Shown: positions 1 through 64,000, numbered from the stretch's first letter. The stretch: 64,000 bases of DNA from Gnetum montanum (GCA_015680685.1 MNCI01001841.1:124373-188372); one strand, 5' to 3'. The notes: generated by a model from the sequence alone, not told the origin. Made by a program: numbers and translations.

Positions 1-166
1 GAAGACAACGAACGATTAACCCCAAGTGTTTCTTGTGTTGTTAAGGCATTAGGTCTATGGAGTTCGACCGGATTGCGCGTGCACGCTCGTATTCGTATGG
101 TTGAGTGTAGGGGTACCTCGCCACTCATCAGTGTTGAAGTATGGCCTGGAGCTTCTCCTCTTTGGT

Positions 167-2652
167 CTAAGGGTTCTGTGCCATCCATGCTAGTGTTCCT
201 ATGTTTGACAGAGTCGACACCTCCCATGGACAGGGTAGTTGCGGGAACATCTGGTTGGCTTTGACATACCACGCCACGAACACCTGTCGTTCCTCTTCAT
301 AGGCTTTGGCTTTGTCTTTGTATTCATGAAGATCTATTAGCCATCGAGCCAAGTCGGTTGCAACATCTTTTTGTCCTTGGTAGCTAGCTTTTACCACCTC
401 AAGTTCAGAGTTTGCAACATCTAATTTTTCTACCAACTTCTTGCGTTTTGCAAATTCTGCTTCATATTTGATGTGGGTGGAAGCTATCTGTTGCTCGAGC
501 TCTGACCTTGGGCACCCTACTGTTAACATGGTAAGGTTGGCATATCTAAGGTTTGTCAACTCCATGTATTCTGTCAAGTCTTGGATCTGCAGGTCCCAGT
601 TCTTAACTTCTGCTTGGTGGGCAAAGGTGTAGGTGTCCAATATGGCTCTCCAATCAATGTGTTGAGCACTGATAGTGTTGATTTGAGCCTTGGTCATATG
701 GATCTCCTTCTCTATGATTTCTTTGTACATCCCCACCTGATCACAGAAGTACTCCTTCAACTTCTCATGTCATTTAGCCTCATTCTGCCACGTGCTTATC
801 TCAATTGCTGACTTTTGCAAATAGCACGTACCTCCTCCATTGAGAGGGTTTGATTTTCTCTAGCTAAATGACTTACATCTTGGTTGACCCGAATGAATTG
901 TTTTCGTAGTTGATGAAAGTGTTCATCGAGAACGTTCTTCTGTTTCTCTACAGTGGCCAACTGAAAATTGTCTGCAACCAACTGCTTGTTTTCTTCTTCT
1001 AAGACCTTGAGTGCCTTAAGATGCACATGGGTTTGTTCCTGTGATGCGGAGGCATCCCAAACAGCTGTCTCCTTTTCTTCTACCACCTTTTTATTCTTTG
1101 CTATTAATTTTGTTAGTTGCTTGGTTCTAAAGTTTTCTAGCTGGTCTGCGGGAACAAATTGTAAAGGATCCCATTGTGCTGCTTGTAAGGCCATGATCTG
1201 CTCTTGTAGTTTCTGCACTTCAGCTTCAACATACTCGGCCCTCACTTCAGATATGATCAGCTTCCCCTTTGTGGAAATGAGGTCTGACTAAATTGCTGTT
1301 ACATCTAGAGGGATGTCAAATAGGGATGTCATTACTTGCCCTGTTTGGGGCAATCTATCGAGCACGTCCTCATGTTCTACATGAGTCATTGAGGTTCCAG
1401 CCAGAGTTTGAGCATCCCGTGCTCCTGAGAGATCTGTCGGTGGCATAACAGGTACATTTAAAGATTCTTTGATGTAACCTGCGACCACTTCTGCAGCTCC
1501 CATTGCATTCTGGTGTTACATGACCACCACAATGGCCCCTTCACCAGTCTCTAACNGTGGGAGCTGCAGAAGTGGTCGCAGGTTACATCAAAGAATCTTT
1601 CAATGTACCTGTTATGCCACCGACAGATCTCTCAGGAGCACGGGATGCTCAAACTCTGGCTGGAACCTCAATGACTCATGTAGAACATGAGGACGTGCTC
1701 GATAGATTGCCCCAAACAGGGCAAGTAATGACATCCCTATTTGACATCCCTCTAGATGTAACAGCAATTTAGTCAGACCTCATTNCTGGGCTTTCCAGAG
1801 GACGTCATTGGTGTATCCCCAGATACCAGCATGTTGGCAAAGCTTTCTAATAACACAAGGAAAAGGCAACGCCCTCTTCTCTGTCTTTCGTTCCTCGAAC
1901 CACCTTAGGATCTCCGTCAAATATAGATGGGGTAGGTTAGCATTAACTTTTCCCATTAGCACTGCACATCCTCTAGCCGCATACGTTGATATTCTTTTTA
2001 AGCCTTTTGTGGGGAAGAGGTGAGATGTCCCAATTTTGAAATAAACTCTCTCTTCCATCGTTAATTCTCCAAATGCTTTGTCTCTGCCATAAGCCTTCTC
2101 TAACCAATCCTTTTGCACATCAGGGTCTGAACGGGTAGATAACCGAGCAACTTGGGGCCCTGAGTTCAGAAGGTTTAACACTTCCGAAATTGCTTGTGCA
2201 AAGAAGTCAACTATCACACCACAAATATTAACTGTGGTGCCCTGCTCCCTATTGTGCCAAAACTGGTACGTTTCTCCTAGTTACTAGGAACCGCTTTCAA
2301 AGAGGATAGGCCAAAAGGGAGACCCTTTGAGGTGATCCCTAATAGCCTTAGGAGCGAACTCTACAAAATATTTGAAGTTTAACTCCACAATTATAGCAGC
2401 AAATGTGGAATTCTCATAGATAGCCTGAACATATTCCGGGGGCAATGTGAGTTGTTGTCCATGTTCAAGTGCAGCAGCAGCTCCTCCTTCTACCTGCCCA
2501 AACCATCTGGTAGGAGGTTCATCTTGATGGATGCTAAATGATTACTCCTCTTGTTCTGCTTATTGTCTGGTAAGACCTTGTCTTCCACCTCTTCTAGCTT
2601 GTTTGCTTCCACCTTGGGTAGGACCCTCCTGTTGTGCATGTTTTGGGGCCAT
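167..2652 (-). pseudogene. Athila env-like/extra ORF: MAPK start, plant-transposon-protein-like domain, long coiled-coil C-terminus; disrupted
   Basis: Manual translation from ATG 2652: MAPKHAQQ...ELNFKYFVEFAPKAIRDHLKGSPFWPILF...NLPHLYLTEILRWF...LPFPCVIRKLC. It continues into heptad-rich ORFs 796-1245 and 167-760. In-frame stops, a frameshift near 780 and an assembly artefact at 1556-1785 interrupt it. Confidence 0.75.
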
Positions 2653-2906
2653 TTGCAATCACATGGGCCAAGCATTCGTAAGGTTGTTTTTAGAGTTAAG
2701 TTATACCTTACTACTTGCCTTAGTTAAAGATCTTATGTTATCACATGTGATAGTACCAAAAAGTTTATAATAATGAGTCCTGTGACTTAGGTGGTTTCCA
2801 TTTTTAATTTCCCGATATACCTAAGGGTTAAATGATTTTTAGGCACAATTATTCTAAGTGTTAATGATAAATTTCAAAAAAGTTAGGCACTTTTCGACAA
2901 GTGTCT

Positions 2907-2924
2907 CTCCCCCATGACTAAGTT
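2907..2924 (-). promoter_or_regulatory. Internal polypurine-tract-like motif upstream of ORF2
   Basis: Minus strand AACTTAGTCATGGGGGAG; a similar motif lies at 48205-48220 in element B. Athila elements are known to carry a second PPT. Confidence 0.45.
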
Positions 2925-4312
2925 GAACACTCTAGGTTCAAACAGATTCAAACGAAATTAAAATCGGAGTACCAGCAAGTGAGATATAGTGAGAAAAGCA
3001 AGGGTCATGCAATCGCAAGTCGCAGAGAAAAATTTCAAAANNNNNNNNNNNNNNNNNNNNNNNNNNNNNNNNNNNNNNNNNNNNNNNNNNNNNNNNNNNN
3101 NNNNNNNNNNNNNNNNNNNNNNNNNNNNNNNNNNNNNNNNNNNNNNNNNNNNNNNNNNNNNNNNNNNNNNNNNNNNNNNNNNNNNNNNNNNNNNNNNNNA
3201 TTAATGATAATGATGTGAACTTTAGCAATAAAAACTTGGCGGTTAAGAAAAAGGGTATATAATGGTACATTGGAACATTTGAAATTATAAAGGGATAATA
3301 GTAGGGAAAGAAAATCAATTGAAAAATTAAGCTGAGGGTAAGAAATTGTGTGTGTGCTAGAGAAGCAGTGAAGATCACAACAAAAATTACACAAGTGGGT
3401 CCTCCCCAAAGCAGGTTCCAACCTATAATGCCCTTGTGTAACCACACTTAAAGTCTCCGTGGGTACTAGAAGGGTTAAATGTAATCCGCACTAACTCCAC
3501 AAAACACACACATGTAGATATCACCAGAATGAGATGAAAATTCTATGCTACATAGGTCACAAGCTACAATTACCTGAACAGTGAGATGAGACAAACTATC
3601 GAAAGGGATCGTAGAGATTGGGACATGAGGTAACTGACCTAGGGCACAATGAATCCTGTGTGTAAAGCATGATTAAGGTGTCATTAACCCGTCGTTCCAA
3701 GATCAGGACCAAGTCCATCCTTCTAATTAGTCACATCGCATTGCTTCATCCCATGATGAACAACTATGAGAGTACCATAACAACAAGGCGTACGATCACT
3801 TGGCATTTTATGCAAGGGAGGAGTGACTTTCGTTTTATGGCACTTTCTTTTCTTTTTTTCTCTTCTATTTTTTGAATATTGAATCTAGAGAATCCACCAA
3901 CCTTCAGGCATGGATGCATGTCTTTCCAGTGGGACCCCCTAGCACAACATTAATTTTTGAGTGCCCTTTTTGATTACTCTTACTCCCATTTTTCATTAGA
4001 TCTACAAGGATCTTAGTACAACCACGTTAAATAATAACACCCATAGTCGTAACCAAAGAGAATCTGCAAGTCCCCTTGATGTCACACCCTAAACACCCTA
4101 ATCATTCCCTCTTGGTCCATCCTTTTTCATTCCAGGTACAATGAACACAAAATTAATTTTAAGTTTTAAAAATGTCAATAATACCACTGTACCCTCNNNN
4201 NNNNNNNNNNNNNNNNATAAAAAGATAAAACAAAAAGTTGAAAAATAAAAAACTGAAAAACAAAAATTTGTAAAATTAAAGAAAATTGAAAAATATTTAT
4301 TAACCCTGCTTG

Positions 4313-6283
4313 TTAGTAAAATGGGGGATATCCCCCATAACTAAACAGTTGAGTATGGCAAGGATTAATAAATGAAGGATGAGGATCCTTGCATGTTGGC
4401 AGTATTGGGGCCCGGTCATACTTATCCCATCGGGGTTCACACACTTGATTATAGTAAGCATAGTGAGGCACTTTATAAGATGTAGTTCCCGGATCACGAG
4501 TTGACCCACTATGATGTTTGTGACCGTTAGATGGTATGCAAGGATTGGGTTGATGCCTCCCATGGTTGTGTTCATTGGGCCGTATGGTTGTTGGAGTGTT
4601 AGTTAGTGGCCCTGATGAAGTTACATGAGACGTTGGGTTCAAAGGTAAGGGTGCACCACAGTGTGGGACTTGTGCTGAGTTGTAGGATGCAATGGCCTCG
4701 AAATTGTTTTGTCCCTTCTTACAGCCGTGTTTAAAGAAGGGGTGCTTTTGATCTTGAGGAGGCTTTTCACTGGCACAAGTAGTGTTCGTGGGTTGTTGCT
4801 GTGGTGCAGGTACCTTAGGAAAAGTTGGTGGCACTGAGGAAGGAGGGAAAGGATGAGAATGTTGAAAGTTAGGAGGAGTATAAGATGCATAAGGTGGCGG
4901 TTGTATTGGAGGTATGGGTTGATAATCTTGTGGAGAATAGTACTGTGGTGCGATAGAGTATGGTGGCCTAGCTGGAGAAACAGGATGTTGAACTTGATAA
5001 GCGTTTAGATTTGGATAATATGAAGGGTGCCTCCAATCTAAGGGTGGTCTCCCCCATGACTGGGATTGTTGCCACTGTGATCGAACACAGTACCTCTGTA
5101 TGAACTCTGGATGTAACGTGTTTTCCCAATGCTTATGTAAATGTAACATTATTGGGCATTGGCCCTTGGGGTGATCATACAAGCATATGTTGCATCCATA
5201 CATATGATTGGCAGTTGAGCGCTTATTCCCTTCATTCTTTTTCTCCGAATGTCTAATGTTTTGTCCTGCTTCTTGGGTTGTCAAGACTCTATCCCCAATA
5301 TTGTTGATAAATTCTCCACACTTTTGATACATCCATTCCAACATCTTATTGATCTTTGCCTCGGCTTCTTCTAATGATTGTTGTATTAGCAAAGATGATG
5401 TTTCCACCTTGAGATTGGTTGATTTCTCCTTTGTATAATCATGGACCTTTGTTGAGTTAATATTTTGGTCCCATTGATGTTTTTCAACACTCTCCCATCT
5501 AGCCAATTCTCCTTCTTCTTTTGCTACCTACTTAATAAGCTCTTGAATTTGATGGGTTTGTAGATCATATAGTTGACCTTGGGCATACATTCCTAAGGTC
5601 TCTCTTGTTTCATTACGTAGCACATCAATGACATGGTACATTAGCCTTTCCTCGGAAAATCCATGGCTTGGATAGTTGTTTAACAGTGCATAATATCTTT
5701 CTAAGGCCATGTCAAAGGGTTCATGTTGTGCTTGTTTCCATCCTTGGATTTGTTTCCTCAAGGCTAACACTCTTGCGTAGGTTTGATATTTCTCATTAAA
5801 AAGTTCTACCATTGTTGACCAACGTCATATTGAATTTGGTTTTAACAATCGGTACCATACTTTTGCTTGGTCAACAAGTGTCATAGGAAAGAGCTTAAGT
5901 TTTTGCCATCTGTTATCAATGTTATTCCATGTGCAGGAATCGTAGAAGGCTTGTAAATGTTGATGTGGATCTAAGTCATAGCCTCCTAAAAATTTAGGAA
6001 AGTTGTTTAAATCGAGCCTAGGTAGACGGCTCTCTTTACGATGCCTACGTGAGATTCGAACAGCCTCCTGTATTTGCATTAAACTTGTAGTGGCCAGTGG
6101 GGGTTCATCGTCATCGGGTAAGTTAGGATTTTGTGTGTTGGGATGATGTTGCTTTCGTTCATGTTTATAAGAAACTCCCACTTCAGGTTGTATACTCCAA
6201 TCTTCATCGTCATAGAGTTCGTTGGTTCTCCAATGAACTTCCTCACTAAGTGTGGCATTATGATAATCTTGTAGGAGAGGCAT
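4313..6283 (-). pseudogene. gag: Retrotransposon Gag (capsid-like domain, CX2CX3HX4C knuckle, P/Q-rich tail); single frame with two internal stops
   Basis: ORFs 5825-6283, 5528-5812 and 4313-5506 share one frame and are separated only by TGA (5825) and TAG (5528). Motifs: DPHQHLQAF, KLKLFPMTLVDQAKVWY, CNICLYDHPKGQC. Confidence 0.85.
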
Positions 6284-6405
6284 GGTTGTAAAGTTGTGTG
6301 TGAATTTGGATGTGACTTTTTATAATTCCTTCTTTCTAAGAGATATATCGTTAAGTCCTTTACAATGAACTTGTATGATATAACTAATCTTGATAACTAG
6401 CACCG

Positions 6406-6423
6406 TCCCCGGCAATGGCGCCA
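6406..6423 (-). promoter_or_regulatory. Primer-binding site (Athila-type, tRNA-Asp-like)
   Basis: Minus strand TGGCGCCATTGCCGGGGA, 1 nt from the LTR end. Confidence 0.85.
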
Positions 6424-6424
6424 A

Positions 6425-7227
6425 TGATGAGTGGCGAGGTACCCCTACACTCAACCATACGAATACGAGCGTTTTCACGCGTGATCCGGTTGAACTCCGC
6501 AAACAGACTAGTTGTGGCACCTAGACAGTTATCCTTAGGTCACAGTTTGATGTCTTCCCACCTAGACTAGTATTAGCTTTGTCACGTATGGTTTAGTCCA
6601 GAGTGAGGTGTATGATGTGTTCCTAATTCTAACGCTACTCCTGAAGGCAATGGAAAATAATATTAACTAAGTTAAGCTAGGAGGGAGAGGGTAAGAGAAT
6701 CTAATCTAGCCTAAGTGCGATAAGCATCCGTTCCTTGATCATCTGTACATATCTTGGACTTCGTGCACAACTACCACTAGGATTACCAAGTGCAGATCCT
6801 AGGTATGCCACTAGGTTACCAAGTAGTTACACTTAAATGCTCATAATCAAGTCGTACTCATTTTGCGGTCTAGGAGATAAGGGTGAAAAAGATTAATTAT
6901 GAAAGCAGTAAATAACAAATAAATAAATAAATAAATAACAAAGTGAATGCTGCAATGATGAAGTAATCTCGATCTTTATTGCCGGTCATGTGCGTGTCCA
7001 AGTACGTCACACTCAAATAAAGGATGTCGTACAATTACATCCACCACACTACGGGCAAACATTGGAAAATAATCTATCTCTAGAGGGATCAAACTACCAG
7101 AGCTTCACTACAATCTAACTCCTAATGATGAACAAGGGAGATCCGCTTTTTATTTATAGACATTGCGACTAACTGCGATATCGCGTACGCAATATTGCAG
7201 GGGAAGACACGATATTGCTTTCCATCA
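6425..7227 (-). repeat. 5' LTR of element A (~803 bp)
   Basis: TGATG at 6425 and CATCA ending at 7227 form terminal inverted repeats; adjacent PBS; similar to the LTRs of element B; TATA-like TATAAATA on the minus strand near 7155. Confidence 0.8.
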
Positions 7228-9373
7228 GAATTGAAAGTCAAAAATGGATTCAACTCCCCTAAAAAGAGCACATTTGTAGGTAGTGCATATTAGTAGCCCT
7301 TGAAGATAAGTTATATGTTTTTCTTTCTCATGTTATGACTATCTATTTGAGATACCGTTATAATGTTACAACAAGAAGCCTATACCATTTATTTTTTATG
7401 GTCTCATTGGTGCTTGGTTAATTTGTAGAGTCTATCTTTATTTTTCATGAAAGTGTAATATATGTTCAATAGATCATATGGGTCTTCAGATGTAATAAAG
7501 CTTCATTTCATTTCTTTTCAAAAATATGATGGAAATGTAACTATAGGTAATGAGAAGAAGTTAACCATTACCAGGATTGGATTGTACAATAAATCGAGCT
7601 AACAAATATGTTATTTTCTAGATCTATTTTATTTTGGACCTTTTACAGAATTTATTAAGTATAGGGCAATTATGTCTCAATGGGTATTGTATTAAATTTG
7701 AAAAAGATGTTGGTAATATTTCTAAGGCTAGTGATGATAAAGGTATTTCCATTATCCCCATTTGTAAGAATCAAATGTTTAAGTTGTAGATGTAAAAAGA
7801 TGGTCATTATCACATTGTCACAAATGACACCGCATGGCTATGGCATGCAAGGTTAGGATATGTCAACTTTGACTCTTTGAACCGCATATAGATTATGACA
7901 TATGTCAATAAGGAAAAATTACAAAGTTGCCTTTTTCCAGGAAAGAACACAAATCTCAATCAAAATTAGATCTTGTGTATATGGATTTATGTGATCCTAT
8001 GCAAATATTATGCTTAGGAAAAAGTAGATATATGTTAGTGGATGATTTTTCAAGATTTGCTTGGGGATATTTTTTTAAAGAATTCAAGGTTGAGGTAGAA
8101 AATCAAAGTTGCAATATAATTAAAAAGATCCGGAAAAATCGTGGTGGTGAATTTTTATAAATTGATTTTGATGAATATTATAAAAAATATAAAATTATTC
8201 ATCAAACTACCACATCATTTACACCCCAACAAAATGGGATAGCCAAAAGGAGAAATAAAATAGCGATTAAAATAACAAGATGCTTATTACAAATGTTTAA
8301 ATTAGAAATTATTTTTTGGGAAGTATGTGCAATATCAATTTATACTTTTAAATAGGATGCCATCAAGATCAATTCAAAATAATCCACCAAGCATATCTCA
8401 TCTAAGAATTCTTAGTTTAAAATGCTATATTCGAATTCCAATACAAAATAGATAAAAATAAAAAGGGAAGGCAATGTATTTTGATTGGATATCGTGCAAA
8501 TTCCTGGGGATGTAGATGCTATGATTCCGAAAACAAAGAGTTGTTGGAATTACGTGATGTCTTTTTGATTGAAAATGGAACATGGCACTCAAAGTTTACA
8601 GGAAATATTTTTAACAATACAGCATGGACAGATCAAGTTGTTACGTTGTCTCAACTCATAAGTATTGCACATGATCAGCCTCCTTCACCTGTTAGAACCA
8701 GCACCACCAGCATCCCGTCTCCTGCTCCTATTCGTAGTCTATTACAAGGACCTGCTGATATTGGTACAGCACTACATTCTTCCAAATACCACTATCACAT
8801 CAAAATATTTCGCTTTCTGTAGCAAATAAATCTTTCACCGAATTTGGTCAAACTCCATTGGTTGATGCTTACAAATTTGTAGGATCTCTTCCTAAAAAAT
8901 TAAGGTATGTTTCAGTTCTCTTTCGTGGTTAATCCGTTGGTAACGCAAGCTTATTCCTCCGCATCTGATCACAATTGGCATTCGGCTATCCCCTCCAACA
9001 CAGCAAACAAAAACCAGAATATTACATCGTGAAATAATTTATCTGTAGCAACACCTTTCCGTTTTGAGGTGGCACCCTAGTTTCCTTCATCAAGCTTTAC
9101 TCCGCAAAATTTTGATTTTTCTAATCTTGGCCATACTTTTTCTGCGAATATCACTCTTCTCATTGCCGTTTTCAACATAGCAATATCATTCTAGTATTGA
9201 TTCCCCGCAGTCTCATTCCACCTCTGATGCACCTACTTTCACTTCGGTTTTCCCTATTCTTTCTGGGTCAGCCGTAGATTTTACCAACACCCTCTCTCTT
9301 CCTTCATCCATAGCCAGTTCTACGACTTTGTCACAAGCCTCACTTCTGTCATGCCTTCCGTTCAACTCCTGAC

Positions 9374-9495
9374 TGGATTTTTATTACCCAGCCGCCAATA
9401 TGCTGGATTTCAAATTTACATGGTGCAGGACCCATGGATTTTTATCACCCAGTCTCTAATATGCTGGATTTCAACTATACATGGTGCAGGACCCA
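9374..9495 (+). repeat. 61-bp tandem duplication within the copia INT-RT spacer
   Basis: Two diverged copies of TGGATTTTTATYACCCAG...ATGGTGCAGGACCCA starting at 9374 and 9435. Confidence 0.8.
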
Positions 9496-11406
9496 CGGTC
9501 AATCTAAGTAGACCAATAACTGCACAGCTCAGGATGTGGACCCTTGTTAGGAAACTCATCCAGTTTCTGCAAGTACTCGTGGAGTCTCAAACTCGTGACT
9601 CATGAGCTGGATCAGAAATCTATATATTTTGAAAGGGTCAAAGAGGTAAAATTTCAAATTTCAACAAGTTCTTTTTACTGTTCTGGGAGTTTGTTGAGTA
9701 ACTCACCAACTCCAAGTTTATTTTGATGAAAATGAGTCACTTGCAAAGTCTGAGTCTGGTAACATTGGACCCAACGATAATTGCTCTGTTCATGGCTGCC
9801 ATGAATGATGAATTTGTTGCATTGCTTATGCTGATGGAGAGACCAAAAATGGTTTGGTAGAACCATCCATAGTCATGCTAGATGAATGCTAGATTCATGC
9901 CATGGAGAAAAAGCTACAATAATTTTAGAAAAACAATACATGGAGCCTTGTTTCTTATCCACCTAGTAAGCCAATCATTGATTTAAAATGGCTATTTAAA
10001 ATCAAAATAAATCAACATGGTCAATTTGACAAATTCAAAGCTCACTTTGTTAACAGCTTTGACAAATTTGCCAAGGCTACCCACAATAAGAAGGATGAGA
10101 TTTTGATAACAGCTTTACACTTTGTTTCACAAATGGAATCCATGAGAATTTTTCATACTATTGCTACTCAAGCTGGCGATGCAATTTATCAACTAGATGT
10201 GGCTTCTACATTTCTCAATAGCTATCTTAATGAAGAATTTTATGTGGAACAACCCCCAGGTTTCATTGATGAAAGCAAAAAAGATCATGTCTATAGGCTT
10301 CATAAAGCATTATATGGATTCAAGCAAGCTCCATGTGCTTTGTACACTAGGATTCATGCATTCTTCATGCAAGCAAGCTTCATAAGTCGTTAATCCCAAA
10401 CAACTATATATAACAAGGTATTTGGTGATGATTATATTTTTGTTTCCTTATACATAGATGATTTAATGATTTATTCTATTTCTCATTTACAATTGCACTA
10501 AGAAATACTTTTCTTAGTGTTATGCAAAATGAATTTGAAATGTCTAACCTAGGAACAATGTCATATTTTTTGGGCTTCCAAGTTGTTCAAAGACACAAAT
10601 CCATTTTCATTTGCCAAATGAAATTTGCCCAATCCTCGATAAATTTGGCATGACTAATTGTAATCCCTCTAATACGCTACTCTTCCTTGGTACCAAACTT
10701 GCCAAGGATAATACATCTTCATCCATCAATTCCTCATTATATTGATTCCTTGTTGGTAGCCTCATGTATCTTTCCAATACCTATCTAGACATTCAATTTG
10801 CTATAAATTATCTCTTCTAATTCATGCAAGATCCACATGAAATACACTGGAAAGTTACAAAGTAGGTTCTACGATACCTGAGAACTACAATAAATTATGG
10901 GATTGCATTTCATCAACATGAAAAGTTCAAGATATGGGGATATACTAATGTGGACTAGGGAGATGACCTTCAAAATCGTAAATCAACTTCAAGATTTTGT
11001 TTTTTCATTGGTCCTTCTCTCATCTCTTGGGGATCCAACAAGAAAATTACAGTTGCTCTCCCCACAATTGAGGTTGAATAAGTTGTTGCATCTACTACCA
11101 CTACACAAGTCATATGCATCCACTCCATCTTCCTAAATATGGAATATACTTTAGATTCTTCCATTTGTTTATATTGTGATAGTACATGTGCTATTGTAAT
11201 GGCTCATAATCTCATGCATCATGGACAATCTAAACATATTGATATTAAGCATCATTATCTCAAAAGCTTAATTCAAGAAAAAAAACTTAGCTTAGTAGAT
11301 TGTGGGACTAAAGCTCAAATGACATATATTTTTACCAAGATCTTGAACTATCAAAAGTTTGAATCTTTCAAAGACTTCCTTGATGTGAAATCTCTTACCA
11401 TCATAC

Positions 11407-11419
11407 AGGGGAGGGGGGG
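11407..11419 (+). promoter_or_regulatory. Copia polypurine tract
   Basis: AGGGGAGGGGGGG after RNase H, followed by TG at 11422. Confidence 0.8.
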
Positions 11420-11421
11420 TT

Positions 11422-11790
11422 TGTGGAATATGATGATTAGATGTTCCACAAAAGAATTAGAGAGATCTCATCTTTAAATCCATATTAAATAAGATGGGAT
11501 CCTATATTTGTATTTTCTATCCATTCTTATAATTAGCTCATTCTCTATTTAGAAGATTCTTAACTGATATGATAGGAATCATTCCCATGATTTTCTAGAT
11601 TCATGCTTATCTCTTCAAATCTATTCTTGGGAGATTAGGCCCTATATAATTGTAGCAGTAAATGATCATTAGCAAGAGAGTTTTAAAAACTATGTATGTG
11701 TGTGTTCTAACTAGGTTCTTCATTTCTCCTTAGCTTAGTTCATAGATCTAGGGTTCTTTAGGTGTTTTCATTTCTTTGATGATTTGGAAA
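11422..11790 (+). repeat. Probable copia 3' LTR (right end uncertain)
   Basis: Starts TGTGGAA right after the PPT; CCTATATAA TATA-like motif at 11641; 3' CA terminus not identified with certainty. Confidence 0.5.
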
Positions 11791-13090
11791 GGTATTAGAT
11801 CTATTTTTTCATTTCAATTATTTCAACTTTCTTATATTAACTTGGAGATCTAGTTGGGTTTTTAGTTTCTTGGCTACTAGAATATCATTAATTGTTAGAT
11901 TTGGTAGGGTTCTTATAGTGTTTGAGGCATGGTGCTTAACAATTCTAGATGAGAGAGAAGAATAGTAACAAAAATGTAGACCATAGGTCACATTAATGCT
12001 ACCAATAGTATTTATGAGATGCATTGCATTTATATTGGATGCTTCAATTGAAGGCCACAAGTTATGGTTAGGTGGTGTAGCCTAACAATGACACCAAAAA
12101 GGCCAACAATGAACTCACAATGACAAATGCAGGTTGCAGTAGGGTCATGCTCAATAATAAAATATATATATATTGCAAATCACAACAAGCTTGCAACTAA
12201 GCTATAATGGGAGAACTAAGTGTAATATGAGTCCTAGTAAACACATGATGGGATGACATGAACTCTAGAAATTAGATTAAAGGCTGTAAAGAATACAAAG
12301 GTTATAAGCAACATTATCACTTCAATGATAGGGTAGCCTTAGTATGGTATAAAACATGTGCAAGATTAAGTTAGGAACCTTAGAAATTGACATGTGCATG
12401 TAGTTCTTAAACAAGTTTTTAATGAGTTCTTGGACATATTTACGTTGAAAAATTTTCTAGCTGAGACTTAAACCTAGTTAGTCTATGAAAAGGACAAACT
12501 TAAGGCTCAAGGCTATAGTTAGTAGGTTACCTAGCTAGAAAGAGTAGTGGGGATTATTATGGTGGCTCCTATCATGTAATTTATGCTTTGATGATCTTCC
12601 TACTTAAGCTATAAGAAATTGTAAGTTTGGAGGTTACTTGGTAGCACAATTACATAGACATTATTAATGGAGATTAACTTATGATGTTGATTCAAGATGT
12701 GTAACATTAAGAAGGTTGCAAGTAGATAAGATCATTATTGCTACCCTATCAACGATAGAACTAGTATATTAACCTATTGAAGTTTCATTGTCATGGGTAG
12801 TCAACTTGGACTTAACTTAATTTTACACTAAATACCTAAAATACTTATCTAGTAAGATTTTCCTTTGACAAATTTTTGATGTGTACTAACAATTTGTTAC
12901 AATATGTTAGCTTACACCAATCATGCTTTTCAAGGGACAATAAGGAGGATTTAGCTATTTGGAGAGTCTTGACTCTTCCTATATGGATGTTGAATGTATA
13001 CAAAAGGCAAGATAGTAATCTAGCTATGTAGTCACTTGGATGAAGACTACATATGATTTTTTGTTTAGTATTATTCATGAAATATAATAG
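11791..13090 (+). mobile_element. Highly degraded Gypsy (chromovirus-like) gag/protease remnant
   Basis: GGTATTAGATC resembles a tRNA-Met PBS; fragmentary peptides (DRVALVWY, FLNKF, VVGIIMV, protease-like NLIL) without an open frame. Confidence 0.3.
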
Positions 13091-13098
13091 TGGGATGT

Positions 13099-14340
13099 TG
13101 TAATATCTAGTGCATTAAACCAAAGCCAACCTAGGTAATAGACCATAATCTAGCATAATAGTGGAGACAAAATGTAACATAAGCATCAAACTAAAGAACA
13201 CACCTAACAAAAAGCCATAAACCACTTTATAAAAAAACATCACATATGTAAACAAAATCAAGCATAAAAAAGCATAACTACATCAACCACTACTAAATAT
13301 ATACAACATTATTAAACTATACATGTGCATGCTAACATCATCTAGCATATCATATCATATCTATCTAATCTATAACTCTCACATTCATACTGCATAAATA
13401 CGTCATGTACAAATATAAACATGTCATAGATCATGGATTGTCTAAACCAAAACCTTAAATAAATAAGTTCATCTCTCATAATAATATATGTATGAAAATG
13501 GCAAGAAATAGGGCTTCATAATCTCCTTCATCACATCCATTAGGCATATTAATCTCTAACACTTCCAACCCTATCACCTACAAACAACAAGGTTAATACA
13601 ATACTAAGTGAAAGCCTTTACATGTCCCCTACCGATGAAGAAGGAAATGGCTATACTAGAGAAGAGGCATGAGGAATAACTGAGCAATCTACATAAGGAT
13701 CGTACATCTCATGCAGAATACCATAAGCAAGCATGCAAACATATCAACAATCATATCATATATCTACTCTACCAAGTATCGAGCAAGCATGAACAACTAT
13801 ATAACTATATCAACATTAAAACTTATAACCAGTACCAAGTATGGCAACTTGTAACATAGCATATAACAACTCTTACCAAATACTAAGACACTAACATGCT
13901 TTAGAGCATAACTCATGAACATACCATCACTAACTTAACGCATGGCAAGTACTACCTAAGGAATCACTATCATCAATTCTCAATCATAACCCTTGTGACA
14001 ACTGACACAGCCACACTTATTGTAAGCATGATATCATTCACATGTGTACCGAAATCTTTAAACTATGTCTACATGTCTTCTATTAGTTTTTCCTTTACTT
14101 AATCCACTATCAATGCTAGTGCTTACTATCTCATATGTATCCCTAGGAAACTAACCTTCTGAAGAATATATCTAAGTGTTACTACTACCCTTAGATCATG
14201 TACTAATTGTAAGGACCAACACACCTACACTTTCCCACTCCTAGAATGAGGTTTGAGATAGAAGCCTCACAAATGCATCGTAGCAGGGGTCATCCCAACT
14301 TCTTTATGGTGCCTCATCATCAAGAAGTTCATATCCTTCT
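13099..14340 (-). repeat. CA-rich LTR-like sequence (possibly Tekay/Del-type), left part, interrupted by element C
   Basis: TGTAATATC terminus and strongly CA-biased non-coding composition, matching the segment that resumes at ~39565. Confidence 0.3.
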
Positions 14341-16225
14341 TGTAGTGACCAAAAACGTTGGCAGCTGGAAACATCGAGAGGTCGTCGGTCGGACAGTCTT
14401 AACCCCGGATTTGCACGAGGGCCGTGCTGGATAAAATGGAAACGGGGTGCCTTGAACAGTCTGGTCGATCAGAAAAGGACTTAATTGGTGTTACTAAGCC
14501 TTTTGCGAACGTGTGGTTTGAAAATAATTTTTGTAATGTAAAATATTGATTATTATATGTGAGAAAACGAAAACGATGCAAAATGCAATGATAAGCAAGA
14601 GAATGAAGTAAACTGGAGTTAAGAAATGCATGGCTTCAAGATTACGGCTTTACTTTGTCAAGGTGGATACAATCTGTTGTGTGATATTGGGAAGCGTAGA
14701 GATCCCAAAAGTAACCAAGACGTTCAAAAGCAAGCCAACAGTATGCTTGAATGTGGTTTCAAGAGCTAACGATGCACAATGCTACAAAAGCAATAGAAAG
14801 GAGCTAGTAGAATGGAAAATGGGAATGCTAACTGTTTGATTTTTGTCAACTTGTCAATGTTAACAATGCTTAAGATTGCCAATGCTTCGTGCCCAAATCT
14901 GCCAAATTTGCCAACTTGTAAATTTGCCAACAATGCTCAAAATTGCCCACCAACTTCAATTTTTACCAACCCTTTGAGCTTCATTTGTCAACATATTTAT
15001 AGGGCTAGGAGCATGTGAAAGATGTGGTTTGGATGNACATATTTATAGGGCTAGGAGCATGTGAAAGATGTGGTTTGGATGCCACATGTTGTGGACCCAC
15101 AAGGTGTTGACGTGTCTATGCTGCATGGACATGCAAAGCTGATTGATTNGCCACAAGGTGTTGACGTGTCTATGCTGCATGGACATGCAAAGCTGATTGA
15201 TTGACGAGCCTGCCACACTGCAATCACATTGTCAAAACTGGAGGTGCTAAGATCAGGTGTGCCAATGATGCAAACAAGGAGTGAAGCACACCAATGTAAC
15301 GTAGCCTCCTACTACGCTGTGCTATGTTGTGGAGTGTAGCATGTTTGGCGTAGCATAGTTGCCTACTACGTTGTGCTATGCTATGTAGTGTAGCATAGCA
15401 TAGCCACCAGTTTGAAGAAGAAGTTTGCGTTAGAGTTGCTTGCAGGTGCTAGAAGCTTTTGAAGCATATTGGCTGGTTCTACATGTTTTCTATGCTATGC
15501 TACATTGTGTAGTGTAGCATAGCATAGTAGCTGGCCTTAACTACAATTCGCATTGCAAACATTTGCTTGAAGCTCATGCTGACAATCTGCAACCTTTACT
15601 CTTTGCGATGTGAAGCTTGTGAACTTGCTGATCCTGCATTCTGAGATGCCTTTCGTCATTCTTGCATCATTGTTACGCTATGCTATGCTGCATAGCGTAG
15701 CAGCCAACAAAGCCTACTCTTTTGCTTAATCTGCTACTTTTCTAGTGAAAGGAGCTTTGCTGAAGGACTTGAAGTTGAGCAAAGCAACTAGTTTTGAAAG
15801 GTTGGAGGTGCTTGCTAAGTGTAGTTGAAATCACTAAGTAAGCTCGGCCTTCCTGTCTTGCTTTTGCTACGTTGTGCTACGTTGCGTAGCACTTCATCTT
15901 GCAACTATCTTCTGAGGCTTACTACGCTACATAGCATAGCATAGCGTAGCAAACTTCTTGACTAGAAAACTTGCCAAACTATTTTGCGTAGCCTGAGCAC
16001 TGTCGACAACCCCACACATCACTTTGGAGTAGAATGTCAGCTGGGTGAACTACCCAGGTGGGTAGGCTGGAGAGTCCATTAGGCTTGTCAACACTGGAAA
16101 TAGAAAATTTGCCAAACTGGACAGTCTAAACTCAGAGCATCCATTTCTTGTTGAAGTGACATGATGCTGCCTGAACTCCAAGGACCTGGTGAAGCAAGAA
16201 TGCCTTGAAAATTTAAGGAGTTTCT
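14341..16225 (-). repeat. 3' LTR of element C (~1.9 kb)
   Basis: Plus strand begins TGTAGTGACC and ends ...AAATTTAAGGAGTTTCT, directly before the reverse-complement PPT TTGGCCCCTCTTTT (16226-16240); same boundary pattern as the LTR of D. Confidence 0.7.
15296..15991. repeat. GCTACGCTA/TAGCGTAGC motif clusters in the LTR of C
   Basis: About six clusters of ctacgct, gctatgct, tagcatagc and gcgtagc, often arranged palindromically. Confidence 0.8.
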
Positions 16226-17576
16226 TTGGCCCCTCTTTTTTGACATTTGGAGGATGGACCCAAGAGACTTCGACAAAGAATACGAAACACCACGGAAGAC
16301 AAAATGCTAACAATGTTCTTTGGTGATTTCCAAGATGTTGCTTAGCTATGCTTGAGAGTGTTGCATTGGTTTTGTGGGGGAGAGGGAAGGGCTAAGACAA
16401 GAGGGAAGGAGGTTTAGGAAAAGGTTAAAGATGAAACTTAGCAGAATCCCTTGTTGAAGTGCTTGTGAGGGAGTTTTTTACGTGGTCATCTTTGCTTTTG
16501 CTGACCTTTGACCCCTCATCGAAATGTTTATAGAGAGTGATTGTGAAACAGCTTATGTGCCATTTGTTTTAGGCACATTTTTTTGCACGTGAGCTTTTGC
16601 CTTTTACATTTGCAAACAACCTTATCACAGGATAGGTGTTCCTTTCCCAGGATGAGTTGTGTTATATTCATATGGGAATTTAACCTGCTTACATATGCTT
16701 CTCATGCAGCGAATTGTGTTACGTGCATCATGGACTTTGTGGTTGAGCATATGGGAGGGCTTGATAAGTGTAGGGAAAAGCTTGTAAAAGAGGGAAGAGA
16801 GCAGAAATTGTGAGTGCAAGGAATGAGGTAAGGGAGCTTAAAGAGGAGGATAGGATGTGCACTCTGAAGTAGCCAAGCTAATCAAGATAACCACCTTGTA
16901 ACATTGTAGCATCTGCTGCTGTGGCAAAACGCACCTTCGACCGATGCCCCTCTGGTCTGCACCCTACAAACACAATAGAAAGCAAACCAAAAGAAATAAC
17001 CATGATGCAAAATGAAGGCAAAGGTCTTGCTGTGGACATTGTTGGAGCAACTGATTTTGTTGCTAAGACATGCAGCGTCAAAACTAGGAAGGCCAGCAAC
17101 GGCCTTGGCAACATCAGCACGGGGGAGCTAGCATTGAGAAGGCTAGGAGTTGCTATCAATGCAGATGCACAGGAATCCCTGCCCAAGGAAAAAACTCTCA
17201 ATTCAGCTATGAGATTGGCTACCACACAGTTAAACGTCTCTTAAGCTTGGATGTTGGTAGGGGTTGGAGGTTAGCAATATTGTGGCTAGGCCACAACACT
17301 GCTAGTACTCCAGCAGCAGGCGTTCACTAGGGAAGCTACTGCTAGGGTGATGAGCCGTGGCGGCAATAGGTCTGGAGGGTCAGTAGGATGTCATATGACA
17401 TCTCTGGAGGCTCAGCAAGATGCCAGGAGCAGTGGCACTACATATGTTCTAGAGGGTGTTTTCTTTGCGTTGTGAACTGCATTCTGGAACTGCAATGTCC
17501 CACCCCCTGTTGTCACTGTGCATGCTTGCTTGTTGTGTACTGGCATAGATGCATGCTGGAGATGTGCTGCGAACCT

Positions 17577-18045
17577 ATTTTAAGGTTCTGGTAGACCATG
17601 ATGTGCTAGTTTAAGGTCCTAGAAGACCGTATGTCCTAGTTTATCATCATAGCGGATGGTTGCTGTACTGGTTTAAGGTCCCAGTAGACCGTATATGCCA
17701 ATTTAACGTCATAGCAGATGGTCATTTTGCTAGTTTAAGGTCCTAGCAGACCGTTGTGCTAGTTTTTCATCATAGTGGATGGTGGATGAGCTAGTTTAAG
17801 GTCCTAGCAAACTGTCTGTGCTAGTTTAAGGTCCTAGCAGACCATCTATGCCAGTTTATAGTCATAACAGACTTTCTGTGCCAATTTTACATCATAGCGG
17901 ACGAGCTTTACTATTTTTACGTCGTAGAGGACGTTGGTGATGCTTTACTAGTTTAATGTCGTAGTAGATGTTTGCTCACCTTTGCTAGTTTTATGTCATA
18001 GTAGATGTTTTTTTGCCAATTTTACATCGTAGTAGACAAGTTTAC
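17577..18045. repeat. Degenerate ~30-bp tandem array in the 3' UTR of C
   Basis: More than 12 units of GCTAGTTTAAGGTCCTAGCAGACC or TTTACATCATAGCAGA variants immediately downstream of integrase. Confidence 0.85.
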
Positions 18046-18057
18046 CATGTTCATGCT

Positions 18058-21000
18058 TTAGATGTAGTATGACTTGAGATACGAGTGATTCAATGGATTT
18101 GCAAACTCGTTGTCGTCCATGTCTGCCAGCTTGAAGGCCCCATTCCCAAAGGCTTTTGTGACCATGTATGGACCTTCCCAATTTGCTGAGAATTTTTTCA
18201 CGTGCTCATGGACAGCCTTGAGAATGAGGTCTCCCATCTGTATTGGCCATTAAAGCAGATTTTCATGATGTTTCTATCATTTCTTATTCTAATAATGCTC
18301 TATGTGATCCAGTCTCTATGCACGTTCCTCCTCTATTGAGTCAAGGTCGATGATCCTCGACTCATTGTTTTGGGCTTCACTCATGACATTTGATAGGATC
18401 ATTCGAAGTGATGGCACCTACAACTCAAGAGGTAACACCGCTTTAGATCCATAAACAAGACTATAGGTGTCTTACTTGTCGCAGTCCTGCATGTTGTCCT
18501 GTAAGCCCATAACACATAGAGGATTTGCTCATGCCATCGCCTCTTACTGTTGTTAAGCATTCTTTTCAACAAGTTGATGATGGACTTATTTGTAGCCTCT
18601 ACCTATCTATTTTCCTATGGGTAATATAACAAGAAGAATGATTTTCTAATGCCAAGATTCTTGTAGAAGGTTTGGGTTTTCGTACTACTAAATTGTGGCC
18701 CGTTGTCGGTCACAATAGTCATAGGAAGCCCAAAACTTATCACGATGTTGTCCAAGATAAAGTGGAAAATCTACTGAGATGTAGTCTTCCTCAGGGGGAT
18801 AGCCTCTACCCACTTAGTAAAATACTCAATGGTGATGATGATGAAGCTATGCCCTACGGAGAACTTAGGCATGATAGGTCCTATGAGGTCTAGTCCCCAT
18901 CGCTAGAAAGGCCACGTAATCTGCATCAGATGCAGCTCTCTAGGTGAAACGTGTATGAGATTTGCACATCATTGGCATGTGTCACACATCTTGACTTTGG
19001 CCAGGCAATCATGTTCCATGTGAGGCCAATAGTACCCTAGATGTCTAATTTTTATGGCCATAGCCCTAGGTGCTATGTGTCCACCACACAGTCCCTCGTG
19101 TACTTCATTAACCACCTTCTGTGCTTGCTCCTCATTTACGCATGCCAGCAATATCCCATCATAGGAGAATTTGCACAGGGCATTGCCTCCCCTAAGCACA
19201 TATTTCCGAGCATGCTTACGAATCACATCTTTCTGGGTAGATGTCAATCCACTTGTGGGCTTGCCATGTTGTAGGTAGGCTTTAATGTTGGCATACCACT
19301 CTTGGGTATTCGCAACGCTGATAGAGGCCATGTGTACTACTTGAGTGATAGGCTCAGTACCCTTGGTAATTGAGGTTGGTAAACTTGCGAACAAGTGTGA
19401 TGGAATATTTAATGCTAGGGTGGCCAAGGCGTCTGCTATGGTGTTTTCGTTACGTGGCATATGTTGCACGTCCATAGTTGCAAACTGTTTGAGGAGGCTT
19501 TTTACTAAGTTGCAATAGGGTTGCAGGTGCATAGCTTTGCAAGCATAGACCTCGGTGATTTGATTCACAACTAGTTATGAATCTTCGTGAATTGCCAAGT
19601 GTTGTATGCTTAGTGCTTTGGCTGCTAAGAGACCCTTGAGTGACCCCTCGTACTCCGCCATGTTTTTTGTACAAGGGAACATAAAATGATGAGCTAAAGG
19701 ATGCATTTCCCCAAAGGGGAATGTGATGATAGCAGTGGCACTACCCCCTCGCATGGTCGAGGCACCGTCAAAATGCAAAGTAGCTTCAAGATGTGATGGG
19801 ACAACGTTGATAGTGCTAACATGCTCATCTGGGAATTCGGGGTCTATGATTGCTTGATCGCCGATGGGTGAGGTTGTAAATTACGTTGCTATGGCCTGAC
19901 CTTTCATCTACGATTGGCTCACATAATGCAAATTGAATTCCACTGTTATTGCTTTCCACCGGGCTATCCTACTGCTTTTGTAAATATTGTTTGTGATAGC
20001 CTGGAATATGTTGCTTTTGCAAATAATGTTAATTTTGCTACGAAATAGGTAGTGTCTCCACTTCTTCAATGCAAACACTAAGGCAAGGTAGTTTATCTCC
20101 ACCTCATTATCTTTCACTTCATATGCTATCAGTGCATGACTTAGGTAGTACATTGGTATCTCAGAACCGTGACCCTATTTCTAACATAACAGTGTCGTGA
20201 TAGATGTGTCTAAGGTGGCAAGGTAGATGAAGAAAGGCTTGTCCCTCTATGGTGGGTAAATAGTTGAGAGGTGCAAGAGGTCTTTCTTCAGATCATCAAA
20301 GGCTTGTTGGCACTATGGTATCCATTCGAAGTTAACCCCTTTCTTCAATAGATGTTGCATGAGGTGTAACTTGTTAGTCAACCTTGCTATAAACCTTCTG
20401 ATGAATTGTACCCTACCTTGTAACCTGTGCAATTCTTTAAGGTTTGTAGGAGATGTCAAGTTGACAATGGCCTTAACTTTGTTAGGGTCCACCTGTATTC
20501 TGGCCACCGATACTACAAACCCTAACATGCATCCGGTTCTCATCCCAAAGACACACGTTTTAGGATTGAGGCATAAATCATGCATCTGGAAACACTTGAG
20601 GACTATACCTAGATCATTGGGATGATCAGTGACTTCTTTAGATTTCACCGCTATGTCATCCATGTAGTCGTTCATCGTTTCTAGGATGTAGTCGCTAAAG
20701 ATGTAAGTCATAGCTTACTGGTAGGTTGCTCTGGTGTTCTTGAGCCCAAAAGGCATCATAGTGTAACAAAAGGTACCCCATGGGGTCATGAAGGTTGTTG
20801 TTAACTAATGCTTTGGGTTAATGCGAATCTGGTTATAACCGAAGAAACCATCCATGAAGGATAATAGAGCATGACTAGCCGTAGTGTCAATGAGTTGATC
20901 GATAATTGAAAGTGGAAAATCATCTTTAATCATTGCCTTATTCAGATCCCAGAAGTCTATATAGATTCATATTTCTCTTGTTTTCTTAGAAACTACAATG

Positions 21001-21560
21001 ATGTTAGACACCCATTCCGAGTAATCAACTACCTAGATGAAATCAGCTTGGTATAGCTTGGTGATTTCATCTCGTACAGCCAATGCGATCTCTGGTTTAA
21101 CCTTACGAGCCTTCTACTTAACTACTTTCATGCACGGGTCTAAGATAATGTTGTGTTGTATCAGCCTCAGATCTAAACCCGGCTCGTTGTATGACCATGC
21201 AAAGACTTCAATGTTATCTTGCAAAATTTTGGCTACATCTTTGTGCATCTGCTAATATAGGAGGGAACTAAGTTTCAACGTTTTTACCTCCCCCCTGGAT
21301 GTGGTCATATGTGTTTCAATGAGAGGGTCCTCAATTACATCCCTAGCCTCTAAATCTAGGGTTTGGACCAGATGCTCAGGCTAGTCTGCGGATGCTTCCA
21401 AGGATGCTACGGTGCTAACTACAGGTGATTCCCATTCTATTAGATCTGGGTTCAGTTGTCTTGCGAGTTTAACATGTGGACTTGCTAAAGATAGAGGTGA
21501 AGAGAGATCATGATGGATTTCCCTTCTCGCTCAACTTGCCAAAATGAGATGAAAGTCTAG
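18058..21560 (-). pseudogene. pol: Pol of element C: RT, RNase H, archaeal-type additional RNase H (aRH), integrase
   Basis: FAWSY, YMDDIAVKS, YYLSHAL, aRH motif HFDGAS...AEYEG...DALATLA, integrase HEGLCGGH...YYWP...CDTCQ, WEGPY and C-terminal YLKSYYI*; stops and frameshifts present. Confidence 0.9.
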
Positions 21561-21654
21561 TCAAGAGGTACCTGTTTGCAAGAATTGTGCATAATGATAA
21601 TTTGCAAAGTAGCAATGAGACGTAATTGGTAAAGTATGATGCAAAGCTTAAAAT

Positions 21655-21992
21655 TTTCCATTTTAAGGTCATGATGGACCACTAAGACGTAAAAATACAA
21701 AAATTCTAATGTAAAAGTGAAAAACTACTGATGTAAAAATGCAAGACTGCTAGTTTAATGTCATTGTGGACTGCCTAGACGTAAAGGGCAAAACTACTAG
21801 TATAAAGAACGAAAAGATGCTAGTGTAAAAATGCAAAACTGCTAATGTAAAAATGTGAAACCACCAGTTTAATGTCATTACGAACTACGAGTGTGTAAAA
21901 GGTTGAAACTGCTAGTTTAATGTCATTGCAGACTGCTAACTAGATTTGAAACTATGCGCTAGGATTGCTAGTTTAAGGTCTTTTCGGACCAC
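21655..21992. repeat. Degenerate motif array (GCTAGTTTAATGTCATT / GTAAAA) upstream of RT in C
   Basis: At least five copies of (c)tagtttaaNgtcat interleaved with tgtaaaa units. Confidence 0.7.
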
Positions 21993-22177
21993 CTAAAATG
22001 CGAGATATTTTTGTGAAGGCAAACGGTTAGCTTGAAGTGTGTCAAATTTTTTCGCCCAAGCCCACCTGTGTTAATGCGAACAGTGCTACGATGTCGTGGC
22101 GAGCATGCTATGCTACACAGAATACTCTGCATTAAACGAAGAGAGATAATGACAAGTTTCCTTTTCACCATCGTGGC

Positions 22178-22185
22178 TATAAATA
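22178..22185 (+). promoter_or_regulatory. Candidate TATA box of the antisense gene in C
   Basis: GGCTATAAATAGG about 135 nt upstream of ATG 22317 (MMAPRKEHK). Confidence 0.55.
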
Positions 22186-22316
22186 GGGATTAACCCCTGG
22201 TAAACTCGTCATTTTCACTGTAACAACGTAGAGCCCACATTCGGAGCATAGAGCGATTTTGCCAATAGAGAGCAAGGCAGTTTGATGTAGGAACGAAGAA
22301 AGAGTCAACAAGCAAG

Positions 22317-24600
22317 ATGATGGCTCCTAGGAAAGAACACAAACACCTGACACTCGCCAAGGTCGACGAAGTGAAAGAAACCCTAGGGTGTGTGACACAA
22401 GTGTGCATCACGGTGCGTGAGGAGACATCGTTGATCCTATAGGTCGATGTGCTCCCTCTATTTTCTTTTATGCCTTTGTTATTGCTTTTTTCTCTTCTTA
22501 TTTCTATTTTTGTGATTTTGTTTTGCTATTTGTGTTTTTTCTGGCATCAGGTTATCGTTGTCTTGGCCTTTACATCATCATTGTTGTCATTTCAGCCATG
22601 GCGGATGTACAGACGCTATGCTAAGATTGCATGCAAGGTCGCCTAGACCACCATCACTACAGCTGTCATTACCATAGAGGCTTGGACGATTTGAGCCACT
22701 TGGCATGCAAATAGCATAGTGTAGGACCTTCAGAAAGGTTTGGCCATGTGTGATGTGATAGTGTAACACGTGTTCTATCATGGCGTATTGTTAATCGCTT
22801 TGTTAGGGCTAATCTCTTTATCACTATAGCATTACCTTCGTGTTTTTTGCTACACTATATGCATGAAGGGAATCATGTTACACTATCTGCTAAAATACTA
22901 GTTTTGCTATGCTATGTTTGAAGTTTACTCAAACATGCCGTTAACATTTGCTATTGTGTTGTGTAGGGTAACACTACAGCCAATCCTGATTGTCCTCAAA
23001 ATTGTGGGGGTTATGTGCTATGTTAGCGAAGTAGTGGCCAATGTTCCTATGCCCTAGGTGCGTGTGGGAGAACAAGTGATCTGGTTTCAAGAGGGAGCGT
23101 AGGAGTTCCTACAATTTCTCCTCTAGCGCTTCAGTGTGATCATTTGGTCACACCTGGTGGAAGAGGTAGTGACTGCCATAACAGAAACCTTGTTGCCTGG
23201 GGAAAATAAGGGTATTCTAAGATTTTTGATGGATGGAGCAATTAGCAATGGGCAAGAAGAAGGATCTAGTCAACACCTTAGAAATTTGAGGCTTTTGGCT
23301 TAGATCTGGGAGATGCCTGAGTATAACTACTACCATCCCTACAACACCTTTTTTATTTCACATCACATGGGAACGTGCTTTCAAGACCCACCAGGAACCA
23401 TTTATAATGTTGGCAAGTGAGTTTTGTAACCATGTTCCACTATGATATGCAGTGTTTGCTACGCTAGCCAAATGTTAACGGTGTTTTTGTTACTAGGTTT
23501 TTCATCAATGAGGATGGGCTTCACCACGATACAGATGTGTTGACCTTAGCACAGATGGCGATGTGGGAGTTTTCTTCCGCTGAGACTATACACACAAGTG
23601 TGATAAACCAATGCAGGGGTGAGTACAAAACCTACCCAACTAGGTATCCCAGACTCTACAACAGATGCAAGGAGTCAGGTTGGTTGGATGAGGGATGGAC
23701 ACCCTTTAAACTGATCACAGTTGAAGATTCCTTGGATAATGTTCTACCATTCTCATCACTGTATAAACTTGGTAAGCTAAATAGTATGTTTCTGCATGTT
23801 TGAGTGTCATTGTTGTTTTTCTACTATTGGTGCTTTGTCTAACCTATTTTTTACCTTTTCTACTTTTTGGTATTTTTGTGTTTTTTTGTGCTAAATCCTT
23901 TTGTGGAAACTTCTACAGGGGTGAAGAGGTCCTAAGAGGTGATGGTGATTACCTCTGGGAACCATGAGGCTAATGTCTACTTCAAGTATGGGGAAGTAGA
24001 CGAGAGCTAATGTTGGATATGCAATGCGGCCCTAGAATCCCTGACCAAGCACCTTCAAGATGCTAGGCTCATGGATTTGTTCCTAGCCCTAAATCCAAGT
24101 GTCCTCGCTACTAAGATCCTCACCCTGGCAGACTCCTTCTCTGAAAAGGTAGACCACTTCCGCACACATGTACATGGCATGCGAGTGGTCCTCGAAATGA
24201 ATGACCAGCTATTTGTGGACCTTTTCGGTGTCCCTGCTAATGGCATCCCTATAGGGTCAAAGACCAAGAAAGAGGTGAATTGTCAGAGGGAGGACATTGA
24301 GGAGTGGCTAGGGGTTGCAAAGGGGTGAGAGGGGATCCCCATGGAGAAGATTAAGCTGATTGCCACCAAAGATGTTTATCTCATCTTCCATGCCCATGCC
24401 TTCCCCCAACTGCTTTCCCAAAAAAAAAATCATTGGGATTGAACAAGCTTGGGGAATGTGGGAGGTCATGGAAGAGGGGGCTCTCTACAATTAGGCTATG
24501 TATCTGTGCAAGGGCTTGCAAATTGAAATCGTTGTGCTTCATATGAAGTAGGAGTCTCACTTCAATATGCACTATGCCTTTTACATAGCCTGCTTATGGC
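22317..24600 (+). pseudogene. Antisense multi-exon gene of element C (FCP1/HAD-like pseudo-phosphatase plus plant-transposon-protein-like domain), 3'-truncated by D
   Basis: Predicted exons 22317-22442, 22551-~22737, 22967-23416, 23497-23771 and 23919-24600 with GT-AG, T-rich introns. The last three exons are phase-compatible, and their translation aligns with the gene in D. Confidence 0.7.
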
Positions 24601-26521
24601 TATAATGACCTAAATCGTCAGTGTAAGGCTAGAAGGGAAAACAAACATCAAAAAATCATCAAGCAGACACAGGTAACCCTACCTTTTCTTGAGGGTAAGC
24701 TAGAAAAAGGAAATGAAGGCAAAGTAACTTGGATGGTATGCACACAAATCAACCAAGGACTTCCCTAAGCATAAACTATGGCTTGTGCTAGGGTTATCTT
24801 AACTAATGATGTATGAAATGTAAATGGGAATGTATGAAATGCAAACAAAATGTGTACATAATAGTATTGCAAAAAAAATGTAAACTAAATGTAAAATAGA
24901 GTAAACAAAATAATGGCTGGCATAATGAACTGTATTGTATTCCTTAGAAAAGATGTGCACCAGTCAAAGCGTAGCTGCATGTGTGGATGGCAGGTCAAGC
25001 GCCAAGCCCTGGGGCGATGTGATTTGTTTCAAAAGTGCTTGGATGCTAAGAGTCAAGTATGTCCGAGTGTCCAAAGTTGCTGGTTAGTGCTTCCTAAGCC
25101 ATCAACGTCCCAAATTGCCAACCCTGTTTACGTGAATTGACAAGGTATTTATAGGGTTTGGCTAGGTTCAGGCATGGAATTCATGGATGGAATCGATAGC
25201 TGAGAGATGAGAGGAAAATGAATCATGTGACACATGTCCAATGGATAGCTGTGTGTGAGTTGAACGTGTGTGGGCAAGCTACGTTTTTGACCAGGTACAT
25301 TGTATCTTACAACATGTGTTGGCTTACTCAAGCTAACTTAGGCTCATGGAAATAGATACAATTTGAAGCGTAAGAGCTTGGTAGGGCCATACATGATGAA
25401 CATTTCCAATGAAAAATCATAATGTACTACTGTAGGGCCAGCTCACTTGAAACTTCTTGATCTCTGAATTGACTACTGTAGGATGTCGATCTGAGTGGTT
25501 TTGTGGCTGTTTGAGGCATTTTTGTTCCACAAAGGCTTCCAGCATGAGTTGATCTTGTCTTGGCATGTCTTTAGTGTGAGTTTGGCATGCTTCACATCAA
25601 GCATGATTAGTACTCACGCTGCCAGCATGACTTCAACATGACCTCAGTGTGAGTGAGCCAAAAATGACATATTTCACCCCAAATTTTGATTTTTGAAGCT
25701 TGATTCTTAAAATGTAATGATTTCTTAACTGTGATTGACCTTGAGAATGATCTACAATTTAAAAAATTGAGCCTGATGTGACTTTTTTACACCACTTTTG
25801 GGTAGCTTACGCTGGACTCACATTGCCAGCGTGAGTGCAGCGTGACCATAGTGTGAGCTGCAAAAACTTGCAAATTTTGGACATGAAATCTAGAATTCTG
25901 GAGGCCAAAATCTAAAGTTTTCAACAAATGAACCCTGAGGATGACTTTCACCTTGGAAATCAAATCATTTTGACTCATTTTTGGGCTTCAAAAGTTACTC
26001 ACGTTGCACTCACGCTACCAACGTGACCTCAGCATGAGCGTGAAAATGTGAAAAATTTGTCTCCAAATTTGAATTCCTGAATGCTAAAGCTTCAACTGGT
26101 CATTAGTGGCCCTTGAGGATGGCTTACAGCTTGAAAATTAGATCATTTTGACTCAGTTTTGGGGCTGTCAGAGTTAATCACGCTGTACTCATGCTACCAG
26201 CATGACCTCAACGTGACCACAATGTGAGTGAAAAAATTTGCACTTTTTGATCTGAAATTTGAATCCTTGAATGCTGAAAATTTGAACTAGGCACATCAGT
26301 GACCCTTGAGAGTGCCTTTCATCCTCAGACTAGGCCACCTTTGACTTGATTCTGATGCCATTTGGAGTTGCTCATGCTAAGTGCAAGCTAGCTTGGCAAG
26401 CCGAGCGTGAGCAAGCTGGGCATGAGTTCCATGCCTTAGTCAAATTTTTGCTTCCCAAAAGCTAAAAAGGCTTTGGGTTGTTTTCATTTCAAAGTGTTAG
26501 GCCAAAATTAGTGGTGTTTCA
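24601..26521 (-). repeat. 3' LTR of element D (~1.9 kb)
   Basis: Minus strand begins TGAAACACCACTAATTTTGGCC after the PPT CAAAGAGGGGCCAA (26522-26535); plus strand begins TATAATGACC, resembling TGTAGTGACC of C. Confidence 0.7.
25541..26430. repeat. AGCGTGAG/CTCACGCT motif clusters in the LTR of D (~185-bp higher-order units)
   Basis: Repeated actcacgct, cagcgtgag, gcatgag and acgtgacc. Confidence 0.8.
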
Positions 26522-27724
26522 TTGGCCCCTCTTTGTTGATGTCTAGAAGAATTCACTTGAGAGGTGTCGACAAAGAAGTGCAAAACATCATGAACAACCA
26601 AGCATCAAGCATTAACTGTCAGTCCTTGGCCAGATGTCATCACACCATGTTCAAAAGTATATGGGATTGGGGAAGTGTAGTTCAAGATGCAAGGGAATTG
26701 ATTGTAACTGGGAGAAGCCAGGAGTTGATCAAGGGTTATAATTGCTGCCAAGATTGTGGGAGAGGGATGCTCTCACGTGAATGAGCTATATCCTTGGTCC
26801 TTGTCAATAGCCAGTGTTTAGCAGACTCGGAGCCAAGACATAGGAGGTTCACTCTTTAGAGAAACGGGACTCTTATAAAGTGTTTATGGGGCCCATTGTA
26901 AATAGCCAAAGCCATGCGATGATGTGCAACATGATCTCTTTGAGATACGAGTGTAACGATTTTCCAAGACAATTGCCTTCTCGCCTGGGGCTTGTATGAG
27001 AATAGCCAATAGTCTTTGGTTTATGATGTCAATGGGATCATGAAAACATTTTTCATGCATTTTTCTCTTTGACCCTTGTGTTCTTTTTCTTTTTGTTTGT
27101 TTCTTATTTTCCTTTGTTTTTGTTTTCTTTTCTATTTTTCTTTTCTTCTTTTGAGTTCTTTTGAAAGAGCTTGCTTTTAGTACTGTGCTAGTGCTCGAGC
27201 GCTTGCATTTTGTATTATGTATCATGTACTATGTTTTGCGTTACAACTGCTTAGAGAATCACAGTGTGTAACAATGTATCAAGAGCTTTGGGGTGAGTAG
27301 AACGTATCCAACGGTAATTGAATAGGATAAGGGGAACATGATGGGAAATAGGGAATGCATCAAGAGTTGGGAATGTACTTATGAACGGATTGATTAACCC
27401 AGTTGTGGGCATTAGGAAGAATGTGATACCTTGTCATCATGATGAAGTGCATCCATGCACTAATGCCTTAGGCGTGTCATCTTGAAAACAGAAATCCAAG
27501 GAGATAGGGGAAGCCACAAATGATTTGGTTAGCTAAGCACTTTAAACCTGAAAGCAAACAAGGAGATGGAGCCACTGCGTGCAATTTAAAAGCAAACAGC
27601 ATCATGAACAACATCAGCCTCAATAATGTCTATGAGACAAATTATGCAACAAGTTCTTTATGGAACAGGCACAACCAATTGCAACAACATATCTTTTCAA
27701 GTATTGCCTAGTCGTCAATGATGT

Positions 27725-28280
27725 TGCTAGTTTATAGTCTTAGTAGACTATTGTGAATTAGTTTCACATCATAACCCTTTGAACGGCACCAGGTTAGCAT
27801 CATAGCAGATGGTGCATTGCTAGTTTATAGTCATAGCAGACTATGAAGAGGCAAACCAGTTTATAGTCTTAGTGGACTCTGGGTGCTAGTTTTATGTCAT
27901 GGCAGACAAACGTGGCATTTTAGTATCATATCAGACAAAGCTCTGTGGTGTCGGTTTAATGTCATGACTCTAGGACATTCTATGATGCTAGTTTCAAGTC
28001 ATAGCCCTAGGACCATTATGTGGTATGAGTTTTAAGTCATAATGCTAGGACTATTCTGTGGTATCAGTTTTAAGTCATAATGCCAAGACTATTTTGTGGT
28101 ATTAGTTTTAAGTCATAATACCAGGACTATTCTATGGTATCAATTTTAAGTCATAATGCTAGGACTATTCTATGGTATTAGTTTTAAGTCATAATGTTAG
28201 GACTGTTCTGTGATATCAGTTTTAAGTCATAATGCTAGGAATATTCTGTGGTATTAGTTTCAAGTCATAATGCCAGGATT
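27725..28280. repeat. 3' UTR tandem array of D, including seven homogeneous 38-bp units at 28021-28280
   Basis: Unit TGGTATCAGTTTTAAGTCATAATGCTAGGACTATTCTG, preceded by more degenerate copies. Confidence 0.9.
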
Positions 28281-28299
28281 GTTACATACCTCAAGTTCA

Positions 28300-31200
28300 T
28301 CATATATAGTACCGTTTTAGGTACAAGTGATTCATGGGATTAGCAAACTCATTCCCTTTCATGTCCACAAGTTTGAATGCTCCATTATTGTGCACCTTGG
28401 TAACCAAATAAGGCCCTTCCCAGTTGGTTGAGAATTTGTCTGGATGTTCACGGGTAGCCTTAAGGACTAAGTCTCCTTCTTTAATCAGGTGTTTGTGTAG
28501 ATCATGTTTGTGTCTTTTCCACTGTTTTTTTTGGTACCACTCGATTTGATCAAGTGTTTGAACATGTTCTTCCTCTATTGAGTCGAGGTCAACAATGCAT
28601 AGTTTATTATTTTGACTTTCATCGAAGAGGCTCGAGAGAGCTATCCGTAACAAGGAAACCTGTAACTCTAAAGGTAAAACAACTTCAAATCCGTACACAA
28701 GACTATATGGAGTTTTACCTGTAGATGTTCGATGCGTTGTTCTGTATGCCCACAATGCATAGACTAATTGTTCATGCCATCATTTCTTGCTCTGATTTAG
28801 CATCTTTTTGAGCACCATGATGATAGTTTTTTTTGTAGCCTATGCTTGACCATTGCTCTATGGCTAGTAAGGTGATGAAAATGCATGTTTAATACCCAGG
28901 CTTTCATAGAAAATTTTAGTATCTGCACTGCTGAACTATGGCCCATTTTCAATAATGATGGTCATCAGAATGCCAAAATGGATCATGATATTTTCTATTA
29001 TGAAAGTGAAAATATGTTTTGAAGTGGTCTTCCTAAGGGGAATAGCTTCTACCCATTTTGTGAAGTATCCAGTTGCGATGATAATATAGTTATGTCTCAC
29101 AGAGGATGATGGCATTATCGGTCCAATTAAGCCTAATCCCAATTTTTGGAATGGCCATGTGATTTGTGTTATGTGCAATTCGTTAGGTGGCACGTGTATT
29201 AGGTTGCATGTGTATTAGGTTACCATGCCTTTGGCAAATGTCACATGTTCTGACCTTGGAGATGCAATCGTACTCCATGTGTGGCCAGTAGTAGCCTATG
29301 TGCCTAATCTTTGTTGTCATTGCTTTGGGTGCAATGTGCCCTCCACAAATTCCTTTGTGGACTTGTTCTACAATTGTTTGATTGTCAATGCTACTAACGC
29401 ACATCAGCAAAATTTCTTCATAGGATTTGCAACACAAGGTGTCTCCTATTAATGCATATTGCCGAGAGCATTTTCGCAATGCGTCCTTTTGAGTGTTTGT
29501 CAAATGTTGTAGGGCTTCGCCTCGTAGAAGGTACTCTTTTATGTCATCGTACCATTCTATTGCGTGTGTTGTGCTAATGGATGCTATAGGCATTTCTTCA
29601 AGAGTGTTAATCATAGGTTTGGCACAACTTGTTATAGAGCTAGGCAATGCATGGAACATTTCAGGTGTCATGTTTAAGGCTAATGTAGCAAGTGCATTGG
29701 TGATGGTGTTTTTGCTTCTAGGGACATGCTGTATATTCATTTCTACTAGTTGCCTTAGCAGATGTTTGGTCAAATCATAATACAGTTGCAAATGGAGAGC
29801 CTTACATGTGTAAACCTCAGTGACTTGATTAATGACTAGCTGTGAATCACATCGAACTACAAGATGTGAGATTCTCGAAGTCAACGCTGCTTGAAGACCT
29901 CTAAGAAGACGTTTGTATTCCACCACATTATTAGTACAAGGAAAGGTTAATTGGTAGGTGAAGAGTTGGATTTCTCCAGAGGGGTATGTTCAAATGGCCG
30001 CAGCACTTCCTCCTCGGGAGGTTGAAGCTCCATCGAAATAGAGGATTGCCTCGTAGTTGTTAGGTACGGTGTCTATACTATTAACATTCTTGTTAGGGAA
30101 TTTAGGGTTTATCATTGCTTGATCATGTGTTGGAGAGACAGTTAACTCTGTGACTATTGCTTGATCTTTTATGGAAGATTGAGCAACATAGTATAGGTCA
30201 AACTCTGCGATCATCGCTTTCCACCTAGCTATCCTACTCAACTCGTAGATGTTGTTGGTGATTGCGTGGAGTACATTATTCTTGCAAATGATGTAAACTT
30301 GATTGCAGAAGAGATAATGCCACCATTTCTTTAAGGCAAAGATGATTGTGAGGCATGATTTCTCTACATAGTTGTATCGTTGTTCATAGGAAATTAAAGC
30401 ATGGCTTAGGTAATATACCAGGATCTCAACTCCATCTTGACATTTTTGACAAAGCATTGATGCAATGGAAGAATCAGAAGTTGCAAGGTAGATGTAGAAG
30501 GGTTTATCGCCTTGATGGGGATAAACTATTGGTAGTTGATCTAGTTCTTTCTTTATGTGCTCGAACGCTTCTTGGCATTGTTGAGTCCATTGGAAATGCA
30601 CATTCTTTTGTAGTAGGTGCTGCATAGGTCTCAACTTATCCATTAGCCTCTCGATAAAGCACCTTATGAACTACAGTCTACCTTGGAGACCACGTAGTTC
30701 GGTAAGGTTCTTTGGCGGTTGCATATTAGTTATTGCCTTAACCTTATTAGGGTCTACTCGTATTCCTATTTCAGAGACTACAAAACTAATCATCTTGCCT
30801 GTTTGGACATCAAATACACACTTCTTTAGATTGAGTCTAAGGTCATATTTGAGATAACTTTTAAGCACTAGGTCCAGATCTTTTGCATGTTGTTTAATTG
30901 TTTTAGATTTAACCGCAATATCGTAAATGTAATCATTGAGCAAATTAAGCATGTAATCACTAAATATATATGTCATTGCCAGTTGATATGTAGCTCCTAC
31001 ATTTTTAAGGCCAAATGACATCATCGTATAGCAAAATATGCCCCAAGGCATCATAAAAGTTGTTCTAAGTTGATGTTTCGGATTGATTCTTATTTGATTG
31101 TATCCTGAAAATCCATCCAAAAAGGATAATAGTGCATGCCCAGCAGTCATGTCAATAAGTTGATTGATGCTAGGTAGCGGGAAGTCATCCTTTATAGTGT

Positions 31201-31863
31201 CTATGTTGAGATCACAGAAGTTAATGCATATGCATATGCTACCATNCTCTATGTTGAGATCACAGAAGTTAATGCATATGCATATGCTACCATTCTTCTT
31301 AGGGACTACTACAATATTTGATACCCAATCAGAATAGTCAACAACCTGAATGAAACCTGCTTGGTAGAGCTTTGTGATTTTAGCACGGACTGCCAAAGCC
31401 ACCTCAGGACTAACCTTTCATGCATTTTGCTTCAGCAGTTTAATTTTTTTATTGAGAATGATGTTGTGTTGGACGATTCGGGGGTCTAATCATGGCATGT
31501 CGGTATATGACCATGCAAATGTTTTTATGTTGTATTTCAGTATTTGAGTGATGTCACTGACAAGTTGTGAGTCTAGTAGGGTGCTTAATTTCAACATTCT
31601 AGCTTCACCATTAAATGTAGTAATGGGGACTTCAACAAGAGGATCTCCAGTGATATTATCAGCTTCTAGATCCAAAGTCTTAGTCATATTCTTAGGCCAG
31701 TCTGACGTTTCTTGAGTGGAGGCTATTAAATTAGTATAGGTGGATGCGTCTAGATCCAAGGATTCTAGATTGATTGCTCTTTTTACCTCCCCATATGGTC
31801 CACTAAGAGACAATGTTGAAAGGATATTCTTAGTGGCCATGTGCTTGCTCCTGCCAATTTAAA
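28300..31863 (-). pseudogene. pol: Pol of element D: RT, RNase H, aRH, integrase
   Basis: FAWSYTDMP, LSFLDGFSGYNQI, YYLSHAL, aRH motif YFDGAS...DSQLVINQ, integrase HKGICGGH...CDICQ, WAYRTT, WEGPY, YLKRYYI*. Confidence 0.9.
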
Positions 31864-32400
31864 CTAGGAGTGAAGTAAGAGACACCCCCTTGATGAAAGA
31901 GTTACTAAACATAAATGAACATAGGGTATTTCAACTATGTGCTGACAAAATTGGGAGACGCAGTGGTAGTCATGGCAGTTTTAGGCCGTACCGGGCCAGA
32001 TGGTAGTTTTAGTCCATACTAGGCCGCTAGTATTCATGTTGACTTGTCATGAGTGTATGCGGCATTTTTAAATTTTAAATTTTTTTTGTGCGAACAATTA
32101 GTTTATGAGGCTTTAAAATTTTTTGGATTTTTAAATGTTTATATATGTGTGCATATTTTGTTTTTATTTTTTATTTTGTCCTAATTTCAACTTTTCATCC
32201 CTCCCTTTGCATAATAACTTTCTTTGGCCTTACCTCCAAAGGCTAGAATAATGAGGAATATTAGGCCAACATAAAATAAATATGACATAAATGAAAAAAA
32301 AATTTAGACATGGTAAATTTAAATAAATAAAATAAAAGGAAATAAGATAAAATGTTTTGGGTTTAAAAGGGGGTTTTGAAGTGAAGGAAGGGGGTTTTGT

Positions 32401-33915
32401 GCTAGCATGAGTTCTTGGACTGTAGCATGAGCTAGGAGTGCAATGTGAGCTATAGCATCAGCGTTAGCATGAGCAAGCCAACCATGAAGGACAAGGGCAG
32501 AGGAAAGGCAAGCTGAGAGAAAGGGAAGAGGTAGGAAGATCTGGCATTTGTGGAGGAGAGTGAAGGGCTTCTCCAACACCTACGCCAAGCTAGGATTCCA
32601 ACATCGGATGGGGCCCTACACAGGTAGATTTGTTTTCTTTTGCTTTTCTTCTGGCATTTTCAAACAACGTTAGCTATGGCAGAATTTTATGGCTGCAATT
32701 TTAGGGTTATTTTGGGATTTATCTGGGATTTGTGGTTTTCTAGTCTTGATTCTTTGTGGCATCAGCATGAGTGCCTAGGGCGTGAGTGCAAGTTACGTCA
32801 TAAGTGTTAGGGATATCCTGCACAGCATGAGCTTTTAGGGCTCCTTGGCAATGTGACTTTTTAGCCTTCATGGGCTTCCTGGGCCGTAATATTTTTAGCC
32901 TTCTTGACTGCCAAGGAAAGGCAAGCATGAGTACTAAGCTTTCTTGTGTAGTGTGACTTCTAGATTTGTTTTGCTGGGTAGCATGACTGCCAGGGGAAGG
33001 TTGGTTTTCCTTTTTCTTACAGCATGAGCCACGTTATTGGGGAGGTTTAAGCGTGATTGCCAAGTTTCTGAGTATCATCAATTTCTTTTCTTCTATATAG
33101 TGTGACCACTAGCATCTTGGGCAGCGTGAGCTATAGGATAAGGGTTCAGGGTAGCGTTAGCTACAGGTTCCAGGGCAGTGTGAGCTAGGTTTTTCAGCTT
33201 TTGGGGCTTCCTGGGCCGTAGAGTTTTTCAGCTTTTTTGGGCATCCTGGGCCGCAAGGTTTTTCCTTTTTCAGGCATCGTGACTTTCAAGCCAAGAAATG
33301 GCCAGCATGAGTTTGGGCTGAGTTTTAGGCCACAAAAAGGGCCAGCATGAGGTTCAGGCCACAAAAAGGGCCAACATGAGTGTGGACCAAGAAGGCCTAT
33401 GTTGCAGAAGAAGGCTTGTTCTTCTTGGTAACATGAGCTGCATTGCAGGGAAGGCCTATTCTTTTTTTTCTATTTTTGCATTGGCAACGTGACTGCCAAG
33501 TTCCTAAGCAATGTCAAATTTTTCTATGCAATGTGACCACTAGTGTCTCGGGCAACGTGAGCTACAAACAAGGGTTCCAAGGTAGCGTTAGCTGCAGGGT
33601 TCCCTAGTTTGAAATGTGAGTTCTGTGGGAGATAGGCATCGTGGGTAGCTGGAACAGGCCTTGATCCCCTGTAGCATGAGTTGCTGGTTCCCAACATGAG
33701 CTGGAATGTAGAGAACCCAGCGTGAGTGTTGGGGAGGTAGGTAGTGTGATTTTGCTAGAATAATCCCCAACGTGAGCCCTCCCAGCATGAGTCATTTGGC
33801 AACAGGCCCCAGCATGAGTTTTTCCCAGCATGATTCATCATTTGGGAAGCTGCAACGTGAGTTGTCCCTTGGGAGGCTGCAGTGTGAGTTGCCCCTTGGA
33901 AGCTGCAGCGTGAGT
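32401..33915 (+). repeat. Dense AGCATGAG/AGCGTGAG motif array in the promoter and first intron of the antisense gene of D
   Basis: Dozens of gcatgag, gcgtgag, acgtgag and gtgtgac units, essentially all in the same orientation. Confidence 0.85.
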
Positions 33916-36900
33916 GTCCAGGTTCTCTTTGCTGAGACATGAAAATGTAGAGTGCTTTCCAAGATGTTTGTTATTTACTGCTTTCTATATTTATATCATT
34001 TATTATTTTCCTGAGACTAATGATTTAAACATTGTTTTAGTGAGTGTTCATGTTCTGGACTTGTGTGTAGATTTACTGTGAAATGGATTTTGATGTACCC
34101 CACTGAGTGTCGAATACACTAAATAGATATTGGTGTCCTTGTCTCATGGGGTGAAGTTGTGCATTTAAAGTATTTTTTATGTGATTTTAACCTATTGTTA
34201 GCACTTAGATTCTTCAGTTACCTAATGTTTTTGCTGTATGTAAGGGACCTAAACCTTCTCTTGTCGTAGTTCAGCTTGTTGGCGTACTTACTTGGTTTGG
34301 CCCCTTTGGACCGGACACACCTCCTTATGACATGCAAATTGGGCCCCATGTGATATGGTTCCATCCCGATGTTAGTTCATTTTAATCATTCATCTTGTAA
34401 AATTATAGTGTGGTCATATGGTCTCATGTGAGTGAACAGTTGGCTTGTGATATCATCGAGACAGTGTTTCCTAGGTCTACATAAGGCATGCTTGCCTTTA
34501 TTATTGATATTGATGAGGGACTTTTTAGGGTTGAGGGAGGACCTACAAAGGGTCCTAGATCTACACGTCCTAATAGCAGCAACACACTTTTCTTAGCCTT
34601 CCATGTGCACACTCTATTCTAGAACTCACCTGGGATAGTATATAGAGTGGATAGGTATGCTCCTTTGCACCTTGCTTTACTTTTTGATTCCTTTTTAAAT
34701 TTTATGTCATCGTCTAAATGTAAATGTTGTTTTCCTATTGCAGGACCCATTTTGATGAACATGGGATGCGCGATGATGATGGTGGGCTTGCCTTAGCGAG
34801 CATAGCGTTAGACACATTCATGGTGGGCCCCATTCTTTGTGCCACGGTGTTGGACCAAACAAAGGTGACCCTTGTTTACTACCATAGGAAATTTTCAAGA
34901 GCCTTTGAGCACTACTAGGTTCGTGGTTGGTTACATGAGGATTAGTCTTCTAATGGGCCAATTTTTCCTTAAAGAATTGATTCTGCACCTACCCCACCTA
35001 CACCATTTCCTTATGGTAAATGACCACACTCTAGACTCTATTTTCTTTTTCATTGCACCCTTGCATATTATGTTTTCTTTTTAACTCTTCACTTTATGTT
35101 TTCCTTTTTATAGCAGCCATCACCTCCAAAGAAGTTACTATTATAATAGGACGTACTGAGGCAACCCTTTTTATGAAATATGGGGAGGTATAGCAATCAT
35201 AACAATGGTTGTAGAAGAGAGCTTTTGATTTGATCATCAGCCGCCTTACCTGGGCAGGTTTGATGGACTTGTTCATAGCTTTGACTCCTAGTATTCCGGC
35301 TACTAAGATATTCACCATTGTTGATTCTTTTAGTAACGATGCTTCCCATTTCACCATGCGGGTTCAAGGAGTCAATGTATCTTTTCACTTGACCATTGAG
35401 TTCCTTTCTAATCTTTTTGGTGTACCCATGGATGATGCCATAAAGCAACTAAAGAGGGTCAGGTCATAAGAGAGTTGGAGGAGTGGTTAGGTATCTCTTG
35501 AGGTCCTAAGGGCTTTGCCATGCGAGATGATACCCAATCAATGAAGATGAATTTCCTGTATCCTCTCTTCCAAGTGCAGGCATTCCCCAAATCTCTTTCC
35601 CAAGGAAGAAACCTTGGGATTGAGTCCATGCATGTCATTCATGCAGTTTTGGAGACAGGCATGTGCTACAACTTGGCACAATTTCTTGGATCTTGTTTTC
35701 ATGGAGAGATTGTCAAGTTACGTTCAAACATCCATGCTAAATTCCATTTTACATTTGCTTTCTTCGTGGGGTACCTACGTAGGTTTGCTGAGTTCCATGT
35801 AGTTTATGATGATAACCACTATATTTTGATGAACCGTTCACAACTGTCCCACCCTTGGATTCATCATTTTTTTGGCACCACTAGATCCCAATACCCACTT
35901 GAAGACATTGATGAATCAGTATGAGTTACTAGTGGAGGTGTGGCCAGCCGTTCCCATCATTCCCATTATAGCTTGGGATTGGAACTGCCTAGGCTGCACA
36001 TGTCTGTTAAAAGGGCTAAATGTTTGATTGGTGAGACTGTTGGGAAGTCTAAGATGAAGGTGAAGAGGAATGAACGCCCAAGAGAGCCTGTTCTAGATAT
36101 AATACCACCAAGATCAAAGAAGATTCGGTTTGTATTTCTAGTGGAGGATAAGTAGTTTATTTTATTGTTATATATTTATTATTTTTTTTGTTTTTTTTGG
36201 CCTATACACTATATATAATATGTTAGACTAACCCTAAGATTCTGGAATAATCAGAGGAAAATCCTAAGAAAGAGAGAGAGGCTTTGGCCCCAATGGTTGA
36301 CCCTGAGGTGGTTGTCACAAGGCCGGAGGAAGAGGCGAAGGAAAGAGAAGAAATGATTGAAGAACCTCCCACCTCACAAGAGGAAGATGTGACAAACGTC
36401 ATGGGACAAAGCTTGTGAAGGCTTTAGATGCACTTAGGCATTCAAATGATGAAAGAGGTGTCTTCAATGGTTTCTTTGATGGATCTTTGCAACTTGGTAA
36501 TCCGCCCAAGCTAAACAGTAGAGGGCTTTTTGGTATATTCCTTTTAGCTTAATCCATGTTTTCCATCCTTTAATTTTCATGTTTTGTTCTTGATTATCTT
36601 GATTATTTCTAGCATCAGAGGTAGATGCTGAGATTTCTGAGGCACATACATCTTAGGCAGAGGTGTCAGGATCATAGGTTCCAATTGAGATGAAGTCCCC
36701 TGCTTGTCCCACATCAACTGACCAGCTAAGGCCATGGCCTGAGATGCCTAACAAAATGGACTTTGTTAAGGGCATTGTTAATGATGTGGTCGCTCACCTA
36801 CAAGAAGCTCATCCAAAGCTAGGTATTTGTACATTACCTATTATGCTAAGTATCTAGTTTTATTTGTGTTTCTTTGCATTCATTTTTTTATTTTAGGTGA

Positions 36901-37897
36901 TTCATGTGTGTGGTGCTTACACCTGTAGGCACCAAGCTCCAGTGGGATCCTTCTAAAGCTACTCACATTGATGCTCTCTTAGAACTACCAGGGAATATTG
37001 AGCAAGTCCCTAGAAATGTGTACAATGCAGTTTCTAGTTGCATTATATAAAATGCCAAGTCGCTTTGGACTTGTAGGCATTCGGTTGAGTATCTATGGGA
37101 TGAGGTGCATTCATTGAAGGAAGCACTAGCAAAGGAGAGAGAGGAGAAAAGGGATCTCCAATCCCATTATGATCTTGCTACTGCTAGACTATCTAGTGAT
37201 AGCACTTAGTGTACATCTAAAATGACCTATGCACATTACTGGATGGTTTTGAGTAGAAAAGTGCAGGTGACACGGGATTTAGCAGAACAAAGAGCACAGA
37301 TGGATTTTCTAAACAAGAAATGTCATGATTGGAAGTCCTTTGTTGCAAAAGTGAGGAAGTGGGGTCAAGACCAAAAGGACCACAAGAATCAATATAAGAA
37401 ATGGTTAAATGAGGAGTCAGTTGAACAGTGCCAGATGGAGATGTTCATCGATGGGTTAGGCTTGTGGCCTGCTTATGACAAGTTTCTTGAGTGCACCGAG
37501 GTGGAGGGATCTCCCAAGAGAACCATTACTACTACCTCTGAGAAGGCTTCGATAGGCATGTTCTCTCTTGAGCATCCTACCTGGACTTTGGTGGACAAGG
37601 GTAAAACCCTGGCTGGTATTGATCTTGGCTTGGAGGAGGATTGGGCAAATGTGCTCGAGGGGGAGATTCTACGACGTTTGGAGGCCAACTTAGGGCCTTC
37701 CTCACTTGTGAGTGTTTTATTATGGCATTTATTTTTGTATGATTTTGTTGTTTTCATTGTTAGTGTTACTATTTATGATTTTCTTTACTACTCTTACCTA
37801 TTTTTTTTTGTTTTCTACTTTTTTATAGGGACATGTTAATGATGGAGCTGGCCCCAGTAGAGCGAGAGCGGATGATGAAGAGGGTCTTGGGGATTAG
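32469..37897 (+). pseudogene. Antisense multi-exon gene of element D (basic N-terminus, FCP1/HAD-like pseudo-phosphatase, plant-transposon-protein-like domain, acidic linker, coiled coil)
   Basis: Predicted exons 32469-32623, 34071-34169, 34244-34654, 34744-35015, 35114-36151, 36227-36532, 36613-36822, 36929-37707 and 37829-37897 (TAG). Introns are T-rich with GT-AG ends, one acceptor apparently mutated. Scattered in-frame stops. Confidence 0.7.
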
Positions 37898-38637
37898 CCC
37901 CCTTCCTAGTATTGATGCATGAGTTTGACTATTAGCTTGCTTTTAGCTATTAGATGTTTTGGATTTTCAAATGCCTAATGGGAATGTATGAAGACTAATG
38001 TATGACATGGATTTGATTGTGGTATAAAATGGTGGCATTCTATTTCCACTTTGACATTTAATATATTTTTTTCTTTTTCCACATTTTTGTTGTTTTTTTC
38101 TAATTTTCTCAAGTATATCGCAAACATGCGTGTAGCCGAATGTAAAGTGAGTTTCTAAAATGTAGAGCAAAACATAAAGCAAATATTTGAAAAAGAAAAG
38201 TAACGAAAATGCATGAATCAAAATTGTAGTTTGTAACATCTAAACAAAACTTCGACATAACGTAATGAATATTTGTGAACTTATGACGTATTGGGCTCTA
38301 ATTTAAAGCCATTTTGGGCTGTGCACCTTAGTTTAAAGTCATGGTGGACTGTTGCATCTATGGTGAAAGAGGAGAATGAGGGATTACTAGTTTTAGGCCA
38401 TAGTGAACCGAAGCTGATAACGATTTTTGGGAAACTCCAAGATGAACCAGCCATTTCTAACCATGGCTAGGTTAATGTCATTGCAGACGTTCGCTGGCAA
38501 TTTAACATCATACCAGACGATTGGTAGTTTAATGTCATTTTTGATAATTGGTAATTCACTCTAGTTGTTAAGTTGCTTCTTAACCCTTCGTAGCTTGACA
38601 TGAGGGGTGGGGCATGCAGGTACGATCTTATACTCAC

Positions 38638-39560
38638 CTTCCCTCTCACTGGAGATATCGAAAGGTAATTCTAACCAAGAGACATTGGTGGGAATGGCTC
38701 CTATGTTTGCGTCATCTAGTGCTCCTTCAGTTTTAGTAGGATTGTGAGTTAGCGTTGGGTTCATGTCTTGAAGTGTGCTCATGGTTCCTTGATTAGGCTT
38801 AGAAAATTCAATTTATGACCCTTGATCCCTTCCTGAGTATGAGAAAGTAAGTGATGTTATCATATCCCCATGTATAATGATTTCACCGCCCTCATAAGGT
38901 AGGTGGATCTCTTGATGGATTGGTGAGGATACAACTCTCAATCGAGCTATCCAAGGATGTCCTAGAATCAAATTAAACTCTAGCATTTCGTCAACTACTA
39001 CGAATTCAGCTGATGTGGGGAATTGGTCCCCTGCTATGAAATCTAAGGTAACTATGCCTTTCACCACAACATGGGAACCACTAAAGGATTTTAGGAAAGA
39101 AGTTGTTTTGGGCTGTATTTGTTCAGTAAGTCCCAGTTTTTTGATGATGGAAAAAGGTATTCCATTTTTTGCTGCACCTTCATCGACGTGCATCCTATGT
39201 ATCTTGAAATGATTAACCTATATCGTTATGAACATAGGGGATGTGGTAACTTCTCCTATTTTCTCATCTAGCCTAATGTCATTAGCATGAAACTCTAGGG
39301 ATGTGGTCTTTGATTCCTGAGGTTGTAGGGACAATACTACATAAATGGATGGCTTATCCACAGGGAGGTCCTCACTAACAGGAATTGAATTAGCATCTAC
39401 ATGAGAGCCTCCTGATGTACTGGTGAAGTCATTACTAGGTCATACAGACTTAAAGAAGTATTCTTTTGTTTCAAGGCCTCTGTAACCTGGGTCAACGTGC
39501 TCACTAGGTCTTTACTATTTGGGACACCTTTATCTACAGAGACTTGGTCCATTTAACCCA
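38638..39560 (-). pseudogene. Aspartic protease and flanking linker of element D
   Basis: PMFITI.VNHFKIHRMHVDEGAAKN...FNLILGHPWI (Tat/Ogre-type protease); the frame continues to a consensus donor AAG|GTGAGT at 38638/38637. Confidence 0.8.
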
Positions 39561-39564
39561 GCAT

Positions 39565-41459
39565 TCATATTTTTCGTGGATGAATTTTTGCATTGGTAAC
39601 TGAGGATGCTAGGTTTAGGATGTGACCCGTGACATTATATTTTTTTTGATGACTCGTACCAGGCTCATTAGTGGACAGACTCATGGGAATGGATTCTGTT
39701 GTTGTCCACTGTGGCCCAAACACAGCTAACATCCAACTCATGACATCCAAATTTATGCTAGATGTGGCCTCAACATGGCTCATGTTGGCCTTACACCAAG
39801 TGCTATGAGTTGATTGAAACTCTATCACCACTCATCCTACACACATAAATAGACATCAAAATCTAATCATGAAGCCATTATGATCCTACTACCACATAGT
39901 TGCAACTTGTGCTTATCGACTACTATGCCACCACCATGTTACGTGTTACCCATAACACTCATTTTTGTGTAAATGCTAAGAAATATACATCGCAACTGCA
40001 ATGTGACTAGACTATGACTCACTGCTCCATGTTAATCAACACTACAACTATGTTATAAGGATGCTACACCTTACATTCCAAACAAAACTATAATAAACCA
40101 TAATGTTGCATGAACACCATGACTCACGATCCCTCTACCGTAGACAATGACTAGGCTGTAACCTATCCTCAACTCATGACCCACAAGAAACTTGAAATAA
40201 ATAATGAAAAATTGTCATCCTAACTTCCTGAACCATACATAAAATGCATGACAACATCCTCATGTAATTTCTATCACTGACAAAATCCTTTGAGACTAGT
40301 AATTATGCCCACATAGCTCTAAGATATCCTACATTAGAACCAAATTAGTGAAACATAAATATAACCATAACTACATAAGCAATCACAAAAATCATAACAA
40401 TTAAATTCCAACATCATAGTCATAGATCAATATGCTCACCACATAACACATTAACTCTATCCATCTTATCCCCAAAATTCCATAAGTATGCACAAGGATC
40501 AAAATACTAGAAATAGAAAAATTGTAAACACTACCCACCAAAACCTAGAAAATGCCAAAATCCAAGATACACACATGAACCAAGCAACATCTTGGTTTTA
40601 CCAAAATACAAATGAAACCTCCCAAATCACACCTATCCTAAACTACCTTTCCAACATTTTAAGAATCTCAAAAATCTACCAAGCATTGGAAGAGAACAAA
40701 GAAGAAAAAGAAATCTAGAAGAACAAAGAAACCTGAATGTGCATGGAAGGAAGAAGGAAAAAATAAATTATATTTTATATCTTATGTATATTAAGTATGT
40801 TAACTTTATTATTACCTTAAATTTTGAATTTTATAAGTCCCTTTCCAATTTTCTTAGTCCTAACAAATATCACAATACCCACATTATATCTCACTCATAA
40901 AACACCCATTTACCATGCTAGTCAAACCTATACACATCATAGCACATTCACAACATATCCAAGAGGCCACACATGCATGATAAAGTATACCAACTAATCA
41001 TGTACTCATAACCTACATAATAATATAATCATGGATGATCCATACTAAACATCACACATCCTCTTAAGTTGTACTATGATAATAACATAAATAACCATAA
41101 CAAATACCAAAAACCTCATAACATAATTTTCCAAATAACACTAGCCTTGTAATCATAAATGCATAACATAGAAATCACATGAATTGAGGTCATGCCTACC
41201 AAGTTCTTAGTTTTTACCCATAGCACACTTTACTCTTACTAGTTACAATCATCTGCCTAACTCATCTAGTAATATTAGTGTGCATAATCATGGTAATCAC
41301 ATGGTCATAATGGTATTATTATAAGATCTTAGCAAATAAATTATAAAATATAATGAAATATCATGTCTATTTATGCATACCTTGAAAATCCTAGTTGCAT
41401 CTAACTGAACACAAAACAACATAACATGATACTGTGGGACCTTATAGTGAGGGATTATA
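39565..41459 (-). repeat. CA-rich LTR-like sequence (possibly Tekay/Del-type), right part
   Basis: Non-coding, CA-biased; ends ...GAGGGATTATA, resembling the reverse complement of TGTAATCCC; no convincing TSD with 13099. Confidence 0.35.
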
Positions 41460-41542
41460 TGTGTCAAAACCTAAAATAATTGAAATATAGGTACACCTAA
41501 ATATATATGGTTAGATTACAACTTTATAACTCAGCATTTTCT

Positions 41543-41601
41543 ACTAGAATTGAACCCATAGCTTAGAGCTTCCAAATAAAGAGTCTTACTACTAGGCCAA
41601 C
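41543..41601 (-). other. tRNA-derived remnant (A-box and B-box like)
   Basis: Minus strand GTTGGCCTAGTAGTAAG...GGGTTCAATTCT; no intact cloverleaf. Confidence 0.3.
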
Positions 41602-42438
41602 ATCTCACTATTATTTATAACATATTATAATACTTGAACCTATGTTATTAATGGTTAAGTCTTTTATATCCTTGTATTAATGATGTACCATGATCCCTCT
41701 TTCTATCATGTATTATAAATTATGATTGGAAGAGCTTGAAGCTTATTATGCTTGTTGGTCTAAGATATAAGTTAATTAATGATAATAAGAAATAATATCA
41801 TATTTAATATTTATAAGTAGTAAGTGTTAAGTTAAATTTCTAGGATGTGACATAACTTGGATTTACTTTAATGCATTTTATTTTGATGCAATGTCATTAT
41901 GGAAAAATGAGTGCATTAAGCCACAAGCATTAAACTTGCATTAACTTGATAATCCCAACAACTAGTCACTTGGTACATTCAATAGTGAGATAGCTTAGTA
42001 ATCCTAATAGTTAATTCCTATATCTAGCAATGTGATGATAGTTGTATAAATAAAATAGTCATTACCTCTAAGATAGTTTAGGACAATATAAAATATATTG
42101 TTATATTCATTGAATTAGTAAATTTACTATGTTTAATAATTTTTATAATTAGCAACTATGATCTTTCCAATATCAATAATCATACATGTCATCTATACTT
42201 AAATGATGAGTAGCAAGTATGGCCAATGCCCAACCATACAATTTACAAGTGTCATAGTAAATCATATCATAATCTATAGAAAAGATAGGTTATATGTATA
42301 TCAATAGCATGAATTAATTGCCCATTCATGTTTGTTAAATGTGATTGAGGCATATGATTAATGATGTTGTATGACACATCTCTAATTATATATAAGTAAA
42401 AAAAATATTTAATAATATCATTAACTAATCATAGAAAG

Positions 42439-43290
42439 TGATATGCAATGAGTAGTTCCTACACCCAACCATATGAATGACAAGTATGTATTCATGATCC
42501 AATTCAATTTTGTCGACCCTTTTACCTAAGTGACCTCTATCTTATATAGTTAAACATAAGGTTACTAGTCATTGTCTTCCCAATCATCACTTGTGTTAAT
42601 TTCATCGATATTGCTAAGTGTGATTAAGGTGTAAGATATTTGTATTTATAATTTTATTATTTTTTATATTGAAAAAGTATTAAGAGATGAAGCAATTGAA
42701 ATATTAAACTTTAACTAATTAATGGAACTAAAGGTAAGCTCAACTATCCTAAACATAAAGCATACTTTTTGTACACATTCTAAACTCATACTAAAATTGT
42801 TGAGTTACAAACTGTTTACTACTTGGTGTACCAAGTATTCACTACTAGGATTACTAAGCATTAATATATTACACTTGAACTAGTCATACTAGTCATACTT
42901 ATGTTACTATAGAATAAAATACTAAATTCTTAAGCATGTAAGAAAAAGTGCTTGTAAGTAGATTGAATGCTAGTCCAAGTGTTGCAATAGGGAGAAAAAG
43001 CCTCAATTTTATTTTTATCATGAAAAAGTGTCTAGGTACATCTTTTACTTGAATAAAAACTTGTACAATTAATTAAATCCATGCTACGAGCACAAAGAGG
43101 AAAATTTCACTAACTCTAAAGGACTAAACTACAAGATCTTTGCTAGAGGAATTACCAAAGGTGCCATAAATGGATCTGTGCACATTTATATAGGCTTAGG
43201 GAGGATCAACATCAATACATATGCACCAATGCATTCAAGGATGCATCTATGGACATGCGTTGACATAGCCAACTTATTTAGACTTCATCA
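42439..43290 (-). repeat. 3' LTR of element B
   Basis: Aligns along its length with 54471-55337; TGAT...CATCA termini; PPT-like GTTGTGGGGGTA (minus) at ~43291-43302. Confidence 0.9.
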
Positions 43291-43769
43291 TACCCCCACA
43301 ACTAACCAAAAACTTGTCCTCAAGTGAACAACAAAACAAGATTGAGTTGTTTACAAAATTTTGGGAGTATGAAACCAAAAAAATAATGACAACAAATAGA
43401 CAAATTTGAGTGTCATTTATACATGTTATTTGCATGGATACAAAAATGTTTGCAAGGTATAAAGAATTTTGATAATTTGAAAAAATTTACAAGCATCAAC
43501 CAAATGGATTAGAATCAAATGGCATATTTATACTATGCCTAGATTTGGAGTCTCCTATGGCATGGAGGATCCTTCATCATGTCCATTCTTAGCTCAAGGT
43601 CTAGGCTACCTTACTATTGTTGCCAAAAATTACAAGCCATTTATAAGTGCCTTCATTTTCTCCTCCTCACCCTGTGGGTCATGAACAGTCTAGGTGGATT
43701 TTCCTAAATGAGTTGGTGTTGGTATATCCCATGCGTAAGGCAATGTTAGAACCATCTTCTTCTTGTTAA

Positions 43770-46268
43770 CAAAGCTACAAACTATTTACATTCAATGTCA
43801 AACATACATACAAGGTTTTGCAGCTCATGGTAATCATTCATTTTCCTAGGCACTTTCTTTTTCAACTTGACCTTAGCCTTTCCACTATAATAATTACCAA
43901 GCTTTCATAACAAATGTTGGCTAACTTCATGTACTCCATCATCTCTTCAATATGTAACTCCTTCAAGTAGACTTTAGCTTAATTGTAGACATTGAGGCCA
44001 TTAAAGATAGGATACCATACATCACCTCTTTGTTGGAGTTGCTAGAGGGCTTCATTTATTTTTGCCTTTTCCAATTTAATTTCTTTAACATTTACCTCCT
44101 TGAGCATTCCAAATTGGTCCCTATAGTTATTCATCACTCTTTCATATTTTAGAGCTTCATTCTTCCAATCAATAATCTCAATGATGGTTTTATGGCATGT
44201 ACCTCCTCCATTAAGAAATTTCTATCTTCTATAGTCAACCATCTCATGTCTTAGTACACCTTGGAAAGCAATTCTTGCTACTAATAAATATATTTGATCA
44301 TTTAGTTCTTTTTTTGTTCAACATTGCACAAGAAATAATTCTCCTAGGTTTGTGCAAGATTTTCCTTCTATATCTATTGAAGGTCATGGCTAGGAGAATT
44401 TGTTATTACTTTTGAAAATAATGCATCAAATATTGTCATCTCCTTAACATTCTCAACCTCCTAAAGTTTTTATTAAAGCCATTAAAAAGCTTCATCTCTT
44501 ATTAGCTCAAGCCTGAGAATTAATGGCTTCAACAAGTGGGCTCTAAGTTCTAAAACCTCAGGTGTCAATCATCAATTACTAATGGTGGCCTTCTCCAGTT
44601 GTGTATTAGCAATGATGAACTTGTTCCTTATCTCCAACAACTTTTATTGAGTGGCTAAAATATATTTTGAAAGATCAAAGATATCTAGAATTAATTTTTT
44701 GGCTCAAATCAATCACTCTAGCACCTTCTCATGCTACAATGCACTCATTTCCCTACTCCCTACTCCTACCAATACTTGGACATCTATCATGATAGTGACA
44801 TCANTTCTCCTACCAATACTTGGACATCTATCATGATAGTGACATCATGGATAGATGATACAAGAGCACTTAGAGCCTCTTCAACTATATTAACCACCAT
44901 TTCCACTACATTCTTCTAGCCCTTGTATGGCATGACTATGACTGTTACTCCATTCCCCTCTTCTACCATAACAAAAAAGGCTACTACATTCTCAAAAATT
45001 TTAGGAAATGCTTCTACCAAAATGGACATAGTAATTTCTTTAACATTAGGATTGAACCAAAAAAAAATCCTAGTTTCATTATGAGGAGAATAGTGGTATC
45101 ATTTTGTCCAATGGTGAAATAATGATCCTAGAAATCTTCTTAAAATGACTTATGGTCGAGTAGTACACAGAGGATTCTCCACCATCTCCAAAGGCTTATT
45201 GTTGTAACTATTATTTCCTAAGTCTCCTTAGGCATTTGATAGTTGCCACCATTTCAAGAAAAATTTGTAATGCTATAGGTGGTGGTGGAGGTGGAAATTT
45301 CTCCTCCTGTAGCTTGGCAGGTACTTTATCCTTCATCATATTCTACCATAATGCAACAGGAGCCTTACAGGTCATATCATTGACATAGTGAGCTATGCCT
45401 CCCTACTTGTAGAGTTTTCTAATGAAGTAGGGAAGGGAGAGTGTCTTCCTACCATTTTCATTTTCCTTGAAATTCTTTTTAATCTCTAGAAAGATGAGTT
45501 GGGAAAGATTAACTTGGGATTTTTCACTTAGAGCCGCATATGCCCTAAGATAGAAGGCAATCATCTTACTTGGTCTCATCGTGGGATTTACATCGTAAGC
45601 TACAATCTTGAAATAAGCATCCTTCACCTTAGTTTGGGCATCGTACTCCTTACAGTTTACTCCATCTCACTGCTAGATCATTTTTTCCTTACCTCAAGGT
45701 CCACTTATGTTAAGATTTCTACCAGCTTTTCCCTAGTGTTTGATAATATGAGAACTTTTGCAATTACCTCAACTAGATAAAAGCTGGTAATATCTTTGAT
45801 TTTTATGATTGCATCTCCTTGTTGGCTATTCTAGAAGAGGCAAATCTCACCCACGTATTATTTTCCACTAGTGGAGAGAATTGGCCATAGTGGAGACCCC
45901 TGCAGTTGTGTCCTAACCTCTTCTAGTGATATCTCTAGGAAAGGTCCAAAGTTCAACTCCTAAAGGATGGAGCTCTAAACTTCTTTACTTTATACCTTCT
46001 CTAGGTAGGCCTCCATGAGCATGACCTCTAAATTAGGTCATGATCTTGGAACCTTATCCTACCTAAATTATTTCATTTCAACTATGGAAATCTCATAGAA
46101 AAATTCCACCTCTGGTTCCTCACGCAAGGGCTTGGTAGCATGGGTTACCTTGGCAGCTTATTCCTGGGGTTGTTATTGTTGTTGTCATTATTATTCCCTT
46201 CTTTCATGAGGTCATTTTTCTCAAGGTTGTGATGGGTCTCCTACTTATGATCCTCACTCTAGTGCCAT
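43770..46268 (-). pseudogene. env-like/extra ORF of element B, homologous to ORF2 of A
   Basis: ELNFGPFLEISLEEVRTQLQGSPLWPIL and VNLSQLIFLEI...LSLPYFIRKLY match ORF2 of A; coiled-coil-like 3' part; 3' end approximate. Confidence 0.7.
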
Positions 46269-48299
46269 TTCTACTCACAAAGATAATCCAAGATCAGTTA
46301 TTTGGATTATATTCTTCCTTTAGCCTAAATGCACTTCAATTATTTGATCAGGCTAAGTATGATGTTAAGTTTTTATTCAAGTGATCACAAGCATATGAGA
46401 ATATTTTATAATTATTTTAATTTTACTTTAATAAAGGTTGGTTGTTTGTATTAACTCTTTTGATCATTATTTTCATATTATTTTAATACCTTATCTATAG
46501 GGTGTTTACAAAATTTTCTATTAAAACATTAGTGTTTGATCCCTCATGATGTAAAGTATACCTTTGAAAGCTTGAGGATTGAAGAACAAGTGTTAACATG
46601 TAAGTGTTAAGGAGGTTATGACTCTTAAAATGCTTTGGGCTCTAAAAAATTCCAAAAACTTCTCTTGTATTTAAGAAAAATGATGAAGATTAAGATAGGT
46701 TTCATGCATATTCATAGCATTATTGTGCTGCATTGATGAGGCTACATCAACGTATCCAACTGCATCAACAAGGATGTGTTGACACAACTATTCACAGTTA
46801 TTTTTCAAATTGAGACATTAAGGAATTTTGAATGAGTTAGGATCAAAACAAGAGCCAAATGGAAGCCAAAAAGATAGGAACCCAAGGCAACAACATCTTT
46901 TGAGGTTCTAATTGAGAAATTGAAGTAAATTGAGCACATGAAATAAGAAAATATGAGATGTTTCTTAAACAATATTAGCACCAAACTAGATGATTTAGAC
47001 TATCAAGGGTAGTGGAAACAAATAGAGGTACATCGGTATGGAGTTTATACTAAAGGGAACCAAAACTTATGCAAGTGGATCCTCCTCAAAGCAAGCTTAT
47101 GCCTTAAGATGCCCTTGCATAATCCCATTACAAGGTGTTTGTAGGCACCTTGGATAATGAATGGTAGTTCAAGGTGATGAATGGTAGTTTAGGATAAATG
47201 TCATACCCACATAAAGGATTTTCTTACAATTATATAATCTACAAAAGAAGACTAATATCTAACCATGGTATGGGGTAGTGACATGAGAAAATGGAGTGCT
47301 AGAATGGTAGAGAGAGATTGAAAGAAATAAATACATATCATAGTCATAAGAGATCCTTGGTGAGATGCATGATTAGGATGATCTGATATTGGTTAATTCT
47401 CAATTTAGACCAAGTTCATACCAATAATAGTAATCCTACATTTATGTATATCTCCTCTCCTACAATCATGAGTCTACAACAACCATAAGAAATGATCATT
47501 TCTTCAATTAAAAAAAAAAAGAAAAGAAAAGAAGGAAATAGTTATGGATTATTTAGATAAAAATTTTGTCCTTAGTTATAGGGGTATGTTTAGACATGAA
47601 TAACATGTCTTTCTAGCCTCATAGCCAATGCTTGTATCCCAAGAGATCTTCAAAGAGGTGTGCTTTTAATTCCTATTTGTGTGTTTTTTTTTTCAAAAAC
47701 TACACATTACAAGGACATAATTTCTTTTATGGTCAATGGTAGGAGTGATGATATGCTCCATGAAGAACTAGAGAACTTAGGGAATAATTTGAGAAGAGAA
47801 TGCAACAAATCCCCTTAAATCCACATCCTTTTCCATTCCCCCTTGATCCTTTCCCAATTCATTGGATAACGAGATCATATGTTACCTTTTAATCCTCATG
47901 TGAAGAAACCATTGTAGAGAGAATAGTCCAAGGATAAAACTTTTTTGGATAAGTAACTTTAATCTTCATAGTTGTAATCAACAATTATCAAAGTTCATAG
48001 TACCAATAGAATAAAATTAGAGATTACAATTAAAGTTATAGGAAAGTAACAATAAAAGCCAAATTAAAAAGTAAAAGTAAAAAAGGAAAATATATAGAAT
48101 AAATATTAACATAAAAAATGAAAAACATATAAAGAATGATGTAAAAGAAAAAATAATAAAAAACCATTTCATCCTCTTTAAGATGTTATGATAGATGGAT
48201 ATCTTCCCCATGACTAAGTTAGAAGGAGGAGATTCAAAAAATGAAGCAAGATTCTTCTTAGTTCAAGGTGTTATTATTTTGACTAGTTACTTAGAAGTC

Positions 48300-51200
48300 T
48301 GTGAAGGTTTAGGCTTGTTACATCAAAACGAAAATTTGAGAATATAATATATTATCCTTCCCATAATGTATGGAACTTCGTTCATTGTGGCACATGCATT
48401 AGAACTTGATTTAAATTCAAATTTTTGTACCCAAGAATCATTACATTATTTGTTGTATGCCTTGTATACTTCATTCAACATAAGGGCTACTCTACAATTT
48501 TCATCTAGCACATTGAGTATCATGAATCTTTCTTTTTATGCCAAGTTAACATCTAATTCAAGCTCACATGCAATTGTGAGTATATAGAGTTCGGTTTGAA
48601 TTGGAAGTTTGGGTAACTTTCTATACATTAACTTGTAGGGAGATAGGATATAGAAAGTATTCATGTTGAGCAACATGCCCAAAGGGCATTTTTTATTTTA
48701 GTACTTCACTCTTTCCTATATCTACTAATGGTCTATGTTAGGATTTGAGTAATCTCCCTATTGGTTACTTCAACTTGATCATTGGCTTGAGGATGGTAGG
48801 ATGTTGTAAGTTTATCTTGCATCCCCAAATGTTACATTAACTTATAGAAGGTAGTCCCTATAATGTATGTTTTGATCAGAAATTAGTGTTGTAGGCATAC
48901 AAAACCTGTTTACCACCTTTTGTTGAAAAAAATAAAGCTATAGTAGTAGAGTCAAAAACAACTACAAAATCAGCCCATTTCGTACAGTAGTCAACAATAA
49001 TAATGATATAAGACTTCCCATTAGACATGAGAGTGATGGATCTCATAAAGTCAATTCCCAAAAGGTCAAAAGGCTCTAATGGTTGAATCCACTGTTAGGG
49101 TTCTTTCATCCTAGTTGTTATTCCTCCATCTCATTGGCACCTTTCACATGAATGGGGAAAATGGTGGATGGTCTTAAAGTGCATTGATTAAAATATCCTA
49201 CCATCATGATATTTATTTTCATTCTCCTTCCTAAATAATGACACCTAGAAGGACCCTCATGAGCATCTTGAAGGACTCTTAGTTGCTTTGTATCAGGTAC
49301 ACACCATTGTACTAGGCCACCAGCACAAATCTTGTAGAGGTTCCACCTATCTTTATGTAGTGTTTGACCTAATGGAAAACCTATTATTTCCTCCTATGGT
49401 CCCATTTGTTAGGAGTATCTTGTATGAATAAATATGAGAGCAATTCATCATAACAATTTGTAAACTTCAATTTTTGAACTTTAATTGCCTCAACAAAGAG
49501 AAGCTCATATGGGAATTAATTGAATAAGGACTCTTCATCATCATCATTATCCCATCTTAATCAAGATAGATGGTCTACATCTAAACTCTTAGTTCTTTTT
49601 CTATCCACCATTGTTAGATTAAAATCCTATAAGATTACCTACCATCATATAACACAACAACTCATCACTGGCTTGTTCATCAAGAAGTGAATTGCACTCT
49701 AATTAGTATGCACGACAATTAGATATCCAAGCACATTGTGCCTTACTTTCTCTACAGCCTACACCACCACCATCAGTTCCTTCTCTATAGTGTGTAGTTA
49801 AGTTGTGCATCCACAATGCTCCTACTTGTACAATAGATATATTATGAACATTTTTTATCATCAATCTATCAAAGCACCATCCCAATGCATAGCTAGATGC
49901 ATCTATCATGAAGTGCAAGAGTTTAAACTAATCAAGAAAGTGTAGAATAAGTGTTTCTACAAGCTTTTCCTTTAGGTGCTAGAATACTCATTTTTATTTC
50001 TTAGTTCATTCAAATGGGACATCCTTCTTGGTAATCTCAAATAGTAGCATAATATTTTTGAAATTTTTTTTAATGAAACATGTAATAACTAGTATAACCA
50101 AGGAATAACCTTACATCTTTGAATATTTGAGGTTTTCAAGTGATTCTATGGATAACCCTTATCTTTTCAAAGACCACCTAAATTTCTTTCCCTAAAATTC
50201 TATGTCCTAATATAATACCCTCTTCAACCATCAAATAGTTATTTTACCAATTAAGTTGTAGGTTCATATCCATACATCATTTCAATACCTACTTAAGATG
50301 GTCCAATGCTTGTTGAAAATTAGCATCATACGTGGAGAAATTATCCATGAAAACTTCCACACCACTACTAATTTGTTACTAAAAGATGCTAAGGACTAGG
50401 AATTAGAAGGTTGCAAGAGCATTGCACAGGCCAAAAGGCATCTTCTTGTATGCAAAAGTCCCCCAAGGACTTCTGAAAATTTTTTTGGCTTAGTCTTTGA
50501 GAGTGATTTATATTTGATTGTAGCTAGTATACCCATCCAAAAAAATATAATAGTTGTACCATGTAATTATGTCCAACACTTGGTCCACAAATGGTAGCAA
50601 AAAATGACCCTTGAACATAGCAATGTTCAACAACCTAGAGTCTATACAAACTCTTCATCATCCATCTTTCTTTAGTATAATAATGAGTGAGCTTACCCAC
50701 TCACTATCTTCCATAGGATAAATGAATCTAGTGTTGAGAAGTTTTTCAACTTTATTTTTAATAACTTGTTTCAACTTTGGATTCAATTCCTTTGTGATTA
50801 CCTCTTGGATTTGATGGTGGAGTCTGTGTAGATCTGATGTTGGCATATGCGTGGATCTATTCCTATTAATTCATTGTATGATCAACTAGAGGTTGTTGTC
50901 CATTTATTGACTACCCTTCATAGCTTTCACTTTTGTTCTTTAGTGAGCTGGGCATTGATGATTACTAGCTTTCCATTGTCTACAAATACATATTCTAGAG
51001 ATGTTGGTAAGGATTTTAGTTTCAATAGCTTTTGTTTAGAAATATCACAAATTTCCAACTCTCCCATATAAATTTTTGTTTCTTTTTTGTATTTGAATTC
51101 AAAGAGTTGGAACTAGATTTGCTCCATCTCATCCATCTTATCTATATAGGCACTTTTGAGGATTTCAATTGTTTTCATGCATATTATGGAACTAAAGCTA

Positions 51201-51720
51201 TCATCTATAGTTAGCCATCAGGTACCTTTTTGTTTTGTGGTTGTTGCATAGATGCACCTTTGAATGTTATTTGTTTCAGCATACTTGTTACATGTTGTAA
51301 TATATATGCTCTTTATTATCTATATTTTTTGCATCGAATGGCACCCTCTTCTTCTACATCTTACCAAATTCATTTTCCTTGGAAATTTTCAAGGAGAGGT
51401 CTCTAATCCCTAACTTAACATCAATAATACATAGCCAAGCCCTTCTCATAATGATTTAAAAGTTCCTCTTAGAGTTGTCCACATGAATCACTAGGAAGTT
51501 TGCTAAATATGATCTTTTGCTAACAATGGTTAAAATGTCCTCTACTAATCCCAATGGAATAGTAATGGATTGGTCTACAAGATCTAACTTGATATTACAT
51601 TTCTTGAGTGAACATAGGTTCCATGTTTTTTACATTTCTTGAAAAATTAAGTTCACACTAAATGTTAGTCTAATAGAGCTTTGCATGGATCAGTTTCTAT
51701 AATCTATAAATAAATTAGAG
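48300..51720 (-). pseudogene. pol: Pol remnant of element B (PR, RT, RH, INT)
   Basis: ELNPKLKQVIKNKVEKLL...SEWVS, MPFGLCNA, FMDNF, IDASSYALG, GIDFM...VDYCTKW, YHPQANDQVE; many disruptions; boundaries approximate. Confidence 0.8.
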
Positions 51721-51999
51721 GGCTTCCAAAATTAGTTCCTTTTTTTGGAAAGATGTCATGCCTTTATCCAATTTGTAATTGCATGAGTTAATATGACAAT
51801 GTGAACAGTTTTTAATCTTTAGTTTGAAGGCGACTCGATAGATATCCCTAGGGTAGCTTAAGAAGGATCCAAACCCACAAATGCCTATGATGGTTTAGGT
51901 GGACTGTGGGGCCTAAAGAAAGCCCTTTTTTGAATCTTATGCCTAGAGCCACTTGCGTTGAAATCTAGTTGCAAGTTTACAACCCACATGACATTATGT

Positions 52000-54300
52000 T
52001 GTAGAGATTACAGAGGTATCTCACATCACATAGGTGGTGTAGTTGAAAAAGGAGTGGAGGTGTGAGATGCAGTGTTACTATGGATAATGAGGAGTGAAAG
52101 TAGAAGAAGATTTAATTCATGGAGTAGTAGGTTTGTGATATTCTGGAGGATAGTAGTGATGAAAAAAAAACTGTGGTGGAGACATAGGCTACTAGACATA
52201 GTATCCATATGGATCAAGCTAGTGGTAAGGATACTGTTGCCTTGGTGCTGGCATCCACCATGACTATGGGTTTTGGCATTCCTGATAATAGCCTTGAGGT
52301 TGAAGCAACATTCCATTTGGATAATATTATTACTGGTGGAACTATTGCTAATAGTTTCCTTGTGGATAAGGTAATCTCTTGGGTGGTTTCCTCCTAGCAA
52401 GCTTTGGATTCAAGGCATAGACCCCAAATTGCTACAAGTGTGATAGTATTAGGCAACGTCCCTTAGTATGTTCATACTACTAGATGTCACACCCTTCATC
52501 ACCTATATCAAAATTTTCAACCTCATCAACTATTACAACCTTACCTTTTTGTTGATGGTAGTTCTTTACAACATTCTTTCTCCTTATTCTCTTTTTATCT
52601 TTATTTTCCTATGTTTTTTCCTCCATGATTTTAAAAATAATTTGGAATTTCTCATCTAAGGAGTGCCATATTTTATCCACCTTAGCTAATATTTCTAGTG
52701 AATTGAAAATTTTTTTCTTTGCACAACCTCCTTGAGTGGTGCTTCCTCCTCAGGATCATAGAGTTGTGTCCCCTTTTTGCAAATGGAGGAATCTTTGTTA
52801 TATTCCTCTATACTTTCTCTCTTTTTCAGCTTCTCTTATTTTTTATTCCTTGATTAGTAAGCCTTTGTATTCTATGGGCTCTCATTTTTGATAATCTTCC
52901 TTGGCATAAACCCCAAGAGTCTCTCTAGTTTTATTCTTGAGTCCATTTATCACATGGTGAAATTGCTCCCTTTAAAGAAACTTTGATCTAGGCATCAATA
53001 TAACAAAGAATAGTACCTTTCGAAGGTTACATTAAGGGATCCATGATTACCTTATTTCCACCCTTGAATCTATTTTCTCAAGTTGAAAACTCTAGAGTAT
53101 GTTTTATATTTGTCATTGAATAGCTCAAACATTGTACTCCATCTACAAATAGATTCTAGTTCCAAGGACTAATACTAACTTTTAGCTTCTTTTATAAGTG
53201 TCCTAAAGAATAGTTTAAGCTTCTACCAATTATTCTCAATGTTTTGTAAGGCACAAGAATCATGGAAGGCTTGCAAGTAATGTTTCATATCAATATTATA
53301 ACATTCCTCAAACTTAGGAATGCTATTCATATCAAGCCATTTGATCTAGCTATCCCTCTACTACTTGGTGGGAATATAAATTTCCTCTAAGACATTTATC
53401 ATGCTTCTAGTAGCAAGTAGTGGTTCATCATAATCATTCTATTCATGATGAATCCTATCATGACCATGTCTCTTATGATGTGATCTACTATGCCTTCTCT
53501 CTTGATGATGTTCCTTCTTTTCTCATTGTCATCTATGTTCCCTTCTTCCATCTCTGTGAGGGGGATTTTTATCATCTCCACCTTGGTCTTAATCATTGCT
53601 TCTTCAACCTTATTCATGTTCTTCCTTGTTAGAGATTAATGATGAGGAGGATGGTGATGATAGATAGCTAAGAGAGTTATGTTATCTTTCTCTCTGTCTA
53701 TAGTCCCTTGATTATTCGTTTAGTGTATGGCTAGGAGACCTTGGCCTTAATATTTTCTTGATTCTAGGACCAATTCCCCCCTTACCTTGTTTCTTGACAA
53801 GGTTGAACATAAGCATTGATGAGTTGTATTATTTTCACCAAAGGGAGAAGGACCTTAGTGCTAAGACCACCTGGATGGAAGTTCAGTGTCCTCCTTTTCT
53901 AATTGTAAGTTTAGTGTGATAGGAACCTTCTTGTCCTTGGAGGCTTCATGATGGACCTCCATGAATTTATCTTTTCTAACTTCAACTTGTTTGAGTTGAT
54001 AGTCTCTAAACAGGTTTTCTATCACGTGGTATTCTAGGGCTATTAGTTCAAATCTCAGCTTCAGTAGTACTACCATGAACAATGAGGGAATAGCACAATC
54101 AAGTGGCAACACAACATATTTTTCCAAGTTTCTCCAATGTATTTACTTCTCCTGATGACTGATGAAAGTGAAATCTAAATAATAAGGATCTAGATGGACA
54201 TAGAAAACGTTTAGTTAATAAGTTTTCTCATCAGTATTTCTCATGGTCCTATCATGTTATTTATTAAGATCATCAACAAGTAAAGAATCAGCCTTGTGAG
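52000..54300 (-). pseudogene. gag: Gag remnant of element B
   Basis: LQAFHDSCALQNIENNW*KLKLF (~53150-53340) is homologous to the gag of A; boundaries approximate. Confidence 0.65.
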
Positions 54301-54451
54301 AAGCAAACATTTTTAGTTTGTTCTTTTTGTAGTGTGCCTTGAATTAAAATTAAATATTATTATTTCTAAGGATGATATGCTATGTATTCCTCTAATGATA
54401 TTTGTAAGATTTAACTATCTAAAATACTTGACACATAATAGCTAAAAATTG

Positions 54452-54469
54452 TCCCCATCAACGGTGCTA
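54452..54469 (-). promoter_or_regulatory. Degenerate primer-binding site of B
   Basis: TAGCACCGTTGATGGGGA versus the Athila-type TGGCGCCGTTGCCGGGGA, adjacent to the LTR. Confidence 0.7.
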
Positions 54470-54470
54470 A

Positions 54471-55337
54471 TGATGAGTGACAAGTAGTTCCAACACCCAA
54501 CTATACAAATCACAAGCATATATGCATGATCTGGTTGAATTTTGTGAACCCTTTTACCTAAGTGGACTTTATCTTAGATAATCAAACATTAGGTTATTGA
54601 TTTTTGTCTTCCCAATCATCACTTGTGTTAATTTGGTTCATATGGCTAAGTGTGATTGAGGTGTAAGATATTTGTATTTATAATTTTATTATTTTTATCT
54701 TTGAAAATATTAAGAGATGAAGTAATTGAAATATTAAAATTTAACTAATTAATGGAACTAAAGGTAAGCTAAACAATCCTAAATGTAGATCATTTGTTCC
54801 CACTTTTCGTACATATCATAAACTTATACTAATGCCACTAGCTTACTAAGTATTTACTGCTAGGAATACCAAGTATTCACCATTGGGTTACTAAGCATTA
54901 GCATATTATGTTCGAAGTAGTCATACTCATGTTACTATGGAATAAAATATTAAATTCTTAAGTATAGAAAAGTAAAGTATTTGTAAGTAGACTGAATGCT
55001 AGTCCAAGCGCTACAGTGGAGGAAAAAAATATCGATTTTATTTCCATCATCCAAAAGTGTTTAGGTACATCTTATATTCGAATAAAACTTTGTACAATCA
55101 ATTCAATCCATGCTTCAATCACTCAAAGGAAAATTTTGCTAAGTCTTATAGAAGAAATTTATAAGAGCTTCACTAGAGGAATGATCAAAGGTACCATAAA
55201 TGCGGCTAGTGTGCACATTTATATAGGCTTAGGGAGTATCAATATCAATGCATATGTGCCAATGCATCCAAGGATGCGTCGATGGGGATGCATCAACAAG
55301 CATGTGTCAACACGATTGACTTATTTAGACTTTATCA
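54471..55337 (-). repeat. 5' LTR of element B
   Basis: TGATGAG...TTATCA termini; homologous to 42439-43290. Confidence 0.9.
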
Positions 55338-56534
55338 AAAAGTAAATCCTAATTTAATCTAATGATGAATGTCTATTCCACAACTTTCTATCACATTCTT
55401 ATATGTTTACACTAATCGCTAGGATTACCAAGCTAATACACTCCTAGACATCCCAAGTATCTAACCACTACAATTACTAAGTTAATGCAAACTTAATGCT
55501 TAAGATACTATTATGCACATTCTGCCATGGAATTAATATGTAAAAAATTGTAAATGCTATGTTAGGAAAATAGTAAGTAAAGATAGAAAAATAAATACAA
55601 GAAAGTAAATCTAATATAAGTTAAAGTACTAAAATGTAAATAAATTAGTCTTGGTGTTTATTATTATTCATGGGTATGTATAGGCATAGCCACTCAAATA
55701 AAGACTTCAAATAACTAACCCAAAAAATCATTGTGGATACTTGCTAATTTCTATAATTTGAAAAATAAAATTGATAGTTTCCCTACTTCTAACTAAATGG
55801 TATCATAAATGCAATTGGTGAGCATGTATTTACAAGCAAGGACTAATTGGAAGGCATTGTAACTAAAATATCACATCATAGGCTATGATGTTTCATTTAT
55901 AATATCACATAATAGGATGCAACCTCACTTCTATAACATAGACTATAATAATGTTTCTAAGATGTAGCTAGTGGATGTGTATTTATGTGTAGGGACTGAC
56001 TAGGAGATGTTTCATTTGCAACATTACATCATAGGCTATGACTTCATAGTTATGATGTCATATATGTGACTACAACATCACAACTATTTTACTCTGATGT
56101 TTTATTATTCATCATTAACCATATGAAGCAAACATCATTACAAGTATAACTAGAAAGATAGCAATCTACAATCACCTAAGTAGGCTAGACAACTCTTCTA
56201 TTCTATCCATGGATTAAGATACCTTCTATCACAAAGATTATAGATTATATGGCTGGGTATTAGACATACTTATTATCATAAAGGAATGTATTCATTTTGC
56301 TACACTTGATCTAACATTTTTTTAGGCAAGAAAACTTCAGGCTAGTAGCATAACCCCCACTCACACAGATTCAGAAGGGTAGATGTGAACCACAAATGAA
56401 AAGGGTGCTAGCACAAGGCTACTCCACTGTTGCCACACCTAGAAGTGTAGGCAAAAATTAAACCCACAACCTCTTAACCGAGAGATGAGTATCTTGACCA
56501 CTTACCCTATACCACAAGGTGCCACTTGGTCTAA

Positions 56535-57050
56535 CTTGGAAAATTTACACATTCTACTACTACATTTAGATAGTGCATTTATTCTTTTACATTTAGTTTG
56601 ACTTTGAAAATTTTAACATTCTACTACTACATTTATATAGGGTAGTTATTCTGCAACATTTATTCTATCTCTAAGAAATTTCAAATGATAATGCCAAAGT
56701 TATTCATTCTGCTATGTTTAACCTAAAAAAACCTTTTCTATCTTATTCTTTTATCTTTGAAAATTTCAAATGTTAATGTCAAAGGTGTTTATTTTGCTAC
56801 ATTGGCATTCATTATACTACTTTGGTATTCATCATACTACATTTAAGTCATTTTAGAAGTTTGGGAAAGGTATTTATTTTGCTACATTTTTACTTATAGA
56901 CCTTCTCTATTCTAATTCTTTTATCTTCACAAATTTCAAATGGTAATGTCAAAGAAATTCTTTATATGGAATTGCTATTCATTATAATACATTTATAGCT
57001 TTTTTATTTTAATCTTCTAGCTTTGAAAATTTAAAATGATAATGCTAGAG
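56535..57050. repeat. Degenerate AT-rich tandem repeat
   Basis: Recurrent units ATTCTRCTACATTT and TTGAAAATTTCAAATGRTAATGYCAAAG. Confidence 0.55.
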
Positions 57051-59689
57051 GTCAATGATTTTTGATAAGATATTTAAATACTGTTGCAATGATTAAAACA
57101 TGGTATGGTTAGCCAAGTTAACTCATCCATTTAAACTTATTTATAGAAAAAATAAAAAGTAACCAAATTAAATTAGAAATACAACTTACAAAGAAACAAC
57201 TGAAAGAGAACCTACACCAAGTTACCATAAGAGAACAATCTTAGTCATGAAGAATTCCTCAACTTCTCTTTGCTTTCCCTATTTTGCAACCCTCTATCTA
57301 GTACTACTGCATCTCTATTGTTAAAGACTTTAATCCTCATTTGTACTACTAAGGTAAAGCATGCCAAAGAAATCCTTCATGAAATTAACTACCCTAATAA
57401 AGATCTTCATCAATTATGCCTAGTTTTTTTTATGTAGTCATCTAGATCTATCATTTTCAAAGTTATTTTTCTAAGTGGAATCAAACTTTTTTGAAGTTTA
57501 TTAGTAATTCCCAAAGGTATTTATTGTGGAATATTTGGCCTAACTATGAAATACTTATTTAGCATAATCAACTTACATAAGTTTTGACATGTCTCCTAAT
57601 GACTCTTTGAAACACTAACAAGTAGAGTTCACAAATTTATTGTATATTTCTAGTACTAACAACATCACAACTATTATCAATGAATCTAAGCATTTCCAAT
57701 AATGTGTTTTATTTTGTAGACAAGCCTGTGTGAAAATTAGCAAGAACCTACATGAAAATTGGATCACACTCTATGAGATTAACATGTGGATGTTTAGGCT
57801 AATAGATGTATGAGCATCTTCTTGTAAGAAAATGTCATTGAATCTCATAGTGTAAATTTGCCAGTGATTTTACACATTAGCCTATTTTAAATGTAAAATA
57901 CTTTCAAAAATTTTAAAGGAAAGTTTTAGAAAATTTGAAAAATATTCTAATTTCTATGACAATGACACGTAAGATTTTTTTCAAAATGTGATTGATTAAC
58001 ACTAGACATCTATTAGCTTATATATTATCAAATAGGAAAAGAATAACATGAAATCATCAATTGGATTTTCTTTGTGAGAAGTGCAACTAGTGGCTTTAGA
58101 CTTTATGCATCTAGGTTATTCTTTTAAGATTCTTTTTGTTAGTCTTGTTAAGAAAGGTTTCTATTCATTTACCTACTTTTCCTAAACAATGAGTTGATTA
58201 TAGAAAGTTTAATAGAGCATATAAAACGTAGTATGTTAATCCAAGCATTTTTTTTAACTCATTGTATGGAGTTATTGCAACGTTAGTATTTCATGATCTA
58301 TGCATGGATAGGAATAGTAGAGCCAAATTAAGCATGATGAGGATAATGTCCTAACTCCTTTTGCTAGTCTTATATACACTAGTGAACTTTTAATATAATT
58401 AAAATCTTGGTATGCACAATTTTCTAAGGTAAGTGTTGTAAATTTTTTTATCATAGGCCATTACAGTTTTTATGTACCTATTAAAAAATGATCACTATGA
58501 TGAAGGCAAAATTGATGCTATGAAAGAGACAAATGTCATGTGAACAAAGAATAGCTAAGAAAACCTCTTTACCTATTAAGTTAATTTTCACAAAATCTAA
58601 AGTAAACTTGAAACTATGAAGGAAATTTATGCCTTACCACCTAGTATCTAACAAATAATTGTAAGGAAGCCCTAGTCTATTTTCACAAATTATTGAGTAG
58701 AATGGCCAAAAATACAAAAGATAAAATATTAAAATCATAAAGATTGAACTTCTCCTATGGGTACAAGTCTATTTTTTGACCTTCCCCTACTTAAGTGCAT
58801 TCTCAAAAATTCTAAAGTAGAATGGCCAAAAACCTTTGACCCTACACCTCATGATACTAGCTATTCTAGTTTTTCTTACACTTCATGTAGTCACTAGCCA
58901 TAAAAAAAAATCAAATCTAAATAATGCTTCCATAAAAGCCACCCCTTAGGCTACTCACCCATCAACTATCCCATGACCCTAACCCTGACCCTTCCATTAT
59001 CATCATCTTTCTCTCGATTAGCCATCTTAAGTCCATAATAAACCCTACATCCTTATGACCCTTGAAGGATCATCACCTAAGCATTGCCACATGAACTCAC
59101 ACAATAAGCAAATTTGAAATTCTAATGGATTTCTCTTTTAGATTTGATAGATTTTTTGATCCCACCAAAACTTTTCTAGATCTTACCTTTCCTAAGGATC
59201 ATGAAGACATCATATTACAATCACTATTATATGATGTACCTACGTGTAATCAATACCATGACCTTCAGTTCATTAACATGTGAAAATGTAACATGTTAAA
59301 AATAATTGGTTTCTCTTGGTCTTCCCCCACCAATCACTTACAACAATGATGACATCTAAGCTCCATAGATGCTCCTCAATCAATGATCAATGCCTGTTGA
59401 TGTAGAAATTTAGGCTGCAAAGTGCACAATGCCCAAAGGTACATGACTTTGCAAGGTTGTTTCCTAGGGCACTTTACTTATGGGAATAGCTAGTCAAGGA
59501 ATAGTCTTGGTGGAAGAGGAACATGAATTATAATTTAAAAGAACATTATATTTTAAAATATTTAAATACTTGAAAGCAAGAATATTGTAAGTAAAACAAT
59601 TCACATACATTAAAATGATAGGTAATGTCAAATTACATCAACTTGAACACAAACATTGAAAACATTAAACATAAACATTAGAAAGCATC

Positions 59690-61163
59690 AAAGGGGAAAA
59701 GTGAGGATTTAGTAGATTATTTTTGGATCCATCTACTTCTGTGATGGAAAGAAAGTTGATTCTTCATGTCTTCCTAAAGGTACTCATGGTAGCATTGGAT
59801 AGCCCAAGTTAGCTACTCAATTCAATCCTTGAGCTCCCAAACCTTAATGATCGTTGCCTCCTTTCCAGCTAGGATGTTACTCCTATCCTTTTCCTAGTCT
59901 TTCTCATGCTAGAACTCAAGGGTAAACCTTTCCAACCTCTTACACAATCTCTCCTCAATGACTTACTATTCTAGCCAATTTTAGAAAGCAACAAGAGGTG
60001 GACTAAAGATATGATGGGATAACGAGGTGTAGGATGGATAATATGGCAAAGATGGTACCAAACAAGGGAAGGGAGGAAGAGGCCCTTTTTTCCTTACTAG
60101 CTGATGCTTTCCTTTGTAACCAAGAAGTCCTTTATAAGGCTTTCTCCTTCTTCTATTGCCTTTATTCCTATTTGAAGGGGAAGAGGAACTAGCCATGTGT
60201 CCTCCCACTTCACCATCTCCTTTACTAAGTGTGGTGAAGCGAAGATCCTCTAGATTTCTATGGTAGTTTAAATCTTCTTGTTCTTTTCCATGCTTACCAC
60301 TTATTTAAGTAAAAATAAATAAAATCAAAGTATTTATAAATAAAATCATATATTTCAATTAAGGAGGAAAGCATTTTTTTAATTTTTATTATTATTTAAG
60401 ATTTCTAAATTGGTCCACCAAACAAAGTATGACCAAAATTAACCTTCCATTGAACTCACCCCAAGGTAATCCAAATCCCATACCAAAGATTTATGTATCA
60501 AATAAATTCATGGTTTTCTTCCTTGAATCTAAAAGAGTCCATGAATGATGGAAGAAGTATGGGACACATGCAAATTTAAATTCGAGATGAGTGTACTATG
60601 AATTAAAAATGTATTATTGTTTGTTGTAAACAAAGAAGAAAATGGAACATTTGTGAACCTAGTATCTGGAAGGTTGTTCAATTATTATTGTTTTCATCTA
60701 AATTTTGTAGAACAATGCAATTAGAAAGCTCTAGTACATGCTCAACTAGTGAATTTTTTGAGAGATATAGATATGTTAAGCTACTGAGGTTTCCCAAACA
60801 CTAAGGGATTATACCATATAACCTTTACCTTGAAAGGTGTAAATGTGATATTCTCGTTTAGCTACTACAATCAATACCTAGCCATGGAATGATAAAGCAT
60901 GGATCAAAGATCCAAGACCAAGCAACAAAATTCAACCATAAACTCCCTTTTAATTTGTATAGTGCTTTCATGACTTTTAGTGCTAGCTCTACCCTCATCT
61001 TCACTATGATGAAAGTTTCTTTGTCATGTAATAGGATGATAGATTTTCCATCTAAAGAATGGAATTTAAGATCANTTAATAGGATGATAGATTTTCCATC
61101 TAAAGAATGGAATTTAAGATCATATTTTGATGTATTTCCTTCATGAATTAAGATAGGTAGTGT
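59690..61163 (-). pseudogene. Degenerate transposon accessory ORF remnant (possibly the same domain family as the env-like and antisense ORFs)
   Basis: IVKMRVELALKVMKALYKLK, HLEFKFAC, a basic S/R-rich segment (59981-60208), a charged coiled-coil-like tail and A/T-rich intron-like gaps. Confidence 0.3.
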
Positions 61164-64000
61164 TGATGCCAACATTTCCCATGTTGGGCACAAGGCCATG
61201 ATCAATAACTCTAATCCCTTGACACTAAGCACAAAGAAAATTAATTTGTACAAGCACATAATAGCCCAAGTGGTGTAGAATATGGGTTACATAATAGTCA
61301 GAGAGGTGGTGTAACCAATGATGGTCATGTCAGGAGTTACATGTATTATAGGAGTTATGTTTGTGGTAACTAACAATGATGGAGAACATGATGGGAGTTA
61401 TGTGCAAGTGGTGTTGGGAGTTACGTGCGACAGTGGCATAACCAACAACGTGATAGTCCCAAGTGTTACAAAAGTTGCATAAAAACCCAGGTGGTGGATG
61501 TAATCAATGTAGGATGTGGACATTTAAACACCCAAACAAGAGGCTATAAAAGTGGAGGAGCAAACATTGTAGGGGAAGGGGATGTGGCCTTTTTCTCTCT
61601 AGCACAGTGACATGGTGTTAGATGGCAGGTAGCACTTGTAGCCTCCCCTCTCTCTCTTGCAGCAACAAGGCACACTACAAATGGTTGTTGGGGGAAGCAG
61701 GGGACTCTCAATACCAATGGGGGGCTAAGCAATAGGTAGTGGGTAGATCATCTATCAAGGACTTTCCTCTCCAAAGGAAACTAGTAGACAGTGGTTTCCT
61801 TCTTCTTTTTTCTTTGCACTATAGCAAGTAGCCTTCTCTCTTTCCCTATGTAGGTGTGCACCTAGCAAGTGATGCCAGTAACCTCCTTCCTCCCTCTTGG
61901 TCTATGTGACAAGCAAGTGACCTTCCTAGATGACACGTGGTAGGTAAGTGAGCTCTTGAGGCAGTGGTGGTGGTCACGATAGTGAAAATGCACATGGTGC
62001 AACACGTGACAACAACATCTGCAGTAGGCACGTCTATGATAGACATAGCAAACAACAACAGGCATGCACTCCAAGTGGTGGTGCAAGGGTCTAGCCTCTC
62101 CTCTCTCATGGCACACATGGTAGACAGAACAACATGTGCACTAGGAAAAAAAGGTTGTGAATGACATGTCTACAACATGCAGAGCAGATATTAGTGGCAT
62201 CTCTCTCTCTCTCTCTCTCCTGATGACTATGAGTAGTGTCAGCTGCAAGGACATCTATGGCTATGAGACAACATGAACTAGTGGTAGCAGTAGGAACTAG
62301 GGAAAAGATTGAATTTTCTAGTTACCTACTATATTTTCATGAAGTCTTGAAGTTAAGGATAGTTATCCTATTCAAATTCCTTGATTTTCTAGTTTAGTTA
62401 CCTTTTTTGGGAACATCACATGGCCCTCTCCAGCTAAGACTATTCCTGGGTTTCCATACCCATACAGAAGGTGCCCTAGGTAATAGTCTCCTCAAACAAT
62501 TTTTTCCCAAGTGTTGGTGCATCCAAAATTTATGCATCAATACCTTTTTAGCACTAGAAGAAGGGCCATTTTTCTAGCCTTTGTATCCCATTTTCAAAAA
62601 TATCAATTTTCTTATTCCTGATCCTGTTTTGTTCTTATTTCATAACTATTGTTTCCCTTGAATTTTATTTTCTTGTACTCCCTATTAAAAACCCCTATCT
62701 CCACAATTTATTTTTTTCCTTTTTTGAAAAAATTTGATACTTCCTATTTTCTAAATTCATTGTCATTACTGAAATCCTAAACTTTCTTTTCCCAGTTCTA
62801 ATTTTGATGGTCCTTACCTGAATCTTGACTTTTTCCTCTATTTTCTATCTTCTTTTAAGATTTCTATGGTTATGTTGTTCCTTGCACTTGCATGCAATTT
62901 TTGGTTTGGGGGATAAGGGTTGATGCCAACATTGCCCATGCTAGGCACAGGGCCATGATCAACAAGTCTAATCCCCTAGCACTGAGCACAAAGAAAGTTA
63001 ATTTGTACAAGCACATAATAGCCTGAGTGGTGTAGAATGTGGGTTATGTAACAGCCACATAGGTGGCATAAGTAACAATTTTAGGCAAAGAGTTACATGC
63101 ATTACATGAGTTATGTTGGTGGTAACTGACAGTGATGGAGAACATGGTGAAAGTTATGTGTTGGCAATCTATAGCGTTATGGAAGTTGTGTAATGACCTA
63201 GGTGGTAGGCATAATCGACATAGGATATGGGCATTTAAACACCTAGATGAGTGGCTATAAAAGTAGAGGAGAAAACATTGTGAGGGAAGGGTGGGTGGCC
63301 TCCTTTCTCTCTGGCTTGACGATGTGGTGTCAGATGATAGGTAAGACTTGTAGCCTTCCCTCTCTCTCTTGTAGCAGCAAGATCATCTATCAAGGACTCC
63401 CTTCTCTAGAGGATACTAGTAGGTAGTGGTTTCCTCCTTCTTCTTCTTCTTCTTCTTTTTTGCACTACAACAAGTAGACTTCTCTCTCTTCCTGTGTAGG
63501 CATGTGCATGGTAAGAGATGTTGGTAGCCTCTTTCCTCCCTCCTAGTCCATGTGACAAGTAGGTGACCTCCCTGGATGGTGTGTAATAGGCAAGCGAGAT
63601 GTCAAGGTAGTAGTGGTGATTATGATAGCCACAGCGTGCATGGTGCATCACTTGATGATGGCATCTATGGTAGGCACATCTATGGCAGACAGTAGTAGGT
63701 GACTGCTAACAATAGTAGGCGTGCGCTCCAAGTGGTAGTGTAGGGATCTAGCCTCTCCTCTCAGGCGGCATGCATGGAAGACTAAATGATGTGTGCACTA
63801 GGAAACAGAGGTTGCAAATGATGTGTCTGTAACATGCAGAGTAGACAACAGTGACATCTCTCTCTCTCTCTCTCTTCCTCTCCTAGCAACTACGAGTAGT
63901 GTCAACTATGGTGACATCTGCGGTGATGAGACAGCATGAACTAATGACAGTAGCAAGGACCAAGGAAAAGTTTAAATTTTCTAGTTACCTACTATATTTT
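61164..64000 (+). mobile_element. Probable non-autonomous LTR mini-element: LTR 61164-~62418, ~500-bp non-coding interior, LTR 62921->64000
   Basis: Diverged direct repeats offset by 1757 bp, both starting TGATGCCAAC. Each has GGCTATAAAAG and a (CT)n tract. CATCA at 62414-62418 is followed by TGG, and PPT-like TTTGGGGGATAAGGG precedes the second copy. Confidence 0.6.

Follow-up and report, generated by a model that had tools for sequence, protein, structure and literature searches.

What is a phosphatase domain doing inside a plant retrotransposon? The question is raised by a 64,000-nt stretch of the Gnetum montanum genome (GCA_015680685.1, MNCI01001841.1:124373-188372), here called the window, which consists of nested plant retroelement DNA. 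A sequence-only reading of it had picked out two related peptides, in the elements that we call C and D, and had taken them for a captured FCP1/SCP-like (HAD) domain turned into a pseudo-phosphatase. Both peptides lie exactly where that reading placed them, in one plus-strand frame per copy (Table 1). The explanation that we favor, and consider probable rather than secure, is that two Tat-clade families carry an antisense, spliced accessory gene with a captured, dead NIF domain, which acts as a binding module.

Table 1. Positions of the features of elements C and D, counted from the first nucleotide of the window
Feature	Position	Strand	Remarks
Pol of C	18058..21571	-	Candidate acceptor at 21571
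Antisense gene of C	22170..24605	+	TATA-like site near 22178, NIF exon, downstream exons
C exon, homologue of D exon	22967..23416	+	450 nt, phase 2-2
Pol of D (RT, RNase H, additional RNase H, integrase)	28300..31850	-	Candidate acceptor near 31851
Predicted first coding exon of D gene	32484..32623	+	Begins at ATG, ends at donor; phase 2, two stops
D exon, NIF/FCP1-like (HAD) pseudo-phosphatase domain	34244..34654	+	411 nt, phase 2-2
HAD motif I codons of D	34272..34280	+	Nucleophile Gln here, Glu in family; +2 Val or Ile
HAD motif IV of D	34596..34604	+	Ala-Phe-His where Asp-Asp-Ser expected
Predicted next exon of D	34744..35000	+	Canonical acceptor, end approximate
Downstream coding block of D, conserved with C	35117..35924	+	Frameshifted
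Predicted coiled-coil-like coding exon of D	36899..37707	+	Ends at RNA-supported donor
121-nt GT..AG intron	37708..37828	+	Spliced out in RNA reads of relatives
Aspartic protease region of D	38637..39217 (protease 38813-39217)	-	gag-asp_proteas E 0.025, under cut-off; candidate donor near 38637

The two exons are homologous (tblastn E 8e-20; 47/148 identical, 32%), and in a tree with host NIF proteins their domains form one clade (support 100/99) on a long stem; at the level of sequence, a single common origin of the two is shown. The splice ends of the C exon are canonical. In the D exon the donor is canonical and the acceptor is decayed in the window copy; in D's family the acceptor before the NIF exon is intact in 2306/2570 of contig depth in X1 and 850/1010 in X8, these being contig runs from different organisms. 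Four in-frame stops interrupt each exon (34383, 34398, 34482 and 34620 in D; 23055, 23100, 23124 and 23301 in C), and both window copies of the antisense gene are dead.

The identity of the domain follows from searches in both directions. A profile of the two exons, with X at the stops, was run by hmmsearch against 1.84 billion proteins and returns 17 of them at E <= 1e-3, none at E 1e-10. All 17 match Pfam NIF (PF03031) above its cut-off, and the best of them, a tandem-NIF protein of Sphagnum (P0003 cluster, KAH8970694.1; E 1.7e-7), is matched over the whole domain. An HMM of 17 host NIF domains from 16 proteins (P0018 omitted, P0003 counted twice) in turn places five overlapping tiles among 1278 six-frame tiles at 42-62 bits, all of them over the C and D exons, while the best tile elsewhere reaches 3.4 bits; on the exons themselves it scores 63.4 and 53.9 bits, versus 6.5 for the top of 2000 shuffles. 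This HMM is not fully independent, because its members were picked by their likeness to the exons. The Pfam scan, in which the queries were the decayed copies with X at four stops each, gave a weak answer: for C there is a NIF match of 15.9 bits (E 0.01), under the 21.8-bit gathering cut-off, and the D exon has no match. The word-based homologue search with C returned five candidates, none significant, and the metagenome scan with D returned 249 pattern matches, none confirmed.

The two exons by themselves give an uninformative AlphaFold model (pLDDT 34.8). With 17 homologous rows added, the 18-row model has a pLDDT of 81.6, leaning on the NIF rows supplied to it, and shows a HAD Rossmannoid fold whose top structure matches are Scp1, CTDNEP1, UBLCP1 and Fcp1 (best Z 11.6, rmsd 3.1, 128 aligned residues, for Scp1). 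By sequence, the closest solved relative of the 18-row profile is UBLCP1 (E 3.8e-12), Scp-type chains are found at E 3e-5 or worse, and Scp1 at E 6e-5 or worse; the two-exon profile has no matches in the PDB sequences. With matches to NIF proteins only, the host HMM and the 18-row model in agreement, the claim of a retrotransposon-borne NIF/HAD fold is borne out.

The exons are 16-27% identical to DLNG-type host NIF proteins, which we take to be those called C1271.03c-like, and share with them the pattern LVL..G, FL....F.V.IWS, L.F, NT(L/F) and NP. We infer that the C and D domains were captured from a DLNG-type host NIF gene before the two families split. One NIF protein with Glu at motif I (P0004) was considered as a donor or close relative and rejected, as it is 19-22% identical to the exons and does not group with them; only one other relative of P0004 was found, and one cluster member has Asp at motif I. 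Together with P0034-P0036 and P0045, P0004 makes up a small divergent NIF cluster whose motif I has Glu or Asp and whose motif IV has Asp-Thr; the cluster is known from short contigs only, and is possibly a separate pseudo-phosphatase.

In the active site, the catalytic aspartates are replaced. The nucleophile is Asp in 14/16 DLNG-type host rows, and is Gln in D and Lys in C; at the +2 position of motif I, 13/16 host rows have Asn and both copies have Val. Motif II is Ser in both copies and Ser or Thr in 17/17 host rows. The motif III Lys (17/17 host rows) is aligned with Arg in both copies, in an indel-rich and poorly aligned stretch, and the RP-motif Arg, also invariant in 17/17 host rows, is lost. 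For motif IV, the host rows have Asp (17/17) followed by Asp (14/17), where D has Ala-Phe and C has Ser-His. Replacement of the motif I Asp and of the late DD, as proposed earlier, thus holds in both window copies.

For D's family, the state of motif I was read from contigs and RNA reads over 34215-34325 (111 bases), with variants at a 20% threshold. At the nucleophile codon, Glu is encoded by 3192/3199 (X1) and 1160/1169 (X8) of the contig depth, as well as by 10/10 and 3/3 RNA reads, and the other two bases of the codon have no variant at the 20% threshold. D's Gln is private to the window copy, and motif I of the family is Glu-Leu-Val/Ile-Gly. The second motif IV codon cannot be Asp or Glu in 15/17 and 20/20 RNA reads (35/37 in total) and in 985/1319 of DNA depth; the first is known, as Ala and Ser, from the two window copies. 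These data show that catalytic loss is a trait of D's family, beyond two decayed copies. The DxDxT motif is not that of D's family, with its Glu at the nucleophile position and Val or Ile at +2, but DLNG-type hosts already carry Asn at the second motif I Asp, so part of the loss is older than the capture. The proposal that a captured host domain became a pseudo-phosphatase is thus upheld for its NIF homology and family-wide Glu, and has to be amended for the part of the loss that predates the capture.

Asp-to-Glu nucleophile mutants of Scp1 and Fcp1 are inactive. In Fcp1, Asp170 is the nucleophile, Asp172 the general base, and Asp297 and Asp298 bind Mg2+ (PMC4436666, accessible text); given this mechanism and the replaced aspartates, the domain is predicted to be inactive as a phosphatase. 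With its catalytic aspartates replaced, the domain is likely to be a protein-binding module rather than an enzyme. The core of Tim50 offers an example of an FCP-like domain used for peptide binding.

Two other readings of the altered site have to be weighed against a binding module. One is that the site has been rewired, with the motif I Glu and two His forming a new metal or phosphate site with some other activity. Both copies have His at motif II+1 and motif IV+1, which no host row does (0/17), C has a second His within motif IV, the His positions line the active site in Fcp1 (PMC4436666, same excerpts), and the Glu is nearly fixed in D's family. We nevertheless regard a rewired site as distinctly unlikely, since the His residues are known from the two window copies only, C carries Lys at motif I, and the RP-motif Arg is lost as well.

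The other builds on the sequence-only reading, and has the inactive domain attached to the phosphorylated Pol II CTD, where it would shield or steer transcription of the element. The CTD-proline pocket of Scp1 includes Phe106, Leu155, Tyr158, Val118 and Arg178 (PMC7281111, accessible text). By ungapped register, the equivalents of Phe106, Leu155 and Tyr158 are Pro, Ser and Leu in D and Glu, Val and Val in C, so that none is kept of the three pocket residues mapped among the five. With these residues missing, CTD binding is unsupported; UBLCP1 is also much closer than Scp1 by sequence, and the literature entries listed, in the form available, gave no sign of the DLNG-type host subfamily acting on the CTD. 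In its favor, the best fold matches are Scp1 structures, some of them with CTD peptides, substrate binding by Scp1 does not need the catalytic aspartates (excerpts of PMC7281111), and the motif II Ser is kept; on balance we take CTD binding for a very improbable account of the domain. The control of the element's transcription, splicing or silencing, which the sequence-only reading also proposed, is conjectural. In summary of its relationships, the element domain has the fold and the motif II Ser in common with UBLCP1, Scp1, CTDNEP1 and Fcp1, and differs from the FCP/SCP phosphatases in having neither DxDx(T/V) nor the mapped Scp1 pocket residues, and in being encoded by a mobile element.

The elements that carry the domain are recognized by their pol. 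Its Pfam order is RVT_1, RT_RNaseH, RVT_3 and Integrase_H2C2, and thus includes the additional RNase H by which the Tat clade is defined, in an order common to Ogre and Retand (PMC6317226, main text) and found in gymnosperms as well (PMC13468544, PMC10508981, accessible portions). The pols of C and D are 64% identical as DNA, and their RTs 67% identical as protein. In a quick RT tree built from 62 sequences (59 out of 120 listed matches, none a labelled reference element, plus 3 RTs of the window), those of C and D group with each other (SH-aLRT 86); they fall outside the angiosperm group, with Ginkgo nearest. The best database matches of the RT are 50-51% identical, and the viral-contig scan with the RT gave two matches, neither confirmed.

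On the minus strand, D has the protease, a 6.8-kb spacer with candidate splice ends, and then RT; Ogre has a spliced intron between PR and pol (PMC4408406, accessible text). The antisense gene of D sits between protease and RT, and that of C lies 5' of pol. No LTR pair was located for C or D within the window, so we infer the limits of the elements. This leaves room for another anatomy, in which an element with only gag and protease has the antisense gene as its usual 3' extra ORF and happens to lie beside a separate pol remnant, all the more as the protease-to-pol splice sites are candidates only, their frame not being established in the decayed copy. C and D agree, however, in the orientation of the gene and in its start, which lies no more than 0.6-0.8 kb 5' of pol, and the two have matching repeat arrays and a common block 3' of the integrase. 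We therefore judge the separate-element anatomy unlikely; the claim about the domain is unaltered by it.

Transcription antisense to pol follows from the intron at the end of the coiled-coil-like exon, close to the gene's 3' end, which is skipped by 20, 19 and 20 reads in three RNA runs and by none in the DNA run. The RNA reads derive from relatives of the window copies (643/772 reads in X16 are less than 90% alike) and cover the NIF exon. How the NIF exon is joined to its neighbors is less clear. Six X16 reads have no intron end before the NIF exon, and carry five letters that resemble the end of the predicted first exon, which is suggestive only of a joint between the two; reading through the predicted exon-1 donor by 20 and 19 RNA reads counts against it. 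Another 19 RNA reads have other sequence before 34750, and no joint of the NIF exon to its neighbors is among the read joints listed (there were 79 others). RNA depth tracks DNA conservation, and so does not alone define exons. The RNA-empty stretch at 32734-33384 was rejected as proof of an intron, as DNA depth falls there too. An RNA-only joint with non-canonical ends at 36814-36941, near a predicted intron, is present in 8 (X16) and 9 (X17) reads, and poly-T reads account for the very high depth of X13 at 36156-36198.

Downstream of the NIF exon, the predicted next exon of D is weakly like C 23498-23775 (E 0.05), and the conserved block is 44% identical to C 23942-24235 and 29% to C 24330-24605; homology of the two antisense genes ceases near 24600, where C is cut off. 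To us the block is presumably PMD-like in appearance. Its decayed pieces match no Pfam family, including PMD (PF10536), and the Atlas gave unnamed plant clusters at 0.93 and a DUF1985 cluster at 0.89 with 25% of members, so that a PMD/DUF1985-like identity is a lead only. Transposase_32 was tried and rejected (hhalign probability 0.3 and 0.04, in a weak test against a two-row profile), and the block has no likeness to the Transposase_32 ORFs of the window. The coiled-coil exon has no family match in the Pfam scans and no usable match in the Atlas.

Whether the domain has a role at all can be approached through the many copies of D's family. The same 111 bases (34215-34325) are covered by 498 contigs in X1 and 314 in X8, and the family is therefore high-copy. 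Within the exon part, 10 of the 20 variant rows are synonymous against an expected share of 0.28-0.31 (p 0.03-0.06), and only 1/20 falls on a second codon position (p 0.003), in a test that covers 27 codons and non-independent rows; this avoidance of second codon positions suggests selection on the exon. The stop at 34620, the sole one that could be checked, is absent from 13/13 and 16/16 RNA reads of the expressed relatives. Set against these results is the passenger view, on which a single capture brought in the domain, which has since travelled with the spacer without any role and is now in decay. Each window copy does have its four stops, the C-D identity is 32% in the exon compared with 67% in RT and 44% in the downstream block, and splicing of the exon into the gene is only suggested. 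A mere passenger is nonetheless quite improbable: besides the variant pattern and the lack of the 34620 stop in expressed relatives, two families with RTs that are a third different have both retained the domain, its hydrophobic core pattern is still detectable among 1.84 billion proteins, and its acceptor is intact in most of the family depth.

Antisense extra ORFs are known in Tat elements (PMC7264820, PMC11963269), and those of the clade include the PMD of Ogre and TRP28/DUF390 of Retand (PMC4408406, PMC6317226, PMC11963269; all in their accessible parts). As in the Tat elements described there, we find RT-RH-aRH-INT, gag-PR separate from pol, tandem repeats, and an antisense gene with a conserved block and a coiled coil. 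The Tat extra ORFs described in these texts are placed either 5' of gag or in the interval from pol to the 3' LTR, whereas that of D lies between PR and RT, and the D gene differs from them further in its several introns and its NIF domain. For an antisense gene rich in introns, the literature examined has no description of a place between protease and RT. A host enzyme domain has likewise been fixed in a plant Ty3/gypsy lineage of Phalaenopsis, whose AlkB m6A demethylase extra ORF has retained its catalytic residues and shows activity in vitro (PMC9289625, main text); here the catalytic residues are lost.

In the texts available we found no described case of a retrotransposon whose extra ORF has a NIF/HAD domain. 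There is none among the 12 domain rows of the Neumann 2019 eORF table (PMC6317226, whose Additional files 1 and 3 could hold one), the main text of the orchid Ty3/gypsy paper (PMC9289625) names no phosphatase, NIF or HAD domain, although its Supplementary Figure 1 could, and our literature searches brought up no report of one, with Steinbauerova 2011 as a further place that could hold it. Under the term "phosphatase", the Arabidopsis TE product atlas has no such domain. The function of the Tat, Ogre and Retand extra ORFs has long been open because they rarely resemble anything known. The present module is recognizably of host origin, its fold is known and its active site is mapped, with the enzyme off and the fold kept, and its function is therefore directly testable; with it, a pseudo-enzyme would join the few host domains that have become fixed in retrotransposons of plants.

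The binding-module explanation can be put as a sequence of steps. An element would have captured a DLNG-type NIF gene once, prior to the split of the two families, and the domain would then have lost Mg2+ binding and the aspartyl-phosphate step, judging from the known mechanism of Fcp1. Translation would put the NIF exon, the conserved block downstream of it and the coiled coil into a single protein, the old active-site face may hold on to a nuclear partner from the host, probably a phosphoprotein, and the accessory protein could favor expression of the element against silencing.

In Arabidopsis, MAIN and MAIL1, which are PMD proteins, together with PP7L, and the PMD-PP7 fusion MAIL3, act on gene and TE expression (PMC7156037, accessible text). 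They likewise combine a transposon-related with a phosphatase-like domain, but are host-encoded and of the PPP rather than the HAD fold, and the host PMD-PP7L module (PMC7156037, PMC5418596, in part) serves as an analogy for what the element protein might be. A fuller version of our explanation, in which a gymnosperm Tat lineage carries in its gag-pol intron an antisense gene that combines a PMD-like part with a HAD pseudo-phosphatase, whose Glu/His pocket binds phosphoproteins and which counters silencing, strikes us as rather unlikely in all its parts. If true, this PMD-like/pseudo-phosphatase fusion would be the transposon-side counterpart of the host PMD-PP7L module.

The block common to both elements 3' of the integrase lies at 16200-17300 and 26500-27500, beside tandem arrays with 30-nt and 38-nt units (17570-18050 and 27939-28318), and has no informative Pfam match in the plus frames tested. 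A further Ty3/gypsy-like element occupies 42451-55291, with LTR-like direct repeats that are 79% identical (42451-43258 and 54483-55291), an RT that lies near 50139-50780 and, near 45361-46028, a Transposase_32-like ORF. Homologous to it is a 6.4-kb stretch at 83-6472, which is bounded by 51-nt inverted repeats (98%) and has gag-like, Transposase_32 and coiled-coil ORFs on the minus strand; the Transposase_32 match is at 1780-2280 (E 2e-13). A perfect inverted repeat with 227-nt arms and a 55-nt gap is found within coding region at 1276-1784, and is possibly an assembly fold-back. A Ty1/copia-like remnant on the plus strand at 8421-11477 was recognized by eye from its ORFs. Single N positions flanked by duplicated sequence, as is typical where short-read scaffolds are joined, occur at 15037, 15150, ~31245 and ~61070, and one such joint duplicates part of D's RT.
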